Part shown: positions 1 to 64,000 of the stretch, piece after piece
How positions within the stretch are numbered: the stretch's first letter is position 1
How the letters are laid out: each line of letters opens with the position of its first letter
NCBI GenBank assembly: GCA_001823695.1
Contig: MHVD01000015.1
Coordinates: 2,445 to 66,444, forward strand
Direction of reading: 5' to 3'
From: Candidatus Zambryskibacteria bacterium RIFCSPHIGHO2_01_FULL_43_25
GTDB taxonomy: Bacteria; Patescibacteriota; Minisyncoccia; Phycocordibacterales; Zambryskibacteraceae
DNA: 64,000 nt
The notes under the pieces: model-generated
The model's input: the letters and a program-made list of their open reading frames with translations, nothing else
What the model was told of the DNA's origin: nothing
Databases searched by the model: none
Made by a program: the position numbers and the translations under genes

Positions 1-860
1 AAATCGTCCCAGCTCATCTCTTTTCGTCCTTCTGGCACAACACTGGTAATCAGCAGTTCGCCGTTCTCCAAACGAGCGTCTTTCACATTAACTCTTATTT
101 TTTTGCCTGACCCTTTGGGGTGTTCAGTGTAGAAGAAAGCCCCCGACCTCTCCGACAGAGCCATAATCTTGCGGATGTTATCAGCTGGATTATCTTTTAG
201 ATTAAGAAGTCCGTCTGCCGTGGTAAGTTTGCTGGTGAAAGTCGCCCTTGAATGATCTTGCGGCTGTGCTTGTATTTTCCCGGAAACCCAGTCGGGCAAA
301 ACACTGCTTAAAAGTTTGCCGCCTTCTTCGGCCAGAATCTCTTCAAGCTTGCTTAATTTTATCGGCCAGTCGTTAATATTGACCTTTTTTATTGCGACTG
401 TCGGTCCGTGGTCAAGCTCCTCGTCTATTTGCATTATCGTAACACCGGTTTCGTTTTCGGTAAGGATGGCCGATTGAATAGGGGACGGACCGCGAAGTTT
501 CGGCAGAAGAGAAGGGTGCACATTAAGGGTCTTTGCTTTTGGAATATCAAAAACATCTCTAGGAATCAGCTTTGCGTAAGCGGCTACGATGAAAACATCC
601 CAACCGCCTTTGGGCGTGTATTTTTTAAGCTCAATTTTGAAGGCATCATCCTTTAGGGTTTTCGGCTGAAGCACCGGAATTTGCCTGTTTTGCGCCCAAA
701 CTTTCGTGGCAGGAGGCGTGATTGTATGCTTTCGGCCCACCGGTTTGTCAGGCGCGGCAATCACAAGGTCGGGGGAAAAGCCGTTTTTCTCCAAAGTGGA
801 TAAGATATTTGCCGAGAACTGCGGTGTGCCGAAAAAGGCAAAGTGGATTTTTTTAGACAT
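1..860 (-). CDS. fmt: methionyl-tRNA formyltransferase, 3' end truncated by window edge
   Basis: Reverse-strand translation from ATG at 860 reads MSKKIHFAFFGTPQFS...NVHPSLLPKLRGPSPIQSAIL, the Fmt formyltransferase core motif; ATG overlaps def stop (ATGTCTAA). Confidence 0.85.
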   Translation of the reverse strand, partial: MSKKIHFAFFGTPQFSANILSTLEKNGFSPDLVIAAPDKPVGRKHTITPPATKVWAQNRQIPVLQPKTLKDDAFKIELKKYTPKGGWDVFIVAAYAKLIPRDVFDIPKAKTLNVHPSLLPKLRGPSPIQSAILTENETGVTIMQIDEELDHGPTVAIKKVNINDWPIKLSKLEEILAEEGGKLLSSVLPDWVSGKIQAQPQDHSRATFTSKLTTADGLLNLKDNPADNIRKIMALSERSGAFFYTEHPKGSGKKIRVNVKDARLENGELLITSVVPEGRKEMSWDD

Positions 861-1386
861 GTCTTTGGTGAAGTTTTTCCGGCGGGATGTCTTCTACCTC
901 TATAGCAGAATCGAGAAACAATATTCCCTCAAGGTGGTCAGTCTCGTGCTGGAAAATTTGCGCCATCAGCCCCGACGCGCCCTTTGTGAAAAAGTTGCCT
1001 TCCTCATCGTAGGCCCCAAGTACAACTTTCTTTGACCTTCGCACCTTGCCGTAAAGCCAGCGCGCCGAGAGGCAACCTTCTTCCATAAGCATTTTTTCGC
1101 GGGAACGCTTGGTGATCTTTGGATTTATAAAGACTGTATCCGGGTAGGGAACCTTTCCCTTCATTTCGCCTCTAATAATATTCATAACTCGGCCGGAGAT
1201 GACGAATATTCTCAAAAGCTCTCCAATCTGCGGGGCGGCAATAGCCACGCCGTCCTCTTGAGAGTCCAGCGCTTCTTTCATATCCGCGACAATTTTCCTG
1301 ATTTTTGTCCCCTTTATATCTTTGAGCGAAACCTCTTTTGATTTCTGGCGAAGAATCTTATCTTCCTTTTGGAATATCTCTACCAT
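853..1386 (-). CDS. def: peptide deformylase
   Basis: Motifs GVAIAAPQIG, EGCLS and QHETDHLEG are the three PDF signature motifs; classic def-fmt arrangement. Confidence 0.9.
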   Translation of the reverse strand: MVEIFQKEDKILRQKSKEVSLKDIKGTKIRKIVADMKEALDSQEDGVAIAAPQIGELLRIFVISGRVMNIIRGEMKGKVPYPDTVFINPKITKRSREKMLMEEGCLSARWLYGKVRRSKKVVLGAYDEEGNFFTKGASGLMAQIFQHETDHLEGILFLDSAIEVEDIPPEKLHQRHV

Positions 1387-1434
1387 ACCTCTAAATTATC
1401 ACAGCCGAGAATTAAGTTCAAAAATCCCGCATCT

Positions 1435-3327
1435 TTACAGCAAACTTTCCGGGTCCACCTTGACATTGAAATATGGCGGCAGAGCCTTGATTTTGTCCGA
1501 TAAGCCATGGTTTGGCCAGTCGTCAGGGGCAACCCTCAGAAGCATATTTTTGGAGAAATTGCCTTTCGGGCTCGGCAGAAGACTTTCAAAAATACGCGGT
1601 TCATATTCGGCAAATATCTTTTGCAGTTTTTCCATCTCTTTTTCTACGGCGAGTTTCCTGCCTTCCGCCGTGACTTTGATGAAAACTGAAAATGGGGGAT
1701 ACAGAAACTTTTTCCGTTCTTCTATTTCCTCCCGATAAAAATCAATCAAGTTGCCTCTCAATACAAAATCAAAAATCTTAGCATCCGCATTTCTAGTCTG
1801 TATCAAAAATTTCTTCTGTGAAAGTGAGCGCATTTTGACTAAAAGATAGAGAACTCTTTCATTTATTCTGAAGTCGGGAACGGAAAGCAGTGAGTCAATG
1901 GAAGCTACGGCACAAGCGCCCAATTTGCTGGACAGGAAATTCAGAGCCATCTCCGTGCCGATTAGGACGCTTCCCGGAGTTTCTTCAAAGCGCGAAATAA
2001 GTTCAACTGCTTTCTTTGGAGTGCTCACTCTTTCCTTATCCATCGAAAATGTCGGAATTTTTGGAAAAAGCTTCTTCAGCTCTTGTTCAACAAGCTCAAT
2101 GCCGATGCCCAGAGTCGTCAGTTTCCAGCTCTTGCAATTGACGCATCGCTCGGCGGCCCCGCGCCTCTCCCCGCAGCGGTTGCATTGGAAGAAATTTTCC
2201 TTGTCTCCCTTGCCGCTATAGAGCACGACCGGAGAGCTGCACCTATTGCACAAAACAACCTTGCCGCAATCTCCGCAGACGGTTGTCGGCGATAGGCCCT
2301 TTCTGGCGGAGAAGATAAACAAATGACTGTTGGTTTCTCTCGTTTCTCCAATGAGTGTTTCAAGTTCCGGACTTATGACTCTGAAATCCGAGCTGAATTT
2401 TCCCCGTTCGGTTTTCATGTCAATAATCATTCCTCTGGCCGGCGACAAGGGGCGGAACTTAAGCGGAGAAAACTCCACAAACTCCTCCTTGTCTTTTCTC
2501 CAGATTGTTTCTGCGGAGAGCATTATGTCGCCGGCAATGAAACGGGCGCCGGACAGTCTTGCAAACTTTTCGACGAATCTCCGCAGGTCAATGAAAGGTC
2601 TTGACTGCGTTCTAAAGTTGCGGGAATTTTCCCTGTCTAGAACGATTACTCGGACGTCACTTCGGCAGAGACAGAGGAATGAGGCAGTGGCGATTATAAG
2701 CAAGGGGTGGTCTTCATTCTCCAAAAGCGAGATTGATTCGCGGAACTCTCTCTTGCCCAATTCGCTGTGAAAAACCGCCGTGTATTTTTCTATACCCTTT
2801 GTAAGCAGGTCTCTCGTTCTTCTGATATCCTCAATTGTCGGTGCGCAGAAAAACACAGACGACCTTCGGGCAAACTCTTCTCTGATTAGACTTCTGTAGT
2901 TGGCGAACCGTTCTTCATCATCGGCTTGAATGAGCAGTTTCTCGTGACTGTTTGATCTCGGCGAAAATTGCCCTGTTCTGATTTTTGCCGCATTGTCTCG
3001 GATTATCTTCGGCAGAAGGGTATTTAGGGTCGCGCCGAGCGGGGTGGCAAACCACTCGGAAGTTTCCTGCGCCGCGAACATAAAAGTTTGTGACAAGAAG
3101 TTTTCAGTTTTTACTCCCCCGATTTTCTTTAAAGAGAAATCGGATTTTCGGATTTTGGTGCGGGCTGCCACCACCCCTTCGCTTTCAATGACTAGGGCGA
3201 GAGAGCTTTTTCTTCTTAAGGGCACTGAAACTAAAGCGCCCGCCGGTATGGAATCGGGTCCAAAATAGGTAAGAATTTCCTTTGAGACGCCTCTAGTTAT
3301 GGGTATAACCTTATAAATCTTCATCAA
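1435..3327 (-). CDS. priA: primosomal protein N' (PriA)-like, with degenerate Walker A/B
   Basis: 630 aa; C-terminal Cys4 zinc-finger cluster (CGDCG...CNRC...CNRCG...CVNCK) and helicase-core segment align to PriA. The GxGKT position reads EERFANYRS and DEEH reads DREN. Confidence 0.65.
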   Translation of the reverse strand: MMKIYKVIPITRGVSKEILTYFGPDSIPAGALVSVPLRRKSSLALVIESEGVVAARTKIRKSDFSLKKIGGVKTENFLSQTFMFAAQETSEWFATPLGATLNTLLPKIIRDNAAKIRTGQFSPRSNSHEKLLIQADDEERFANYRSLIREEFARRSSVFFCAPTIEDIRRTRDLLTKGIEKYTAVFHSELGKREFRESISLLENEDHPLLIIATASFLCLCRSDVRVIVLDRENSRNFRTQSRPFIDLRRFVEKFARLSGARFIAGDIMLSAETIWRKDKEEFVEFSPLKFRPLSPARGMIIDMKTERGKFSSDFRVISPELETLIGETRETNSHLFIFSARKGLSPTTVCGDCGKVVLCNRCSSPVVLYSGKGDKENFFQCNRCGERRGAAERCVNCKSWKLTTLGIGIELVEQELKKLFPKIPTFSMDKERVSTPKKAVELISRFEETPGSVLIGTEMALNFLSSKLGACAVASIDSLLSVPDFRINERVLYLLVKMRSLSQKKFLIQTRNADAKIFDFVLRGNLIDFYREEIEERKKFLYPPFSVFIKVTAEGRKLAVEKEMEKLQKIFAEYEPRIFESLLPSPKGNFSKNMLLRVAPDDWPNHGLSDKIKALPPYFNVKVDPESLL

Positions 3328-3397
3328 TCAAATACTAACCTCTGGCGGCCTTTTTGCACAAATTATTGCGGGAACGGAAAGTTTGTCGAAATAGAAG

Positions 3398-4174
3398 CTA
3401 CAAGTTGGCCTTTAATAAGGAGCCATTTTGGAGGATGAAGAAAGTTGCCCCATCTTCGGTGTAAAATCTGGTCTCCCCGTTTGTTCTTAAAATCGGTTGG
3501 AAATTTTGCGTACCGGCTCTGTTTATCTCTATGGCATAAACTCCTTCGCTATTTGCAAAAACCAAAACGTCTTCACGGTTCTTAAAGAAGGATAATGAGT
3601 AAATATTTGAAGCGGAGTCCAAAACCACAATACGTGAATCGCACTCGCCGCTGTCACAGAAGTAATATGGGGTTTCTGTCTTCTCTCCCGCCCATTCCGC
3701 AAAGATTGTATTCTTATCAACCCAAACTTTGAAATTGCTGTCACTCGATACAAGCGCGTTGCCCTCCCCAGCTAAGATGCCATTGTTTATCTGCGATAAA
3801 ATTTCTGAATAGTTCTCATCGTCGGACAATACTTCCTCCTGCTTCACAATCTTAGGCAGACTCCAGCTTGAGAGAGTTACGGCCGCGCTATTTTTTATGT
3901 CAATATTTTTTACCCAAGGCCAAAAACCGTCTTTTGCCACAATGAGAGAATAATTCTTTGACCTGAGATTTCTTGCTGTAAAAGTCTGGCTGTCAACCGA
4001 GGTGGTGGTTTTCTCCTTATTTTCAAAAAAGACTCTTGAGCCGGCTTCGGATATGTGAAGCTCTATAGAACCCTTGCCGCCTGATCCAGTTTTTAGCACA
4101 ACCAAAACAGCGGCTATTATCAAAACCGCGACAAGACCTCCAACCGCCCAAGCAGGTCTATTTTCTCTAGTCAT
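3398..4174 (-). CDS. hypothetical membrane-anchored protein
   Basis: 258-aa ORF with one N-terminal TM helix (WAVGGLVAVLIIAAVLVVL); no recognisable motif. Confidence 0.4.
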   Translation of the reverse strand: MTRENRPAWAVGGLVAVLIIAAVLVVLKTGSGGKGSIELHISEAGSRVFFENKEKTTTSVDSQTFTARNLRSKNYSLIVAKDGFWPWVKNIDIKNSAAVTLSSWSLPKIVKQEEVLSDDENYSEILSQINNGILAGEGNALVSSDSNFKVWVDKNTIFAEWAGEKTETPYYFCDSGECDSRIVVLDSASNIYSLSFFKNREDVLVFANSEGVYAIEINRAGTQNFQPILRTNGETRFYTEDGATFFILQNGSLLKANL

Positions 4175-4268
4175 ACGCTCACTAATATTACTTGAATCTG
4201 ATAAAAAAACAAATTTGGGGTCTTCTTGTTTTTTGACGCCAAAATATATAAGCTAGAGCTACTTTACA

Positions 4269-5288
4269 TTGTTTATGGCTCTATTTTCAAAAAAACTCGG
4301 CATTGACTTGGGCACAACCAGTGTTTTGGTCTTTTTGCCGGGCAAGGGGATAGTCCTCAATGAGCCGTCGGTTGTAGCCGTCTCCGAAGAGGATAATAGG
4401 ATTCTAGCCATAGGGTCTGAGGCCAAAGATATGATAGGCAAGACGCCGGAAAACATTATGGCCTACCGACCGATGAAAGACGGAGTTATCGCGGATTACA
4501 AGACTACCGAAGCGATGCTTCGCTATTACATAGGAAAATCTCTTGGCAAATGGAACATCATCAGGCCGGATGTGCTCATTTCCGTTCCCGCGGGAGTTAC
4601 TTCTACTGAACGCAGGGCTGTAATAGAGGCGGCTGTGAAGGCCGGCGCCAGAAACGCCTATGTCGTCAAAGAGCCGATACTTGCGGCAATCGGCGCCGGT
4701 ATTCCGATCCATGAACCGGTGGGATATATGATCGTGGATATCGGCGGGGGCACGACAGATGTCGCGGTTATATCACTCGGCGGTATTGTCGCTTCCACTT
4801 CGGTCAAGTGCGCCGGCAACAGAATTGACGCAGCCATAGCCGATTATATAAAGAAGACTTTTAACTTAGCCATAGGTGATAAAACCGCGGAAGATATAAA
4901 AATTCAGATCGGTTCAGCAATTCCGATGGACGAGGAGCTCTCCATGGCTATCAAAGGCAGAGATTATGTTTTGGGCTTGCCTCGGTCGGTTGAAATCAAG
5001 ACAAACGAGATTGTTAAAGCTATCGGCAGGGAATTGCGGGAAATGATAAAGGCCATAAAGGATGTGTTGCAAGAGACTCCTCCGGAACTGTCCTCGGATA
5101 TAATTGATCGCGGGATTATAATGACCGGCGGTTCGTCGCAGTTGCGCAATATGCCGGAGCTGGTTTTCAGAAGAACTGGCGTAAAGGCGACTTTGGCCAA
5201 AGACCCGATATATTGTGTTGTTCGAGGCACGGGTATCGCATTGGACCATCTTGATACTTACAAAAAAAGCATTATTGCCAAGAGGTAA
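4269..5288 (+). CDS. mreB: rod-shape protein MreB (paralog 1)
   Basis: Actin-fold motifs GIDLGTTS, EPSVVA, VDIGGGTTD; full-length MreB. Confidence 0.85.
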   Translation: MFMALFSKKLGIDLGTTSVLVFLPGKGIVLNEPSVVAVSEEDNRILAIGSEAKDMIGKTPENIMAYRPMKDGVIADYKTTEAMLRYYIGKSLGKWNIIRPDVLISVPAGVTSTERRAVIEAAVKAGARNAYVVKEPILAAIGAGIPIHEPVGYMIVDIGGGTTDVAVISLGGIVASTSVKCAGNRIDAAIADYIKKTFNLAIGDKTAEDIKIQIGSAIPMDEELSMAIKGRDYVLGLPRSVEIKTNEIVKAIGRELREMIKAIKDVLQETPPELSSDIIDRGIIMTGGSSQLRNMPELVFRRTGVKATLAKDPIYCVVRGTGIALDHLDTYKKSIIAKR

Positions 5289-5350
5289 CCCCCGGGGGCA
5301 GGGTTCAAACAGATAGCCCCCAATGCGCCCCACACGGGCGGACAAATAGA

Positions 5351-6013
5351 ATGGAGAGCATAAAAAAAGCCCTAAGAGAAAATTCCCTGCACCATGCCTA
5401 TATGATTTCGGGTAAGAGCGAGCATATCGTACCTTTGATTTTCTCCTGTCTTGAAGAGTCGGGTTTCAAAATTTCCGGCAATCCTGACATCTGGCATGTT
5501 GATTTTGACAACTTTGGGATAGAGGAAAGCCGGATTCTCAAAGAATTGAGTGTCAGAAAGTCCATAGGGGATAAAAAGTTTTTAATACTTTCAATATCGT
5601 CAATCTCTTCCGAAGCGCAGAACGCGCTTCTCAAACTCTTTGAAGATCCGACTCCGGGAACGCACTTTTTTGTCGTGGCTTCCAGCCCGAGTATTTTTAT
5701 CCCGACCTTATTGTCAAGATTTTTTGTTGTAGAAATTGCCGTTCCAGAGGGCGAGGAGGGCGAGACTGGCCTGAACCCCAAAAAATTTTTGAAAGCAAAC
5801 GTACCGGAGAGACTTGAAATGATAGAGAGTATAATTACCGACAAAGATAAAGAGAGCGCAATTAATTTCCTCAATTCTCTGGAAGGAGAGCTTTCCTCGG
5901 ACATTGCCAGCAACATGTTTCAAATAGAGGAGATACTCTCCGCCAAAAGAGAGCTAAAAAGCCGCGCGCCTTCCGTGAAAATGCTTCTTGAACACGTGGC
6001 TTGCGTCATGTAG
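5351..6013 (+). CDS. holB: DNA polymerase III delta'-like subunit
   Basis: HAYMISGKS (degenerate P-loop), NALLKLFEDP and TLLSRF resemble clamp-loader delta' boxes. Confidence 0.5.
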   Translation: MESIKKALRENSLHHAYMISGKSEHIVPLIFSCLEESGFKISGNPDIWHVDFDNFGIEESRILKELSVRKSIGDKKFLILSISSISSEAQNALLKLFEDPTPGTHFFVVASSPSIFIPTLLSRFFVVEIAVPEGEEGETGLNPKKFLKANVPERLEMIESIITDKDKESAINFLNSLEGELSSDIASNMFQIEEILSAKRELKSRAPSVKMLLEHVACVM

Positions 6014-6082
6014 CTTTTGATGTGCAACTTGTAACGTGCAAGTTTTTACTTTTTTTAATCAATGCTACAATAACCTCTGTAA

Positions 6083-6111
6083 GTTACAGGTTACAAGTTA
6101 TATGTTATAAG
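6083..6111 (+). promoter_or_regulatory. putative sigma70 promoter GTTACA-17-TATAAG, 7 nt before ATG (leaderless candidate)
   Basis: Hexamers read directly; ATG at 6119 starts 7 nt after the -10. Confidence 0.3.
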
Positions 6112-6118
6112 ATTAAAA

Positions 6119-6610
6119 ATGGTTCTAGCCACACACGCATTTGCAGGAGGAATATTAGCGGCCGCTATAACGGCGAATCCGGCCGTCGCCTTTGGAATCG
6201 GAGTCATAAGTCATTTTTTGCTTGATGCTATTCCTCATTGGGACTATTTTGACAAGCTGAAGTCTGCGCGGGTCAATAATGATAATTATCTGGATAATGA
6301 CATGGTCGTTGGCAAGTATTTTTTGCACGACCTGTCAATTATTGCGCTAGATTGTCTTATCGGAGTTGTCGCTCTCGCTGTGATTATCCTGTTCAGAACC
6401 CATCTTTTCTGGCCCGCACTGCTCGGAATGATAGGCGGAATTTTGCCGGATTTATTCCATTTTCTATACTACAAAATTCGCCGTGAGCCATTCACCTCAA
6501 TAGAGAAATTTCATCATTTTATTCATGCCAAGGACAGAGGTGTCGCGAGCATCCCCGGCATTGCTTTTCAATTTGCGATTTTGGTCGTCATTGCTCTGGC
6601 GGTTATGTAA
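6119..6610 (+). CDS. membrane-bound metal-dependent hydrolase (YdjM/DUF457-like)
   Basis: 163 aa, multi-TM, His/Asp pattern HFLLDAIPHWDY typical of DUF457. Confidence 0.4.
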   Translation: MVLATHAFAGGILAAAITANPAVAFGIGVISHFLLDAIPHWDYFDKLKSARVNNDNYLDNDMVVGKYFLHDLSIIALDCLIGVVALAVIILFRTHLFWPALLGMIGGILPDLFHFLYYKIRREPFTSIEKFHHFIHAKDRGVASIPGIAFQFAILVVIALAVM

Positions 6611-6640
6611 TTGATAATCTTTCCTTGTCTGATAGAATAT

Positions 6641-6770
6641 CCCGTAGTAGAAAATGACATAGTGAATAATCACAGGAAAATAGACAAAACAATGGACAAA
6701 AAGTCGATATTACCAAAAGCATCAATAAGACAACCTACTCCAAAAGAGTAATGTCATTTTTCACTACGGG
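6641..6770 (+). repeat. inverted-repeat element (family a): CCCGTAGTAGAAAATGACAT ... ATGTCATTTTTCACTACGGG abutting frr ATG
   Basis: 20-bp arms are near-perfect reverse complements; second copy at 41647-41766. Confidence 0.6.
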
Positions 6771-7325
6771 ATGACGTATAATTTTTCTCCATTAAAACAG
6801 AAAATCTCCGAGACCGAAGAATGGCTCCGGAAGGAATTTTCAACAATCAGAACCGGCCGAGCAACACCGGTTATTCTGGATGCGGTCAGAGTTGACTCTT
6901 ACGGTTCCAAAATGCCTATAAACCAGATTGGCAGTATCAGCGTGGAAGATCCGAAAACTCTGCGAATTGTCCCTTGGGATATGACGCAGATAAAACCGAT
7001 TGAAAAAGCTGTCGTTGAAGCCAACCTTGGACTCTCCGTGAATGTTGACGACAAGGGCTTGAGGGTGATTTTCCCCGAGCTGACAAGCGAACGCAGACAA
7101 TCTTTGGTAAAGGTTACAAAGCAAAAACTGGAAGAAGCTCGCATCGCCCTGCGGATAGAGAGGGAGAGGGTATGGGACGAAATACAAAATCAAGAAAAGA
7201 AAGGCGATATGGGCGAAGACGACAAGTTCCGTCTCAAGAATGATATGCAAAAAATAATTGACGAGGCGAATAAAAGACTTGAAGATTTCGGCGACAAGAA
7301 GGAGAAGGATATTTTAGAATCATAA
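6771..7325 (+). CDS. frr: ribosome recycling factor
   Basis: 184 aa; TIRTGRATP...DKGLRVIFPELTSERRQSL matches RRF. Confidence 0.9.
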   Translation: MTYNFSPLKQKISETEEWLRKEFSTIRTGRATPVILDAVRVDSYGSKMPINQIGSISVEDPKTLRIVPWDMTQIKPIEKAVVEANLGLSVNVDDKGLRVIFPELTSERRQSLVKVTKQKLEEARIALRIERERVWDEIQNQEKKGDMGEDDKFRLKNDMQKIIDEANKRLEDFGDKKEKDILES

Positions 7326-7360
7326 CGATTTGCCGACTGGCAAAGAGTATATGATTCTTA

Positions 7361-7460
7361 AACCCAGCACTTACTGATAAGCAAATGATAATAGACAAAG
7401 CGGTAAATTTACAAGAAAAAAACATTGATTTTAAGGACTTTACCGATAAGTGCTGGGTGG
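7361..7460 (+). repeat. inverted-repeat element (family b): CCCAGCACTTA ... TAAGTGCTGGG upstream of rseP
   Basis: 11-14-bp arms; second copy 21879-21986 upstream of mraZ. Confidence 0.45.
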
Positions 7461-7497
7461 TGATTTTTATAGTCACTCTGTTCTTTAACAATCTGCC

Positions 7498-8589
7498 ATG
7501 AGCATAATCCTTTTCATAATTTTACTTGCTGTCCTCATCTTGGTTCATGAACTAGGGCATTTTTTGGCTGCAAAGTGGGGCGGGGTCCGTGTTGATGAAT
7601 TCGGCATTGGCTTTCCTCCGCGAATTTGGGGGAGGAAAAAAGGCGAGACAACCTATTCTGTTAATGCCATACCTTTCGGCGGTTTTGTAAAAATATTTGG
7701 AGAAAATCCGGATGAAGAATCAATTTCCGGAGAGGGAAGTAGCCGAAGCATAGTAAATCGGCCGAAATATATTCAGGCGATAATTCTTGCCGCCGGAGTT
7801 TTATTCAATGTCATATTTGCCTGGATTTTGATTTCAATCGGGTTTATGAGCGGACTCCCGACGCCAGTCTCTTACGGTGGGAGTGTGCCTGTTGAGAATC
7901 CAAGGTTAGTTATTGTGGCTATCGCGCCAAATTCTCCAGCGGAAAAAGCACTCCTTCGTCCGGGAGACTCAATTACTGAAGTCAGAACTAAGAAGTTTCT
8001 CTTAAACGAGCTTAGCCCCGAAGGCGTCTCGGTTTTTATTGAGGCTCACAGTGATGAAACGATAGAGATGGCTTACAGCAGGGGCAACTTCTCTGATGAA
8101 GTCGCAATGATTCCGGAAGATGGCATAGTCGCTGGAAAAAAGGCAATAGGCATATCTATGGATATGATTGGCACTTTAAGTTTGCCTCTTCACTTGGCTC
8201 TCTGGGAAGGCGGCAAGACAACAGTCGGCCTGATCTCTGCGATTACCGTTGGGCTTGCTGATTTTATCGGCCAGAGTCTAAGTGGGAAGGGGAGTCTGGA
8301 TCAGATTACCGGCCCCGTGGGGATTGTCGGTCTTGTCGGAAATGTGACGGAGCTCGGATTTATTTATCTTTTGTCTCTGGCGGCTTTCATATCTATCAAT
8401 CTTGCTGTTGTCAATCTACTTCCTTTCCCGGCTCTTGACGGCGGACGCTTGATTTTTCTGGTGATTGAGACGGTCAAAGGAAGCCGTATAAATTCCAAAA
8501 TCGCCAATGGCCTGAACGCTGTCGGTTTCGTGCTCTTGATTATATTCATGATCGTAGTGACGGTGAATGATATTTTGAAAATTTTGTAG
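7498..8589 (+). CDS. rseP: site-2 protease RseP (zinc metalloprotease with PDZ)
   Basis: HELGHF zinc motif at N-terminus, multi-TM, C-terminal LDGG motif. Confidence 0.85.
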   Translation: MSIILFIILLAVLILVHELGHFLAAKWGGVRVDEFGIGFPPRIWGRKKGETTYSVNAIPFGGFVKIFGENPDEESISGEGSSRSIVNRPKYIQAIILAAGVLFNVIFAWILISIGFMSGLPTPVSYGGSVPVENPRLVIVAIAPNSPAEKALLRPGDSITEVRTKKFLLNELSPEGVSVFIEAHSDETIEMAYSRGNFSDEVAMIPEDGIVAGKKAIGISMDMIGTLSLPLHLALWEGGKTTVGLISAITVGLADFIGQSLSGKGSLDQITGPVGIVGLVGNVTELGFIYLLSLAAFISINLAVVNLLPFPALDGGRLIFLVIETVKGSRINSKIANGLNAVGFVLLIIFMIVVTVNDILKIL

Positions 8590-8602
8590 TTTGTTTTGCG
8601 GA

Positions 8603-8706
8603 CTATTTATACCAATGAGGAAAATGGGAAGATTATGAAAATTGGAAAAAATAAGGAAATTTCGGAACTTTCCTATACTAGTATTTTGCAAAACACTAGT
8701 ATAGGA
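8603..8706. repeat. composite repeat unit: half of palindrome d + conserved 47-bp linker + 36-bp palindrome c (TCCTATACTAGTATTTTGCAAAACACTAGTATAGGA)
   Basis: Same unit in inverse orientation at 58826-58955 (~90% identical). Confidence 0.6.
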
Positions 8707-8836
8707 AATACAAAAGGAGCCCCGCACCCGTGACCGCTCCAATGAATCCGCCGAGACCCACGACGAGACCCCAGCCGAAACCTCCTTTCGTCTCTTGGTT
8801 TTTCTTCTTGAGCCACTGCCAGACATATCTGAACAT
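8696..8836 (-). CDS. 46-aa Gly-zipper hydrophobic peptide (GC-rich small gene)
   Basis: Manual translation MFRYVWQWLKKKNQETKGGFGWGLVVGLGGFIGAVTGAGLLLYFLY; ~60% GC; AAGGA 10 nt upstream; stop lies inside palindrome c. Confidence 0.3.
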   Translation of the reverse strand: MFRYVWQWLKKKNQETKGGFGWGLVVGLGGFIGAVTGAGLLLYFLY

Positions 8837-8923
8837 AGCATCCGTCCTTGTTGAAGTTAATAAACTGTTTTCCGATGGTATTATAACAATATGTTGTTAA
8901 TAAGTCAAGAACATCACCCATAG

Positions 8924-8964
8924 CACCCACTTGGCGGTTTAACCGCCAAGTGGGTGTGTTTATT
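8924..8964 (+). terminator. intrinsic-terminator-like hairpin CACCCACTTGGCGG-TTTAA-CCGCCAAGTGGGTG + T-rich tail
   Basis: 14-bp perfect stem followed by TGTTTATT. Confidence 0.45.
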
Positions 8965-9070
8965 GCGGTATAAAAGGAACAACTTGTGCGAATTGTCCGG
9001 CGGGGAGGCGATATGCTGATTTACAGCCCGACAAATTGCTTAGAGGGTTTTTTTCTTGTAGTATCTTCTT

Positions 9071-10321
9071 ATGCTGCAATCAAAACTTTTCTCAAAAACC
9101 CGCCGAGAATCGCCCAAAGACGATGTCTCAAAGAACGCTTCAATTCTTATCCGCGCCGGCTTTATAAACAAAGAAATGGCGGGGGTTTACTCATTCCTGC
9201 CTTTAGGACTTCGCACCCTTAACAAGATAATTCAAATAATCCGCGAAGAGATGGACGCGCTCGGCGGACAAGAACTTCTTATGTCCGCGCTTCAGGAGAA
9301 AGAAACGTGGGAAGCAAGCGATCGCTGGGACGACGATGTTGTGGATGTTTGGTTCAAAACGAAATTAAAAAACAATACAGAAATCGGTCTAGCGACAACT
9401 CACGAAGAACCACTGACGAAACTTCTAACCGAACACATTCACTCCTACAGAGACTTGCCGACGCTTGTTTATCAATTCCAAACCAAATTCAGAAATGAAC
9501 TCCGCGCCAAGGGAGGTCTCTTGCGAACGCGCGAATTTATAATGAAAGATCTCTATAGTTTCTGCAGAGACAAAGAAGAGCATGGGAAAGTGTACGAATC
9601 TTTGAAGAAGGCCTATGTGAAGATATTTGAAAGAGTCGGTCTCGGAGACATCACTTATCTGACCTTTGCTTCTGGGGGCAGTTTTAGTCCTTATTCGCAC
9701 GAATTTCAGACTGTCACGCTTGCCGGAGAAGACAATATTTATGTAGACGAAGGCAAAAGAATCGCCGTCAACGCAGAAGTGCTCAAAGATGAAGTTCTGT
9801 CCGATCTTGGTTTAAAAAAGGAGGATTTAATCCCCAAAAAGGCAATAGAAGTCGGCAACATTTTCACGCTTGGCACCAGATTTTCGGAAGCCTTAGGTCT
9901 CGTGTATGCTGACGAGGCCGGAGTGAAAAAACCCGTATTTATGGGCAGTTACGGCATTGGTCCGGCGCGCCTTATGGGCACAATAATTGAGGCGCTTGGC
10001 TCCGACAATGAAATGATCTGGCCGGAGAACGTTGCTCCATTTAGAGTTCATTTGATAAATCTTGGCAATGACAAAAACGCCAAAGAGCAGACGTTGAAAA
10101 TTTACAAAACCCTGACTGATAAAGGCGTAGAAGTTCTCTGCGATGACAGAGACGGAGCGACTGCCGGAGAAAAATTTGGAGATGCCGACCTTATCGGCAT
10201 ACCGTTGAGGGTGGTTGTAAGCGAGAAGTCTATATCTTCCGGGGGGGTGGAATTTGTTGATAGACGGGACGGCAAGGTCTCCATAATATCGGCCAAAGAA
10301 GCTGTAGAAAAATTGAAATAA
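9071..10321 (+). CDS. proS: prolyl-tRNA synthetase (short form without editing domain)
   Basis: 416 aa class II aaRS with ProRS N-terminal signature. Confidence 0.9.
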   Translation: MLQSKLFSKTRRESPKDDVSKNASILIRAGFINKEMAGVYSFLPLGLRTLNKIIQIIREEMDALGGQELLMSALQEKETWEASDRWDDDVVDVWFKTKLKNNTEIGLATTHEEPLTKLLTEHIHSYRDLPTLVYQFQTKFRNELRAKGGLLRTREFIMKDLYSFCRDKEEHGKVYESLKKAYVKIFERVGLGDITYLTFASGGSFSPYSHEFQTVTLAGEDNIYVDEGKRIAVNAEVLKDEVLSDLGLKKEDLIPKKAIEVGNIFTLGTRFSEALGLVYADEAGVKKPVFMGSYGIGPARLMGTIIEALGSDNEMIWPENVAPFRVHLINLGNDKNAKEQTLKIYKTLTDKGVEVLCDDRDGATAGEKFGDADLIGIPLRVVVSEKSISSGGVEFVDRRDGKVSIISAKEAVEKLK

Positions 10322-11398
10322 TTGATGAATAAGTTTGAATGGAAAAAAGGAGGGCAATTGAAAAGGTTGCTCTCCAATGATATCGGTATTGATTTGGGTA
10401 CTGCCAATACTCTGGTTTATGTTCGCGGCAGGGGGGTGGTGATAAACGAACCGTCGGTGGTTGCCGTAAACCAAAAGACTGGCAGGGTTGTTGCCGTTGG
10501 CGCCGAAGCCAAACAGATGCTCGGACGAACTCCCCAGCATATTACCGCCGTTAAACCGCTGGTTGACGGAGTCATTTCTGACTTTGAGGTTACCGAAGAG
10601 ATGATAACTTATCTTCTGAACAGGGCCCAGCACGACATCAAGAAACTTTTTGGCCCGCGGGTTGTCGTCGGAGTGCCTTCGGGCATTACCAACGTGGAAA
10701 TAAGAGCGGTCCGCGACGCCACGAGAAACGCCGGCGCCGGCGAGGTGCATATTGTGGAAGAGCCGATGGCCGCGGCCATCGGCATTAGACTGCCGGTCAG
10801 AGACCCGGTCGGCTCAATGGTTATAGACGTTGGAGGAGGAACATCGGACATTGCTGTAATTTCTTTGGGAGGAATTGTTCGTTCAAAAAATCTGCGGATT
10901 GCTGGTGATCGGCTAGATAATGACATCATTTCCTACATTCGCAGTGAGTTTAAAATCTTAATAGGAGAAAAGACGGCAGAAAATATAAAAATTGCTATCG
11001 GCAATATGCTGCATGGAGGTTCGCCACTTGAAGCATCTGTCAAGGGTAGGGACTTGGTTACCGGCCTTCCCCGCGAAGTCATCATTACTGATTCTGACGT
11101 TAGAGAGGCAATCTCCCAGTCAATCTCCAATCTGATTGAATCAACCCGGGAAGTTCTTGAAACCACTCCGCCCGAACTTCTCTCTGACATAATGAACAGG
11201 GGCATTTTCATCTCCGGCGGCGGGGCTCTCATACCGGGTTTGGCCGAACTAATTGCCGAAGAAGTCAAAATTCCGGTCCATATAGCTCCGGACCCACTAA
11301 CTTCCGTCGCCCGCGGGGCGGGTATAATTCTTGAGGATATTGAGGGCTTTAGAGAAGTATTGATAGAGCATGACGACGAACTACCGCATAAAAAGTAA
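10322..11398 (+). CDS. mreB: rod-shape protein MreB (paralog 2)
   Basis: GIDLGTANT, EPSVVA, VIDVGGGTSD; followed by mreC-mreD-mrdA. Confidence 0.85.
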   Translation: MMNKFEWKKGGQLKRLLSNDIGIDLGTANTLVYVRGRGVVINEPSVVAVNQKTGRVVAVGAEAKQMLGRTPQHITAVKPLVDGVISDFEVTEEMITYLLNRAQHDIKKLFGPRVVVGVPSGITNVEIRAVRDATRNAGAGEVHIVEEPMAAAIGIRLPVRDPVGSMVIDVGGGTSDIAVISLGGIVRSKNLRIAGDRLDNDIISYIRSEFKILIGEKTAENIKIAIGNMLHGGSPLEASVKGRDLVTGLPREVIITDSDVREAISQSISNLIESTREVLETTPPELLSDIMNRGIFISGGGALIPGLAELIAEEVKIPVHIAPDPLTSVARGAGIILEDIEGFREVLIEHDDELPHKK

Positions 11399-12179
11399 GA
11401 AGAAAATTCGCGACAACAAACCGCTTCTAACCTTGATTGTCTCCGTTGTTTTCATCTTTCTAGTTTTTGTTTTGCAGAATAATTTTCCCCAATTGAGCTT
11501 TAGAATTTTCGAATCAAGCGCTTCAACTCTCTGGGGTTTCTCTGATAAACTGGCTTCAATAAGTGAAGATTTAAGGACAACGATTTGGGACAAGCAAAAG
11601 CTTGAAGAAGAGAATCAAGCTCTAATACGGCAGATTGACGAGCTTCGCGGCAATTTGGCGGAGCTTTCAATTTTGAGAGAAGAAAATTTTTATCTGAAAG
11701 AAATGTGGGGGAGGAGGGAGACTTTCCAGTCTCGGCTTGCCAGAGTGCTCTCCGGTCCCGGTAATTCTCTCTACGATTTTCTAGTTATTGATTTGGGCCG
11801 AGAAGAGGGAGCGGTGGAAGGACAGAGAGTTTTTTCTTCCGGCGGATTTGTCATTGGCAACGTGTCGGAGGTTTTCGGCAAGACTTCCAAAGTCATCCTT
11901 TTTTCTAGTCCGGGAACAATTACGGACGCTTCGCTTGAACGCTCCGGCATAGCCCTATCTCTCAAAGGCAAAGGCGCCGGCAATTTCTCCGTCCTTGTGC
12001 CGAAACAGGAAGAGGTTGCGGAAGGAGATCTCGTTGTATTGCCCGGGCTCTCAAGCAAACCAATGGCCCTGGTCTACGGCATTGACACCAGCGAAACTGA
12101 TTCCTTCAAGGAACTACTGCTTTCCCTGCCGGTAAATATCTTTGAACTCAAATGGGTGGAAGTGGAATATGAACAATAA
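11370..12179 (+). CDS. mreC: rod-shape protein MreC
   Basis: N-terminal TM, coiled coil and beta-rich C-terminus; position after mreB. Confidence 0.65.
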   Translation: MTTNYRIKSKKKIRDNKPLLTLIVSVVFIFLVFVLQNNFPQLSFRIFESSASTLWGFSDKLASISEDLRTTIWDKQKLEEENQALIRQIDELRGNLAELSILREENFYLKEMWGRRETFQSRLARVLSGPGNSLYDFLVIDLGREEGAVEGQRVFSSGGFVIGNVSEVFGKTSKVILFSSPGTITDASLERSGIALSLKGKGAGNFSVLVPKQEEVAEGDLVVLPGLSSKPMALVYGIDTSETDSFKELLLSLPVNIFELKWVEVEYEQ

Positions 12180-12435
12180 AAAAACATATATCAGAATTGT
12201 TGTTGATTTGTTTCTATTCCTATCAATTTTTCTGTTTCCTTGGTGGTTTGCCAGCGCTCTGGCTATAGTGGCGCTCGCCTATTTCAGCTCTTTTTATGAA
12301 ATTCTCTTCTTTGGCTTTTTTGTCGGCGTATTTTCGGGATACGGGCCGAATGCTCCGATTTATTGTTCAATCGCCGCCATCCTGGCCCTTTGTCTTGCGA
12401 CAGTCATGAAGCAAAGACTGATATTTTCCAAATAG
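12142..12435 (+). CDS. mreD: rod-shape protein MreD (small polytopic membrane protein)
   Basis: 97-aa hydrophobic ORF between mreC and mrdA. Confidence 0.5.
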   Translation: MNSNGWKWNMNNKKTYIRIVVDLFLFLSIFLFPWWFASALAIVALAYFSSFYEILFFGFFVGVFSGYGPNAPIYCSIAAILALCLATVMKQRLIFSK

Positions 12436-12445
12436 TCCCGACGAT

Positions 12446-12473
12446 TTGTCGGTTCTACCCGCAACTGTATAAT
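12446..12473 (+). promoter_or_regulatory. internal promoter TTGTCG-16-TATAAT, 6 nt before ATG of mrdA (leaderless candidate)
   Basis: Hexamers read directly in mreD-mrdA spacer. Confidence 0.4.
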
Positions 12474-12479
12474 GTGCCT

Positions 12480-14180
12480 ATGTTCCAGCGCATCTCGCGT
12501 CTGTTAAAAAAAGGGGTCATAAAGAGAGAAGGGGAAATTTACCCTGATGAGATTTTTATTGATTCGGAGAACCTTCCAGAATTTGATGTTGACCACTTTG
12601 AAGGGCGTCTGGAACAGCCTGTTGGCAAAAAAGTTTTTGCGTTTATTGCGATTTTTTTCGCACTAGTCGGTGTTTTGTTTGCCGGAAAAATCTGGATGCT
12701 ACAAATCAGAGAAGGCCGGGCTTACGAGGAAATGAGCGCAAATAACCACCTCAAGCATACGATTATATTTGCCGACCGGGGAATTATTTATGATCGCAAC
12801 AAAAAAGAGCTTGCCTGGAATATTGTTGACGCGGCCGGCGGCAATTTCTCCCTGCGGCGCTACGCGCCGCAGAGTGGCCTCGCCCACATACTCGGCTATG
12901 TATCATATCCGTCAAAAGACAAGTACGGCTTCTACTATGATGAGAATTTTACCGGCAAGGACGGAGTTGAATCCTATTACAACGAAACGCTGGCCGGCGA
13001 AAACGGCCTTAAGATTACCGAGACCGACGTAATGGGAAACGTGCAGTCGGAGAGCGTGCTGCGTCCGCCCCGCGACGGCAACAATATCTACCTTTCTGTG
13101 GATTCACGAATTTCGGAAAAATTGTATGATTTCATAAAAAGCACAGCGGCCGAATACGATTTTGCCGGCGGCGCGGGAATCATTCTTGACGTAAAAACCG
13201 GCGAGGTTCTGTCTCTGGTCAGTTTTCCCGAATTCAGCTCGGGAGTTATAACTGACGGCGAGGATAAGGACGCTATTAGGGAGCTTCTTGCCAATTCCGA
13301 TAAGCCGTTTTTGAACCGGGCTATCGGCGGGCTCTATACTCCCGGCTCAATCGTCAAGCCTTTCATCGCAGTCGGGGCGCTTGAAGAAGGAATAATAGAT
13401 CCGAAAAAACAGATTCTATCTACCGGACAAATTGAAGTTCCGAATCCTTACAACCCGGAGCAAAAAAGCGTTTTCAAAGACTGGAAGGCGCACGGCTGGG
13501 TAGATATGAGGCAAGCTATTGCCGTTTCTTCCAATGTTTATTTTTTCTCAATCGGCGGAGGATATGAAAACCAAAAGGGCCTAGGGATTACGAAAATCGC
13601 CGAATATCTGGAAAAATTTGGTCTGGGAAACGACACCGGCATTGACCTCAATGGCGAACAGGACGGACTTGTGCCGACGCCTGAATGGAAAAAGAACACC
13701 TTCAACGACGACCTCTGGCGCTTGGGCGATACTTACAACACTTCAATCGGGCAATACGGTTTTCAGGTTACGGCCCTGCAGATGGCGCGCACGGTCGCTT
13801 CTCTGGCTAACGGCGGGACCCTTGTTACCCCGACCGTCTTGCTTCGGGTTTCGGACAAAAAGGGGAAAGAGCTTGGGTTTAATCCGGACAATCTGAAAGT
13901 AGCCAGAGAGGGGATGAGATTGTCTGTAACGGATGGCATTGCCAGCAGTCTTGCGATACCGGGACTTTCTGTCGCGGCAAAAACTGGAACTGCGGAACTG
14001 GGCGTTACGAAAGAGAGGGTTAATTCTTGGGTTACCGGATTTTTCCCTTATGAGAACCCTAGGTTTTCTTTTGCAGTGGTAATGGAGAAAGGTCCCAGAA
14101 GCAACACGATTGGCGCCACGTATGTAATGCGTCAGCTTTTGGACTGGATGAATGTGAATACGCTGGAGTATGCGAGGTAG
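12480..14180 (+). CDS. mrdA: penicillin-binding protein 2 (elongation transpeptidase)
   Basis: PBP dimerisation + transpeptidase domains; start placed at MFQRIS (ATG 12480) rather than the overlapping upstream ORF start. Confidence 0.8.
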   Translation: MFQRISRLLKKGVIKREGEIYPDEIFIDSENLPEFDVDHFEGRLEQPVGKKVFAFIAIFFALVGVLFAGKIWMLQIREGRAYEEMSANNHLKHTIIFADRGIIYDRNKKELAWNIVDAAGGNFSLRRYAPQSGLAHILGYVSYPSKDKYGFYYDENFTGKDGVESYYNETLAGENGLKITETDVMGNVQSESVLRPPRDGNNIYLSVDSRISEKLYDFIKSTAAEYDFAGGAGIILDVKTGEVLSLVSFPEFSSGVITDGEDKDAIRELLANSDKPFLNRAIGGLYTPGSIVKPFIAVGALEEGIIDPKKQILSTGQIEVPNPYNPEQKSVFKDWKAHGWVDMRQAIAVSSNVYFFSIGGGYENQKGLGITKIAEYLEKFGLGNDTGIDLNGEQDGLVPTPEWKKNTFNDDLWRLGDTYNTSIGQYGFQVTALQMARTVASLANGGTLVTPTVLLRVSDKKGKELGFNPDNLKVAREGMRLSVTDGIASSLAIPGLSVAAKTGTAELGVTKERVNSWVTGFFPYENPRFSFAVVMEKGPRSNTIGATYVMRQLLDWMNVNTLEYAR

Positions 14181-14335
14181 CGTAAGACGTAAAACTTGTA
14201 GCGTAAAACATAAAGCGCAAATCTTGTGCGAATTCATACGTTACTTTTGCGCGACCGCGTAAAAATAACGTATGGGACAAAAAATTAAAAACAAAAAAAA
14301 GCCCCTCGTTCGTCAGGTGACAAACGAAGGACTCG

Positions 14336-14368
14336 CCCCTCACACGCCCTTGCGAGCGTGTGAGGGGG
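14336..14368 (-). terminator. hairpin CCCCTCACACGC...GCGTGTGAGGGG with downstream T-run (on - strand) after GC-rich gene
   Basis: 12-bp perfect stem; A-run 14293-14300 on + strand. Confidence 0.45.
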
Positions 14369-14382
14369 TGCGGGTTTGCTAC

Positions 14383-14976
14383 TTACTTCACGCTCGGCCC
14401 GCTGGAGGCGGAGCGAGGGCGAACGAGACGAGCAAGGCGAAGCCAATCGTGCGCGAGCCAGCGCCAGAGCAGGAGCCACGAGCGACCGCCCCAGGACAGG
14501 TACGGGACGTGCCGGTCGCCAGCCGCGTGGACGACAACGGTGCCGGAGAGCGGGATGTACGTCCCCGTCGGCAGGCCGAAGCCCTCATTGCGATACTTTG
14601 CAATGAAGGCCAGGCCATGGCGCAGGCCGAGGTCAGCCCGTGCGCTGGCCGCCCGAGACAACATCTCGTCGCTTGAGATGCTGTCTCGGCTGTTCTCGAG
14701 GAGCTCGATGAACTCGAGCTCCAGTGTGCCGACGGGTCCGACTGCGTCCTTCTCGACGCGGTCGATCCAATCCGGGAACTGGAGCTCTTCGGTCCCCGTC
14801 ACGGTGATGACAGGAATGAAGATCTCGCGAACTGCCCGAGCGAGCGCGGCATCGAACTTCGCACGCAACTCGCTCGGCCCGTCAATCAGGACCTGCGCGA
14901 GATGAGGAACGATTTCGTCCGGCGCGGGAAGGGCGCGGACGATCGAGGCCACTAGCTCGTTGAATTGCCGGGACAT
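14383..14976 (-). CDS. hypothetical protein, 197 aa, ~62% GC (foreign-looking cassette)
   Basis: Long ORF in GC-rich island; GGAGG 6 nt before ATG; protein-like composition, no recognised motif. Confidence 0.45.
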   Translation of the reverse strand: MSRQFNELVASIVRALPAPDEIVPHLAQVLIDGPSELRAKFDAALARAVREIFIPVITVTGTEELQFPDWIDRVEKDAVGPVGTLELEFIELLENSRDSISSDEMLSRAASARADLGLRHGLAFIAKYRNEGFGLPTGTYIPLSGTVVVHAAGDRHVPYLSWGGRSWLLLWRWLAHDWLRLARLVRPRSASSGPSVK

Positions 14977-15323
14977 ACTAACCTCCGTTCCGTGCGGCCA
15001 ACCCCTTACTCAAGCACCATGCTTGAGCCGAGAGCTTACCGCGTTGGTACAGCCCTCCATCTTTTATCCACAAAGTAAAAATAAAAAAATGGAGTACTTC
15101 AATCAAAAGATAAAAAGTGGGGGGCTGTACCAACAAGCTTGTCCGCTTAAGTTACGAAGCAGGTTTTTCAAGTAGCATATAAAGAACTTCTTCATGTATA
15201 TTATATCATACTTCGTATCTAAAAGTCAATGGGTTTTTTGCACAATTTTACTATCCTATTTTGTTGCCATTATTAGCCGTTTTTTTGCCCCCCACCTTTT
15301 GTCAGGAGACAAAAGGTGGGGGA

Positions 15324-15351
15324 TTGACTTCTACCCCCTTTCCTATACAAT
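15324..15351 (+). promoter_or_regulatory. sigma70 promoter TTGACT-16-TACAAT for greA (12-nt leader)
   Basis: Read directly; preceded by 13-bp-stem hairpin 15288-15322. Confidence 0.5.
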
Positions 15352-15363
15352 TTACCCCCACCT

Positions 15364-15828
15364 ATGCCTCAAGAAGAATTTCTTACTCAAGAAAAATACA
15401 ATGAGTTCAAGGAGGAACTTGAGAATCTCAAAACCACAAGACGCAAGGAAGTGGCGGAACAATTGGAGTACGCAAAATCCCTTGGCGACCTTTCTGAAAA
15501 CGCCGAATATCACGAAGCCCGTGATACGCAGGCAAGCGTGGAAGACAGAATTGCCCGCATTGAACATCTGCTCAAACACGCCACGATTGTTTCCTCAAGG
15601 GGGAGCAGTGTCGTTGTCGTGGGCTCGGTTATAACAATCCGCAGGGTAAAGGACAGAGAAGAGAGCACCTTTACCGTTGTCGGAACTGAAGAAGCGGATA
15701 TGGGTGTCGGCAAAATTTCTATGAAGTCGCCTCTGGGTTCGGCCGCTCTGGGTAAGAAAAAGGGCGAGACATTCTCTTTTGCCACTCCAGGTGGTAAAAT
15801 AACCTGTGAGATAATTGCAATAAAATAA
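15364..15828 (+). CDS. greA: transcription elongation factor GreA
   Basis: 154 aa; SLGDLSENAEYHEARD GreA signature. Confidence 0.9.
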   Translation: MPQEEFLTQEKYNEFKEELENLKTTRRKEVAEQLEYAKSLGDLSENAEYHEARDTQASVEDRIARIEHLLKHATIVSSRGSSVVVVGSVITIRRVKDREESTFTVVGTEEADMGVGKISMKSPLGSAALGKKKGETFSFATPGGKITCEIIAIK

Positions 15829-15867
15829 CAAAGCTTCAAGCTAAAAGCTTCAAGCTTAAAGCTTCTC

Positions 15868-17379
15868 ATGGCTTTAGACGACATAAGAAATACCAGATTA
15901 GGAAAATTAAAAATCTTACAAGATAAGGGGATTGACCCCTATCCGGCTACTGTCAGGCGGGACAAGGAAATTGCCGAAGTGGTAGGGAGTTTCTCCAAAC
16001 TCTCTAAGTCCAAGAAAAATCTGCACCTAGTCGGCAGAGTGATGTCGCTTCGCCCACAGGGCGGGCTTGTGTTTTTCCATTTTGACGACGGCACTGGGCG
16101 GCTTCAGGGGATGCTAAAGAAAGGCGAGAAGGTGTCGGACGAGGACTTCTCGCTGTTTGTCGATACGGTTGATGTTGGTGATTTTGTGGAAGTCAAAGGT
16201 GCCCTGTTTCTGACCAAAAAGAAAGAGAAAACCGTTCAAGTTTCAAACTGGCGGATGATTTGCAAAAGTCTTCGTCCGCTTCCGGAGAAGTGGCACGGGC
16301 TTCAGGATATTGAAGAGCGTTTTCGCCGCCGATATCTGGATACGCTGATGAACGAGGAAGTCAGGAATCGCTTTCTTCTGCGTGTTCGGATGATGGGAGA
16401 GATTCGTAATTTTTATAATTCAAAGGGTTTTATTGAAGTGGAATTGCCAGAGCTTCAGCCGCTTGCTGGTGGGGCAACAGCCAGGCCCTTCGTCACTCAC
16501 CACAACACGCTTGATACCGATTTTTATCTTCCGGTGGCGCAGGAGCTTTATCTCAAGGAGCTTCTGGCCGGCGGCTTCACACGGGTTTATGAAATGGGCA
16601 GACGATTCCGCAATGAAGGAGTAGATACAATGCACAATCCCGAGTTCACGATGCTTGAGTCAAACGAAGCGTATGTTGATGCGGAAGACCAGAGGAAGTT
16701 TATTGAAGAGCTTTTCAAATATGTGGTCAAAAAGCTTTTTGGCAAGATGAAAGTGGTTTACAGCGGCAATACCATAGACTTTGGCAAGAAATTTGCAGTT
16801 GTAACGTATTTTGACCTGCTAAGAAGGAACGCTCTCATACCGAATCCAGAAAGCATAAACAGGGAAGAAGTGGCCATCAGAGCCCATCAGCTGGCAGTAC
16901 CGGTTTTGGATGACGATTCTCTTCCGAAGATACTGGACAATATATACAAGAAGACCGCACGGCCGAAACTGATCCAACCGACATTTATAATTGACTATCC
17001 AGTGACCTTTAACCCGTTTGCGAAACGCAAGGGTGATAATCCGTCGCTCATAGATCGTTTCCAGCTTGTTGTGGGCGGAATTGAACTGGTGAATGCGTTT
17101 TCTGAATTGAATAACTCTCTTGACCAAAAAGAAAGATATCTGGAAGAAGACAAGAAGGGGGAGGCGGGAGAGGCGGAAATTTCTCCAAGTGATAAGGAAT
17201 ATCTGGAGGCGATGGAGTATGGTATGCCGCCAAACGGTGGAATCGGAATCGGTATTGACCGGCTGGCAATGATCTTGACCGATACTCAAAATATAAAAGA
17301 AGTTATACTTTTCCCAACACTGCGTCCTCGGCCGAAAGAAGAGAAGAAGGAAGAAGGGGGAGAAGAAGGGAAAGAGTAG
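15868..17379 (+). CDS. lysS: lysyl-tRNA synthetase (class II) with K/E-rich C-terminal tail
   Basis: OB-fold N-domain plus class II motifs (FRNEG, GGIGIGIDR). Confidence 0.9.
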   Translation: MALDDIRNTRLGKLKILQDKGIDPYPATVRRDKEIAEVVGSFSKLSKSKKNLHLVGRVMSLRPQGGLVFFHFDDGTGRLQGMLKKGEKVSDEDFSLFVDTVDVGDFVEVKGALFLTKKKEKTVQVSNWRMICKSLRPLPEKWHGLQDIEERFRRRYLDTLMNEEVRNRFLLRVRMMGEIRNFYNSKGFIEVELPELQPLAGGATARPFVTHHNTLDTDFYLPVAQELYLKELLAGGFTRVYEMGRRFRNEGVDTMHNPEFTMLESNEAYVDAEDQRKFIEELFKYVVKKLFGKMKVVYSGNTIDFGKKFAVVTYFDLLRRNALIPNPESINREEVAIRAHQLAVPVLDDDSLPKILDNIYKKTARPKLIQPTFIIDYPVTFNPFAKRKGDNPSLIDRFQLVVGGIELVNAFSELNNSLDQKERYLEEDKKGEAGEAEISPSDKEYLEAMEYGMPPNGGIGIGIDRLAMILTDTQNIKEVILFPTLRPRPKEEKKEEGGEEGKE

Positions 17380-17473
17380 GAGATAAGAAAGAACAGAAAT
17401 TAAACCCAGTTTTTTGTTCTTTTAGCTTCCTTTGTTCTTTTAGCCTCCTTCGATTTATTTTTCAACTCCATTT

Positions 17474-17513
17474 TCATTATACCCCTTATTCGGGCGAATA
17501 AGGGGTATAATGA
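17474..17513 (+). promoter_or_regulatory. 40-bp palindrome (18-bp perfect arms) embedding TATAAT: candidate ArsR operator/promoter
   Basis: TCATTATACCCCTTATTC-GGGC-GAATAAGGGGTATAATGA, 40 bp upstream of arsR ATG. Confidence 0.5.
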
Positions 17514-17553
17514 AAGATGTGGTGGGGCGCGGTGAGTGTGATGATAAAAGCAG

Positions 17554-17835
17554 ATGAAAGAAACTGAAAAAATATTAAAGGCGTTAGCCAACAGAAGAAG
17601 ACTGGTAATGATTCAATATTTAAGAAAAGAAAAAGAGGCGGCCGTAGGAGGTGTCGCTAATCATTTGAAATTATCTTTCAAGGCAACTTCAAGACATCTA
17701 AATGTTCTATATTCAGCTGGGATTGTGGATAGGGAACAGAGAAATGTGGAAGTGTGGTATAGACTGTCGCCGACCTTACACCCAATCGCGAAATTTATCT
17801 CTAATTCGCTTGCCTACCTGCGCAGGCAGGAATAG
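17554..17835 (+). CDS. arsR: ArsR/SmtB-family HTH repressor (paralog 1)
   Basis: 93 aa; winged-helix segment SFKATSRHLNVLYSAGIV. Confidence 0.75.
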   Translation: MKETEKILKALANRRRLVMIQYLRKEKEAAVGGVANHLKLSFKATSRHLNVLYSAGIVDREQRNVEVWYRLSPTLHPIAKFISNSLAYLRRQE

Positions 17836-17886
17836 GAGAATAGAAGTTTGGGGGTGATGCCAAACTATTGGACCATTACTGGGGGG

Positions 17887-17914
17887 TTGACAAATCCTGT
17901 GTATTTGCTATAAT
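17887..17914 (+). promoter_or_regulatory. consensus sigma70 promoter TTGACA-16-TATAAT
   Basis: Perfect hexamers read directly upstream of the GC-rich phosphatase gene. Confidence 0.6.
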
Positions 17915-17932
17915 TGATACGGAGTTGTTCGT

Positions 17933-18412
17933 TTGCAGTTATCCTGCCCAAATTGGCAAAACGCGGGAGACAAGATGTTTCGGATTCTCGCAGTTTGCAA
18001 GGGGAATCGGTCTCGCAGTCCCATGTTTGAAGCTCTGCTTCAGCTGGCACTGCAGGAGAACGGCAGGACCGACGTGGTCGTGGAAAGTGCGGGAACAATC
18101 CAAGAAGCGGCAAATCATCCGGCCGAAGAGGGCGCACTAGTTGCCGCCAAGCGGGTTGGTCTCGATCTGAGCGGCCACGTCAGTCGCTGGGTTGGCGATC
18201 TCAATCTCAGGGACTTCCATATCATCTACTGCATGGAGCCCTCGGTGAGAGACGTCGTCCGAGAGTTCAATCTGCCTCCGACGGTCCGGATCATTCTGGT
18301 AAACGAGGAGCAGGGAGGAATCCCCAATCCCTACCAGAAGGGGCAGGAAGCATACGATGAGTCGCTGGAGGTCATCAGGTCTGTGGTCGGGAAAATCGTC
18401 CGCGATCTGTAA
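17933..18412 (+). CDS. low-molecular-weight phosphotyrosine phosphatase / ArsC-type arsenate reductase (57% GC)
   Basis: P-loop VCKGNRSRS (CX5R); likely true start MFRILAV at 17975; GGGAGA SD. Confidence 0.65.
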   Translation: MQLSCPNWQNAGDKMFRILAVCKGNRSRSPMFEALLQLALQENGRTDVVVESAGTIQEAANHPAEEGALVAAKRVGLDLSGHVSRWVGDLNLRDFHIIYCMEPSVRDVVREFNLPPTVRIILVNEEQGGIPNPYQKGQEAYDESLEVIRSVVGKIVRDL

Positions 18413-18431
18413 CCTTTCCACGAGTCGTTCA

Positions 18432-18468
18432 GGGAGCGGTCACAATGTGTGCCCGCTCCTTTTGTTTA
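18432..18468. terminator. bidirectional intrinsic terminator GGGAGCGG...CCGCTCC + TTTTGTTT
   Basis: Between convergent genes. Confidence 0.55.
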
Positions 18469-19566
18469 AGAAATTATTCTTACCACTCCATTTTCAGCAT
18501 CCACCTCTACCTTGTTACCGTCTTTTAATATTTCTGTTGCGTTGCCAGTTCCGACGATGCAGGGGATGTTTAATTCTCTGCTCACTATTGCAGCGTGAGA
18601 TAGAAGCCCGCCCTGGTCAGTAATTATTGCTCCGGCCTTCTTGCAAGCCGGCATAAGTTCCGGGGAGGTCGTCTCTGCTACAAGAATGTCTCCGTCATCC
18701 ATTTCATCAAATAATCTTGTTAATATACTAAAATCGGAATAGTAATCTGTGGAGATTACTTTTATTTTTCCTATTGCTTTACCTTTGTTAGCAACCACAC
18801 CCACTATCTCACGTTTCTCTTTCTTAGATTCCTTAATAAATCTAGACACAATTTTCTTAGCGTCTTCTCCCTCAATGTAAGTCATCGCTCCATCTTGTGC
18901 ATACTGGACAAATACCTGTGCGCGGGCGTTGAGTAACTTCTCGGGAACCGCCTCACCGTCAAAAAGTCTTGGCACTTCCTCAACTCTGTACATTTTGAGC
19001 TGTTCAATCGGAACAGAAAATTGTTTGGATATTAAAGTAATCAGTTGGTCAGCATAACCTCCGCTAAAAATCAGCTGATTCAAGTATTGTCGGCCAGCAC
19101 CTTTGATTTCTTCAAAGATTTCAATATTATGAGTGAGCTCTTTTGATGGATTGTGCTCCAATTTCATATATACCCTGTCTGTATAGAAAAATTCAGTTTT
19201 TGAATAGAAGCTAAACATCTCGGAAATAAGGGTAAAAGATTTGACCGCCTCTTCTCTGGTCAGTTGACTCTTTTTGAGCAAAACTTCAAAAAAAATTGTA
19301 GACCGGTCTTTATACTCCTGAAAATCTTTTACGTATTGAGTGAAGAACTTTTCACTACTAAGTAAGGTCAAACCGTCTTGCAGTGTCTTTTCAATGACCT
19401 TTCTTGGCAGATAGCTTGTCCATATTCCGTTTACTCCCATTAGTAAACAGTCAAGGTTTTTATAATGTCCTCCGAAGACATCGGATAAAAGGTACACGAG
19501 GCCTCCTTTTAAGCGGAATAAACGTTGATAATCTTCTGATTTTATATGTGGGAATCCGGCAGTCAT
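18466..19566 (-). CDS. PEP-utilizing-enzyme mobile (His swivel) domain protein with ~270-aa unknown N-domain
   Basis: C-terminal TDQGGLLSHAAIVSRELNIPCIVG matches the swivel phospho-His motif. Confidence 0.65.
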   Translation of the reverse strand: MTAGFPHIKSEDYQRLFRLKGGLVYLLSDVFGGHYKNLDCLLMGVNGIWTSYLPRKVIEKTLQDGLTLLSSEKFFTQYVKDFQEYKDRSTIFFEVLLKKSQLTREEAVKSFTLISEMFSFYSKTEFFYTDRVYMKLEHNPSKELTHNIEIFEEIKGAGRQYLNQLIFSGGYADQLITLISKQFSVPIEQLKMYRVEEVPRLFDGEAVPEKLLNARAQVFVQYAQDGAMTYIEGEDAKKIVSRFIKESKKEKREIVGVVANKGKAIGKIKVISTDYYSDFSILTRLFDEMDDGDILVAETTSPELMPACKKAGAIITDQGGLLSHAAIVSRELNIPCIVGTGNATEILKDGNKVEVDAENGVVRIIS

Positions 19567-19853
19567 GATCTTTTCAGTATTTTTACAACCCCAACATTAG
19601 CATCTACCTCGACTAGGTCGCCATCTTTTAAGACTTGTGTAGCAACCTTGGTGCCAATAATACAAGGTTTATGAAGTTCTCTACTAATTATCGCGGCATG
19701 GCACAAAACACCCCCTTCGTCGGTAATAATAGCTGACACATTTTTAAGTCTCGGTGTAAATTCTGGTGTTGTTTGGGGAGCTACCAAAACTGAATTAACG
19801 GGAATGTTTTGCAAATCTTTTTTTAATAAAACCACCTTTACTATCCCGGTCAC
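19563..19853 (-). CDS. standalone PEP-utilizing-enzyme mobile domain (96 aa)
   Basis: TDEGGVLCHAAIISRELHKPCIIG; start/stop overlap (ATGA) with downstream gene. Confidence 0.6.
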   Translation of the reverse strand: MTGIVKVVLLKKDLQNIPVNSVLVAPQTTPEFTPRLKNVSAIITDEGGVLCHAAIISRELHKPCIIGTKVATQVLKDGDLVEVDANVGVVKILKRS

Positions 19854-19936
19854 TTTTCCTTTATATGCGATATCTCCCTTAATTTCTTTGCTCCCATTTT
19901 TCTCTTGAGTTTGTGGAATTATCCTACGGTACTTAT

Positions 19937-21604
19937 TTAATGCGTTACTGTCAGAGTAAATAATTTGCCTGTTATATATTGTGCAAAGAAGATAATATTT
20001 TGACCTTTTTTTATTTCATTCCAATCAAAATTACCTCCGGACCCCATCAGTTTAATGATTTCGTCTGGCGTTAAAAAATAAAGGAGCCTCTTTTTCACAG
20101 AGAAAGTTTTTGCCAGGTAATTAAACAAATGGGGTAAATATTCCTCGTCAAAAAACAGAAAAGGATTGTGATTTCTGACCTTATTTAGTAGCTTTTCGTT
20201 TTCTTTTAAAAGATTCCGGTATAGAGTATTTTCAATGGCTTTGTCTAAATTAAATACAAAAAGATGATAAGACCAATACCTCAAGTAAAACTTATTAAAT
20301 TTTTTAAATTGATTTATAACCCATTGTTGTGATTTTTTGTCTAGATCGGTATTGATAAAACTTTGTGTCAACTTTATTCGTTGATCAATAATCTTTTTAA
20401 AATTTTTCAAAATACTGACTAATTTACCTTTTTTAACATACTTAATTATTTGATCTTTTACCCGTTGATCATCTTCAAAACTCTTATAACCCTTAAGGAA
20501 AGATTTCTCTGAAAAATAAAACAAACCTTTACTTTTAAACTCAAAAGTAGATTTATAAATACCAGTTTGGACTAAAAATGGATAATATATCGCGGTCAGG
20601 GACATGTCTCTTGATATATGGTTTATATATTGCTGATGAGGTTTTTTGACCTTATCTAATTTATCTAATGTAGTGATCGGTCTGCTTTGGGTAATATAAA
20701 ATTTCCCATTTTCATAAGCCCATTCAATATCGCAAGGAAATCCGTAATGGTTTTCTATTTTTACAATCAGATCAGCCAATTCAAGTATTTGACTTTCCTT
20801 TAAAACTTGAGAAGACGCTTGCGGTTTATAGATTTCTTTCCACTCATTTTCTCCGCTTCTCGATTTATACAGACCTCTCTTTTGAGTATTTACCGTTGTA
20901 TCAATTATTTTTCTTGGTTCCTTTTCAACAACATAAGAATCAGGAGTTATAGCTCCAGATACGATAGCTTCTCCAAGCCCAAAGCCAGCTTCGATAATGA
21001 GTTGATTTCTATCTTCTGTAATCGGATGGACTGAAAATGCTACCCCCGATACTTCCGACTGAACCATCTTCTGCACTACAACAGCTACAGAAATATCCGT
21101 GCCGTGAAGTTCTTTCTCAAAGCGATAAAAGATTGCCCTCGGAGTAAAGAGAGAAGACCAGCATTTCTTAACTTTATCGAGCAAGTCATCTTCCGTGGTG
21201 TTCAAATAGCTCTCAAGTTGACCCGCCCAAGCGTGCTCTGTTCCGTCTTCGGCCGTAGCAGAGGATCGGACAGCGACAAATTCTGTTTTAAGGAATTCGA
21301 ACTCTTTTTTAATCTCGTTACAGATATCAGATAGAATCTTCTGTTTTTCTATAAGTCCTCGTATTTTTTCTGAAGCTCTCTCAACAGTGTGAATTGCTTT
21401 ATGATCGACTGTCTTTAGAATTGCATCAATCTCCTGGGTTAAATCAGTCTCGTGGAGAAAGTGGTCAAAGGTGGCTGAGAGGATTACAAAACCATTGGGA
21501 ACAGGAATTCCGACCCGTGTCATTTCACCCAAAGAGGCACCCTTGCCGCCTGCCTTGTCGGCGTCTTTTTTAGTCAGCTTACTAAAAGGAGAGGTATATT
21601 TCAT
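19937..21604 (-). CDS. PEP synthase / pyruvate phosphate dikinase N-terminal ATP-grasp domain protein with C-terminal extension
   Basis: N-terminal ~330 aa match PPDK_N nucleotide-binding domain (KAGGKGASLGEM..., VAVRSSATAEDG); no swivel or TIM-barrel domain in same ORF. Confidence 0.7.
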   Translation of the reverse strand: MKYTSPFSKLTKKDADKAGGKGASLGEMTRVGIPVPNGFVILSATFDHFLHETDLTQEIDAILKTVDHKAIHTVERASEKIRGLIEKQKILSDICNEIKKEFEFLKTEFVAVRSSATAEDGTEHAWAGQLESYLNTTEDDLLDKVKKCWSSLFTPRAIFYRFEKELHGTDISVAVVVQKMVQSEVSGVAFSVHPITEDRNQLIIEAGFGLGEAIVSGAITPDSYVVEKEPRKIIDTTVNTQKRGLYKSRSGENEWKEIYKPQASSQVLKESQILELADLIVKIENHYGFPCDIEWAYENGKFYITQSRPITTLDKLDKVKKPHQQYINHISRDMSLTAIYYPFLVQTGIYKSTFEFKSKGLFYFSEKSFLKGYKSFEDDQRVKDQIIKYVKKGKLVSILKNFKKIIDQRIKLTQSFINTDLDKKSQQWVINQFKKFNKFYLRYWSYHLFVFNLDKAIENTLYRNLLKENEKLLNKVRNHNPFLFFDEEYLPHLFNYLAKTFSVKKRLLYFLTPDEIIKLMGSGGNFDWNEIKKGQNIIFFAQYITGKLFTLTVTH

Positions 21605-21662
21605 TGTCTTAATTTAGCATTTTTACACCTTTTTACAATTTTGGATTAGTAAGGTGCTAGAT

Positions 21663-21701
21663 CCCGTCGAAGTCTTCGGACTTCGGCGGGGTTTTGTTTT
21701 T
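21663..21701 (+). terminator. orphan terminator-like hairpin CCCGTCGAAGTC-TTCG-GACTTCGGCGGG + TTTTGTTTTT
   Basis: No + strand gene upstream; lies in divergent intergenic region. Confidence 0.3.
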
Positions 21702-21802
21702 CTGGCGACGACGATTTTTTGGTATTTTTTGATGGATTTATCTTGGCTAGGTTTAAGGAGATTTGAAACTTTTGCACACCTGTGGATAACAGGGTATAGG
21801 AG

Positions 21803-21846
21803 GTGGGAATAAGTGTTATATACTATTAGTCAAGTGGGAAGAAGTG
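21803..21846 (+). promoter_or_regulatory. direct repeats GTGGGAATAAGTG / GTGGGAAGAAGTG upstream of mraZ (candidate MraZ boxes)
   Basis: Two 13-nt repeats 31 bp apart. Confidence 0.3.
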
Positions 21847-21878
21847 GTAAAAAACAAACGAGCATAACGAGTATTGTT

Positions 21879-21986
21879 TTTACCACCCAGCACTTATTTT
21901 CCACACCAAACTTTGCATGAGGTTTGCTGCCATACCTGCAAAGTCGCGACTATTTTAAAAAATTGTAAGTGCTGGGTGGAGATTTT
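21879..21986 (+). repeat. inverted-repeat element (family b): CCACCCAGCACTTA ... TAAGTGCTGGGTGG
   Basis: 14-bp perfect arms; paralog of 7361-7460. Confidence 0.45.
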
Positions 21987-22019
21987 CTAAGTTTGCTTCA
22001 CTCACTAAGAAAATCACCC

Positions 22020-22454
22020 ATGTTTATAGGCGAGTATACACATACAGTAGACGAGAAGAAGCGCATCTCTCTGCCGTCGAAGTTCCGCAAGGAACTCGGC
22101 AAAAAAATCGTTGTTACCCACGGGTTGGACAACTGTTTGCTTGTTTATTCGCTTAGGTCGTGGGGCGAGATTGCTCAAAAGCTTGGTTCTCTTCCCATGG
22201 GGCAACGCGATACCAGAGGCTTCGGCCGGTTCATGCTTGCCGGCGCAGTGGAGATGGACGTGGATTCAATTGGTCGAATTTTGGTTCCGGAATTCTTGCG
22301 TGATTACGCTGACTTAAAAACCAAAGTGGTATTTGCCGGTGTCTATGACCGCATTGAAATTTGGAACGACAGGCAGTGGGTCCTGTATAAGAAGCGAATC
22401 GAGAAGGATGCCGATGGCATGGCGGAGAAATTGGGCGAAATCGGCGTGTTTTAA
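22020..22454 (+). CDS. mraZ: transcriptional regulator MraZ
   Basis: MFIGEYTHTVDEKKRISLPSKFR signature; first gene of dcw cluster. Confidence 0.85.
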   Translation: MFIGEYTHTVDEKKRISLPSKFRKELGKKIVVTHGLDNCLLVYSLRSWGEIAQKLGSLPMGQRDTRGFGRFMLAGAVEMDVDSIGRILVPEFLRDYADLKTKVVFAGVYDRIEIWNDRQWVLYKKRIEKDADGMAEKLGEIGVF

Positions 22455-22476
22455 ACCCCAATTTCCAACAAGTTCC

Positions 22477-23397
22477 ATGAGCCATATCCCAGTTCTTTTA
22501 AATGAAGCAACAGAGGGCTTGGAGATTGCTGCTGGCGACGTGTTCGTTGATGCCACACTCGGCGCGGGCGGACACACTGAAGAAGTGTGCCGACTGTTCG
22601 GCCGAAGCGTCCGACTGATAGCGGTTGACCGAGACCAAGGCGCAATTGAGAGAAGTAGAAAAAGACTTGCCCAGTATCCTTGCGACGTAGTTTACGTAAA
22701 CGACAATTTCAGGAATTTCTCGACGATACTGAACGACTTGTCTATGCCGGCGGTGGACAAAGTTTTGTTTGACCTCGGCTTCTCATCCGACCAACTGGTG
22801 CCGCCGGAAGAATTGGAGGACGAAGAGGGGAGGGGGTTTTCTTTTCAAAGGGACGAACCGCTTCTCATGACTTACGAAAGAGATCCGTCTGCCAGTTCTC
22901 TCACCGCGAAGGAAATAGTCAACGAATGGCCGGAAGAGAAATTGGCAGAGCTTCTGCGGGAGCTGGGGGAAGAGAAGTTTGCAAACCGAATTGCCGGAGC
23001 GATAGTTCTCCGCCGCAAGGAAAGAAACATAGAGACAAGCGGAGATCTGGCAAATGTTGTGAAGCAGGCAGTCCCGCCGAATTATGAAAGAGGCAGAATC
23101 CACCCGGCTACCAGAACTTTCCAAGCATTGCGGATCGCTGTCAATGGCGAACTTACTGCTCTCTCCGAAGCCCTGAAGGCCGCATGGAAGAGACTAAACC
23201 CGCAAGGCAGAATCGCAGTCATCAGCTTTAACAGTCTGGAAGACAGAATAGTCAAACGATATTTTAAAGAATTGAGCACACAGGGCGGGGAACTGATTGT
23301 AAAGAAGCCGATTACGGCAAGTGGCGACGAAATCAAGGCAAACCCTCGCGCCAGAAGCGCAAAGTTGCGAATTATTAAAAAAGAGAAATTTTCATGA
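22477..23397 (+). CDS. rsmH: 16S rRNA m4C1402 methyltransferase RsmH (MraW)
   Basis: HIPVLL...DATLGAGGH SAM-binding signature; start placed at MSHIPVLL. Confidence 0.85.
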   Translation: MSHIPVLLNEATEGLEIAAGDVFVDATLGAGGHTEEVCRLFGRSVRLIAVDRDQGAIERSRKRLAQYPCDVVYVNDNFRNFSTILNDLSMPAVDKVLFDLGFSSDQLVPPEELEDEEGRGFSFQRDEPLLMTYERDPSASSLTAKEIVNEWPEEKLAELLRELGEEKFANRIAGAIVLRRKERNIETSGDLANVVKQAVPPNYERGRIHPATRTFQALRIAVNGELTALSEALKAAWKRLNPQGRIAVISFNSLEDRIVKRYFKELSTQGGELIVKKPITASGDEIKANPRARSAKLRIIKKEKFS

Positions 23398-23714
23398 GAG
23401 TAAATACTGCGGTACTTAAAGATACGAGAGTAATATTTTGGGGCATCGCCTGCCTTACTGCCGGCCTTGCGGTTTTTTATATCTTGGGCATCAACCAAAC
23501 AGTGAGAAATGTCGCTGAACGGCAGATTCTTGAGACTGAACTGTCCTCCATTTCAAACAAAATAGCAGAGTTGGAATTTTCATACATTGCGCTAAAAAAT
23601 AATATAACAATTAATACGGCTTTTGAGCTCGGCTTTGAACAGGTTAAAGAAGTTGTCTATGTCTCAAGGAAGCCAGCCGTTGCCTTCGCTTCAACTTTTC
23701 CTCAAACTCCATAG
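23394..23714 (+). CDS. ftsL: cell division protein FtsL-like
   Basis: 106 aa, one TM + coiled coil, between rsmH and ftsI. Confidence 0.5.
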   Translation: MRVNTAVLKDTRVIFWGIACLTAGLAVFYILGINQTVRNVAERQILETELSSISNKIAELEFSYIALKNNITINTAFELGFEQVKEVVYVSRKPAVAFASTFPQTP

Positions 23715-23720
23715 CAACAA

Positions 23721-23943
23721 TACTGTATAATTTCTAACGGGATGAATCCCGTAAGAAATAGGAAATACTCCCTAGAAAGAAATTAAAACGGGGATTAAAG
23801 TTAATTATTTAAAAAAAGCCAAAATATTGGTTGCGATGCATAAGTATTTCCGTAATTAAACGGTTTCCGTTGTGCTAACACAACGAGTAAGGGTGATATG
23901 AACGGAGTTTTACAAGATAAACTGCATAATTTCTAACGGGATG
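23721..23943 (+). repeat. start-codon-abutting element (family g) copy 1
   Basis: 5' end ...ATGAATCCCGTAAGAAATAGGAAAT, 3' end TTTACAAGATAAACTGCATAATTTCTAACGGG fused to ftsI ATG. Confidence 0.65.
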
Positions 23944-25653
23944 AAACAACAGTCAGTACGGAGAATCCGAATAATTTCCACTGGCATCTTTTTGTTTGCT
24001 ATGGTGCTTGTCAGCAGACTCTATTTTCTTCAAATAGTTTCGGGGGATGAACTTGCCGGCAGGGCCGACAGGCAGTACGTCCAGTCAAGCTACGATTACT
24101 TCAACCGCGGCTCCGTTTTTCTTACCAGCAAAACCGGTGAAAAGGTCTCTGCGGCAACGTTAAAGACCGGCTTCATCGTGGCGCTAAATCCGAAACTGAT
24201 TGAAGACCCGGAGATGTTGTATAACACGCTTTTACCTTTGATTTCAATTGAAAACAGGGAGGCCTTTCTTGAGAAAGCGGAAAAGTCTGACGATACGTAC
24301 GAACAAATAGCTCAAAAAATTCCAAAAGAAATTGCTGACGAGATTTCAGCTCTAAAAATACCCGGAGTTTCCATATATAAACAAAGATGGAGATATTATC
24401 CCGGCAACACTCTGGCGGCGCACACATTGGGCTTTATTGCATACAAGGAGGACGAATTGGCCGGAAGGTACGGCCTTGAGAGATATTATGAAGATACGCT
24501 GAATCGCAACAACGACTCGGTGTTTGTTAATTTCTTCGCAGAAATTTTTTCCAATGTTGAAAGCGGGGTGTCCGACGAAAAAAAATTGGAAGGAGACATC
24601 GTAACGAGCATTGAGCCGACAGTCGAGGCCTTTCTTGAGGAGGAGCTTCGTAAAATAAACGAGAAGTGGTCGTCCCAATATTCGGGAGGCATCATTATCA
24701 ATCCGATGAATGGCGAAATTTACGCGATGGCCATTAATCCAACCTTTGACCCAAACAGCATCGGAAGCGCCAAAAATTCCGATATCTTCAAGAATCATCT
24801 CGTTGAGAGCGTGTATGAGATGGGCTCTATCATAAAACCTCTAACCATTGCCGCCGGTCTGGACGCGGGAGCCATAACCGCCAAGTCCACATACTTTGAC
24901 GCCGGCTTTCTGACTCTCAACAACAAAACAATATCAAACTACGACGGTAGGGGGAGGGGACTGGTTTCTATGCAGGAGGTGCTCAATCAATCCCTCAACA
25001 CCGGCGCCGCCTTTGCAGTCAGCGCCATGGGCAAGGGGACTTTTGCCAAATATATGTTTGATTTCGGAGTGGCTGAAGAGACCGGCATTGACCTGCCGAA
25101 CGAGACTCACGGTCTTGTAGAGAACCTGAAAAGTCCACGCGATATTGAATACGCTACTGCTTCCTATGGCCAGGGTATGGCGCTCACCCCGATAGAAACC
25201 GTTCGCGCCATGGCGGCGCTTGGTAATGGCGGGATGCTCGTGAATCCCCACATTGTAACGAAAATAGATTACTCAATCGGCGGAGGCAAGAAAATTGTGC
25301 CCAATCCAAGTAAACAAGTTCTTACCAAAGAAACCTCCGAAGAGATTACCAGAATGTTGGTTCATGTGGTTGATAACGCGCTTCTCAACGGCCAAGCGAA
25401 AATTCCCAATTACAGCGTGGCGGCAAAAACGGGTACAGCCCAAGTTGCCAATCCCGAAGGCGGAGGATACTATACGGATGTGTTCCTTCACTCATTTTTC
25501 GGTTATTTTCCGGCTTATAATCCGCAATTCCTGGTGTTTCTGTACACTTTTGACCCCAAAGAGGTGAAATATGCTTCGGAAACGCTCACTGTCTCTTTCC
25601 TTGATATAACCAAATTTTTAATAAATTATTATGAAATACCGCCCGACCGTTAA
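23941..25653 (+). CDS. ftsI: peptidoglycan D,D-transpeptidase FtsI (PBP3-like)
   Basis: SIIKP (SxxK) transpeptidase motif; dcw position. Confidence 0.85.
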   Translation: MKQQSVRRIRIISTGIFLFAMVLVSRLYFLQIVSGDELAGRADRQYVQSSYDYFNRGSVFLTSKTGEKVSAATLKTGFIVALNPKLIEDPEMLYNTLLPLISIENREAFLEKAEKSDDTYEQIAQKIPKEIADEISALKIPGVSIYKQRWRYYPGNTLAAHTLGFIAYKEDELAGRYGLERYYEDTLNRNNDSVFVNFFAEIFSNVESGVSDEKKLEGDIVTSIEPTVEAFLEEELRKINEKWSSQYSGGIIINPMNGEIYAMAINPTFDPNSIGSAKNSDIFKNHLVESVYEMGSIIKPLTIAAGLDAGAITAKSTYFDAGFLTLNNKTISNYDGRGRGLVSMQEVLNQSLNTGAAFAVSAMGKGTFAKYMFDFGVAEETGIDLPNETHGLVENLKSPRDIEYATASYGQGMALTPIETVRAMAALGNGGMLVNPHIVTKIDYSIGGGKKIVPNPSKQVLTKETSEEITRMLVHVVDNALLNGQAKIPNYSVAAKTGTAQVANPEGGGYYTDVFLHSFFGYFPAYNPQFLVFLYTFDPKEVKYASETLTVSFLDITKFLINYYEIPPDR

Positions 25654-25692
25654 TCGTATAACATGTAACTTATAACACAAAACTTACAAAAC

Positions 25693-25911
25693 CAATTTCT
25701 TACGGAATGAATCCCGTTAGAAATAGGAAATGCCAATAAACAAAAATTAGATATAAACAAGTCATGACTTTACTCGAAAAAGAAGCGGGGATAAGAAACT
25801 GGAGCTCAGGCATTTCCGTTGAAGAAAATGACTTTAGCCGTATTAATATAAGATGTATCGGTATGTCCAAATTGGCTTTACAAAATTAACTCATGGATTT
25901 CTTACGGGATG
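25693..25911 (+). repeat. start-codon-abutting element (family g) copy 2
   Basis: Same terminal sequences as copy 1, variable interior; 3' end fused to murF ATG. Confidence 0.65.
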
Positions 25912-27210
25912 AAGCAAATTTTTAAGAAAATAATAGTTGCCGTGCTGACTTGGGAGGCGCGTCTTGTGTTGGCAAAATATAAGCCGAAAATTGTTGCTGT
26001 CACGGGAAGCGTCGGCAAGACGGGAAGCAAGGACGCCATATATTGTGTTTTGTCCAAATTCTTTTTTGTCCGTAAGAGTGAAAAAAGCTTCAACAGCGAA
26101 ATCGGAGTACCGCTGGCCATCCTAGGTTTACCAAATGCATGGAGCAATCCACTCCTGTGGCTGACGAATCTATCGGAAGGGCTCATACTTATTTTGTTTA
26201 AAGCTAGATACCCGCAATGGCTTGTTCTTGAAGTTGGTGCGGACAGACCGGGAGATATTGCTGGAATTGCAAGGTGGCTTCGGCCGGACATTGTGGCCGT
26301 AACGAGGCTAGGCAAGACCCCAGTCCACATTGAATTTTTTGAATCAGCGGAGGAGCTCTTCAAAGAGAAGCGTTCTCTTATAAAATATCTTAAACCGGAA
26401 GGGTCGCTGGTTCTCAATTATGATGATGAGGATGTGCGCAAATTTTCCGAAAACTTCTCCGGAAATATAAAGTACTTCGGCCTAGAAACGCAGGCGGATA
26501 TCTTTGGTTCATATTATGAAATTAATTACAAAGAAAAATCAGGAATAAAAATTCCTGCCGGATTTTCATACAAGGCGGATGCAAGTGGTTTGGTAAAAAC
26601 CGTATCGGTGAATGGCTGCATAGGAAGGCAGTATATGTACGCTACTCTTTGTGCGTTGGCTGTAGGGCTTGCTCTTAAGCTTGACCTGCATGAAATGACG
26701 CAGGCATTAAGCGAGTTTGATCCGCCTCGGGGCAGAATGAACCTGATTTCCGGAATAAGAGATAGTCTTGTCATTGACGATTCGTACAATTCTTCGCCCG
26801 TAGCTCTTATGGAAGCGCTGGAGAGTCTAAAGTTTATTAAATCCTCCGGCAGGAAAATTGCGGTTCTGGGAGATATGCTTGAACTCGGGACCCATACGGT
26901 TGATGCCCACAGAGAGGCGGGAGAAAAGGCGGGGCAATTCTGCGATATTCTTGCTACGGTTGGATTGCGGGCGCAGAATATCGCGATGGGCGCAATTGAA
27001 GCTGGGATGAAAGACAAAAATATATTTCAATACGAGAATTCGCGCGAAGCCGGAAAGAAACTGAAATCCAAAATCGCCGAGGGTGATATTGTTTTAATAA
27101 AAGGTTCGCAGGGTGTCAGGATGGAGAGAGTGGTTGAGGCGGTGATGGCGCATCCTGAAAATAAGGAGAAAATCTTGGTGAGACAGGATGAGGAGTGGAA
27201 AAACAGATAA
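25909..27210 (+). CDS. murF: UDP-MurNAc-tripeptide--D-Ala-D-Ala ligase MurF
   Basis: Mur ligase P-loop VTGSVGKTGSK; dcw position. Confidence 0.8.
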   Translation: MKQIFKKIIVAVLTWEARLVLAKYKPKIVAVTGSVGKTGSKDAIYCVLSKFFFVRKSEKSFNSEIGVPLAILGLPNAWSNPLLWLTNLSEGLILILFKARYPQWLVLEVGADRPGDIAGIARWLRPDIVAVTRLGKTPVHIEFFESAEELFKEKRSLIKYLKPEGSLVLNYDDEDVRKFSENFSGNIKYFGLETQADIFGSYYEINYKEKSGIKIPAGFSYKADASGLVKTVSVNGCIGRQYMYATLCALAVGLALKLDLHEMTQALSEFDPPRGRMNLISGIRDSLVIDDSYNSSPVALMEALESLKFIKSSGRKIAVLGDMLELGTHTVDAHREAGEKAGQFCDILATVGLRAQNIAMGAIEAGMKDKNIFQYENSREAGKKLKSKIAEGDIVLIKGSQGVRMERVVEAVMAHPENKEKILVRQDEEWKNR

Positions 27211-27253
27211 ATTTATAATTGACTTAATTAATCTAATTTCTAAATAGGATAAT

Positions 27254-27520
27254 ATGGAAAATAAAAATCTAAATGATGATAATGATTTAGTTGATAGGAA
27301 TGCAAAGAGGATGAAAGAATCTTCTAGTAAGAATCTTTCTGTAAAAAAACACCAGAGCCAAGTTCACTTGGCTTTTATTGGGGCAGTTGGTATCGTTTTG
27401 GGTGTATTTGTGGATAGTATCTTAAAACTTACAAATAACCTGTCTACTTGGGTGGTTATCGTAATCGGACTAATTTTGATGATTGCAACTGGACTATTGC
27501 TACAGAATTTGAGCAGGTAG
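27254..27520 (+). CDS. small membrane protein (88 aa)
   Basis: Two C-terminal TM helices; no motif. Confidence 0.3.
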   Translation: MENKNLNDDNDLVDRNAKRMKESSSKNLSVKKHQSQVHLAFIGAVGIVLGVFVDSILKLTNNLSTWVVIVIGLILMIATGLLLQNLSR

Positions 27521-27525
27521 AAGAG

Positions 27526-27560
27526 GGGAATTAAGAATCTGGAATAAGGAATAAAAAAAC
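27526..27560 (+). repeat. stop-codon-adjacent GGAATAAGGAAT-type tandem repeat (family f)
   Basis: GGGGAATTAAGAATCTGGAATAAGGAATAAAAAAAC. Confidence 0.4.
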
Positions 27561-27599
27561 ACCCCCCAACGTCCCATTAATACGGGAGTCGGGGGGTGT
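27551..27599 (-). terminator. intrinsic terminator ACACCCCCC...GGGGGGTGT with T-run on - strand
   Basis: Shares TACGGGAGTCGGGG core with terminator at 43137-43188. Confidence 0.55.
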
Positions 27600-27612
27600 A
27601 ATGCTGGGAGGT

Positions 27613-28032
27613 TCAGGCTCTTTGCCCGCCGAGCAGGAAGATTGCCAGAAAGGCAGCCAACACGCCGACGATTTGCTTCAACGTGTACTCGCCATTCTGT
27701 ACCATGTGGTACACGACCGGCAGAGAGACCTGAACCATAATCATCATGACGAACAGCATACCAACCTGTTCCTTTGTTACCTTTGCTAGCATACTGTTGA
27801 AGGTCAAGAGCCCTGAAACTGCGACGACTCCCGCTGCCAGAGCGAATTCAATCCTTGCTGTATGCAAAGTCTGGAATCCGCTAGTGACAGCAAAGGGAAT
27901 GATCACAGTCAGGGCAACGCAGGACTGAACCAGGGAGGCAACATTCCCGTTCAGTCCGCTTCTGTTCATCAGTAGCGGCCAGAAGCCGAAAAAGATGCCT
28001 GCCAGAATTGTTCGCGAGTAGAGGTCGGTCAT
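27613..28032 (-). CDS. 4-TM EamA/SMR-like small transporter (52% GC)
   Basis: 139 aa, four predicted TM helices; AAGGA SD. Confidence 0.4.
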   Translation of the reverse strand: MTDLYSRTILAGIFFGFWPLLMNRSGLNGNVASLVQSCVALTVIIPFAVTSGFQTLHTARIEFALAAGVVAVSGLLTFNSMLAKVTKEQVGMLFVMMIMVQVSLPVVYHMVQNGEYTLKQIVGVLAAFLAIFLLGGQRA

Positions 28033-28293
28033 ATAGCCGTCCTTGCTTGAGGTTCGTTTTTCTGCTTACTATTATATCAAATTTACGGAAGTTGTCAAAT
28101 TTTCTAATGTGCGCTTTGTGACCCCACGGGCCTGCCTGCCGGCAGGCAGGGAATCGGCTAGCTGTATTTTTTTGCTGAAAAATCATCCAGCCCGCCCTCG
28201 CACCAGTGCTCCGGGCTTCGATTCTCTCCACCCAGAGATCATGACGGGTACAGAAAAAGGCCCCACACAAAATGGAACCTTTTTCTGTACCCA

Positions 28294-28365
28294 TGACCCT
28301 ACGGGGAATCGAACCCCGGTTCCAGCCTTGAGAAGGCTGTGTCCTAACCGCTAGACGATAGGGCC
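28294..28365 (-). tRNA. tRNA-Glu (anticodon CTC)
   Basis: Reverse complement GGCCCTATCGTCTAGCGGTTAGGACACAGCCTTCTCAAGGCTG...GGGGTTCGATTCCCCGTAGGGTCA folds as cloverleaf, closely resembles bacterial tRNA-Glu; no encoded CCA. Confidence 0.85.
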
Positions 28366-28432
28366 TTAAAACAGAACAAATATATCATTTTTACAAGAAA
28401 AATGTTAGATTTTTTGCTTTATTTAATTTGTT

Positions 28433-28462
28433 ATTCTAGTATTTTGCAAAACATTAGAATAG
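28433..28462. repeat. degenerate copy of palindrome c (TATTCTAGTATTTTGCAAAACATTAGAATA)
   Basis: Shares CTAGTATTTTGCAAAAC core with copies at 8671 and 58826. Confidence 0.4.
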
Positions 28463-28877
28463 ATAAGTTTGTGTTTTTATATACAGTTTGTTAGCATAAC
28501 ATAACTCCGGCACGGCGATTTGCCCCGCAATCTAAGTACCGAGCTGGGGTTGTCTGGTCGCGGGGAAGTGTCCAGACTTGTGTGGCTATGGTTAGCCTTA
28601 TCGACCATTGAGTTGGTATCGGTGCATTACCATAAGCCATCAACCCTTCCGCGAGGAAGGCGTATATTACCCTCAACGCTGTATAAGTGTTTGAGGGTAA
28701 CTTGTTTTTATACTTTCACCCTTGCCGCTCCCTGTCTTTTTTTCCACGACTCAAACTATTCTACTATTCGCGCGAATTAGAGATATGTTTAGGTTTTGTA
28801 ATAATTTGGTTTTTTTATTTTACACCTAACATTTATAATGTTATTATTTTCTCGGAAACCTGAACCTTGGAGGGTGT

Positions 28878-29213
28878 ATGGCAAGGAAAAAGAAGACTCA
28901 GCCACCCAAGTACTACGTGGAACCGATCCCGCTTGAGGGGTCCCCAGTCAATTCGTGGCTCGCCGAGAGGTTGGATGCGGAAAAGGACACCTTGAGTGCG
29001 TACGACGCTCAGGGGATCCATCACAACGTCTGGGTATGCGACCTCGAGACCATGAGACTTCTCAAGTTCATCGCCGAGAGCCGTGCGAGGGAGGGCTGGT
29101 CGTACGAGGTCTTCAACATGATGGATGACGGCCGCCTAAAGAAGATCAGGGGTGAGTATCGAGTCAAACAACCTCGCAGGGGAGTCTTCTTCCCGGCACC
29201 GACGCACTCCTGA
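28878..29213 (+). CDS. hypothetical protein, 111 aa, ~57% GC cassette
   Basis: GGAGGG SD 5 nt upstream; own terminator 29232-29271. Confidence 0.4.
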   Translation: MARKKKTQPPKYYVEPIPLEGSPVNSWLAERLDAEKDTLSAYDAQGIHHNVWVCDLETMRLLKFIAESRAREGWSYEVFNMMDDGRLKKIRGEYRVKQPRRGVFFPAPTHS

Positions 29214-29231
29214 CATCGCAAGCCACTTCAA

Positions 29232-29271
29232 ACCGCCCCCGCACATTGCGTGCGTGGGGCGGCTTTGTTTT
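29232..29271 (+). terminator. intrinsic terminator CCGCCCCCGCAC...GTGCGTGGGGCGG + TTTGTTTT
   Basis: GC stem followed by T-run. Confidence 0.5.
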
Positions 29272-29278
29272 ACTGACT

Positions 29279-29318
29279 ATTCTATTTGATATTTTGCGCA
29301 AAATATCAAATAGAATAC
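29279..29318. repeat. 40-bp perfect palindrome (family e): TATTCTATTTGATATTTTGCGCAAAATATCAAATAGAATA
   Basis: Second copy at 31669-31698. Confidence 0.5.
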
Positions 29319-29335
29319 AGTTTTACTTATGTATA

Positions 29336-29365
29336 TTGAGCTTATTATAAGTTTCAGGTTATAAT
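29336..29365 (+). promoter_or_regulatory. promoter TTGAGC-18-TATAAT with ATG 7 nt downstream (leaderless candidate)
   Basis: Read directly upstream of ogt-like gene. Confidence 0.4.
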
Positions 29366-29372
29366 TAATCTC

Positions 29373-29624
29373 ATGACCAAATTTTCTGAAAAAGTTTACA
29401 GTGTGGTATCAAAAATCCCAAAAGGGAAGACCCTAACGTACAAACAGGTTGCCCGTCTTGCCGGCAGGCCGAAAGCTTATAGAGCAGTAGGCAATATTTT
29501 AAATAAAAATACCAGCTCCAAAATTCCATGCCACAGAGTTATTCGTTCTGACGGCAAGATTGGAGGATACAGATGGGGAAGCCAGAAGAAAAAAGAAATA
29601 CTCAAAAAAGAAAAAGTTATATAG
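29373..29624 (+). CDS. O6-alkylguanine-DNA alkyltransferase C-terminal domain protein (Ogt-like, 83 aa)
   Basis: Active-site motif IPCHRVI and helix-turn-helix YKQVARLAG. Confidence 0.65.
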   Translation: MTKFSEKVYSVVSKIPKGKTLTYKQVARLAGRPKAYRAVGNILNKNTSSKIPCHRVIRSDGKIGGYRWGSQKKKEILKKEKVI

Positions 29625-29685
29625 CTTTTAACTCCTCATTTATCTTCTATATTTGTTGTTTTCTAATACTCAACCAACTATTTTC

Positions 29686-29955
29686 CTATTCGATCGAATT
29701 AGAGATGTGTTTGACGATGGGGTGAGTATTATTCGATGGGGAATACCACATCTGGAGACTTTTCTGTTCTCGGTCAACAATTCCAGCAGAATATAAAACT
29801 CCCAAATGTTTGGAAGTTGCTGTAAACGATAGTTTGATAGTATCAGCAATATCTCCAACCATTACCTTCTTTTTCTTTTTTAGGATTTTAATGATCTGAA
29901 GCCTCCTTCTGTTGGCCAGAGCTTTTAATATCTTTTCAGCTTCTTTTTCTATCAT
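29686..29955 (-). CDS. arsR: ArsR/SmtB-family HTH repressor (paralog 2)
   Basis: 89 aa, ~60% identical to paralog 1. Confidence 0.7.
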   Translation of the reverse strand: MIEKEAEKILKALANRRRLQIIKILKKKKKVMVGDIADTIKLSFTATSKHLGVLYSAGIVDREQKSLQMWYSPSNNTHPIVKHISNSIE

Positions 29956-29961
29956 ACAATC

Positions 29962-30001
29962 ATAATAAACTATTTTCTAATTCGTACAAATTAGAAAATA
30001 G
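29962..30001 (-). promoter_or_regulatory. leaderless-type promoter TTTGTA-17-TATTAT overlapped by 32-bp palindrome CTATTTTCTAATT-CGTACA-AATTAGAAAATAG (candidate ArsR2 operator)
   Basis: 13-bp perfect arms; -10 lies 6 nt before ATG. Confidence 0.5.
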
Positions 30002-30065
30002 TGTATATGTTAGCTATGACTAGTTGCCGAACCAGCATTAGTGATTGTTTTTTAAGGCAACCAGT

Positions 30066-30323
30066 TTACATCCTAGACTTTACAAGTGTGGACAGTTCAT
30101 TTATGTGGGCTTCTTTGTCTGCGGTCATTTTTTGCCAGAAGGCGAGCACTTCTGCGTCTCCCTCGGCGTCTTTGAGATATTCGTCTTTTATGCGCCAGAG
30201 ACTTCTGTTTTCAACTGTAAGCTGAAGCAGGAGGTTGTATAAATTATTTTTGAGCATTTTGCAAAAGCTAGCTAATAATGATTGATTATATAACAAATCT
30301 CGTGCGAGATATTGGTTCCGCAT
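30066..30323 (-). CDS. hypothetical helical protein (85 aa)
   Basis: ORF only. Confidence 0.25.
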   Translation of the reverse strand: MRNQYLARDLLYNQSLLASFCKMLKNNLYNLLLQLTVENRSLWRIKDEYLKDAEGDAEVLAFWQKMTADKEAHINELSTLVKSRM

Positions 30324-30389
30324 GATGTGGGGCCGGTTTCTAATGGGGCGATGAAAGCATCAAAAAAAGCGAAAAGTCTCAAAAACCCA

Positions 30390-30427
30390 TTGGTATAATA
30401 AATAACGATCGTTATTTATTATACCAA
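30390..30427. repeat. 38-bp perfect palindrome (family d): TTGGTATAATAAATAACGATCGTTATTTATTATACCAA
   Basis: Identical copies at 35049-35084 and 58917-58954; each arm contains extended -10-like TGGTATAAT. Confidence 0.55.
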
Positions 30428-30502
30428 TCCGGAAATTCAAAAAAAGTGATGGCAAGAGGGAGAGTGAATTGGGGAAAATCAATGAAATCTTACAACGGGA
30501 CA

Positions 30503-30540
30503 AATGAAAAAGCGGGGCCGAGTTTGCTCATCGGCCCCGC
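30503..30540 (-). terminator. intrinsic terminator GCGGGGCCGAGTTTGCTCATCGGCCCCGC + T-run (- strand)
   Basis: Read directly downstream of GC-rich gene. Confidence 0.55.
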
Positions 30541-30560
30541 TATGGGGAGTGAATGACGAG

Positions 30561-30926
30561 TCAGTCCCCAACGCGTTTGTCGTATCTGATCGTACGGTCG
30601 AAGGCATCATCTTCATTTACATCCTCGACCAGTTGACGGACTCTTTCCGTCTGCTGGTCTGGTCTCGATGCCTTCCTGCCGGACCGTTGAGGCCTGGGCG
30701 ACCTCCGCACCTGACTTATTGGTGGGTCGGTGGCCTTCTGCCCAGCGGTCATAATGCGCCTCTTGAACTCCTTGAGGCTTTCCTTGGGGCCCCTGTACAT
30801 CTCGTAGTACTCGTTCCAGGCCCTGTACCCGGCGGTTTGGTAGTCACCCTCCCGCTTGATCTCAAGGACTCTCCTATCGATCGCGGAACGGATTTCAACC
30901 TCGGCCATACCCTTGATGTTGGCCAT
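30561..30926 (-). CDS. hypothetical protein, 121 aa, ~60% GC cassette
   Basis: GGGAGAGG SD; own terminator. Confidence 0.4.
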   Translation of the reverse strand: MANIKGMAEVEIRSAIDRRVLEIKREGDYQTAGYRAWNEYYEMYRGPKESLKEFKRRIMTAGQKATDPPISQVRRSPRPQRSGRKASRPDQQTERVRQLVEDVNEDDAFDRTIRYDKRVGD

Positions 30927-31144
30927 TGTTCCTCTCCCGTGAACAATGTGAGACGACGTACGCCTTCTAATGTTTATTGTAGCATATTAGATATTAAAAG
31001 TCAATATAAAGTGTGGAAAAATTAGAAATATAGCTCTACGTAAGGGTTTTTTACAGGTAAAAAATTTTCGCATAGCTTATCCAGCCAAAACTAAAAACAT
31101 TCTCATATTCTTAAGAATATGAGAATGTTTTATTTCTGAATTTA

Positions 31145-31591
31145 TTAAAACAATGAATCAACGATATCTTTGATATCTTTGCCATCAGCTTTGCCTTTAA
31201 GCTCTTTGGCGATTGCACCCATAAGCATTCCTATTTTTGAAGGGTCTGTTATACCGAGTTCGTTTTTCTTCTTTTGGGCGATTGGTAATATTTCATCTTT
31301 GGACATCATTTTTGGGGCGTATTCTTCAAGGATTGCCAATTCCTTCTTTTCTTCATCTACCAAATCCTGACGGCCGCCTTTCTCAAACTGTTCAATTGAA
31401 TCTTTGTGCTGTTTTATACTGCGCATAATGACGGCAACTGCTTCGTCATCAGCGAGCTTCTCTGTTGGCTTCCTTCGTTTGGCGACAAGTTCGTTTGTAA
31501 ATGCTGCCAGAAGACCTCGCAGGGTATTGAGCCGGACTGTATCGCGGGCTTTCATAACCGCGGCTATTTCTTGTTGGATTTTGTCGTGCAT
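31145..31591 (-). CDS. yqeY: GatB/YqeY-domain protein
   Basis: LRGLLAAFTNEL ... DPSKIGMLMGAIAKELKGKADG YqeY signature; start at MHDKIQ. Confidence 0.75.
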   Translation of the reverse strand: MHDKIQQEIAAVMKARDTVRLNTLRGLLAAFTNELVAKRRKPTEKLADDEAVAVIMRSIKQHKDSIEQFEKGGRQDLVDEEKKELAILEEYAPKMMSKDEILPIAQKKKNELGITDPSKIGMLMGAIAKELKGKADGKDIKDIVDSLF

Positions 31592-31668
31592 GATAATTTC
31601 ATTATAACTAATAACAAACAACCTACAACTTACAACAAAAAACAAAAGACGAAAAACTAAACATTATT

Positions 31669-31698
31669 ATATTTGATATTTTGCGCAAAATATCAAAT
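31669..31698. repeat. palindrome family e copy 2 (TATTTGATATTTTGCGCAAAATATCAAATA)
   Basis: Identical 30-bp core to 29279-29318. Confidence 0.45.
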
Positions 31699-31757
31699 AG
31701 ATAAGGTAAAAAATAAACGAAGTTTAGTTAACTATGCAAAGCCGGACTTTGCATAAA

Positions 31758-31946
31758 CTAAAATTCTCCCAATAAGGTATAAGCTACAACCATAGCCAGT
31801 AATACTAAAATCCCCGCTAACTCTGGTTTAATACCAATTCTGAACGTTTCTTTACCCTGCATATTACAAAGAATTAAAACAAAAATGTGCCATATACCAA
31901 CTAAACTAAAAAATATAACGGTATTTTGTAGAACGTGGCTAATCAT
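31758..31946 (-). CDS. small hydrophobic protein (62 aa)
   Basis: 2 TM helices; start overlaps upstream stop (ATGA). Confidence 0.3.
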   Translation of the reverse strand: MISHVLQNTVIFFSLVGIWHIFVLILCNMQGKETFRIGIKPELAGILVLLAMVVAYTLLGEF

Positions 31947-32089
31947 TTATCTAACTTTCTAAGTATCTCTATCTGCTTAGCTAATATAACCGCCAATATA
32001 AAAACTATAAACCATTGTGATGTTTCTTGAATATAGAGAAAGCCAAGAATCACTACAACCGCAAACCAAGCTATTGGATATTTATTCAT
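31943..32089 (-). CDS. small hydrophobic protein (48 aa)
   Basis: Manual translation MNKYPIAWFAVVVILGFLYIQETSQWFIVFILAVILAKQIEILRKLDK. Confidence 0.3.
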   Translation of the reverse strand: MNKYPIAWFAVVVILGFLYIQETSQWFIVFILAVILAKQIEILRKLDK

Positions 32090-32101
32090 AATTAAATTAT
32101 A

Positions 32102-32674
32102 TCACTCTTCATCAATAACAAACTGGTACTCATAATTCAAGCGGGTATCAGTTGAGGAAGTATTTTCTCTAGGAACAATATTTATAAGAGTTACTCTAAA
32201 GTTTTTTCTATAGATATCTATAACACGCGAGTTATTGGGAGAGGTCTGGTAGAAAGTAAACAAGTCCTTTTCCTTAGGTTCTAATTGGTATGAATATGCA
32301 GAACCACTACTCTGTGGAGCCATTTCATCTGGCAATTGAGAAAAAGCCATATTTCTAACTAAAGTTATTTGATGGGCAGGGTCAGGATTTTCAAAGGTCT
32401 TAAATGGTCTTAATGTCCCACCTCCCAACTGAATAACATTTGTTTCCTGCGGATATCCTCTTAGAAATATACTTGCTGTAAAGTCAGAGGTTAAAGGTTT
32501 TCCAAGAGGATTATCAACCCAGCCAAAACGGACAAAGACACCATAAATTGCAGCAAAAAAAAGCAATGCAATACCTATTCCCCGCAAGGCTTTTAGTAGG
32601 GCAAAATACCATTTACCCAACTTTAAGTCCTTTATTATACCACCAAGTGTTTTTTCAGGGTCAAATTCACCCAT
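32102..32674 (-). CDS. hypothetical membrane-anchored protein (190 aa)
   Basis: One TM near N-terminus; no motif. Confidence 0.35.
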   Translation of the reverse strand: MGEFDPEKTLGGIIKDLKLGKWYFALLKALRGIGIALLFFAAIYGVFVRFGWVDNPLGKPLTSDFTASIFLRGYPQETNVIQLGGGTLRPFKTFENPDPAHQITLVRNMAFSQLPDEMAPQSSGSAYSYQLEPKEKDLFTFYQTSPNNSRVIDIYRKNFRVTLINIVPRENTSSTDTRLNYEYQFVIDEE

Positions 32675-32804
32675 AAGGAGTAGTAACCCTACTATAATAG
32701 CAAAAAAATAAACTACTTATTACAGTGGTATAAGTACAAAAAAATAAAAGCTAAGTAGCCAACAAGCTAGAAAGCTTATAAGCTAGTCTGTTATAATAGA
32801 CCAA

Positions 32805-33884
32805 ATGCAGACGATTCTCATTGTTCTAATAGTTTTTTTGGTCCTTCTTTCGGGGGCGCTTTTTTGGTTACTTTTTCGCGGACACAGAAAAGAGAATGGG
32901 CAAGATGGGATGGTGCTTCTACAGAACCAATTTAACGACCTTATACGAACCATAGACAGCAAACTGGGCGAATCACGCAAGGAAATGAGCGAGGCCGTTA
33001 AACACCAATTTAGCGAATCCCAGCGGCTCATAAGAGAGATAAATGAGGAAGTTAGCAAGAATCTTCTTGAGGTTGCCAAAGAACAGACCAAAGCAAATGA
33101 AGCCACGCGTCAGTTTGTGACAATTGCGGAACAATTGGCGAATTTGGAAAAGGTTTTGAAGCATCAGAAACAAAGAGGGAATCTGGGCGAGGCATCGCTC
33201 AAGCTCATTCTTGAAAATATACTGCCGCCAACTTCTTTCAAAATGCAGTATGAGTTTCCCGGCGGCGATGTCGTGGACGCGGTGATTATCACAAAAGACG
33301 GATTTATACCGATAGATGCCAAATTCTCGCTGGATAATTATCAGCGGGTTACGCAGGCAGTTGATGAAAATCAGAGGGAAGAGCTAGAAAAAGAATTCAG
33401 GAACGATTTGAAAAAGAGGATTGACGAAACCTCCAAGTATGTGCGGCCCAGCGACGGCACATTGCCATTTGCCTTTATGTATATTCCAGCGGAGGCGATC
33501 TACTACGACCTGCTTATAAACGAAGTTGGGGCGGTGAAAGTGAATACCCGCAACCTGATTGACTACGCTTACAATGAAAGGAAAGTGATTATCGTGTCGC
33601 CGACAACTTTCGCGGCGTATCTGCAATCAGTTTTGTATGGATTTAGAGCGTTCAAGATTGAAGAGAGCGCAAAGGACATAATGAAGCGGGTAGGGGAACT
33701 GGGCAGGCATCTCAAAGCGCACGATGACTATATGGGCAAACTAGGCAGTTCAATATCAACAACTGTAAACCATTACAATGCCGCTTATAAAGAGCTTGGA
33801 AAGATAGACAAGGATGTGGTTCGCATCACGGGAGAATCTCCGGGGATAGAGCCAGTAGTGCTGGATAGGCCTAGCACGGAATAA
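32805..33884 (+). CDS. rmuC: DNA recombination protein RmuC
   Basis: N-terminal TM + coiled coil + RmuC C-domain. Confidence 0.8.
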   Translation: MQTILIVLIVFLVLLSGALFWLLFRGHRKENGQDGMVLLQNQFNDLIRTIDSKLGESRKEMSEAVKHQFSESQRLIREINEEVSKNLLEVAKEQTKANEATRQFVTIAEQLANLEKVLKHQKQRGNLGEASLKLILENILPPTSFKMQYEFPGGDVVDAVIITKDGFIPIDAKFSLDNYQRVTQAVDENQREELEKEFRNDLKKRIDETSKYVRPSDGTLPFAFMYIPAEAIYYDLLINEVGAVKVNTRNLIDYAYNERKVIIVSPTTFAAYLQSVLYGFRAFKIEESAKDIMKRVGELGRHLKAHDDYMGKLGSSISTTVNHYNAAYKELGKIDKDVVRITGESPGIEPVVLDRPSTE

Positions 33885-33906
33885 AGAATCAGGAATAAAG
33901 AATACA
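33877..33906 (+). repeat. stop-codon-overlapping tandem repeat GGAATAAAGAAT x2 (family f)
   Basis: rmuC TAA lies within first repeat unit. Confidence 0.45.
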
Positions 33907-33993
33907 AAAAGAGAAGCAATCTTAATTGACAACATACTAACAAACTTAAGTTTGTTAGTATGTTGTATTTGTGATGTAGTTATATAAAAAGAA

Positions 33994-34019
33994 ACCCGCC
34001 TCTCTAGTCGGAGGCGGGT
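33994..34019 (-). terminator. hairpin ACCCGCCTC...GAGGCGGGT + T-run (- strand)
   Basis: Immediately after small GC-rich ORF. Confidence 0.4.
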
Positions 34020-34129
34020 CAGCTCCGATTTCTTTTCTCCGGCTTGAACCTGATGGCTACAACGATGGCAACAACAGCAACAGCTGCGGTGCCGCAGATG
34101 ACGAGAATGGACACTGTGTCGGCGGACAT
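34019..34129 (-). CDS. 36-aa single-TM peptide (GC-rich)
   Basis: Manual translation MSADTVSILVICGTAAVAVVAIVVAIRFKPEKRNRS; AAGGTG SD. Confidence 0.3.
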   Translation of the reverse strand: MSADTVSILVICGTAAVAVVAIVVAIRFKPEKRNRS

Positions 34130-34283
34130 CGTTCACCTTGTTGTTGTGAGTGGGTTCTATGTTTCCAAAAGTATAATAGCATACTAAATATATATTTGTC
34201 AAATCTAAAACATGATCTCATAAAATACAGCTTTCACACTTGCTTTAGTAAGTATTATCCAGTAATATATTGCCTCGTATGGT

Positions 34284-34426
34284 CCCGTAAGAAACCCTGC
34301 CTGTGCAGGCAGGCGCGGTCACGGTTTCAGTTGGAACTGAATAATAGGCATGTCTTATAAGGGGTATAATATTTACAAATATAATTTTTAGCAGGGTGCG
34401 GCTGACCGCGACCTGTTTCTAACGGG
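34284..34426 (+). repeat. start-codon-abutting element (family g), short copy upstream of rplU
   Basis: TCCCGTAAGAAAC ... GACCTGTTTCTAACGGG fused to ATG. Confidence 0.5.
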
Positions 34427-34837
34427 ATGGCAGATAAAAAAGAAACTATCAAAAAAGCTACAAGTGCTCCTAAAAAGAGCTCGGCTAAAGTTGTGGCAAA
34501 AGAAAAACCTGCGACCAAGGGTGGGAAGGTGGAATCGGCTGTTATATTTACAGGAGGCAAGCAATATATCGTTTCGTCAGGAGACAGATTGAAGATTGAA
34601 AAGATAAAAGGGGATTATAAAGAGGGCGACAAGGTGAAGTTTGATAAAGTATTACTTACCGTAAATGGCGGTAAAGCGACACTGGGCAACCCCTTTATTT
34701 CCGGCGCGTCAGTTTCGGCGACAATTTCAAAGATAGGAAAAGCCAAGAAGGTTACGGTTATAAAATATAAACAAAAAAGCCGATATTTCAAAAAGCGAGG
34801 ACACAGGCAGCCATTTTTTGAAGTTGTGATTGACTAG
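34427..34837 (+). CDS. rplU: 50S ribosomal protein L21 with Lys-rich N-extension
   Basis: Core YIVSSGDRLKIEKI...VKFDKVLL matches L21. Confidence 0.85.
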   Translation: MADKKETIKKATSAPKKSSAKVVAKEKPATKGGKVESAVIFTGGKQYIVSSGDRLKIEKIKGDYKEGDKVKFDKVLLTVNGGKATLGNPFISGASVSATISKIGKAKKVTVIKYKQKSRYFKKRGHRQPFFEVVID

Positions 34838-34872
34838 CGTTAAAGAACTAATTTTGATTTGGGGAAAATTGG

Positions 34873-34914
34873 AATCATCACATATTTTTGCTATAGCAAA
34901 AATATGTGATGATT
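34873..34914. repeat. 42-bp perfect palindrome AATCATCACATATTTTTGCTA|TAGCAAAAATATGTGATGATT
   Basis: Single copy between convergent rplU and recR. Confidence 0.45.
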
Positions 34915-35048
34915 TTCCTAACTAGGAAATTTCGCATTAGGGCATCCTATCCAAGGGCGACATCGTTTAATTGTATTAGCCGCCAAGAGGGTGAAGAGGA
35001 GCTTATTGTGTAACTGCGGAAAATCCCCAGTCTCCAATAAATTGTTAA

Positions 35049-35084
35049 TGGTATAATAAATAACGATCGTTATTTATTATACCA
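35049..35084. repeat. palindrome family d copy 2
   Basis: Identical to 30390-30427 core. Confidence 0.55.
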
Positions 35085-35136
35085 ATTAGAAAAACGTCAA
35101 AATTTAAGGAAACGTCAAGATTCTGTTATTAAGAAA

Positions 35137-35760
35137 TCAATGCCTGTTTTTAAGGGCGTTCTCCAGGGTGTCCGGGTCAGAATATTCAAGTTCGGTGCCG
35201 GTGGAAAGCCCCCGGCCGAGAGTTGAGAGGGTAATTTTGTGCTTTTTAGCTATCGGCGCAAGCAATCCCTGCAAGTATCTCGCGGTATTGTCTCCTTCGG
35301 CGTTTACATTCATTGCAAGAATTATTTCTTTCAATCCGCTTTCTCCGACGGTATGTTTTTCAATCACTTTTTTTAACTCACTTTCCCGGATTTTCTTATT
35401 TGGCTCCTTTTCCAAAATGGGCACAGTTCCGCCGAGCACAAAGTAAAATCCCTTAAAAAGACCGGTTTTTTCCACACTTTCAAAGTCAATATCTCGGGCG
35501 ACAATCATCAGAATTCCTCTGTCCCGATTTTTATCTCGGCATATTGGGCATGTGGGGGAGTTTCCTTTCTCTTTCGTAAAAAAACGGAAACAGGTATCGC
35601 AGGAAATAATATCAGAGCCGAGCTCGGTAAGGGTTTTAACAAGTTCGCCTCTAAGACCGGAATTGCGCGATATTAAAAAGTAAACAAGGCGCCTGGCCTG
35701 TCTTGGGCCGATACCGGGAAATTCCGAAAATAATTTGGCTAGTCTTTCTATACTGTTCAT
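35137..35760 (-). CDS. recR: recombination protein RecR
   Basis: HhH, C4 zinc finger (CDTC...CPIC), Toprim. Confidence 0.85.
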   Translation of the reverse strand: MNSIERLAKLFSEFPGIGPRQARRLVYFLISRNSGLRGELVKTLTELGSDIISCDTCFRFFTKEKGNSPTCPICRDKNRDRGILMIVARDIDFESVEKTGLFKGFYFVLGGTVPILEKEPNKKIRESELKKVIEKHTVGESGLKEIILAMNVNAEGDNTARYLQGLLAPIAKKHKITLSTLGRGLSTGTELEYSDPDTLENALKNRH

Positions 35761-35761
35761 C

Positions 35762-36073
35762 TCATCTTTTCTTCTCCCATCTGTCCTTGTCCCTGCCGTA
35801 ACACTTATCCATGACTTTTTTAAAACTATCATCCAGGTCTACCTTATGTGAATTCGCCAGACAAATGATGGTAAAAATTATATCGCCCATTTCATCAGCC
35901 ATTTCTTTCTTGTCTTCAGAAGATTTTTTCTTCTTTGGACCGTAAATGTGATTTAATTCTCTAGCTAATTCGCCAACCTCTTCTGTTAATCTGGCTAAAA
36001 TTTCTAACGGCTTAAAATACTCAACTTTGTATTGTTTTACCCAATCATCTACTTGTTTCTGTAAATTGTTCAT
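35762..36073 (-). CDS. MazG-like nucleotide pyrophosphohydrolase
   Basis: EEVGELAREL...EMADEMGDIIF MazG EExxE motifs. Confidence 0.6.
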   Translation of the reverse strand: MNNLQKQVDDWVKQYKVEYFKPLEILARLTEEVGELARELNHIYGPKKKKSSEDKKEMADEMGDIIFTIICLANSHKVDLDDSFKKVMDKCYGRDKDRWEKKR

Positions 36074-36125
36074 TTTTTATGTTTTGTGTTTGAAAGAAAA
36101 GCTAATCAGCTGATTAGCTAGAAAG

Positions 36126-37514
36126 CTATAATGTCTCAAACTCCTGTTCGGCTCCGCCGAAGTCGGATTTCTCAACACTTTGGAATGTCACCTTTTTATC
36201 ATTGAAGAAAAGGGTAACTTTGCCAGTCTCGCCGTTTCTGTGCTTTTCAATCAATATTTCCGCAATATTTGTTTTTTCCGATTCTTCTTTGTACCTGTCT
36301 TCTCTATGTATAAACATAACGACATCAGCGTCTTGTTCAATAGAACCGGAGTCTCTCAAGTCCGAAAGGCGGGGCCTGCCGCCGCGGCTCTCTATTGCGC
36401 GGGAAAGCTGGGAGAGCGCCAGCACAGGGATATCGAGCTCTCTTGCCAAGTTTTTAAGAGAACGGGATATCTCCGTAACTTGCTGAACCAAAGTGTCTTG
36501 GTTGCGCGATTGGGTGGGGAGCATCAGCTGAAGATAATCTACAACCACCAGCCCCAGCCCTTTCTCGCTTTTGAGCCGGCGAGCAACGGAACGCATCTTG
36601 AGAATATTATTTCCGGGCTGGTCATCTATGAAAATCGGCGCTTGAGAGAGCTTGTCCAGCGACTGCCGGATAGCGGCAAACTCATCTTCTCTGGTGAGTT
36701 TTCCTGTACGCAATTTCCAAGCATCCACGTTTGACTGAGCGGCAAGCATTCTGTCCACAAGCTGTTGGGAGCTCATTTCCAGAGAGAATATTGCCACGGG
36801 AGTGTTATGATTTACAGCAGTTTGCCTGATGATATCTAAGGCCAGCGAAGTCTTTCCCATTGAAGGTCTGGACGCCAGAATTATTAAATCGGATTTTTGA
36901 AAACCGGAAAGCTTACTGTCAAGCTCGGGGAAACCGGTGGGAATGCCCCGAAGACCGCTTTTCGCGTTGTGGAGCCGGTCCAGTCTCTCCCAGGCCTCTG
37001 CCAGTTCATCTTTCAATTCTCTGACGGAAAAAACGCTTCCGCTTGAAGTGACGTCGTAGATTTTTTTCTCGGCTTTATCCAAAACTTCTTCCAGATCGTG
37101 GGCTTCCTCAAAACCCAAAGCGCCGATATATTCGGAAGCTTCAATAAGGCGACGCATCATGTGCTTTTTCTGCACTATTTCCGCATAGTGCTTCAAGTTT
37201 GAGGAAGTCGGCACCATATGGACAACCTCCGTAAGGTAGCTTCCTCCGCCGATTTGCTCCAAAAGGCCTTTTTCTTTCAGACGCTGGGAGAGAGAAAGGA
37301 AATCTATCGGATTGTGTTTGGCGAAGAGCTCAAGCATCGTTTCAAAGATGATGCCGTTTTTTTCCGAATAAAAAGATTTCGGCGAGGCAAGGTCGATTAT
37401 CTCGTAGAGGCCGTCGGGGCGAAGCATTATTGACCCCAGAAGAGCCATTTCTGCTTCAATGCTTTGCGGAGGTATTCGTAATTTTTCTTTGGAGACTCCC
37501 GCCATCGTGCACAC
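36126..37514 (-). CDS. dnaB: replicative DNA helicase DnaB
   Basis: Walker A SRPSMGKTSLALD, RecA-fold C-domain, N-terminal DnaB domain. Confidence 0.9.
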   Translation of the reverse strand: MCTMAGVSKEKLRIPPQSIEAEMALLGSIMLRPDGLYEIIDLASPKSFYSEKNGIIFETMLELFAKHNPIDFLSLSQRLKEKGLLEQIGGGSYLTEVVHMVPTSSNLKHYAEIVQKKHMMRRLIEASEYIGALGFEEAHDLEEVLDKAEKKIYDVTSSGSVFSVRELKDELAEAWERLDRLHNAKSGLRGIPTGFPELDSKLSGFQKSDLIILASRPSMGKTSLALDIIRQTAVNHNTPVAIFSLEMSSQQLVDRMLAAQSNVDAWKLRTGKLTREDEFAAIRQSLDKLSQAPIFIDDQPGNNILKMRSVARRLKSEKGLGLVVVDYLQLMLPTQSRNQDTLVQQVTEISRSLKNLARELDIPVLALSQLSRAIESRGGRPRLSDLRDSGSIEQDADVVMFIHREDRYKEESEKTNIAEILIEKHRNGETGKVTLFFNDKKVTFQSVEKSDFGGAEQEFETL

Positions 37515-37584
37515 ATATTATCACAGGGCAGGGAAGCGCGACAAAGGCTGTTTTACTGCACAAGCTGTGGGGAAGGTGGGGACA

Positions 37585-37634
37585 AATAAGAATTAGGAAT
37601 AAGGAATTAAGAATGACCTGTTTCTAACGGGATG
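37585..37634 (+). repeat. family f tandem repeat fused to a solo family g 3' end (GACCTGTTTCTAACGGGATGAA) with no downstream gene
   Basis: ATG followed by stop after 4 codons. Confidence 0.45.
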
Positions 37635-37729
37635 AAAACAAATTAGCTTTTAAGTGCTTGCCCATTCAAGTTTTACGAAGCAAAAATTGTTTGGGTCAGC
37701 TGTCAGCTATCAGTCCGTCAGTTGACGGA

Positions 37730-39121
37730 TTAAACCAAGCTAGAGAGTTTTTTGAATACAAGGGCGCCCTCAGGAGTGTCGGAGACCATATAGCCGCGAC
37801 TTTCAATTTCTTCACGCAAACTGTCAGAAATTTTCCAATCTTTTACATCACGAGCTCTCTTTCTCTCTTCAATCAGGGCGGTGGTTTCAGAGTCGATGCT
37901 GCTTACTTCCTTTGCTAACCTCTCTATTGAAAGTCCTGTCAGAGAATCTATTGCCACAATTGTCGCGGCGGCATCGGCAGTCGGTTCTTTTTCTATCAGA
38001 TGATGCAATCTTGCCAAGGCGTAGGCGGTGTTAAAATCGTTCTGGAAGTCTCCCAAAATATCGTTAATTATGTCTTGTTTTATCTTTCCGCCGCTGTATC
38101 TGGCGACAAAGTGCACAAGCGATTCAAATGCAATCTGTGTCCCTTCCACAGCCTTGAAAGTAAAATTAGCCGGTGTTCGGTAGTGAGAAGTCAAAAGCCA
38201 GTAACGGTACGAAAGCGGATGAATCTCTCTTTTCATCAGATCGGTGACTCGCATAAAATTTCCTTCGGACTTTGCCATTTTCTTGCTCTCAACAGTGATG
38301 AAGGCGTTGTGAAGCCAGTAATTTACGAATGTCTTGCCGGTGGCGCATTCCGACTGGGCTATCTCGTTGTTGTGATGTACCGGAATATGGTCAATGCCGC
38401 CAGTGTGAATATCAAAAGTCTCTCCGAGATACTTTATTGACATAGCGGAGCACTCAATGTGCCAGCCGGGGAAGCCGATACCCCAAGGCGAATCCCATTC
38501 CTGCTGTCTTTTTTCGCTAGTGTCGGGTGAAAATTTCCAAAGGGCAAAGTCCGCCGGGTTCTTTTTTTCGGGATTGGCTTCCACTCGCGCGCCCTCTCTC
38601 TGACCTTCTATGTCAATTGACCCCAACTTCCCGTATTGCTTGAACTTTGAGGTGTCAAAGTAAACTCCGTCAGAAATTTTGTATGTAAAGCCCCCTTGCT
38701 CCAGTTTCTTTATAAGCTCAATCTGCTCGTCTATATGCTCCGTCGCTCTGGGAAATTTCGTTCCGGCAGTTTCTATATTCAGTCTCTCCAAATCCTGAAA
38801 GAACGCATCGCTGTAATGCCGGATTATATCTTCGGCGCTTTTTCCTTCTCTTTGCGCCCCTTCTTCAATTTTGTCCTGCCCCAAGTCGCCGTTGCCGGTC
38901 AAGTGGCCAACGTCGGTGATGTTCATTACCTGGTTGACTTTGTATCCGGAATTTTCAAAAGTTCGGCGGATTATATCGGCAAAAACAAACGATCTCATAT
39001 TGCCGATATGAGCATAGTCGTAGACCGTAGGTCCACAGTGGTACATTGAAACCTCGCCTTGTTTTAACGGCGCAAATTCTTCTTTTTTTCCTGATAGGGT
39101 ATTGTAAAGGTGGATAATCAT
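37730..39121 (-). CDS. cysS: cysteinyl-tRNA synthetase
   Basis: HCGPTVYD (HIGH-type) and KMAKSEGN (KMSKS). Confidence 0.9.
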   Translation of the reverse strand: MIIHLYNTLSGKKEEFAPLKQGEVSMYHCGPTVYDYAHIGNMRSFVFADIIRRTFENSGYKVNQVMNITDVGHLTGNGDLGQDKIEEGAQREGKSAEDIIRHYSDAFFQDLERLNIETAGTKFPRATEHIDEQIELIKKLEQGGFTYKISDGVYFDTSKFKQYGKLGSIDIEGQREGARVEANPEKKNPADFALWKFSPDTSEKRQQEWDSPWGIGFPGWHIECSAMSIKYLGETFDIHTGGIDHIPVHHNNEIAQSECATGKTFVNYWLHNAFITVESKKMAKSEGNFMRVTDLMKREIHPLSYRYWLLTSHYRTPANFTFKAVEGTQIAFESLVHFVARYSGGKIKQDIINDILGDFQNDFNTAYALARLHHLIEKEPTADAAATIVAIDSLTGLSIERLAKEVSSIDSETTALIEERKRARDVKDWKISDSLREEIESRGYMVSDTPEGALVFKKLSSLV

Positions 39122-39127
39122 AAAGTT

Positions 39128-39218
39128 AGGAATAAAGAATTGAGAATAAAGAATTATGAATAGAAATTAATTGGCTGAGTTTGGGTTGTTCATTATTCCT
39201 AATTCCTTGTTCATAATT
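39128..39218. repeat. family f repeats in inverted arrangement (AGGAATAAAGAATTGAGAATAAAGAATTATGAA ... TTCATTATTCCTAATTCC)
   Basis: Forms long dyad between cysS start and corA end. Confidence 0.45.
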
Positions 39219-39239
39219 CCGCGACAAGCCGATACGGCG

Positions 39240-40154
39240 TTACAACCACCTTTTTGATTTGAAAAAGATTAACATCAGAGCTACCGCTCCGGCCATTATA
39301 GCCATAACTATCCAGAAATCTAAAGGTCGTCCGACTATCGGTAGATAAACGGTATTCATCCCGAATATTGACGCGATAAGAGAAAGGGGAAAAGTCGCAA
39401 AGGCCATTATTGTGAGTACTTTCATTGTTTCGTTTTGCTTTGTCGAAAGAAGGGAATTGTTGGTCTCTCTCAACTCTGTAACCGATTCAAGACTGTTGTT
39501 TATCATATGCTGAATTTTGAAATACTCTTGAAAGGCCGCTCTAGCCAGCACAGAGAACTGGTCTCCGAACATGCTTTTGCCGTATACGTCCAGAGATTCC
39601 AGCACTTCTCTATGGAAATCGGTTATCTTTTTGAAATTAAGCAAGACTCGACTGATGTGCGAGAGGGAAATAACCATCTCTCTTTCTTTGCCTATAAAGA
39701 TTTCCTCTTCCACCTTCGCTACCCAGTCTTCGGTAAAGGCCAGCTCATCCGAGAGGGCCTTGTACATTTCGTTTACCATTGCGAAAAACATTACCGATGA
39801 GGCGCCGGCGCTCTCGCCCTTGTCCAAGACGGAACTCACCTCGACCATCTTTTTGAATTTCTCAAGAGCGTCTATAGTGTCGTACCTTGCCGTGATGACG
39901 AAATTTCGCCCTACCAAAAAATCAACTTCTTGTTTTGTGCTTTCCGAGTGGCTGTGCTTAAAGACCGGAAATTGCAAAATTATGTATAAAAAATCTTTGT
40001 AAAAATCAATTCTTGACTTAACTGATGGGGAAGAGAGCTCATTTGCCGCTTCAGGGTTTATGCCGAATTCCTCCATTATGGACTTTATTTCTTCGGCTTC
40101 CGGATTTTGCAAATCAACCCAAACAGCGTCATTATAATTGTACCTGTTTATCAT
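39240..40154 (-). CDS. corA: magnesium transporter CorA
   Basis: GMN motif + 2 C-terminal TM. Confidence 0.8.
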   Translation of the reverse strand: MINRYNYNDAVWVDLQNPEAEEIKSIMEEFGINPEAANELSSPSVKSRIDFYKDFLYIILQFPVFKHSHSESTKQEVDFLVGRNFVITARYDTIDALEKFKKMVEVSSVLDKGESAGASSVMFFAMVNEMYKALSDELAFTEDWVAKVEEEIFIGKEREMVISLSHISRVLLNFKKITDFHREVLESLDVYGKSMFGDQFSVLARAAFQEYFKIQHMINNSLESVTELRETNNSLLSTKQNETMKVLTIMAFATFPLSLIASIFGMNTVYLPIVGRPLDFWIVMAIMAGAVALMLIFFKSKRWL

Positions 40155-40243
40155 TTGAGAAAATTATACCCCATTAGATAGGTTGTATAAAGGAAGATTC
40201 CAGCGGGCATTTAACTTTTTTACCAATCAGGACAAGCCCCGAC

Positions 40244-41554
40244 TTGTACGGATGTTTCCTGATGTGGCAGTGTAAAAAGTTTGTTATACTATTCCCATTC
40301 CGCAAATTTATGACACGATTTGTAAAATACGTCAGAGAAAATTTACACGTCGCCCTTGCCGTTGTATTTGTTATTCTGGTCACTTTTTTCATCGGCCTGC
40401 GATATGGTGAATCAAGAATTCCCCAGTCAGTTCTGGTATCTGCGCTTGATAATAAGGAGGCAAACAAGCCGGGAGCCGTAGATTTCTCGCCGTTTTGGAA
40501 GGCCTGGAACATACTCAATGATAAGTATGTGCCGGCTACCACGACAGAGGAGATCACCGACCAAGACAAGGTCTGGGGCGCGATAAAGGGGTTGGCCGAC
40601 TCTCTGGGCGACCCATATACGACCTTTTTCCCTCCTGTTGAATCGGAAATATTTGAATCAGACGTCAGAGGCAACTTTGAGGGGGTGGGGATGGAAATCG
40701 GCTTGAGAGACGAAGTGCTCACCGTTATTGCTCCGCTTAGGGGTACTCCGGCGTATGAAGCTGGTATAAAAGCCGGCGATAAAATTATAAAAATAGGAGA
40801 CAAATCCACACTAAATATCAGCGCCGACGAAGCGATAACTTACATTCGGGGAAAAAGAGGAACGCCGGTAACTTTCACCATTTTGCGAAATGGTTCCGAC
40901 GACCCGATAGAGATAACGGTTATCCGCGATATTATAGACATTCCGACGATAGAGAGGGAGCTTTTGCCCAACGGAGTGTTTGTAATTGAACTCTATAATT
41001 TCTCTTCAGTTTCTCCCAATCTATTCAGACAAGCGCTTCGGGAATTTATTGTATCAGGAAGCGACAAACTGCTGCTTGATCTTCGGGGCAACCCAGGAGG
41101 GTATCTGGAAGCGTCAATAGACATGGCTAGCTGGTTTCTTCCTCCTGGCAGGGTGATTGTAAAGGAAGATTTTGGAGCTGCCGGCGAGGGAACAATATAC
41201 AGAAGCAAGGGTTATGACATCTTTAATGAGAATTTGAAATTTGTCATTTTGATTGACGGCGGTTCTGCTTCGGCTTCGGAGATTTTGGCCGGGGCGCTGA
41301 AAGAATACGGCGTGGCGAAACTCGTGGGTTCAAGAACTTTCGGCAAGGGGTCGGTGCAGGAGTTGATTGATATAACTTCCGACACTTCGCTTAAGGTGAC
41401 TATAGCCCAATGGCTGACTCCCAATGGGGTATCAATATCGGACGGCGGTTTGACTCCGGATGTAGAGGTGGCCGTGACGAAAGAAGATATTGACCGCGGG
41501 CGCGACGCTCAACTGGAGAAGGCCATAGAAGTGTTGCTTTCTTGGGGGAAATAG
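40244..41554 (+). CDS. ctpA: carboxy-terminal processing protease (S41, PDZ)
   Basis: RGNPGGY and GSASASEI catalytic Ser motifs; start may be at 40310. Confidence 0.8.
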   Translation: MYGCFLMWQCKKFVILFPFRKFMTRFVKYVRENLHVALAVVFVILVTFFIGLRYGESRIPQSVLVSALDNKEANKPGAVDFSPFWKAWNILNDKYVPATTTEEITDQDKVWGAIKGLADSLGDPYTTFFPPVESEIFESDVRGNFEGVGMEIGLRDEVLTVIAPLRGTPAYEAGIKAGDKIIKIGDKSTLNISADEAITYIRGKRGTPVTFTILRNGSDDPIEITVIRDIIDIPTIERELLPNGVFVIELYNFSSVSPNLFRQALREFIVSGSDKLLLDLRGNPGGYLEASIDMASWFLPPGRVIVKEDFGAAGEGTIYRSKGYDIFNENLKFVILIDGGSASASEILAGALKEYGVAKLVGSRTFGKGSVQELIDITSDTSLKVTIAQWLTPNGVSISDGGLTPDVEVAVTKEDIDRGRDAQLEKAIEVLLSWGK

Positions 41555-41595
41555 GTAGTATGGTTGTCTGTAGTTTGAATATAAGTCCCGTTAGA

Positions 41596-41766
41596 AACTG
41601 CGGGGAACGAATCGGGATAACATGAAAATGATAAATCCTGTAGTAGAAAATGACATTGTAGAAACTAGGAAAAGGGAGATACTTTAAAAAATAATGGAGG
41701 CAAATTTATCAATTATAATTACAAGACAAATTACTCGTAAGGAGTAATGTCATTTTTCACTACAGG
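41596..41766 (+). repeat. hybrid element: family g 5' arm (TCCCGTTAGAAAC) + family a arms (CCTGTAGTAGAAAATGACAT ... ATGTCATTTTTCACTACAGG) abutting rplI ATG
   Basis: Read directly. Confidence 0.55.
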
Positions 41767-42213
41767 ATGAAAGTCATACTCTTAAAAGATATTGCCAAAA
41801 TCGGCCATAAATACGAAGTGAAAAATGTCGCCGAAGGGTATGCGCAGAACTTTCTTTTTCCAAGAGGATTGGCAAAGATGGCTACTAGTTCCGCAATAAA
41901 TGAGTTGGAAGTTCTGAAAAGACAGCACGAGGAGGAAAGAAAGATAAGAGAGGATTTACTTTTGAAAAACTTAGGAGACGTAGAGTCGCTTATCATTGAA
42001 ACCGAAGAAAAAGCCAATGACCAAGGTCACTTATTTGCTGGTATTAATGCGCTGGAAATAGCAGAGATTATAAAAGAAAAAAGCAGACTGGATATTCCTG
42101 TTCAATGCATTGAGCTTGAAAAGCCGATAAAGGAAATCGGAGAACACAAAATTCCTCTGAAAATTCAGGACAAAAAAGCGGAGTTTACTTTAGTAGTAAA
42201 AGCAAAAGTATAG
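41767..42213 (+). CDS. rplI: 50S ribosomal protein L9
   Basis: MKVILLKDI...NFLFPRGLA L9 N-domain. Confidence 0.85.
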   Translation: MKVILLKDIAKIGHKYEVKNVAEGYAQNFLFPRGLAKMATSSAINELEVLKRQHEEERKIREDLLLKNLGDVESLIIETEEKANDQGHLFAGINALEIAEIIKEKSRLDIPVQCIELEKPIKEIGEHKIPLKIQDKKAEFTLVVKAKV

Positions 42214-42247
42214 TTTTTACGTCAGGGTGTTGAGAAATGCCGAGAAG

Positions 42248-42520
42248 TTAGTTTACGTGTACTACTTTTTTGGTAACGAATTTGTTGTCAAAGTGAGTCT
42301 TTCTTTTTTCCGTAATTGCGACGACTCCGTCTTTGAGAGAAAACAGCGTGTGGTCTCTGCCGATTGATACATTTCGGCCGGGCAGAATCTTGGTTCCTCT
42401 TTGGCGCACCAAAATAGAGCCGACGCGGGCCAGAGAGCCGGGCGGCAGTTTTATACCAAGGTATTTAGGATTTGAATCTCGGCCGTTTTTTGTTGAACCG
42501 GCGGCCTTTTTATGTGCCAT
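42248..42520 (-). CDS. rpmA: 50S ribosomal protein L27
   Basis: [17 protein letters not shown]27 signature. Confidence 0.9.
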
Positions 42521-42596
42521 GTTTGTTTTTTACTTAAAACTTGAAGCTTATAGCAATAAACTACAGGATTATATACAATAAGCTCGTATACAAGTT

Positions 42597-43070
42597 ATGA
42601 GTATAGATAATAAGGAGAACGGAGTCAAGGACCAGAGAGACCCTCTTGAAGAGGAGTTTGTGCTTGTCGGCAAAGATGACAAAAGAGTGGAAAAAAGACG
42701 CGTCTTTGCCATGTTCACGGTGATTCTTCTTCTCGTGGCCTTCGGCTCATTCGGATTGGGCCGCCTGTCTTCCTACCAAGACCAGAAAGCGCCGACCACA
42801 ATACGGATGTCCGACCAGTCTGTGCCGATGCAGAACTCCGTACTCGGCGCATCTTCCGGTAGCAGCTTGGTAACTGAAGAGACAGAACCCGCCAATACCG
42901 GAGCGGGGGGCGGGGCAGTGGTAGCCTCAAAAAATAGCGACAAATATCATTATCCTTGGTGCTCTGGCGCAAAAAACATATCCGAAGCCAACAAAATAAC
43001 ATTCTCCTCCATTGAAGAGGCAAAAAAGGCCGGTTACAAACCCGCATCAAACTGTAAGGGGCTTAAATAA
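42597..43070 (+). CDS. membrane-anchored protein with C-terminal Cys/His-rich Ada-Zn-binding-like motif
   Basis: YHYPWCSGAKNISEANKITFSSIEEAKKAGYKPASNC resembles Ada-type metal-binding pattern; assignment tentative. Confidence 0.35.
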   Translation: MSIDNKENGVKDQRDPLEEEFVLVGKDDKRVEKRRVFAMFTVILLLVAFGSFGLGRLSSYQDQKAPTTIRMSDQSVPMQNSVLGASSGSSLVTEETEPANTGAGGGAVVASKNSDKYHYPWCSGAKNISEANKITFSSIEEAKKAGYKPASNCKGLK

Positions 43071-43110
43071 ATTTCTAATTACTAATTTCTAATTGACCTA
43101 AAGCAACCAC

Positions 43111-43142
43111 GGGGAATAAAGAATTACGAATTAAGAATGAAG
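43111..43142. repeat. family f tandem repeat (GGGGAATAAAGAATTACGAATTAAGAATGAAG)
   Basis: Adjacent to terminator of GC-rich gene. Confidence 0.4.
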
Positions 43143-43188
43143 AAACCCCGACCCCCGCTCCGTCAGTTGACGGATACGGGAGTCGGGG
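43137..43188 (-). terminator. intrinsic terminator CCCCGAC...TCCGTCAGTTGACGGA...GTCGGGG + T-run (- strand)
   Basis: Contains TCCGTCAGTTGACGGA core also at 37714 and 58785. Confidence 0.55.
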
Positions 43189-43271
43189 TTCGGGGTACGC
43201 ATATTACTCCGAGGGGAGAAATGAGAAGCCCCCGACACTTCGGTGTCGGGGGCAAGGTTGTTGTGGACCGA

Positions 43272-43643
43272 TCAGAGGAACACAGCCCGCTCGAACTGAC
43301 TCAGAGCTGGACGGGGGACTCGTTCGTCGTTCACGAGATGTACCCAGAGGTCGTACCATTCCTTGTGGTACTCCATCCATCCGAATCCGGAATCTCGCAC
43401 CGTCTGATGAGCGCCGAAGCCCTCACTCTGAACATGACGGAGCGTATCACGGAGCTGTCTGACTGGGGTCACTTTCTCCTCGACCCACCTCTCGAAGAGT
43501 TCGGGGTACGCCAGCCAGAGATCCCAAACCCCGAACCCGAAGAGTGCGAGTTTGTGAATCACGTATCTCGGGTTGCTCTCCGAGAAGAGCTCCTCATCGA
43601 GCTGATGCTCTCGCAGAGCATTCCTGATCGACTGGTAGGACAT
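43272..43643 (-). CDS. hypothetical Trp-rich protein, 123 aa, ~57% GC cassette
   Basis: AGGAGGG SD 3 nt before ATG; own terminator. Confidence 0.4.
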   Translation of the reverse strand: MSYQSIRNALREHQLDEELFSESNPRYVIHKLALFGFGVWDLWLAYPELFERWVEEKVTPVRQLRDTLRHVQSEGFGAHQTVRDSGFGWMEYHKEWYDLWVHLVNDERVPRPALSQFERAVFL

Positions 43644-43860
43644 GATCCCTCCTGGAGTGTGCGGTTAGACCGCACCCCTCTCAAGCGAGAGACCATTCAC
43701 TTCTCGAGTGCGGTAGTTGTCTTTCGAGACCGCTTAGCTACTTAGCATTGTTGCCTCCAATATTGAGGTTCAAGGGTCTTTGTATATACTACTATAACTA
43801 CAACAATATGTCAAATCAAATGAAAGTCTACATGTTTTCGCAAAAAATAGCAAATTCATA

Positions 43861-43889
43861 TTGAAACATAGCCTAATTTAATGTAAAAT
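43861..43889 (+). promoter_or_regulatory. promoter TTGAAA-17-TAAAAT for ABC transporter operon
   Basis: Read directly. Confidence 0.4.
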
Positions 43890-43907
43890 TCCGCTGTATT
43901 TCTTTTT

Positions 43908-45200
43908 ATGTCAGCGGTGTCTGCGATTAAAAAGCGAACAGCAAAACTAATAACCACTCTATCAGTGGGCTTTTTCTTGGCAATAAGGCAAGTCAGAAGG
44001 TCAAGCAAAGCCACGACGATTCTCATTATTTCGGTAATGGCGCTGACCTTTCTCAATTTGGTGGTTATAAGGGGGGTCTTAGTCGGTCTTATAGAGGGCG
44101 TTACCCAGGTTTATGATGAGTATTACAGCGGCGATATTTTCGTGAGCAATCTCTCCAAGAAAGAATATATTGAAGACAGTCCGTCTGTTATCTCAAAAAT
44201 TGAAAATTTGCCGTGGGTTACGTCATATACCGCCAGATACATAGAGTCAGGTTTGATTGAGGCCGATTACAAAACCAGAGTTGATTTGACCGAAGACACA
44301 AACAATGCGGCCGGAGCCATTGCCGGAATAAACCCTCTCAAAGAAAATGAGACGACCAACCTGTCGGACAAAGTTGTTGAGGGAGAATTTCTCGGGCCGA
44401 ACGATACCGACTACATAATGCTCGGTTCAAGTTTGCTTAAGAAATATGTACCCGTTGATTCAGCCAGCTTTTCTTTCCTTGAAAATGTGGAGCCGGGGAC
44501 GAAAGTCAGGGTGACAGTCGGCGGCAACACTAAGGAAATGACCGTAAAAGGCATAATAAGAAGCAAGGCGGACGAGGTTGACTTCAGGGCTTACATACTG
44601 GACTCCGTAATGAGAGGCCTTATCGGCAGGACTGATTACAATGTGGATGAAATAGCCGTGAAGATTACTCCAAAGACAGATCCCTATCTAGTCAAAAACG
44701 CTCTTTTGGGGAGCGGAGTAGGAGAAGTGGCTCGTGTTCAGACAGCCGCAGAAGGCCTGCCGAAATTTGTTATAGACATAAAAAACACTTTCGGACTTCT
44801 GGGCAATGTCGTCGGCTCTATCGGCTTAGTTGTCGCTACCATCACGATATTTATTGTTATATTTATCAACGCCATAACCCGCAGAAAGTACATCGGCATA
44901 TTGAAAGGAATCGGTATAGACAAGAGAGCGATAGAGTTTTCGTACGTCCTGATTTCAATCTTCTATGCGGCTGTCGGTATAGCGGTTGGACTTTTGGTGT
45001 TGTACGGATTTCTTGTCCCGTATATCAATGTTCATCCAATCCAGTTTCCCTTTAGCGACGGCATACTGGTGGCTGAAATACCGAACACTGCTCTGCGGGC
45101 GGTTATACTCTTGGTCGTGACGCTTATAGCCGGTTATATACCGGCGCGCATAGTTGTGAAGCAAAACACCCTGGACGCGATCTTGGGCAAGACAAAATAA
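43908..45200 (+). CDS. ABC transporter permease, MacB/FtsX-like
   Basis: TM1 + extracytoplasmic domain + 3 C-terminal TM. Confidence 0.75.
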   Translation: MSAVSAIKKRTAKLITTLSVGFFLAIRQVRRSSKATTILIISVMALTFLNLVVIRGVLVGLIEGVTQVYDEYYSGDIFVSNLSKKEYIEDSPSVISKIENLPWVTSYTARYIESGLIEADYKTRVDLTEDTNNAAGAIAGINPLKENETTNLSDKVVEGEFLGPNDTDYIMLGSSLLKKYVPVDSASFSFLENVEPGTKVRVTVGGNTKEMTVKGIIRSKADEVDFRAYILDSVMRGLIGRTDYNVDEIAVKITPKTDPYLVKNALLGSGVGEVARVQTAAEGLPKFVIDIKNTFGLLGNVVGSIGLVVATITIFIVIFINAITRRKYIGILKGIGIDKRAIEFSYVLISIFYAAVGIAVGLLVLYGFLVPYINVHPIQFPFSDGILVAEIPNTALRAVILLVVTLIAGYIPARIVVKQNTLDAILGKTK

Positions 45201-45216
45201 ATAATTTTTTAACGGG

Positions 45217-45897
45217 ATGGATATCGTTATTGCAAAAAAAATAAGAAAATCTTTTCATGATGGTGAGAAAGAACTTGCTGTTTTGAAAGGGCTTGACCTT
45301 TCTGTCAAAAGGGGAGAATTCTTATCAATAACCGGCCGATCCGGTTCGGGTAAGAGCACCCTTCTTTATCAGCTGGGACTTCTTGACAGTCCGAACTCGG
45401 GAGAAATTTATATTGATGGCATTGAGATTACTTCGCTCTCCAACGACGAGAGAACAATGATGCGGCTTGGAGAGCTGGGGTACATTTTCCAAGATTATGC
45501 TCTGGTGCCGGAGTTGTCAGCTCTCGAAAACGTTTTGGTCCCGCTTCTGATGCAGGGCCTGAGCGCGGACAAAGCCAGGGAAAAAGCCAAACTTTCTCTT
45601 GAGAAAATAGGCCTCAGCGATCGGTTTGACCACTTGCCGAACCAGCTTTCCGGAGGGGAACAGCAGAGAGTTGCCATTGCCCGAGCGGTAGCTCATGACC
45701 CGAAGATTATCTTTGCCGACGAGCCGACAGCCAACCTGGACAGCGAAACGGCGGATGTAGTTCTCCAAAATTTTCTTGACCTCAACCGAGAAGGGCAGAC
45801 GATAATAATGGTGACTCACGAGCCTGAGTATGCGTCCTTAACTCATCGCATCGTCCAGCTTTCGGATGGCGTTATTGCTTCAGAAGTAGTAAATTAA
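45217..45897 (+). CDS. ABC transporter ATP-binding protein (MacB/LolD-type)
   Basis: Walker A GRSGSGKST, signature LSGGEQQRVAIARA, Walker B IIFADE. Confidence 0.85.
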   Translation: MDIVIAKKIRKSFHDGEKELAVLKGLDLSVKRGEFLSITGRSGSGKSTLLYQLGLLDSPNSGEIYIDGIEITSLSNDERTMMRLGELGYIFQDYALVPELSALENVLVPLLMQGLSADKAREKAKLSLEKIGLSDRFDHLPNQLSGGEQQRVAIARAVAHDPKIIFADEPTANLDSETADVVLQNFLDLNREGQTIIMVTHEPEYASLTHRIVQLSDGVIASEVVN

Positions 45898-45903
45898 AGA
45901 AAA

Positions 45904-46106
45904 AATGAATCCCGTAAGAAATAGGAAATGTAACATATATGAAAATAAAAAAGCAAACAATTTATATACTCGAAAAAGGAGATGCGGCTGGTTGTGGGAC
46001 ATAAACATTTCCGTAGTTAAATAGTTGGTAGGTATATTAATATTGAGCAAATAAGAAAAATTCATTTAAATTTTACAAGACAAACTAAATAATTTCTAAC
46101 GGGATG
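45904..46106 (+). repeat. start-codon-abutting element (family g) copy 3
   Basis: Flanked by ATGAA on both sides; removal plus one ATGAA restores a 16-bp spacer between ATPase stop and hlyD ATG. Confidence 0.65.
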
Positions 46107-47624
46107 AAAGAAAAAATAAAAAAAGTTACTGAAAACATAAAAAGACACAAGATTATTTCTGCTGTTGCGCTTATGGTCATAATTGCAGTTATCGCGGGAA
46201 TTGCCGGCAGGAGCGGAAATGGCAAGGAATACGTTACTGTTGATAGTGGAGAAGTGGTTGTCGAAGTAGCTGTTACAGGCAAGGTGAAGGCCCTCCGCGA
46301 CGTATCGCTGTCTTTCGAAAAGGCCGGTAGAATCGCTTACGCGCCATTTTCAATCGGGGACGCGGTAAGCGCGAGCCAAGTTTTAGCTTCTTTGGACAAG
46401 TCTCAAGCGAACGCTGACTTGCTGAAGGCTCGCGCCGCGCTTCAAGTTGAGGAGGTTGCACTTACAAAACTCAAGCAAAGCGCTCCAAATGACTACAATG
46501 ACGCCAAAGCGAATCTCGTCGCCTCCATTGAGGATGCTTATGTGAAAACTGACGATGCCGTGAGAAACAACGCCGATCAATTTTTTAAGAATCCAAGAAC
46601 GAGCGCTAATTACCTTGAATTTTCTTTTATCGACGGAGGCACTATTTATAATTTCCCGATTGATACGGATTTGAAGATAAAGATTAATAACGAAAGGTAC
46701 GCTTTGGAACTGTCGCTGAATAAATGGCAGGCGGGCCTGCTGTCCGTAAATTCGGCGCCTTTACTTGATTCGTTTGTCGCCGAAGCTGAGTCCGTTCTCA
46801 AGCAAGCAAACATTTTCTTAAACGACCTAGCGCTGGCCGCCAATTCCATTGTCCCGTCAGAATTCCAGTATGAGGCGACTATCAGCGGGTATAAGACGAC
46901 TATAACAGGGGCAAGAAGCGGGGTGGGGGGTGCTCTCGCAAGCTTGATCGCTGCAAAGCAGAGTTGGAATGCCGCACCTCAGATTATAACTGGAGGACAG
47001 GGCGGCTATGATGACGTCTTGTCGCAAGAGGCGAAAGTAGCCCAAGCAGAGGCCACAGTTAAAGCCGCAGAAGTTGATTTGTTGAAAACTGAAATTCGTT
47101 CTCCCATAGACGGGGTATTGTCAGTGCAAAATGGCGAAGTCGGTGAAATAGCCACAGTCAATACGCCAATTGTAGGCATAATTTCGGACAAACAATTTGA
47201 AATTGAAGCTGATGTCTCAGAGGTTAATGTGGGTAAAATTGGCATTGGAAATGAAGTCAGTATTACCTTTGACGCTTTCTTGGGCCAAGTATTTACGGGA
47301 GAAGTTTTCAGCATAGAACCTTCTGAAACGATTGTTGACGGGGTGGTTAATTTTAAAACTAAAATTCGCATACCAGAGAATTCTGTTGGGCTCAAGAACG
47401 GCTTGACGGCAAATTTGAAAATAAAATCGGCTTCCAAGACGGACGTTCTAAGAATCCCCCAGTACGCGCTAAAAAAAAGAGACGATGTTTTGATTGCGCG
47501 AGTGCAAACCAGCGATGGTGTTGAAGAAAGAGTGGTTTCAACCGGACTTATCGGTTCAAACGGATTTGTTGAAATAGTGAGCGGCTTAAACGGGGGAGAG
47601 AGGGTGCTGATTAGCAGTGAATAA
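46104..47624 (+). CDS. HlyD-family periplasmic adaptor-like protein (YknX/MacA-like)
   Basis: N-terminal TM, long coiled coil, C-terminal beta-barrel. Confidence 0.6.
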   Translation: MKEKIKKVTENIKRHKIISAVALMVIIAVIAGIAGRSGNGKEYVTVDSGEVVVEVAVTGKVKALRDVSLSFEKAGRIAYAPFSIGDAVSASQVLASLDKSQANADLLKARAALQVEEVALTKLKQSAPNDYNDAKANLVASIEDAYVKTDDAVRNNADQFFKNPRTSANYLEFSFIDGGTIYNFPIDTDLKIKINNERYALELSLNKWQAGLLSVNSAPLLDSFVAEAESVLKQANIFLNDLALAANSIVPSEFQYEATISGYKTTITGARSGVGGALASLIAAKQSWNAAPQIITGGQGGYDDVLSQEAKVAQAEATVKAAEVDLLKTEIRSPIDGVLSVQNGEVGEIATVNTPIVGIISDKQFEIEADVSEVNVGKIGIGNEVSITFDAFLGQVFTGEVFSIEPSETIVDGVVNFKTKIRIPENSVGLKNGLTANLKIKSASKTDVLRIPQYALKKRDDVLIARVQTSDGVEERVVSTGLIGSNGFVEIVSGLNGGERVLISSE

Positions 47625-47655
47625 AGAATCAGGAATTAGGAATTAAGAATTTAAA
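47618..47655 (+). repeat. stop-codon-overlapping tandem repeat (family f)
   Basis: GTGAATAAAGAATCAGGAATTAGGAATTAAGAAT; hlyD TAA inside first unit. Confidence 0.45.
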
Positions 47656-47734
47656 AGAAAAACCCGTTAGAGGTCGGAAGACATAACGGGGAGCAGTTTG
47701 GCTGGGTCTGCTCAGCCCTTGTTACTGTCGCTTA

Positions 47735-48148
47735 CTAGCGAGAGCGCTTCATTTGCAACCCCCTGTCCTTGAGGGCCGCGTTCTCGAGCGCGAGTTCAGC
47801 ATACATACGCTTGAGTCTTGTGTTCTGGTTTTCCAGATCCCGCAACCGCTCTTGGTCTTGCATCGCGGACCCGCCCAACATCTCGATGAACAACTTGCTC
47901 TCGGATATACCAAGCGCCCTAGCAATCAGGTGGACTTGGGGAACCGTGAGATGCGCGCGCCCCTTCTCGACACGATGCAGGTGCGCAACCGAGACTCCTC
48001 TCTTCGCGGGATCAACTTTCTTGGTTGCACCCCAGAGAGCACGCAGGGAGAACCTCCGCTCCGTGCGATTGTTGCGCAAGGCGATCGCCTCGGCAGACAA
48101 AGACACAGAACCCCTCTCGGGATTTGCGTCTGCAACTACGGATGACAT
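47735..48148 (-). CDS. XRE-family HTH transcriptional regulator with C-terminal coiled coil (58% GC)
   Basis: HTH LTVPQVHLIARALGISESKLF; GGAG SD. Confidence 0.6.
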   Translation of the reverse strand: MSSVVADANPERGSVSLSAEAIALRNNRTERRFSLRALWGATKKVDPAKRGVSVAHLHRVEKGRAHLTVPQVHLIARALGISESKLFIEMLGGSAMQDQERLRDLENQNTRLKRMYAELALENAALKDRGLQMKRSR

Positions 48149-48201
48149 GGGGTTTTCTCCGCGTGGAGGTGGGGGGTGAAAGAAACGTCTATCCGTTACT
48201 A

Positions 48202-48229
48202 ATTATATCAAGTTGTTAAATCTTGTCAA
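48202..48229 (-). promoter_or_regulatory. consensus sigma70 promoter TTGACA-16-TATAAT (- strand)
   Basis: Perfect hexamers on reverse strand. Confidence 0.55.
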
Positions 48230-48230
48230 G

Positions 48231-48258
48231 TTGCAAAAAAACTAAAAACTGTTAAAAT
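48231..48258 (+). promoter_or_regulatory. divergent promoter TTGCAA-16-TAAAAT (+ strand)
   Basis: Back-to-back with XRE promoter; leads into structured region ending at terminator 48656-48692. Confidence 0.35.
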
Positions 48259-48655
48259 ATACACGTAGTTCTTTAAGAGCGAAATCAGCCCCAAAGACCC
48301 TGCGGTGCAGTGTCGGGGTAAAAAACACCCTCTCTTTTCTTTGGATTTGGAAAAGCCCAAAGGGAAGAGAGGGGCAGTCATGATTAATGGCAACCGTGCC
48401 TTGTCCGGCACGAGCAAGCTTCTCTCAACAATTCAATCTTATGAGGATTAGAAGCGTTGTGGGATTGGGGCTTGCCATAATTATGGCGAAGTTTCTAGTC
48501 CCGAGAATTTTTTCGGGATTTGAGAACACCCTCGTGTTGTTCTTTGATCTCGCGCAAACCATACTTACTCGCGGGAACAATTCCGCGACAAGTATTGGCA
48601 GTTTCTTGCCCTCTCCGTAGGCAGAAGAGCCTTTCGGGCGGGGCAGGGAAGAGAA

Positions 48656-48692
48656 AACCGGCAGCTGACTTCACAGCTTGTCCGGTTTTTTG
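48656..48692 (+). terminator. intrinsic terminator AACCGGCAGCTG...AGCTTGTCCGGTT + TTTTTT
   Basis: Read directly. Confidence 0.5.
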
Positions 48693-48788
48693 CTGAAAAT
48701 TGACAAAAGCGTTAAAAAACGGATTAAAATTATAGCCAAAATATAGCTACAGATATAGTTATTTTAGACTTTTTTGTTACGAAAAAGA

Positions 48789-48817
48789 TTGACAAATAAA
48801 CTAAAACATGCTAAGAT
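48789..48817 (+). promoter_or_regulatory. promoter TTGACA-17-TAAGAT followed by hairpin TCCAGG-TTAGAA-CCTGGA-TTTTT
   Basis: Read directly. Confidence 0.45.
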
Positions 48818-48915
48818 AGATATGTCCAGGTTAGAACCTGGATTTTTCTTTTTACGGAGACGACAGAATTATCCATTAAGCAAAATCTATTATAAATCTC
48901 GCGACAGTTGGTTTA

Positions 48916-49344
48916 TTGGCCGTCATTTCTGGATTCAGTACTTTGAACATATCCGCAAGTGTTGATGGGGCAGTTGCTCCGGAGACAATCGTGGAGAATA
49001 TGGTGGAGAAGGTAGATGAACGCCCGTTCACTACCGAAGAGCAGGTGAAGAAGTACTTCCGAGACATTCCTGTCTTGGTTGATATCGCTCAATGTGAATC
49101 TCGTTTCAGACATACAGGAAAGAGCGGCAGTATTATCCGCGGCGAGATAAATCCATACGATATCGGCGTCATGCAAATAAACGAGTGGTATCACGGCAAG
49201 ACTGCGAAAAAACTGGGATACGACCTATACTCCATAGAAGGTAATATGGCCTACGCTAGGTATCTATATGAGAAAGAAGGCTCCAGGCCGTGGAATTCAT
49301 CCTCACATTGCTGGGACGATTATAAGGAATTGGCCCGTAAATAA
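48916..49344 (+). CDS. SLT-domain lytic transglycosylase-like protein
   Basis: AQCESRF and GVMQIN motifs; TTG start, no clear signal peptide. Confidence 0.45.
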   Translation: MAVISGFSTLNISASVDGAVAPETIVENMVEKVDERPFTTEEQVKKYFRDIPVLVDIAQCESRFRHTGKSGSIIRGEINPYDIGVMQINEWYHGKTAKKLGYDLYSIEGNMAYARYLYEKEGSRPWNSSSHCWDDYKELARK

Positions 49345-49388
49345 AGATGTCCTCGGAGCAAAGTCCGAGGCGTTAAGGCGGCTAAAGC

Positions 49389-49425
49389 AAAAACCCCGAA
49401 GGGCGGAAGCTCCTCGGGGTTTTTG
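49389..49425. terminator. bidirectional terminator AAAACCCCGAAGG...CCTCGGGGTTTTT
   Basis: Between convergent genes, A/T runs both sides. Confidence 0.5.
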
Positions 49426-49433
49426 CGTTTCTG

Positions 49434-49907
49434 CTACGGCCGCTGTTTTAGCAGGAAAACGCTTGAAATAAATATTAGCGTGGTTGTTATTGCCGAGATC
49501 ATACAATAAGTGCAGATAGCTTCAATAAGGAAGATTTGGGCATATACAAGCCAAAGAGAAAATACAAAACCAAAACCGGAGATAGCCGCTATGGCCTGTT
49601 TGACGGCCATGTGCCTTTTCTCCAATATAAACAGGGAAGCGAGGAATAGAAACAAATAATAAACCGCTCCGACTAGCGCCATTGGAATGCCCAAGATGGT
49701 GCTGTACTTGCTCGTGGTGACAACATCACAACCCTCGGTTATAAAACACGGAGGAGTAATGCCGAGAATGCTGTTCGCGGAAAGATATAAGGAATCAACG
49801 AAGCCGATAAATGCAAGAATGATTATAAAAATAATTATTCTTTTCTGGACGGTTCCAAGCTCAATTGGCGTAATAGAAGAGGAATCCATATTCATATTAC
49901 TGTACAA
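49434..49907 (-). CDS. vitamin K epoxide reductase (VKOR)-family membrane protein
   Basis: Loop Cys pair (CFITEGCDV) and CTYC redox motif in TM. Confidence 0.65.
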   Translation of the reverse strand: MYSNMNMDSSSITPIELGTVQKRIIIFIIILAFIGFVDSLYLSANSILGITPPCFITEGCDVVTTSKYSTILGIPMALVGAVYYLFLFLASLFILEKRHMAVKQAIAAISGFGFVFSLWLVYAQIFLIEAICTYCMISAITTTLIFISSVFLLKQRP

Positions 49908-50556
49908 CTTCAGGAGTTATTTCTTTAGCAATCAAATCGACGAATTCCTGATAAGAGTTCGGGTTCGCTATCTTTTTGCCATTTACAAACATGGTCGGAG
50001 TTGAGTTTAGGTTAAGGCGCAGAGCTTCTTTGAGGTCGTTTGCGACTTTGTCCGCGGCTGCTTCTGATTTTAGGTCAGTTTTGTATTTTTCTATATCCAA
50101 GCCGATTGCTGAAGCATATTTGTCAAAGAAGGCAATATCGCGGCTTCCTGACCACTCCTCCTGATTGTCAAAGAGGGCATTGTGCATTTCCCAGAACTTT
50201 CCCTGAAGAGCGGCGGCTTCCGAAACTAGCGCGGAATTATTCGCGTTCGCGTGGATCTGTCGAAGAGGGAAATGACGATAAATTACTCTGACATCTGAAG
50301 GGAAGTCCTCTACCAGCTGACTTAATACAGGATAGTACGTTTGGCAAGCCGGACATTGAAAGTCACTCCACTCAACTATTGTTACTCTAGCATTCTCTCC
50401 GGCGCCTTTTATATGATCTTGTGGTGTAATTTCAATCTCGGATTTCTCTGCCCCATCTTCCGATAGGGAAGGGTTGGCTGGTTTTGATGCGAGCCACATT
50501 ACCCCGAAAGCGACGATGATGATTACCAACAGTCCTATTGTCCAACTTTTTTTCAT
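49897..50556 (-). CDS. DsbA-like thioredoxin-fold disulfide oxidoreductase
   Basis: CPAC active site; signal-anchor N-terminus. Confidence 0.7.
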   Translation of the reverse strand: MKKSWTIGLLVIIIVAFGVMWLASKPANPSLSEDGAEKSEIEITPQDHIKGAGENARVTIVEWSDFQCPACQTYYPVLSQLVEDFPSDVRVIYRHFPLRQIHANANNSALVSEAAALQGKFWEMHNALFDNQEEWSGSRDIAFFDKYASAIGLDIEKYKTDLKSEAAADKVANDLKEALRLNLNSTPTMFVNGKKIANPNSYQEFVDLIAKEITPEVVQ

Positions 50557-50752
50557 ATCAACAATTTAGAATTTGTAACTGCTTAATACTAATATAATTT
50601 TCCTAAGAATCAAGTAGCACTTCTTGGGGGAGGAGTATCTATTGATTAGGTCCCGCCTTGTATAATCGTGTCGCACAATATATCTTTTACGCGGGTTGCT
50701 TATACGACCTATATATAAAGGGCTTTAAATTGAAACAGTTCTCTCCCCTAGT

Positions 50753-51415
50753 TTATTTTTTTCCAACTCGCAGCGCTTTTCTATCTTTGCAGAATTTCTG
50801 GAATGTACCCCACCCCATTAGCTGTTGCCTATCATTAAGACTGGACTTTTTATTTTGCACTAATTGGTCCAATACGTTCTGCGACAGTTTCTCGTTCATT
50901 TGAAGAAAAATTACCGGATATTGTCCCATTGATTCGTTGTTGTATTTATGAAGCTTGCTGTTAAGGCATCCGGCCAGGTTTCTTCGGTCTGAAGGATAGA
51001 ATACGTCAACACAAAAACCTTTTCCAGTGTCGTAAACGAAAAAATCCGCCCTTGTTCTCTTGTCGTCGCTAAAAAAGTATTCACGGTGAACGAATTCCTT
51101 TCCGAAACGACCCTTAAGGTATTCATACACCGTTTTTTCAGTTTTATGGGCGCGTGTGTTGATTTTATGAGCGCGTTCCGAACTATGTTTTCCACTTCTA
51201 AAATCCGGTTGGGTTTCCAACCTCAGCTTCTTGCGAAGAGCCACAAGACCGCCAAACCTGCGTTCAATTGAACGAGCTGATGGCAGGTATGGATATTTGT
51301 CTACTTCCGGAGCTGTTGGGTATCTACCGTTTTGGTCAAAGAAATGTTTTAGGCCGGACATCAGCTCTTTTTCTGTCCACGGTTTTTGTTTTCCGAGTTT
51401 TTGCGCACGGAGCAT
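50753..51415 (-). CDS. putative homing endonuclease: N-terminal homing-endonuclease-associated repeat (HEAR) + C-terminal nuclease-like domain
   Basis: WTEKELMSGLKHFFDQNGRYPTAPEV...IERRFGGLVALRKKL fits HEAR consensus; C-terminal ADFFVYD...FCVDVFYP loosely PD-(D/E)xK-like. Confidence 0.45.
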   Translation of the reverse strand: MLRAQKLGKQKPWTEKELMSGLKHFFDQNGRYPTAPEVDKYPYLPSARSIERRFGGLVALRKKLRLETQPDFRSGKHSSERAHKINTRAHKTEKTVYEYLKGRFGKEFVHREYFFSDDKRTRADFFVYDTGKGFCVDVFYPSDRRNLAGCLNSKLHKYNNESMGQYPVIFLQMNEKLSQNVLDQLVQNKKSSLNDRQQLMGWGTFQKFCKDRKALRVGKK

Positions 51416-51452
51416 TACCTAATTATATATCTAGAGTCGTATAACACAACTG

Positions 51453-51560
51453 TTAATCCATGAGCTTTTCCCACCAGCTGAATGTAAGATGCAAAAACAG
51501 ATACATTGGAATGTATATCGGGGCCAATAGCAGGAATAGTATGATCTTTACAGCTTTCAT
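51453..51560 (-). CDS. 35-aa hydrophobic peptide
   Basis: MKAVKIILFLLLAPIYIPMYLFLHLTFSWWEKLMD; AAGGAGG SD 9 nt upstream. Confidence 0.25.
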   Translation of the reverse strand: MKAVKIILFLLLAPIYIPMYLFLHLTFSWWEKLMD

Positions 51561-51601
51561 TTAAAAAGGGCCTCCTTAGAGGCGTATTTTGCCGTATTAA
51601 G

Positions 51602-51907
51602 TTAACTGGCAGGTTGATTTGAGTCAACCCAGTCTTTGATAATGGTAGCTACCTTGACCATATTATCCCAGACTATATCTATAACCACCTCGTCCCAGAT
51701 ATAGTTAGCGACCCCGCTTATGTATCTGTCCCAGACGATAGTTATTGCTGTCTTGGCGTAGTTGAGTACATTCTGGACTGATGGAGATTTTATAAAATTA
51801 ATAACATTGAAATCAAAAAAATATCCCAGAACAGAAAGGCCTATAATCAGGGATATTATCGTGCCGATGAACCCTCTTCTGCTGTCTTTCCCGGAAATTT
51901 TTGTCAT
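51602..51907 (-). CDS. small membrane protein (101 aa)
   Basis: One TM; ORF only. Confidence 0.3.
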   Translation of the reverse strand: MTKISGKDSRRGFIGTIISLIIGLSVLGYFFDFNVINFIKSPSVQNVLNYAKTAITIVWDRYISGVANYIWDEVVIDIVWDNMVKVATIIKDWVDSNQPAS

Positions 51908-51922
51908 TGTATTAACATAATA

Positions 51923-53224
51923 TTATGGCAGAGGCGGCAAATATGCCAGAGGATCAAGATAGGCGCTGGAAGGAGCTACTGGGATTGCTACCTGCTTGCA
52001 AAATTTGCTTTGAGTGTATTTTTGGATTGTAACTCCTTGGGAAGCGTAGATAGAAAGATGCAGGTGTGGGCCGGTTGAATATCCAGCTCCCGGTGTTCCC
52101 GGCTGACCGCCGCTCCAGCCGATTACCTCTCCTCTAGAAACATTGTTTCCTGTTGAAACTTTTATTCCGGAGAGATGCGCGTACATGCTTGAAAGTCCAT
52201 TACCGTGCTTTATAAGAAGCCACCTGCCGTATGAATAACAGCCGCGCTGGTCGTCGGTATTTCCCATACCGACGACCACTCCGTCTGCCACACTCTTTAC
52301 AGGAGTACCCATGGAAGCTCTGAAGTCTATTCCGTTGTGGGTTCCGGAGACGTACAATCTTTTCGCTTCCACCGTTGCGCCAAATTTCTGAGTAAGGAAG
52401 ATATTGTCAAGCGGCCAGCTTAGCACTTCTCCGCTGTCGGGCAATTTGCTTTTGTCTATCTGAATTTGTAGTTGTGATTCAAATTCAAAAAGCTCGCTTT
52501 CAAATTTTTTCCCCAACTCTATATTTTTCTGCAGAAGCTCTTTGTATTCCGCTTCTTTGCTCTTTGTCTCTGAAAGCAGCGTGTTTTTTGCCTTCTTGTT
52601 TTGTTCAACCACAACTTTCTTGTCTGACAAATCTTCTTTGTAATATACTAGCTCCCCTTCCTTCTCTTCGTTGTTTGTCTTCTTTTCTTCAAGGTCTTTC
52701 TTCAGAGTCCTCAAGGAATCAATATTATGCCTAATGCTTGTCTGAAATCTCTTTAGAGTTTCGATAGTATCCCAAAAATCGTTTATATTTTTGTATTGAA
52801 GCATTGTTTCTAGTAGACTCTGCTTCTCGTCTTGTTCAAGATTGCGGATGGATTCCGCTATTGCTTCTTTGTCGTAGGAAATGCTCTTTTCGGTGTCGCC
52901 TATTTCAATCCCAAGTTTTTCTATTACAAGCTGGGTGTTGTTTATTTTTGTCTCCGTAACTTTTATATCGTTCTGAAGTTTTTTTCGGGTTGTATCCAGA
53001 GACTTGACTGCGTTCTCTAAAGTTTGGGCCTGTTTGTTGGTTTCGTCTATCTGGACTTCAAGCTTGCGGTTTTCTTCTTCCAGTTTTTCCTTTTCTTTTC
53101 TGGTCTCCTCTATTTTTCTCTCCAATTCCTCAATGCTTAGAGCTTGCGCGCCATTAACGCCAAAAAACAACCCGAAAGTTGCCAAAACGAGCAATATGAG
53201 GATGGATTGTATTAATTTCCGCAT
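51923..53224 (-). CDS. M23 peptidase with long coiled coil (EnvC-like)
   Basis: HNGIDF ... GPHLHLSIY M23 zinc motifs. Confidence 0.75.
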   Translation of the reverse strand: MRKLIQSILILLVLATFGLFFGVNGAQALSIEELERKIEETRKEKEKLEEENRKLEVQIDETNKQAQTLENAVKSLDTTRKKLQNDIKVTETKINNTQLVIEKLGIEIGDTEKSISYDKEAIAESIRNLEQDEKQSLLETMLQYKNINDFWDTIETLKRFQTSIRHNIDSLRTLKKDLEEKKTNNEEKEGELVYYKEDLSDKKVVVEQNKKAKNTLLSETKSKEAEYKELLQKNIELGKKFESELFEFESQLQIQIDKSKLPDSGEVLSWPLDNIFLTQKFGATVEAKRLYVSGTHNGIDFRASMGTPVKSVADGVVVGMGNTDDQRGCYSYGRWLLIKHGNGLSSMYAHLSGIKVSTGNNVSRGEVIGWSGGQPGTPGAGYSTGPHLHLSIYASQGVTIQKYTQSKFCKQVAIPVAPSSAYLDPLAYLPPLP

Positions 53225-53246
53225 TATTTTGTTTTTTCATCACGCC

Positions 53247-54605
53247 TTATTTTCTGCCGGTTTCTGCGTCTATCTTTCGGACAGCTTCTTTTATTCTCTC
53301 AGAAGTTTCTTTCTTGCCAAGTATCTGAGCCAAAACAAAGGGATCTGGTGATTTATCTTTTCCTGAAAGTGCTACCCTAAAAGGCCACAGAACTGCTCCT
53401 CTCCCCTCTTTTTCCGCATAGCTCCAGATAAATCCTTTCACTTTTTCTGCTGAAAGTTCTTTTTCATCCTGTTCTTGAAGTATTGCTCCAACCGTATTCA
53501 GATGACGGATTATGTCGCTCTTTTCTTGCTCTCCTTTGTAATTTAACACGGACGCGCCGTAAACGGGTTTTTCAAAAAAATAGTCTAAATCTCCGGAAGC
53601 CATAAGCTCGTCAACTTCTGACCATTTTGATATTCTTTCTGAAATTAACGGCTCAATTTTCCCGGCGAGGTCCTCCCCGCTTCCCCACTCTCTATCTTTT
53701 GATTTTTCTGACTGAATAATTTTTTCTATAATGATTTTCTTTCTTTCCTCTTCAGGCATTCTTTTTATATGTTCCTTGTTGACCCAGAGCAGCTTGTTCT
53801 CGTCGAATATAGCTCCTCCTTTTTGAATTCGCGATAAATCAAAAACTTCAACAAGTTCTTTCATAGAAAATATTTCCCTGTCGTCATCGGGATGCCAGCC
53901 AAGAAGCGCCAGGTAATTCACCATAGCTTCCGGCAAGAAACCCCTGTCTTTAAACTCGTTTATTGACACTGCCCCGTGCCTTTTGGACATTTTTGATCTG
54001 TCTTTGGCCAATATAAGCGGAATATGGCTGTACTTGGGCCGAGGCGCTCCTATGGCCTCCTGAATCAAAATCTGCCTTGGGGTGTTTGATATATGGTCTT
54101 CGCCGCGTATCACATGATTAATGTTCATTTCGAAGTCATCAACAACCACCGCAAAATGATACAGCGGTTCGTCCATTGATCTGGCTATGACAAAATCACC
54201 CAACTCTTCTGTGTTGAAACTGACTTGCCCGCGGACAGTATCTTCAAAAGAAATGTCTCTGTTTGGATTTCTAAATCTAATCACTTCATCTCTATTTCCA
54301 CCCTCTTCCTCTTTTGACAAATAAGCCTTGTTTTCGTCAATCAGCTTCTTCAGCCATTTTTTGTGCGAGTCTATTCTTTCTGACTGTCTGTAAAATTCGT
54401 CGTATTTTATTCCAAGCCAGTTGAAGCCGTCTATAATATTTTTCTCATATTCCGGTTTGTTTCTTTCCTTGTCGGTGTCTTCAATTCGTACGATAAAAAC
54501 CCCGCCCTCCTTTCTGGCAAACAAGAAATTAAACAACGCAGTTCGCGCAGTGCCTATATGCAGATTACCCGTCGGAGACGGGGCAATTCTTACTCGTGGC
54601 GTCAT
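53247..54605 (-). CDS. gltX: glutamyl-tRNA synthetase
   Basis: PSPTGNLHIGTART (HIGH) and KMSKRHG. Confidence 0.9.
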   Translation of the reverse strand: MTPRVRIAPSPTGNLHIGTARTALFNFLFARKEGGVFIVRIEDTDKERNKPEYEKNIIDGFNWLGIKYDEFYRQSERIDSHKKWLKKLIDENKAYLSKEEEGGNRDEVIRFRNPNRDISFEDTVRGQVSFNTEELGDFVIARSMDEPLYHFAVVVDDFEMNINHVIRGEDHISNTPRQILIQEAIGAPRPKYSHIPLILAKDRSKMSKRHGAVSINEFKDRGFLPEAMVNYLALLGWHPDDDREIFSMKELVEVFDLSRIQKGGAIFDENKLLWVNKEHIKRMPEEERKKIIIEKIIQSEKSKDREWGSGEDLAGKIEPLISERISKWSEVDELMASGDLDYFFEKPVYGASVLNYKGEQEKSDIIRHLNTVGAILQEQDEKELSAEKVKGFIWSYAEKEGRGAVLWPFRVALSGKDKSPDPFVLAQILGKKETSERIKEAVRKIDAETGRK

Positions 54606-54789
54606 TCTGTTAGAAGCAGGAAACGCACTTGCCGTTTCTGCCTGAAATTTTAAGAATATTAAACTTATTTTGACTGTACTGTTCCATCATTTACACATTA
54701 CCACACTTCAGTCCAGTATATAAATTTCCGTCTTTTTTTGATTGAATGATGTAAGTGTAATACATGGCTTCAGACATTTGTTATGGGAC

Positions 54790-55917
54790 TTATTGTTCGT
54801 GTTTTAGGGCGATTTTTAGTATTTCTTCGGCTATGAGAGTGGCCGCATCAGCTCTGACGAAATTTTTTGTTGACTCTTTCATTTTTTGATAAAGTTCCGG
54901 ATCGCTGGTTATTCTTTCAATTTCGGCAAACAAAATATTTCCGGACAGATTATTTTGCTCAATCACGGCTGCCGCTCCCGTTCTGGCATAGGCGAAGGCG
55001 TTTTTCGTCTGGTGGTCGCCGTTTGAGCTTGGTATTGGAATGATTATGCTTGGTATGCCCCACGATGCGATTTCAAATATGCTTGAACCGGCGCGCGAGA
55101 TGACTATTGTAGCCGCTCCGGCGGCTGATCGAAGCTCAAGATCGTTCAAAAACGGAAACGCCTTGTAGCGATTTTTGTTCGGATTATTTTGCAACACCAC
55201 TTCGACGGTTTTCTTGACTTCATCCAAATGATCTTTGCCGGTCTGGTGGATTATCTGATATTTCTCAACAAGCTTAGGCAGTGCTTCCATCATGACTTCA
55301 TTTATAGCGCTGGCTCCCAAAGAACCTCCCAAGATAAGCACTACGGGAATGTTCTTATCTAATCCGAAATACTCGTGGGCATTTGCGGAAAGCGTCTCTC
55401 TTATCTCTTTTCGTATCGGCTGGCCGGTAAAGGCAACCTTGTCCTTCGGGAAATATTTTGCCGCGTCCTGATAAGAGACAGCTATTCTTCTGGCGAATTT
55501 TGCCGCCCAGAGATTTGTCTTGCCCGGAACGGAATCCGACTCGTGAATAACTACGGGAATGCGGAGAATTCTTGCGGCGAAGAGCGCCGGGAAGCTGGCA
55601 TACCCGCCCTTGCCAAAAACCACATCGGGATATACCAAGAAAATTTCCCAAACCGATTTGATAATGCCCCAGCCGGTTTTGAACAAGTCAAAAAAGTTAA
55701 GGACCGAGAAGTATCTTCTGATTTTGCCGGCGTAGTTTTTCTTGAAAATCAGATTGTTGTCGTAGAGTATTCCCTGATTGTAGGGGCTGTGGGACATAAA
55801 ATACAGCTCAAAATCAACCATTCTGTTTTCTCCGGCAATCCGCTTTAGTTCCTGCGCTATTGCGACTATTGGGTAGAAATGACCTCCTGTTCCTCCTCCT
55901 GTAAGTAAAAATTTCAT
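54790..55917 (-). CDS. murG: UDP-GlcNAc:lipid I GlcNAc transferase MurG
   Basis: GGGTGGHFYP N-terminal G-loop. Confidence 0.85.
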   Translation of the reverse strand: MKFLLTGGGTGGHFYPIVAIAQELKRIAGENRMVDFELYFMSHSPYNQGILYDNNLIFKKNYAGKIRRYFSVLNFFDLFKTGWGIIKSVWEIFLVYPDVVFGKGGYASFPALFAARILRIPVVIHESDSVPGKTNLWAAKFARRIAVSYQDAAKYFPKDKVAFTGQPIRKEIRETLSANAHEYFGLDKNIPVVLILGGSLGASAINEVMMEALPKLVEKYQIIHQTGKDHLDEVKKTVEVVLQNNPNKNRYKAFPFLNDLELRSAAGAATIVISRAGSSIFEIASWGIPSIIIPIPSSNGDHQTKNAFAYARTGAAAVIEQNNLSGNILFAEIERITSDPELYQKMKESTKNFVRADAATLIAEEILKIALKHEQ

Positions 55918-56008
55918 ATTAAAGATAAATACTAAAATCGGGCCTTATCCCCGGGCTTTGTCATTGAGACTTGCGCTTATTATACCAAAAAACCCATATA
56001 GAACGACA

Positions 56009-57130
56009 CTAAGAGAGCTTTTGGTGTCTTGAGACGCTGAGTACAATGCCGGCCTCGGCAAGCGTAAAGAGCAGTGCCGTGCCGCCGTGACTGACAAAAG
56101 GCAGGGGCACTCCGGCCAGAGGCAGAACTCCCAGCATGGCCCCGATATTAACGAACGCCTGGGAAATAATCATAACCACGATGCCTACAGTCAGCAATCT
56201 GCCGAAAGTATCATCTGTTCTGGCCGCTATCCGCATGCCTTGGAAAGCGAAAGCCACAAAAGCGAAAATGAGCGCGACACTGCCTAAAAATCCGAATTCC
56301 TCCGCCGCTACAGCGAAAATTGAATCCCCTATCGGTTCCGGAAGAAAGTTGAATTTTTGGATACTTTGCCCGAATCCTCTGCCGGAAATTCCGCCGGATC
56401 CTATCGCGATATAGGACTGCTGTATCTGATAACTTGAACTCTGGCCGTTTTTTGCCGGTTCAAGAAAGGTCATTAGTCTCTGTTTTATGTAAGGCCTGAA
56501 CGAAGCCATAATCAAAAGCCCGATAATGGCTATAAGAAAAATGGACAATACGTGTTTCCACTTTCCTCCGCCAGTTAGAAACATTGCCAAACCGGATATT
56601 ATAATTACAGCGAATGTGTCGGTATCCGGCTGAGACAGGACCAGCAATCCGCATATTGTAAACAGCACAAGCAGAGGCAGAAGTCCGAATTTGAAAGTTC
56701 CTATTTTATCCTTAATGCCCGATATCCAAGCGGCCAGATAAATAATAAATGTGACTTTAAGCAATTCAGAAGGCTGGAATGAAAAGTCGCCCAGAATAAT
56801 CCAGCGTTTCGCGCCGGCGTGTTCAAACCCAAGCCCCGTGAAAACCAGAAGCATTACGACTATGCCGATGACAAAAAGAATCAGGGCATATTTCCGCCAG
56901 ACTCTGAAGTGGATTCTTGAAAGTATGATTAGCGCAACTGTGCCCAAAAACAGGCCGAAAAAAGTCTGAGAGAAAGCGACATCCGAATATTTGCCTCCGC
57001 TGCCGGCAAGCAAGCCGAGCGAAGCCGAATTGAAAATAAGAAAACCGATTACCGTCAACACGATAACCCAGAACAAGAAAGCTCTGTCTATTCGGGTCTT
57101 TCTCATAAAAAATCTAACCAATAAGCGCAA
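56009..57130 (-). CDS. ftsW: SEDS-family peptidoglycan glycosyltransferase FtsW/RodA
   Basis: ~10 TM, between mraY and murG. Confidence 0.8.
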   Translation of the reverse strand: MRLLVRFFMRKTRIDRAFLFWVIVLTVIGFLIFNSASLGLLAGSGGKYSDVAFSQTFFGLFLGTVALIILSRIHFRVWRKYALILFVIGIVVMLLVFTGLGFEHAGAKRWIILGDFSFQPSELLKVTFIIYLAAWISGIKDKIGTFKFGLLPLLVLFTICGLLVLSQPDTDTFAVIIISGLAMFLTGGGKWKHVLSIFLIAIIGLLIMASFRPYIKQRLMTFLEPAKNGQSSSYQIQQSYIAIGSGGISGRGFGQSIQKFNFLPEPIGDSIFAVAAEEFGFLGSVALIFAFVAFAFQGMRIAARTDDTFGRLLTVGIVVMIISQAFVNIGAMLGVLPLAGVPLPFVSHGGTALLFTLAEAGIVLSVSRHQKLS

Positions 57131-58190
57131 AAACTACTCCGACAATCGCCACCACAATACCCACTATCCAAAAGCGCATCGTTACTTTGTATGCCGGCCA
57201 GCCAATCGCTTCAAAATGATGGTGAATCGGCGCAACAAGAAAGACCTTCTTTCCGTGTCTTAATTTCTTTGAGGCCACCTGTATGACGACAGACGCCGTC
57301 GTCAAGAGAAGTGGCAGAGCTATTATAGGCAACACCATGATTCCGTACCCGCCCGCCAGCGAATCGGTCATAAACGCTACGACAGCCAGGGTGATAGTGA
57401 GCCCCATCATGCCCGTTTCCGACATGTAAAATCTGGCGGGCGGTATATTGAACCAGAGGAAAGCCAGAATAGCACCGACTACCATAAGGCAAAATGCCGC
57501 CAAATTTATCTGTTGCTGGTAAAAGGCAATTCCGGCATAGGCAGTGTACATCGTTGCAAAAATGCCTCCGGAAAGACCGTCTAGGCCGTCTATTATGCCT
57601 CCGGAATAGATAATAAGCGTCACAAGCGCGAAGAAAGGCACGAATAGCCAACCCAAATTCCAGTCAGAGATAATGCCCGGCGTTCCTATGGTTGATACGT
57701 CCAATTTAAAGAAAAACCACGCTCCCCAAAACAAACCTATTGCGCCTACAACCAGAAGACGTTTTTTCAGAGACAGTCCGCCCGCCTTGTTGTCTTTGCT
57801 CCCCTTCACCTCCATATAGTCATCAAGAAGACCAACCAGCGAACCGGCGATGAGGGTGAAAAGCGGAATCCAGGTCTGGCTCCTGCTTAGGAAATCCAGT
57901 TTCAGGGTGGTATCGGTGCTCAAAAACAAAGATATTACCCAGACAAGAAGAATTGTTATCAAAGACGACAGCCAGACTATCACTCCGCCCATCCTTGGAG
58001 TTCCGACTTCTTTTTGTTCGTGAAGCTTGTTGAAAATGGGAGTTTCGTTGCCGCTTAGGTCAACCTTGCCGGCTTTCTTTTTCCACATCTTTTTGCTATA
58101 GAGAAAATCAGAAATAGGCGGAGTGATCAAAACCCCGATGCAAAACGCCAGAACTGCGGGCAAAAATACTTTTACTATGTCAACAATCAT
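57114..58190 (-). CDS. mraY: phospho-MurNAc-pentapeptide translocase MraY
   Basis: 10-TM transferase with conserved DD and HHH motifs. Confidence 0.85.
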   Translation of the reverse strand: MIVDIVKVFLPAVLAFCIGVLITPPISDFLYSKKMWKKKAGKVDLSGNETPIFNKLHEQKEVGTPRMGGVIVWLSSLITILLVWVISLFLSTDTTLKLDFLSRSQTWIPLFTLIAGSLVGLLDDYMEVKGSKDNKAGGLSLKKRLLVVGAIGLFWGAWFFFKLDVSTIGTPGIISDWNLGWLFVPFFALVTLIIYSGGIIDGLDGLSGGIFATMYTAYAGIAFYQQQINLAAFCLMVVGAILAFLWFNIPPARFYMSETGMMGLTITLAVVAFMTDSLAGGYGIMVLPIIALPLLLTTASVVIQVASKKLRHGKKVFLVAPIHHHFEAIGWPAYKVTMRFWIVGIVVAIVGVVFALIG

Positions 58191-58465
58191 CGTTTTATTA
58201 TGTTTCTACATTTCACTTTGTCGTTCTCCAAACTTTTTGAAATTTTGTTAAAATCCGCTAGCGAATATAATATCAGAAAAAGCGTGACTTAGGCATTGGG
58301 CTCTAGGAACTAGGTTTTAGAATTGGCCCTTTAACTTGATTGACTTTTTGTTTGGTACAGCTTTTAGAGCACGAGACATCGTTCTTTAAAAGCTGTACCA
58401 ACGCTTACCCGTGAGTCCTCGGTATAGGGCCGAGAGAGGAAAGGTAAACATGCGAGGAGGATAAG

Positions 58466-58636
58466 ATGGGACACAGAATGGGGACAAACCAGGCGCTGGC
58501 GCTCGCAGGGGCTCTCACCCAGAAATTACCGGCCGACTTAGACCAGGATGTCGCGAAAGCGTGGATTACCAGTCCCGTCGCGATCACGGCTTTCCTCGAA
58601 GGCCTTCGTTCCTATCCAGTCGTCTTTCCGGACTGA
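58466..58636 (+). CDS. 56-aa hypothetical protein in 60% GC island
   Basis: GAGGAGG SD 6 nt before ATG. Confidence 0.3.
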   Translation: MGHRMGTNQALALAGALTQKLPADLDQDVAKAWITSPVAITAFLEGLRSYPVVFPD

Positions 58637-58678
58637 GTACGGGGAATACCCGAGGACACACCGTTCCACAACGGCAAG

Positions 58679-58870
58679 ATGGCGATCCACGAGTTCCTTG
58701 CAGACGACGAGCAGTATGTCGTCGGCGAGAAAATGTTCGCACGAGCCAAGATCAGACCGCGGCTTGGCTACCCCGACGACCACATCCGTCAGTTGACGGA
58801 GTGGTGTCGGGACTCTTTTTGTTTTCTCTATACTAGTGTTTTGCAAAACACTAGTATAGGAGAGTTCTGA
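58679..58870 (+). CDS. 63-aa hypothetical protein in GC island
   Basis: Ends at TCCGTCAGTTGACGGA hairpin; C-terminus runs into palindrome c so true stop uncertain. Confidence 0.2.
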   Translation: MAIHEFLADDEQYVVGEKMFARAKIRPRLGYPDDHIRQLTEWCRDSFCFLYTSVLQNTSIGEF

Positions 58871-58955
58871 AATTTCCTTATTTTTTCCAATTTCCATAAT
58901 CTTCCCATTTTCCTCATTGGTATAATAAATAACGATCGTTATTTATTATACCAAT
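58826..58955. repeat. composite repeat unit: palindrome c + 47-bp linker + palindrome d (inverse orientation of 8603-8706 unit)
   Basis: CTCTATACTAGTGTTTTGCAAAACACTAGTATAGGAGAG ... TTGGTATAATAAATAACGATCGTTATTTATTATACCAA. Confidence 0.6.
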
Positions 58956-59057
58956 GGGTTTTCATTTGAAAGAGGGTAGATTTTTCTTTTCAGGTTTTAG
59001 GTTTTAAGTTAAATGTTATAAGTTACATTTTTTGGTTGTGGTCACGCTCTTGCCAAG

Positions 59058-60062
59058 TTAGTTGTTCTTTAAGTAAGAGAGAGTCGCTTGGGAGAGAGTC
59101 ACCACATCGTCAAATCTTCCTTCATACGAAGAACCGAGAACAACGATTATGAATGGCCGTCCTATACTGGGGTCAAGAACAACAGCCAAATTGCCTCCGG
59201 CAATGTCCGTAAAGCCTGTTTTTGAGGCCAAAATCCCTGGTATCTTCCCTATCTGGGGGTTTGTGTTACTTGCCTGGTGCAGGATACTGCTTGCCGATTT
59301 GATAGTAATATTTTCGTTTTTGGTAGGAAGCACCAGTTCAGGATAGTTTTCCAAAGTGTATTCAAAAAGGCGCGCCACATCTCTAGCCGAGCCGTAAGCT
59401 CCGCCCATTTTGTCATTCAAATCAAGACCGCTTTCGTTGTAAAAAACCATTGAGGTTACACCCAAGTCCGTAGCTTTCTGGTTCATTAGTTTGATAAATT
59501 CATCATGACCAATTTCCTTGTCATTTGTTCCTGAAGCGACTCCGCCAGCGGCAACGGAAACTGCCGCTACTGCGTCATTTGATGATGTAAGAAGACTCAA
59601 ATTTATCAAATCTCCGATATTGAATTTTTCTCCAACCAAAATTCCCACATCGCCCTCCGCATCAAGAGAATTTTTATTGACTGTTATCACAGCGTGTTTC
59701 GGAAGTTGCTCTATTGCCGTTACGGCCGTCATTAGTTTAGCCAGAGAAGCCAAAGGCATAACCTTGTCCGAATCTTTCTCAAACACGGCCTTTTTTTCTT
59801 TTATATCCCAAACGAAAACCGCCCTAGCTTCTAGTGACAGACCTTGGAAAAAGTCTGTTTTGGGGGCCAGTGCCGCCGTTTTGTCATCCTTCCGTGCGGA
59901 CGAAAAGAGAAAAACCAAGACGATGATTCCTAGAATTACCGCCATGAAAATCCCGATATAGAGATTTTTTCTTTCAACTTTATTGAAAATCTTTTGCTGT
60001 ATTTGGTTGTTCTCCTCCATTCTCTTTGGCATCCGACTCCTCCTTTTTACTAAAATTTTCAA
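59058..60062 (-). CDS. D-alanyl-D-alanine carboxypeptidase (S11, PBP5-like)
   Basis: SLAKLMT (SxxK), SSND (SxN). Confidence 0.75.
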   Translation of the reverse strand: MKILVKRRSRMPKRMEENNQIQQKIFNKVERKNLYIGIFMAVILGIIVLVFLFSSARKDDKTAALAPKTDFFQGLSLEARAVFVWDIKEKKAVFEKDSDKVMPLASLAKLMTAVTAIEQLPKHAVITVNKNSLDAEGDVGILVGEKFNIGDLINLSLLTSSNDAVAAVSVAAGGVASGTNDKEIGHDEFIKLMNQKATDLGVTSMVFYNESGLDLNDKMGGAYGSARDVARLFEYTLENYPELVLPTKNENITIKSASSILHQASNTNPQIGKIPGILASKTGFTDIAGGNLAVVLDPSIGRPFIIVVLGSSYEGRFDDVVTLSQATLSYLKNN

Positions 60063-60564
60063 ATTCTTTCAAGACTGACTCGTATTCCGGCAGGTCTTTC
60101 AGCTTCTGAATTCCCAAAAGCGACAAGGTTTCAGTGGTCGGTTTGTACAGAAACCCTCTGCCCCCCTTGGACGATTCGTCTCTTTCAATAAGCCCCCTTA
60201 TCAGGAGCGACCTTACGGTAAAGTTTGAGTTTACTCCTCGTATGTACTCAATTTCTCTTCTGCTGGCTTCACCCTTGTAAAGGATAACAGCTAAGGTTTC
60301 AAGTCCGGCTTTGCCCAAATCTCTGGTCAATTCTTCCCTTCGTATATCTTCAATCAGAGCGCTAGCGTCTTTGGAAGTGCCCAGAGACGCTTCCTCGCCG
60401 TTTTGTATCAGTATCACTCCCCTGTTTGCAATCTCGTCTTGCAAGAGAAACACGGCTTCGGCCACCTCCTCTCGCGTAACAGCAAGCATTTTGGCAATTT
60501 CTCTGAAAGAAATCGGCTCGGCTTTGTAAAACAGGATTGCTTCTATTTTTGTTTTTAATTCCAT
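59980..60564 (-). CDS. scpB: segregation and condensation protein B
   Basis: Tandem winged-helix ScpB pattern; start at MELKTKIEAILF. Confidence 0.8.
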   Translation of the reverse strand: MELKTKIEAILFYKAEPISFREIAKMLAVTREEVAEAVFLLQDEIANRGVILIQNGEEASLGTSKDASALIEDIRREELTRDLGKAGLETLAVILYKGEASRREIEYIRGVNSNFTVRSLLIRGLIERDESSKGGRGFLYKPTTETLSLLGIQKLKDLPEYESVLKEFENFSKKEESDAKENGGEQPNTAKDFQ

Positions 60565-60633
60565 GATACGAATATTACGAATGAGATCGAATGATACCAA
60601 GATACAAACAATGTGAGCAGACAGTTAATAGGA

Positions 60634-61386
60634 TCAATAACTCGGCAGGCCGATGTTTTCGGTCTCTATTTCGATGTCCTCCGAAAAATTCTTTTGGGTC
60701 GCTTTGACTACGCCCCTTTTTATCAATTCTAAAATAGCAAGAAAGCCAACAATAATGTTTTCTTTTTGCTCTCTATTTATAGCATATTCGCCTTCCTTCT
60801 GGTTGGTGAGAGCGCGAAAGTTGAGTTTGAGGTTTTTCTGTATCCTCTCGGTCAGTTTCTCTATCATCTCCTCCAGAGAAATCATTTTCTTCACAACGGC
60901 CTTGGGAAGTTGTTCCTCTCTGGGCAAATTGTTTATGATTGCTCTGGCCGCTGAAAGCAGATTCAAAACGCTCAAATCAGAGGAGGGAGAAAAAACAATG
61001 GAAACATCTCGCCTCTCTTCCCTCTGGAAAATTACCGACTGACCGAATATTTCTCCAAGACCGATTGCTAGCGCCTTAAACCTTTTGTGAAGCAGAAGTC
61101 TTTTTTCCAGCTCTTCAATGCTTGCCTCCTCTTCCTCGGATAGGGCCAGAGTCGGCAGAAGAGACCTTGATTTTATGAGAAGAAGCGTTGAAGCGATGAG
61201 AATAAATTGGGCGGTTTCATCCATCGGGAAGTTCTCATTCTTTTCAATGTAGGCGATATAATCATCCGCCACTTGCGCCAATGAAATATCATTGATAAAA
61301 AGTTTTCGCCTTTCTATCAAGTCAAGCAATATGTGAAGCGGCCCCTCAAAAACCGGAGTTTTTACTTTAAATACTTCCTCATTCAT
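60634..61386 (-). CDS. scpA: segregation and condensation protein A
   Basis: FEGPLHILLDLIERRKL ScpA N-terminal signature. Confidence 0.75.
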   Translation of the reverse strand: MNEEVFKVKTPVFEGPLHILLDLIERRKLFINDISLAQVADDYIAYIEKNENFPMDETAQFILIASTLLLIKSRSLLPTLALSEEEEASIEELEKRLLLHKRFKALAIGLGEIFGQSVIFQREERRDVSIVFSPSSDLSVLNLLSAARAIINNLPREEQLPKAVVKKMISLEEMIEKLTERIQKNLKLNFRALTNQKEGEYAINREQKENIIVGFLAILELIKRGVVKATQKNFSEDIEIETENIGLPSY

Positions 61387-61411
61387 TCGATCAAATTCGT
61401 TAACATTCGCA

Positions 61412-62743
61412 TCATGGATTCAATCTTTTAACATCTCTCGGCAGATAAGTTGCCTCTCGAACATTCGGCAGATTAAGAATTTGCATTATGAATCTTCCCG
61501 GCCCCACGCCGGCTCCGCCATGAGGCGGACAGCCGTATCTGAAGAAGTTTATGTAATCTGTAAGCGGTTCAAGATTCATCTTTTTTTCTTTTGCCTGACG
61601 CTCCAAAATTTCAGGCCTATGCTCTCTTTGGGCAAGAGTTGTAACCTCCACGCCTCTGTACAAAAGGTCGGCCCTGCGTGAAAAATCCGATTTTTCATCA
61701 AGACGCATGTGATAAAAAGCGCTCTTTGACTTGTGATATTCGGTTATGAAGACGAACTCATGACCTTTTTCCTTTTCAACATACTCCGAAATAGCGCGCT
61801 CTTCCTCGGGAGACAGGTCGTATTCCCCGCCCGACTGAATAGCTTCAGTCATTCGGGCGGGTTCAGGGCTTTCAATCCCTCTTTTCTTCATTATTTTCTT
61901 GGCCTCGGCCATCGTTATGCGCGGGAAAGGTCTTTCAGGAATCTTAAGCTTCAGTTCCGGAAACTTGCTATTCAATGCTTTAAACCCTTCAACAATCATT
62001 CCCTCCTCGGCGTCCATAATGTCGTTGTGGTCTTCTATGTACGAAATCTCAAAATCCCAACCTGTAAATTCCGTCAGGTGCCTTGTGGTGAAAGAAAGCT
62101 CCGCTCGAAATACCGGACCGACCATAAATACCTTCTCAAACCCTGAAGCCATTGCCATTTGCTTGTAAAATTGCGGCGACTGGGCAAGATATGCTTTTTT
62201 GTCAAAATAATTTACTTCAAAAACGTCAGCTCCCGTTTCGCTCGGTGTGCTCATAAATGACGGCGAGTAGATTTGTATAAAATCGTTCTCATCCCAGTAT
62301 TTTCTCCAACCCTTTTCAAATTCAGTCCAGACTTTGAATACTTTCGCATGTTCCGGTTTTCTTAAATCTATCCAACGGTAATCAAAACGAATAGGCGCTT
62401 CAGTCTCTTCTCCGCCCTTTTGGTAAACAACCGGTATGGGAAGTTCGGGCGCTGCTTTAGACAAAATATTTATTTTTTTAACTTCAATTTCAACTCCTCC
62501 AGGGGCTTGTTTTTCCTCTTTTACTTTTCCCTCAATTTCAACTACTGACTCCAGAGACAAACTCTTTAACTCTTCAAATTGAGGATTTTTCTCATCTATA
62601 ACGCACTGTATAAGTCCCGTAATATCGCGCAGAATTATAAAGGCTATTTTGCTCTGCAGGCGCAGGGTTTGAACAAAACCTCTGACAAGTACATTCTGCC
62701 CTGTCTGCGCCTCAACATCTTTGATTTGGTTATATTTTTTCAT
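61412..62743 (-). CDS. aspS: aspartyl/asparaginyl-tRNA synthetase (class IIb, archaeal-type length)
   Basis: OB-fold N-domain + class II motifs (FRAE, GGAGVGPGR). Confidence 0.85.
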   Translation of the reverse strand: MKKYNQIKDVEAQTGQNVLVRGFVQTLRLQSKIAFIILRDITGLIQCVIDEKNPQFEELKSLSLESVVEIEGKVKEEKQAPGGVEIEVKKINILSKAAPELPIPVVYQKGGEETEAPIRFDYRWIDLRKPEHAKVFKVWTEFEKGWRKYWDENDFIQIYSPSFMSTPSETGADVFEVNYFDKKAYLAQSPQFYKQMAMASGFEKVFMVGPVFRAELSFTTRHLTEFTGWDFEISYIEDHNDIMDAEEGMIVEGFKALNSKFPELKLKIPERPFPRITMAEAKKIMKKRGIESPEPARMTEAIQSGGEYDLSPEEERAISEYVEKEKGHEFVFITEYHKSKSAFYHMRLDEKSDFSRRADLLYRGVEVTTLAQREHRPEILERQAKEKKMNLEPLTDYINFFRYGCPPHGGAGVGPGRFIMQILNLPNVREATYLPRDVKRLNP

Positions 62744-62803
62744 TGTTTATTGAATGAAAATATAATAGCAGAAAAAGCCCATTTTGGGCGGTTATTTTAC
62801 TAC

Positions 62804-62833
62804 TTGACTTTTGTATATGAAGTATGATATAAT
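62804..62833 (+). promoter_or_regulatory. promoter TTGACT-18-TATAAT
   Basis: Read directly upstream of GC-rich gene. Confidence 0.45.
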
Positions 62834-62883
62834 TTAAAAGGAAAACGTTACCGTCTCCCCACCCCCCAACTTAAGGAGCTGAG

Positions 62884-63315
62884 ATGCGAATCATGGCCAA
62901 GGGAATCGTCGCCATACCAATTCTTCTCCTCTCGGCGTTCGTTCTTATCTTGGTCGATGAGAACTTGTTACCGCCGATGTCGGTCTCCACGAAAGTGAAG
63001 ACAGTCGAGAAGCACTTTTTCGCTCTACCAAGCGAAAAAGTGGCAAAGGAGTGGCGAGCTGACGCACCCGTCACCCTCATACAGAGCGGATGGGCTGACG
63101 GAGACCGAATGATTCTCGGCGTGGATGACAGTAGGTTCGCGAAGTTCATCGGCAGTGGTATGGAGGTGAAGGTGGTTCGTATCGAATATGATCTACCGTT
63201 CACTCACATACTGCATCGTCGTACACCGAGCCTACTAGCTCGCAACACGCGAGCTGTAGTCACAACTGGCAGCGGGGACGAGGTGGTGGTCGAGGGGATC
63301 TTCCGCTGGAAGTAA
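62884..63315 (+). CDS. hypothetical membrane-anchored protein, 143 aa, ~55% GC cassette
   Basis: AAGGAG SD; N-terminal TM. Confidence 0.4.
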   Translation: MRIMAKGIVAIPILLLSAFVLILVDENLLPPMSVSTKVKTVEKHFFALPSEKVAKEWRADAPVTLIQSGWADGDRMILGVDDSRFAKFIGSGMEVKVVRIEYDLPFTHILHRRTPSLLARNTRAVVTTGSGDEVVVEGIFRWK

Positions 63316-63344
63316 TCTTAGACCACCAGGGATAGCGCCTGGCA

Positions 63345-63960
63345 CCTGAAAAATGGTGCCAGGTGTTTTTCTATACCAGGAAACCCCGCCCGAAGGCGGC
63401 GTCGTTAAAATATATTAGCCGCCGAGAGGGCGGGGATGAATGGAACCTTGCACGTCGCATACGAAGTATGCGACGCTATTCTCATGAGGATTCAGCACCT
63501 AAATCACTCAACCTACCAACATCAGTACCATGTGGTGTGGGGCACAAAATACAGAAGAAAAATACTAAAACCATATGTTCTCAAGGAACTCAAGAAAAGT
63601 CTCTACGAAACGTGCAAAAAATACCCGACGCTCTGGATCGAGAGCATGAATACGAACGAAGACCACGTCCACATACAGATAGAAATACCACCAAACATAA
63701 CTATTTCAGATGCCGTCGGGAAACTGAAAGGATTGAGCAGCCGCCACTTACGTTCAAAATTCAGATTTATCAGGGAAATCTACCTGGAAAAAGACGGCAT
63801 CTGGAGTGTCGGGTATTTCACCTCAACTGTGGGACTGAACGAGAGTCAGGTCAAGAAATACATAGAATGGCAGAGCAAGAAAGACAAACCACAAAGATCC
63901 CGTCTATTCTGAATCCTCATGCCAACAAAGGAAACCCCGCCCTTTAGGGCGGGGAGGAGG
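63345..63960 (+). mobile_element. IS200/IS605-family insertion sequence (tnpA only) with subterminal hairpins
   Basis: Left hairpins CCTGGCACC...GGTGCCAGG and CCCCGCCC...GGGCGGGG, right hairpin CCCCGCCC-TTTA-GGGCGGGG; GGAAACCCCGCCC repeated at both ends. Confidence 0.6.
63436..63912 (+). CDS. tnpA: IS200-like Y1 (HUH) transposase TnpA
   Basis: HVHIQIEIPP (HuH) and YQHQYHVVWGTKYRRKIL. Confidence 0.85.
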   Translation: MNGTLHVAYEVCDAILMRIQHLNHSTYQHQYHVVWGTKYRRKILKPYVLKELKKSLYETCKKYPTLWIESMNTNEDHVHIQIEIPPNITISDAVGKLKGLSSRHLRSKFRFIREIYLEKDGIWSVGYFTSTVGLNESQVKKYIEWQSKKDKPQRSRLF

Positions 63961-64000
63961 TCATTCATATCTCGATTCTTCTTAGATTAAAAAATAACTA

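Follow-up and report, generated by a model that had tools for sequence, protein, structure and literature searches.

Why does a chromosomal region whose genes begin without a Shine-Dalgarno (SD) site also hold small GC-rich genes with textbook signals for transcription and translation? The window, the whole 64-kb stretch of DNA analysed here, comes from the core chromosome of a Candidatus Zambryskibacteria MAG (Parcubacteria/Patescibacteria) recovered from Rifle groundwater. Its GC content is 44.3%, and the core genes aboard encode PriA, two PBPs, LysRS, CysRS, DnaB and the ribosomal proteins L9, L21 and L27. A first-pass annotation had listed eleven GC-rich ORFs in the window, and interpreted them as single-gene cassettes recently acquired from a high-GC donor. 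The junctions of these cassettes recur in four independent assemblies (ENA, JGI, Logan), which excludes a chimera.

Patescibacteria represent a large uncultivated share of bacterial diversity, and their modes of gene expression and gene acquisition are barely known. An SD-less, non-canonical core and accessory genes with textbook signals, present within one genome, offer a clean and testable contrast.

Composition and expression signals of the cassettes

Ten of the eleven listed ORFs were found intact exactly as given, and one (58466-58870) proved to be broken. The ORFs are GC-rich as described, with a measured range of 0.52-0.65 in place of the 55-62% originally given. GC3 of the ten intact cassettes is 0.62-0.79; the corresponding values for the 29 core ORFs with 250 aa or more are 0.484±0.050 for GC3 and 0.452±0.031 for total GC. 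Codons preferred by the cassettes are TTC (0.88 vs 0.39 in the core), ATC (0.66 vs 0.22), AAG (0.78 vs 0.39), GAG (0.73 vs 0.38) and CTC (0.40 vs 0.13). In a leave-one-out codon test every cassette was closer to the other cassettes than to the core (LLR +0.03 to +0.22), and all 27 core genes gave the opposite result (LLR -0.19±0.04, maximum -0.13). In this comparison with the core, which had been proposed as a check, the ten cassettes have a common codon usage, distinct from that of the 27 core genes. Ribosomal protein genes use core-like codons (GC3 0.37-0.47); the cassette bias is therefore not ordinary expression-linked bias, and translational selection was rejected as its cause.

The order GC3 > GC1 > GC2 holds in nine of the ten cassettes, with GC1 equal to GC3 in c17933. 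The pooled GC1/GC2/GC3 values of 60/42/70 fit an equilibrium at 54-60% GC, with no lag of the third position; the regression coefficients behind this estimate reportedly go back to Lawrence and Ochman, 1997.

According to the first-pass annotation a GGAGG-type SD stands 3-10 nt before the ATG of each cassette. We found a strong SD 5-mer 3-7 nt upstream of the start codon in 8/11 cassettes, compared with a background of 8% inside the same genes (P = 2.3e-7). The other three, c8696, c27613 and c34019, encode small membrane proteins and have AAGGA or AAGGTGA instead. Within the window an SD precedes 6/6 GC-rich small ORFs vs 4/43 other small ORFs (P = 1.5e-5). Among the 29 long core ORFs (at least 250 aa) none has an SD, which agrees with the description of the core genes as SD-less.

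A candidate promoter that agrees with the consensus at 10 or more of 12 positions was located 59-253 nt upstream of all ten intact cassettes. Three of these sites (at 17887, 28098 and 48229) are the perfect TTGACA-16-TATAAT promoters noticed earlier. They belong to c17933, c27613 and c47735, and are the sole 12/12 matches in the 64 kb. The promoters and leaders of the cassettes are themselves AT-rich.

Our detectors for hairpins and terminators did not prove reliable, and terminators were therefore assessed by eye and from their predicted folds. A GC hairpin followed by a T-run is present after 10 of the 11 genes. The claim that each cassette has its own GC-stem terminator does not extend to c8696, whose 3′ end lies inside a 123-nt repeat and has an AT-rich palindrome instead. 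The folded cassette terminators had dG values of -24 to -42 kcal/mol and z-scores of -5.6 to -7.9. In every cassette the predicted promoter, SD, ORF and terminator point in the same direction (Table 1).

Intergenic DNA contains many perfect AT-rich palindromes of 30-44 nt. In some core genes a -10 box lies 6-12 nt from the ATG, and in several TTCTAACGGG directly abuts it. Promoters abutting the ATG had been described as a feature of many core genes; this applies to some, and is not a general rule (5/50 by a strict test). Core genes neighbouring cassettes often run the opposite way.

Table 1. Coordinates of the cassettes and associated features in the window
Feature	Position	Strand	Details
c8696 unit	8696-8908	-	promoter 8908-8880; 46-aa membrane peptide
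c14383 unit	14293-15229	-	promoter 15229-15200; 253-nt leader; leader hairpin 15134-15043
c14383 ORF	14976-14383	-	197 aa; GC 0.65
c14383 terminators	14368-14293	-	two hairpins
c14383-family leader hairpin			also delimited as TTGGTACAGC...GCTGTACCAA
c17933 unit	17887-18467	+	perfect promoter 17887-17914; ORF 17975-18412; terminator 18432-18467
c27613 unit	27553-28098	-	perfect promoter 28098-28071; ORF 28032-27613; terminator 27599-27553
c28878 unit	28819-29271	+	promoter; 111-aa ORFan 28878-29213; terminator 29233-29271
c30561 unit	30506-31004	-	promoter 31004-30976; 121-aa basic ORFan 30926-30561; terminator 30540-30506
c34019 unit	33986-34202	-	promoter 34202-34173; ORF 34129-34019; terminator 34018-33986
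16-nt hairpin TCCGTCAGTTGACGGA	37714-37729	-	directly after stop codon of core gene cysS
c43272 terminator 2	43132-43190	-	22-bp hairpin and T-rich tail; dG -41.9, z -7.3
202-aa ORF	43137-43745	+	antisense to c43272; runs through both terminator hairpins
c43272 terminator 1	43228-43253	-	11-bp GC stem, GAAG-type loop, T-rich tail; dG -24.5, z -6.3
c43272 gene	43272-43643	-	123 aa; GC 0.567; GC3 0.69
c43272 SD, AGGAGGG	43654-43648	-	predicted hairpin just upstream
c43272 5′ leader	43644-43785	-	fold dG -41.9, z -1.9 (structure weakly supported)
4-codon mini-ORF in c43272 leader	43748-43734	-	own GGAGG
c43272 promoter	43786-43814	-	TTGACA, 17-nt spacer, TAGTAT; 10/12 consensus positions
c47735 unit	47653-48229	-	perfect promoter 48229-48202; ORF 48148-47735; terminator 47690-47653
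c58466 unit	58341-58825	+	degenerate c14383-family copy; leader hairpin 58351-58402; GAGGAGG SD
c58466 terminator	58771-58825	+	TCCGTCAGTTGACGGA tip
c62884 unit	62804-63371	+	promoter 62804-62833; ORF 62884-63315; terminator 63338-63371

Two terminator pieces recur among the cassettes, one of them also at cysS. This had been seen correctly, with some positions off by 2 nt: the 16-mer TCCGTCAGTTGACGGA occurs at 37714, 43159 (not 43161) and 58785, with 0.03 occurrences expected, and the 14-mer TACGGGAGTCGGGG at 27581 and 43175 (not 43177), with 0 expected. The tip of the second c43272 terminator is TCCGTCAACTGACGGA, and one arm is common to the c27613 terminator. A DNA pattern of the TCCGTCAGTTGACGGA-tipped hairpin matched seven metagenome stretches and one viral stretch in unrelated contexts of 40-63% GC, and none of the 80 relatives described below. 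The TCCGTCAGTTGACGGA tip is a recurring stable hairpin and not a lineage marker. Its interpretation as a DNA-uptake sequence was dropped, three copies per 64 kb being too few. Rfam, searched with permissive thresholds, returned merely generic microRNA-like hairpins.

The c43272 locus and the cassette products

The focal gene had been placed at 43137-43745, which corresponds to a plus-strand ORF of 202 aa. This ORF is probably spurious, and the real gene would be c43272 on the minus strand. Public annotations and gene callers conflict over the strand at this locus. We preferred the minus strand because all expression signals lie on it, including two terminators in tandem (43253-43228 and 43190-43144), because its frame has the order GC3 > GC1 > GC2, and because a model of codon usage derived from the other cassettes gave +11 for c43272 and -11 for the plus-strand ORF, which starts in the terminator region.

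The c43272 product is a Trp-rich ORFan, predicted to be helical. In a word-indexed search of 5.8 billion proteins the sole match was the protein itself. Exhaustive HMMER comparison with 1.84 billion representatives revealed, besides the protein itself, a single candidate (P0047), which was rejected as an artefact: it is a 2756-aa translated tandem repeat, whose score was summed over 13 weak repeats. The phage database contained no tblastn match to c43272. The structure model was helical with a low confidence (pLDDT 61), and was unusable.

Five other cassette products are also ORFans. Among the rest, c17933 encodes a low-molecular-weight (LMW) phosphotyrosine phosphatase (PF01451, 64.2 bits vs a cut-off of 23.2), whose translation carries the CX5R(S/T) active-site loop as CKGNRSRS. 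The true start of this gene is probably the ATG at 17975. The 139-aa product of c27613 has four TM segments and is EamA-like: it matched Pfam EamA over the whole domain with 23.8 bits, below the cut-off of 28.2, and its UniRef name is EamA domain protein. No plasmid match was found for c27613. The c34019 product is a 36-aa membrane peptide, and that of c62884 (143 aa) has an N-terminal TM segment. No relatives of c28878, c30561 and c62884 were found on viral contigs, and PHROG and PADLOC scans of the cassettes yielded nothing informative.

The c47735 product (137 aa) has the HTH/leucine-zipper organization of IS3 OrfA. It shares 49% identity over residues 54-128 with annotated IS3-family OrfA copies of Xanthomonas (tblastn, E = 2e-11), and its match to Pfam HTH_Tnp_1 (22.2) is just under the cut-off of 24.1. 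OrfB (DDE) is absent after c47735, where the terminator and an HlyD gene follow directly, and self-BLAST did not reveal flanking inverted repeats. The gene is a solo IS3 OrfA remnant, not a complete IS3 element.

c14383 belongs to a genuine protein family. Two relatives (L088 and L089) with 56-61% identity were found, and the family aligns as protein, with divergence decreasing from the third to the first to the second codon position. Both relatives lie in AT-rich flanks and have the same promoter/SD/terminator design, one of them with the TCCGTCAGTTGACGGA terminator tip. GC3 is 79-84% in the three members, despite 44% of third positions differing. The leader sequence after the -10 box is common to L088 and L089, and the hairpin stem to the window copy and L088. 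In phage and viral data we detected neither a tblastn match to c14383 (phage database) nor relatives of the family (viral contigs), and a metagenome scan with the family alignment did not find anything. The structure model of c14383 (pLDDT 40) was unusable.

A degenerate copy of the same family is present at c58466. An in-frame TGA interrupts it at 58634-58636, and the frame listed as 58466-58870 reads through the unit's own terminator. The match of c58466 to the family HMM is weak but collinear across the stop codon. The leader hairpin TTGGTACAGC...GCTGTACCAACGC is common to c14383 and c58466. When the three copies of the hairpin (two in the window, one in L088) are compared, the outer stem is identical, and the inner stem differs and is still paired. 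The promoters of c14383 and c62884, read by eye, share 25 of 30 nt.

It is hardly credible that the cassettes are artefacts or non-coding, that is, assembly chimeras, structured RNAs or ORFs that arise by chance where GC is high. The recurrence of the junctions in four assemblies, the resemblance of three products to Pfam families, the protein-like divergence of the c14383 family, the codon-position order in nine of ten cassettes, the co-orientation of the signals in all of them and the lack of Rfam matches beyond generic hairpins all speak against such an origin, even though GC-rich DNA yields long ORFs on both strands, gene callers conflict on the strand, and c43272 and five other products have no homolog.

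Distribution and composition of the cassettes in relatives

The relatives compared were 80 Parcubacteria loci around CysRS, with 48-59% CysRS identity. The gene backbone is collinear with them, extending across 15 genes in L024, L014 and L020. None of the 80 loci encodes a cassette homolog. Two of the 11 cassette junctions could be compared as insertions between otherwise adjacent genes, and both are longer in the window. The RmuC/L21 gap, which holds c34019, is 542 nt here vs a median of 62 nt (39 loci), and the 157aa/FtsX gap, which holds c43272, is 837 nt vs a median of 289 nt (9 loci). The suggested check of presence or absence in related genomes thus gave no cassette homolog at the 80 loci, and two junctions that are short in many relatives.

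The same junctions are occupied in other ways elsewhere. At the 157aa/FtsX junction L054 has an unrelated GC-rich ORF of 210 aa, which runs the opposite way and carries a promoter, SD and terminator of its own, and L008 has a GC-rich insertion after the 157-aa gene. Many relatives also hold insertions of ordinary GC at these junctions. Three relatives have a trhO-like gene that is missing from the window at the place of the IS3 remnant c47735. Strain variants in public clusters showed differences of only 1-3 residues or in the choice of start codon; because these are so small, they are uninformative on presence or absence.

Expression signals were surveyed in 68 relatives (1.19 Mb). The SD frequency of core genes is about 6% there. 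An SD precedes 35% of GC-rich small ORFs vs 11% of other small ORFs (P = 2.7e-5), and a good promoter 28% vs 14% (P = 0.018). Terminators were equally frequent in the two classes, by a detector that is unreliable and flagged only 1/6 window cassettes. The tie between GC-richness and expression signals is weaker in the relatives than in the window. The enrichment of SD sites and promoters indicates that the pattern is lineage-wide, and unusually dense and clean in the window. No protein family was found to be common to the GC-rich outliers of different genomes.

For c17933, homologs with 46-50% identity were found on the AT-rich contigs L098 and L101/L102. They are convergent to the ortholog of the PEP-utilizer/PPDK gene of the window, exceed their neighbours by 10-20 GC points, and are likewise equipped with a TTG...TATAAT promoter, an SD and a GC hairpin. 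The LMW phosphatase gene is thus syntenic and GC-enriched in three lineages. As an observation that would argue against its own reading, the first-pass annotation had named cassettes that are syntenic and similarly GC-rich across the lineage; c17933 is such a case. The next-nearest homologs (39-43% identity) lie on contigs of 64-67% GC, so c17933 may derive from an ancient transfer.

These findings bear on the proposal that single genes arrived recently from one or more high-GC donors that use SD sites, and that their composition has not yet adjusted. Several observations agree with it: the pooled values at the three codon positions resemble those of an unadjusted 54-60% GC source, c47735 is similar to IS3 OrfA of Xanthomonas and other high-GC bacteria, the nearest phosphatase homologs outside AT-rich contexts are on the contigs of 64-67% GC, counterparts of c34019 and c43272 are absent from the neighbourhoods of relatives, many of which have short junctions there, and SD sites occur within a lineage whose core genes do without them. 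We nevertheless regard recent import as unlikely. It fails because the phosphatase gene is syntenic and GC-rich in lineages with only 46-50% identity, because GC3 is kept in the c14383 family across deep divergence and in AT-rich flanks only, because the promoters and leaders are AT-rich, with leader elements shared among copies of the c14383 family, and because GC1, GC2 and GC3 do not show a lag. In addition, the focal ORFan has no high-GC homolog among the 1.84 billion representative proteins. At least some of the cassettes are evidently old and conserved in relatives, and not recent imports, as judged by these two families. Of the original interpretation, 'recently acquired' is contradicted by the persistence of high GC in c17933 and in the c14383 family. 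A high-GC donor is unproven, the ORFans having no homolog in any high-GC genome and the promoters and leaders being AT-rich.

Origin of the cassettes and relation to known systems

A composition that persists in this way could be native. According to this explanation the cassettes form a second gene class, kept GC-rich, leadered and SD-dependent by selection and independent of transfer, for example because their mRNAs are long-lived or post-transcriptionally regulated. Hairpins at the 5′ end, a GC-rich body and strong 3′ hairpins stabilise mRNA, and the cassettes fit this description. The retained GC-richness of two families over deep divergence, the SD enrichment in GC-rich small ORFs across the lineage, and the conserved leader hairpin, whose inner stem varies between copies yet stays paired, point in the same direction. 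We consider a purely native class rather doubtful, since most cassettes are lineage-specific ORFans absent from the 80 relatives, one derives from a transposase, no protein family is common to GC-rich outliers from different genomes, and the ribosomal protein genes do not have cassette codon usage.

The explanation that we consider best, at about an even chance, is that the window contains about ten moron-like accessory modules of mixed and partly mobile origin, with a persistent GC-rich codon usage, which are not simply fresh high-GC imports. Each module would be a single small gene forming its own monocistronic transcription unit in a variable intergenic junction of a syntenic chromosome. 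RNA polymerase would begin at the near-consensus -35/-10 promoter and produce an mRNA with a 60-250 nt leader, which is predicted to be partly hairpinned. The SD 3-7 nt before the ATG may recruit the 30S subunit. Transcription would end at one or two GC-rich hairpins followed by a U-tract, which would also shield the core genes next to the module. The core genes would follow another scheme, with no SD, often a -10 box or TTCTAACGGG against the ATG, and then long AT-rich palindromes. That the modules are partly mobile is suggested by one IS3 remnant (c47735) and one duplicated family (c14383). Because the GC-rich codon usage persists in diverged relatives, it would be either maintained, for instance because stable mRNAs with a leader are selected for, or replenished from a GC-rich gene pool that only these bacteria share. 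The reading of the ORFs as acquired single-gene cassettes thus stands in part: the modules are self-contained, have non-core codons, include two genes (c34019 and c43272) at junctions that are short in relatives and one derived from IS3, and it is the word 'recently' that has to be given up.

A still broader interpretation would be that Parcubacteria use two 'expression dialects', an AT-rich, leaderless, SD-free bulk and an actively kept GC-rich, leadered, SD-dependent, hairpin-capped accessory class. We regard this as quite improbable, and found no paper on such a pattern. The 16S anti-SD motif was detected in only 48% of Parcubacteria (Tsurumaki et al., PMC9297842), and we found 16S rRNA neither in the window nor in the loci retrieved from relatives. 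If the anti-SD were absent, the SD sites would be inert on the cell's own ribosomes and the cassettes would be translated otherwise, or conceivably in another cell such as a host. A maintained second expression mode, if true, would represent a regulatory layer in reduced symbionts, and the cassettes would mark the likeliest genes for lineage-specific, perhaps host-related functions. If, on the other hand, there is a gene pool confined to these bacteria, it would imply an undescribed exchange vehicle. The results also caution against reading atypical GC as recent horizontal transfer, since at least two families keep it across deep divergence.

[quoted passage not shown] Like a moron, a cassette is a single gene lying between two that are direct neighbours in relatives; it has a promoter and a terminator of its own (read here from sequence alone) and a GC content unlike that of the surrounding genes. 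Morons reside in phages and prophages, whereas the cassettes lie amid core cellular genes (PBPs, LysRS, CysRS, DnaB, ribosomal proteins), did not give phage-database, viral-contig or informative PHROG matches, and include at least one that is old and syntenic. The cassettes thus appear to work like morons and are, by these signs, not phage morons.

Single-gene horizontal transfer into Patescibacteria is documented for genes of about 0.9 kb (PMC12455944). The cassettes share with horizontally acquired ORFans and genomic islets a short length, the lack of an annotated function, an atypical composition and variable positions. They differ in being GC-richer than the host, in having one codon usage and one set of signals that contrast with those of the host, and in a composition that is unadjusted even in diverged relatives. 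Foreign genes are usually AT-richer than their host.

Integron cassettes are also small single-gene units, mostly of unknown function, with imperfect hairpins. They are arrayed and promoterless, whereas the cassettes of the window are scattered over 55 kb and have their own promoters. There was no integrase gene among the window ORFs examined, and the R/L box pattern of attC was, by eye, absent from the cassette hairpins, which are terminators or a 5′-leader stem. IS3-family insertion sequences resemble c47735 alone, through the HTH and leucine zipper of OrfA; c47735 differs from them in lacking OrfB and inverted repeats, and now has a perfect promoter and a terminator.

Gene content at variable junctions

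At the YqeY-RmuC junction, where the gap in 36 relatives has a median length of 93 nt, the window carries a 1.16-kb AT-rich insertion (31646-32804) with three ORFs of GC 0.31-0.37. Variable junctions therefore acquire AT-rich genes too. In three relatives, HlyD is separated from the following gene of the backbone by a gene of ~303 aa, which from its N-terminal sequence looks trhO/YceA-like. This putative trhO/YceA-like gene is missing from the window, and an IS3 OrfA remnant occupies its place (47625-48915).

The GC-rich low-molecular-weight phosphotyrosine phosphatase cassette adjoins split PPDK-like genes (18466-21604), which consist of PPDK_N and two PEP-utilizer ORFs and, at GC 0.35-0.40, are AT-rich relative to the core. 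Because PPDK-like genes adjoin the phosphatase in three lineages, the arrangement suggests a conserved kinase/phosphatase neighbourhood. Two small HTH paralogues of the ArsR type (17554-17835 and 29686-29955) share 69% DNA identity over 253 nt; one of them adjoins the phosphatase cassette, the other lies within the variable region at 27-31 kb.

Palindromes, repeats and hairpin tips

The intergenic DNA of the window contains numerous perfect, AT-rich palindromes, each 30-44 nt long, among which three sequence families recur. They probably serve the core genome as its own (bidirectional) terminators or as sites for protein binding. One is contained in a 123-nt inverted duplicate (58803-58925 versus 8607-8728, 92% identity), which is common to the 3′ flank of c58466, a degenerate cassette copy, and the 3′ end of c8696, the gene of a 46-aa membrane peptide.

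Direct repeats of the heptamer type (ATTCYTW)3-4 occur six times in the window, in a single orientation. Four of the six are located just past cassette terminators, one past the cysS hairpin and one immediately upstream of the cysS ATG. Unrelated contigs from metagenomes and viruses, with a GC content of 40-63%, likewise contain long hairpins that end in a TCCGTCAGTTGACGGA tip. This suggests that the tip recurs as a very stable hairpin end and is not a sign of shared ancestry.

Possible signals near gene starts

The ATG of several core genes in the window is directly preceded by the motif TTCTAACGGG, which may act as a signal for leaderless starts or for initiation that does not use an SD. All six exact copies of TAACGGGATG are on the plus strand, and the TTCTAACGGG/TAACGGGATG motif also forms inverted repeats. 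The leader of the focal gene, c43272, contains a mini-ORF with its own GGAGG upstream, which may be a regulatory upstream ORF.

Coordinates of the sequence features (window positions unless a relative's locus is named)
Feature	Positions	Strand	Remarks
~303-aa gene	L024 1696-2607; L014 1663-2577; L020 1033-1953
AT-rich palindromes	8669-8708, 17472-17515, 29278-29317, 30389-30428, 31094-31131, 33929-33966, 34873-34914, 35049-35084, 58828-58859, 58915-58956
Heptamer direct repeats	27516-27563, 33867-33914, 37571-37618, 39125-39172, 43102-43149, 47607-47654	minus
TTCTAACGGG-type motif	23934-23943, 34420-34429, 45210-45219, 46097-46106		also 25902, 6761-6770, 41757-41766
TTCTAACGGG/TAACGGGATG inverted repeats	23709-23790, 25694-25753, 45905-45951
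Mini-ORF, c43272 leader	43734-43760	minus	4 codons, ATG CTA AGT AGC TAA

Follow-up and report, generated by a model that had tools for sequence, protein, structure and literature searches.

What is the function of long, perfect palindromes that recur with identical sequence between the genes of a bacterium? We addressed this question for a stretch of 64,000 nucleotides (the window) from a Candidatus Zambryskibacteria (Parcubacteria) of Rifle groundwater, an uncultivated organism whose window proteins are encoded on contigs from the Rifle aquifer. An earlier note on this DNA had described two such palindromes, d and c, and had suggested either recent mobility of a REP/RAYT-like kind or an operator for a dimeric regulator. 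In a collection holding one genome per species, the nearest relatives were Parcubacteria/Paceibacteria with MraY identity of only 68%, and literature searches returned nothing on such palindromes in this phylum. Because members of the Candidate Phyla Radiation are uncultivated, next to nothing has been learned, to our knowledge, about how they regulate their genes.

We located three copies of palindrome d in the window, none with an assigned strand:

30390–30427, no strand: palindrome d, copy 1; perfect over 30389–30428; 65 nt upstream of a small gene at 30066–30323 (minus strand).
35048–35085, no strand: palindrome d, copy 2; in the spacer between the convergent genes rplU and recR, 51 nt past the recR stop.
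58917–58954, no strand: palindrome d, copy 3; perfect over 58915–58956 (21-nt arms); TGGTATAAT in each arm; GGGTTTT next on the plus strand.

The exact 38-mer is found at 30390–30427 and 58917–58954. Identity of 100% had been reported for all three copies, which is correct for the 36-bp core (35049–35084 in the remaining copy) but not for the 38-mer, since at 35048–35085 one outer base differs (ATGG instead of TTGG). None of 100 shuffled sequences matched d. The extended −10-like box noted earlier in each arm, TGGTATAAT, was read directly from the sequence, and neither the scan nor reading of the sequence revealed a sigma-70 −35 box at the right distance in c or d. Copy 1 also lies downstream of a GC-rich ORFan (30561–30926, minus strand) and is followed on the minus strand by GGGTTTTT.

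Copies of d are not restricted to the window. Eight are known in total, the other five being on other contigs of the same population, and a metagenome scan returned the further loci L007, L008 (with its duplicate L009) and L010. The d on L007 occupies the same place as the d on contig L001, in a strain that is 99.8% identical. L008 and L010 each carry two copies, 531 bp apart (L008 7349–7913) and 706 bp apart (L010 8953–9692), respectively. The L008 pair, which shares about 20 nt of flanking sequence, encloses a GC-rich ORFan with its own promoter and terminator, and the L010 copy at 8953 sits between divergent genes. Six of the eight copies have a gene start 20–240 nt downstream, with copies outside the window preceding relA, an ORFan and trpS, and two (35048 and L010 9657) lie in spacers between convergent genes; the distance from stop codons ranges from 51 to 152 nt. 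The flanks of the eight copies are unrelated except for short shared modules. Beyond this population, an exact scan for d across 185,579 species-representative genomes (one per species) gave no matches, as did scans of viral contigs for d and for c.

The 34-bp core of d is invariant across all eight copies. The linker that adjoins d diverges by 3.5–4% between copies, and at that rate the probability of seeing no change in eight copies of d is approximately 0.004–0.009, so the core is more conserved than its neighbor. An invariant core beside a drifting linker agrees with recognition at the level of DNA. Identity of 100% over 34 bp at eight sites exceeds the usual constraint imposed by binding, which suggests recent copying or gene conversion as well.

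The linker belongs to a larger arrangement, in which c and d had been described as joined in two composites adjoining GC-rich small ORFs, with c at 8671 and 58826 and a degenerate copy near 28433. We annotated this arrangement as follows:

8603–8706, plus strand: composite copy A, upstream of proS; truncated d arm (8603–8616), linker (8617–8670) and c (8671–8706), with the tail and a GC-rich fragment next.
28432–28461, no strand: degenerate c-like palindrome c', about 70 nt upstream of tRNA-Glu (minus strand).
58352–58401, no strand: imperfect palindrome I3, bounding the GC-rich insert on its other side, with d-like ends TTGGTA...TACCAA.
58466–58870, plus strand: GC-rich ORFan, one 134-codon frame with an in-frame TGA at 58634–58636; its 3' end enters the tail and c.
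58796–58825, minus strand: conserved tail after c, GAGAAAACRAAAAGAnCCCCGACACC (minus strand), beyond which the copies diverge.
58826–58861, no strand: palindrome c, copy B, with a perfect 32-bp core at 58828–58859.
58862–58916, minus strand: linker from d to c, conserved in three composite copies; an ATG at 58897 opens a frame running through c.

The degenerate copy was thus located, and both c sites are real, but the 58826–58861 copy differs at three bases from that at 8671–8706, the only place where c is exact as originally written and where it has one asymmetric position. Similarly, the composite is real (95.9% identity over 98 nt between 8607–8704 and 58925–58828), but the d of the 8603 copy is truncated, with only about 14 nt of one arm remaining (CTATTTATACCAAT). 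A third, full d-linker-c composite is found on L001, between a histidine kinase gene and trpS. More copies of c and d occur just outside the window; beyond its right end, on L001, a solo c adjoins a GC-rich block containing an IS200 element, and beyond its left end there is a c copy with a truncated left arm. Every c copy is followed by the conserved tail GAGAAAACGAAAAGAnCCCCGACACC and points to a downstream housekeeping gene (proS, mraY, trpS or aspS). We read d-linker-c-tail as a two-site module of about 150 bp, present in no fewer than three spacers, those preceding proS, the mraY operon and trpS. Three of the five differences in the linker reading frame are synonymous, which is too few to call the linker coding, and a search with the ORF starting in the linker returned no further composite copies.

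Both composites do abut GC-rich DNA, with a GC content of 0.57 at 58402–58825 and 0.52 at 8707–8860 versus 0.44 for the window, and the ORFs in this DNA have high GC3. GC-rich ORFan DNA meets the c tail by its 3' end, and the ORFs at 58679–58870 and 8696–8836 enter c before stopping. The ORFan at 58466–58870 looks like a decaying foreign gene; its broken frame, together with the ORFs running into c, suggests that foreign fragments landed by a c that was already there. Palindrome-bearing spacers were enriched beside GC-rich ORFans (7/12 vs 10/66, odds ratio 7.8, P = 0.003). The GC-rich ORFs beside palindromes matched no Pfam or PHROG family and had no homologues beyond their own entries. A weak cro-like PHROG match was seen for ORF 47735–48148 in the wider set scanned. 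The idea that both composites are elements flanked by d was dropped, as the similarity to d of I3 (58352) and of 8874–8908 is not above background. The segment 34915–35046 is not GC-rich.

A candidate protein partner for d is encoded on L010, which we infer to be part of the same genome as the window because it carries identical d, comes from the same sample series as L007 and has similar GC content. Here, the two d copies bracket a gene at 9017–9580, one lying 28 nt before the ATG and the other 77 nt after the stop; the gene is next to rplJ-rplL, and the divergent unit leads to rplJ-rplL. Its product has 187 amino acids and consists of a winged helix followed by a Cas2-like domain (PaaX_M; Pfam PF20803, E = 7e-23). 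A structure model (pLDDT 82–92 over residues 60–187) had E. coli PaaX (8a39) as its best Foldseek match, followed by Cas2 proteins, and sequence searches of the PDB gave no significant match. Where Cas2 has its active-site residue, as the first strand ends, the Cas2-like domain keeps an invariant Asp, and it also carries a Q.SVW motif. We rejected the protein as a true PaaX, as it is without the C-terminal effector domain, is shorter (187 vs approximately 300 amino acids) and scores far under the cut-off of the PaaX equivalog TIGR02277 (37.8 bits, cut-off 264.55). It has 2272 homologues, with source-given names of Parcubacteria-type (Patescibacteria) lineages. These homologues are often mislabelled Cas2.

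The bracketing extends to every species we examined. In this organism and seven others (L105, L101, L102, L107, L108, L109 and L031, with protein identities of 46–71%), a pair of palindromes brackets the orthologous PaaX_M gene. The upstream site lies 0–48 nt before the start codon in all eight, and in the seven further species the downstream site lies 0–85 nt past the stop codon. The palindromes of these seven are species-specific and about 28–46 bp long. The closest of them, L105 (71% identity), has the same rplJ-rplL synteny as L010, and its site, TGGTATAATAAACAAGCTATAGCTTGTTTATTATACCA, shares the outer arms of d (TGGTATAATAAA), keeps the TGGTATAAT element and has a symmetrically changed centre. 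The L101 site contains TATAAT. L107 has one more copy besides its pair; this dispersed site shares the 34-bp core exactly and lies at a distance of 6 kb, 185 nt before rpsS. In L102, the two copies are imperfect and in inverted orientation.

We then aligned on their dyads 15 sites from seven of the eight species, leaving out L031. Positions 10–16 from the dyad are symmetric in 15/15 sites, even as all four bases occur there among species; the C at position 3 is invariant, and positions 4–9 are often asymmetric. Symmetric outer arms around a free inner block correspond to two half-sites, a central element and a spacer, the pattern left by a dimeric DNA-binding protein. An RNA stem would be expected to differ, since selection on it would keep the inner pairs too.

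As the gene is bracketed by such palindromes in all eight species, d is probably the cognate DNA site of this small dimeric PaaX-type protein (winged helix plus Cas2-like domain, 187 amino acids). Of the two possibilities first raised, an operator of a dimeric regulator is thus favoured for d by gene bracketing with palindromes that co-vary across eight species, while for c no partner gene was found adjacent. The nearest precedent is PaaX of the phenylacetate regulon in E. coli and Pseudomonas, which likewise combines a winged helix with a central Cas2-like domain and has a palindromic operator just upstream. The PaaX site is only about 15 bp long, compared with 36–46 bp here, and the present system differs further in having palindromes on both sides of the gene, identical dispersed copies and no paa genes. 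ParB-parS, CIRCE/HrcA and Noc-NBS also comprise several identical perfect palindromes per genome, one of them at or near the gene of the binding protein; those proteins are of another family, the sites here are more than twice as long, and there is no sign here of a segregation role or a heat-shock regulon. Operators of winged-helix repressors are a known kind of system; unusual here are the length and perfection of the sites, their position on both sides of the regulator gene and the occurrence of identical copies elsewhere.

Palindromes also precede the genes of another winged-helix family. Each of the three ArsR/SmtB genes in the data lies 10–39 nt downstream of a 42–44-bp palindrome, and two of these palindromes are in the window:

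17472–17515, no strand: 44-bp palindrome with a 2-nt loop, 39 nt upstream of the ArsR/SmtB gene at 17554–17835; TATAAT in the arm facing the gene.
29965–30006, no strand: 42-bp near-perfect palindrome, 10 nt upstream of the second ArsR/SmtB gene (29686–29955, minus strand).

The third, on L033 from another species, has c'-like arms (CTATTCTAGTATT) and lies in a HisK-TrpS spacer, the place held by d-linker-c in this organism. On the basis of the ArsR palindromes and these c'-like arms, c is read as a second palindrome family of the same kind as d, an operator type, and by analogy its partner may be an ArsR/SmtB-type winged-helix repressor. No ArsR or other regulator gene is adjacent to c in the sequence available for this organism. 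The sites at 17472, 29965 and on L033 resemble the 12-2-12 operators of ArsR/SmtB in being AT-rich inverted repeats over the promoter of a small winged-helix autorepressor; they differ in that the repeats are 42–44 bp and nearly perfect, and in that c is without an adjacent ArsR gene here. A repeat at 28773 and 29695, CGAATTAGAGAT, was rejected as an operator, as it encodes the C-terminus of the ArsR paralogues.

How might such a site work? Binding, repression, promoter activity and the way in which the copies spread are what we infer here from the arrangement of the sites. Recognition by the protein most likely involves a pair of outer half-sites, about 10–18 bp from the dyad, plus the central C..G element. 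The extended −10 box in each d arm (TGGTATAAT) would fire through the centre, with transcription starting near the dyad and leaving via the other arm, and a dimer spanning the palindrome would mask the two −10 boxes together with the two start points, shutting off transcription in both directions. Bound d might also act as a roadblock, or d as a hairpin terminator, for incoming transcripts. On L010, this would amount to a compact bidirectional promoter-operator between the regulator gene and the divergent unit toward rplJ-rplL, and the three copies in the window would be additional sites of the PaaX-type protein in spacers. Of these, d at 30390 faces the small gene starting at 30323, d at 35048 lies between the ends of rplU and recR, and d at 58917 faces the linker, c and then, beyond the GC-rich insert, the mraY-ftsW-murG operon. 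Recombination or duplication may have carried copies of the composite into three or more spacers, with GC-rich foreign DNA landing by the c tail later.

Several observations run against the operator reading. The copies at 35048 and L010 9657 lie between convergent genes, where no promoter is needed, and the second, downstream site at the regulator gene (8/8 species) is atypical of autoregulated repressors. The perfect identity of the 34-bp core at eight sites, more than binding usually preserves, counts against it as well, as does the departure of the protein from a true PaaX. Together, the convergent-spacer copies and the constant downstream copy suggest a second role for d, as a roadblock or hairpin terminator. 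If the operator reading is right, a widespread Parcubacteria protein family with more than 2000 homologues is now paired with a predicted DNA site, and one species gains a first candidate regulon, with sites before relA, trpS and the mraY operon and on the rplJ-rplL side of the regulator locus. We know of no prior study of this PaaX_M/Cas2-like family, nor of genetics in this phylum.

The earlier suggestion of REP/RAYT-like mobility fails as a matter of family membership. The window contains one relevant gene:

63436–63912, plus strand: IS200-type Y1 transposase gene, with end hairpins GGGCGGGGTTTCCT at 63378–63391 and 63929–63942; not linked to c or d.

The IS200 model gives this gene 119.6 bits (cut-off 55), the RAYT model only 23.1 bits (cut-off 80). 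An association of the palindromes with IS200/TnpA had been proposed for checking, and none was seen: the hairpins at the two ends of the gene are GC-rich, occur only there and are unrelated to c or d. REPs are imperfect palindromes of 20–40 nt with a 5' GTAG/GTGG head, whereas c and d are perfect, loopless and headless. REPs number tens to hundreds per genome; eight copies of d are known from the contigs covered here. The composite was also rejected as a MITE, since its ends (d and the tail) are unrelated and form no terminal inverted repeats, and there are no target duplications or direct repeats at d or the composite. That c and d are true REPs mobilised by a RAYT, or MITEs that depend for movement on the nearby IS200-family transposase, is accordingly highly improbable despite a Y1 transposase gene 4.5 kb away and intergenic palindromes in a BIME-like mosaic. 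The comparison does hold as an analogy. In 8/8 species, one conserved and vertically inherited gene sits between species-specific palindromes of its own, as RAYT genes do between REPs or REPINs, and the same palindromes are scattered in spacers, the gene here being PaaX_M/Cas2-like and not Y1/HUH and the palindromes perfect, loopless, AT-rich and without a GTAG head.

The strongest rival to the operator reading builds on this analogy. It keeps the pairing of protein and palindrome and gives the protein an active role, as part of a selfish or domesticated system in which the winged-helix/Cas2-like protein cuts, copies or recombines the palindromes flanking it and so mobilises or captures short cassettes. 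The flanking of the gene on both sides in all eight species would fit, as would the opposed orientation of the imperfect L102 pair, the identical dispersed copies in two species, the d-ORFan-d structure on L008, the enrichment of palindrome-bearing spacers beside GC-rich ORFans and the invariant Asp and Q.SVW motif of the Cas2-like domain. We nevertheless consider it unlikely. The known copies number only eight, without a target-site duplication or a pair of empty and filled sites; no mobility was seen among contigs from many samples, which are 100% identical, every contig with window proteins being 100% or 99.9% identical to the window; the regulator gene stays next to rplJ-rplL in two species; and we know of no nuclease or recombinase activity in PaaX-type proteins. 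The particular form in which a Cas2-fold protein copies or recombines its own 36–46-bp palindromes, whose pairs delimit and perhaps capture or shuffle foreign cassettes in streamlined Parcubacteria genomes, is rather unlikely in our judgement. Were the protein to do more than bind, it would represent a second, independent invention of REP/RAYT logic and would link a Cas2-fold protein to palindromic repeats bordering foreign DNA. A related proposal would make the palindromes att-like sites of a tyrosine or serine recombinase, with cassettes inserted and excised as integron cassettes or pdif modules are. The d-cassette-d arrangements on L008 and L010, the cassettes in both orientations and, on reading the sequence, a site of about 38 bp whose ATAA-N6-TTAT centre is loosely like Xer cores would all be compatible with it. 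However, the genes called in the window and the neighbouring stretches examined included neither an integrase nor another recombinase, the R''/L''-L'/R' boxes of attC (RYYYAAC ... GTTRRRY) are absent from c and d on reading the sequence, the supposed cassette on L010 is a native gene with conserved synteny, and a fully symmetric centre gives no polarity, which makes such sites very unlikely. We treated the likeness of the d centre to dif, and of the c arms to FRT arms, as chance.

Returning to d as a probable operator of the PaaX-type protein, its remaining competitor is an action at the level of RNA, which bears on a wider class of palindromes. We counted in the window at least nine perfect, loopless palindromes (15–21-nt arms), compared with none in 30 simulated windows, and 9 of its 16 perfect inverted repeats (arms ≥12 nt) are loopless. 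Apart from c and d, these include:

29278–29317, no strand: 40-bp perfect palindrome; a second copy of the family at 31665–31701.
31094–31131, no strand: 38-bp perfect palindrome, 14 nt past the yqeY stop; two copies on L007 with a symmetric C/T change in both arms.
33929–33966, no strand: 38-bp perfect palindrome, 45 nt past the rmuC stop.
34873–34914, no strand: 42-bp perfect palindrome, 36 nt past the rplU stop; a relative with mirrored changes at L008 2282–2325.

Other palindromes of the window occupy the interval from the stop of a gene to the promoter of its neighbour. Loopless palindromes of 28–58 bp also turn up occasionally in related Paceibacteria, mostly ≤60 nt past a stop, some of them with A and T tracts.

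Could the palindromes work only as RNA hairpins, as long-stem bidirectional intrinsic terminators or insulators whose identical copies are incidental duplications? Like such terminators, they form strong hairpins between transcription units (−18 to −26.5 kcal/mol, z-scores −5 to −8), and a terminator scan flagged 58913–58958 plus TTTTCATTT as terminator-like. A short T run follows some of them, with GGGTTTT on three of the eight d copies, on the side facing away from the upstream gene. The 31094 family, 11–14 nt past stop codons, and the palindromes of other Paceibacteria close to stops, several with A/T tracts, also point this way, and some members of the class may be plain bidirectional terminators. 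For c and d themselves, we regard this explanation as quite unlikely. Most copies have no T run, which is absent after c; d lies 51–152 nt from stops; some of the flanked genes already have their own GC-rich terminators; and the stems differ from those of intrinsic terminators, which are G+C-rich with a 3–8-nt loop and an immediately adjoining T run, in being AT-rich and 16–21 bp long, with only four G-C pairs in d. In Rfam, only tRNA-Glu reached its gathering score, and the composite region gave weak microRNA-precursor matches well under theirs. The upstream copy before the regulator gene in 8/8 species is left unexplained by termination, as is the L010 copy at 8953 between divergent genes. 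Symmetric outer arms around a free inner block, a conservation pattern of protein sites, are unexpected for RNA stems, and so are self-complementary centres, which occur in six of the nine palindrome families of this organism (P ~4e-6) and agree with recognition at the DNA level.

Contigs of independent assemblies break inside palindrome c together with the linker that joins it to the 38-bp palindrome d, and inside a second 38-bp perfect palindrome; the palindromes therefore disturb assembly. The break points are the ends of L004 and L006 and the end of L100.

Palindromes at which assemblies break
window about 58850-58880: c and linker
window 31094-31131: 38-bp perfect palindrome

A further copy of c, truncated in its left arm, lies to the left of the window (L091 16168-16210), 70 nt before a small GIY-YIG gene (L091 16280-16700, about 2.1-2.5 kb from the window's left end). 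The gene has a tRNA-like 5' piece on one side and a complete tRNA on the other.

Six ORFs of the window stand out by their composition, with a GC content of 0.54-0.65 and GC3 of up to 0.79 vs 44% GC for the genome.

GC-rich ORFs of the window
14383-14976
28878-29213
30561-30926
43137-43745
47735-48148
62884-63315

At least two of them carry GC-rich terminators of their own. None matched Pfam, and PHROG returned a weak cro-like match for 47735-48148 only; 28878-29213 and 30561-30926, both searched against billions of proteins, had no homologue. Elsewhere, two small GC-rich ORFs at 58466-58870 form a single frame of 134 codons split by one in-frame TGA (58634-58636). It may be a pseudogene, or it may have come from a donor in which TGA is a sense codon. 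Between the degenerate c-like palindrome (28432-28461) and the ORF at 28878, a GC-richer, structured-looking stretch (28470-28760) matched no Rfam family and contains no convincing ORF. Next to it, the minus strand holds a fragment (28773-28790, coding ..HISNS..) that matches the ArsR paralogues at their 3' end, probably what is left of a third ArsR gene.

Repeats of other kinds involve start codons. In frr and rplI, the start-codon region pairs with an upstream segment through long-range inverted repeats (ATCCCGTAGTAGAAAATGACAT ... ATGTCATTTTTCACTACGGGATGA), and since another species has this motif before trpS, it looks like a conserved translational leader. Spacer modules, repeated and mutually inverted with the start codon included, occur between cell-wall genes and upstream of rplU.

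Long-range inverted repeats
window 6639-6774
window 41635-41770
L033 (another species) 6120-6258

Spacer modules ATGAATCCCGTAAGAAATAGGAAAT and TTTACA..CATAATTTCTAACGGGATGAA
window 23709-23949
window 25707-25917
window 45905-46112
window 34416-34445

Two further palindromes lie outside the window.

Palindromes on other contigs
L007 2036-2056: TATACCCCTAGGGGGTATA, directly upstream of a CsoR-like gene (2058-2330)
L014 (another Paceibacterota genome) 4864-4895: 32-bp perfect palindrome downstream of dnaJ, with GAGTGC..GCACTC

The palindrome on L007, a contig of a 99.8% identical strain, looks like a classic CsoR-type operator. Its half-site is found again in the 44-bp palindrome at window 17472-17515. 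The palindrome after dnaJ resembles an inverted CIRCE-like element.
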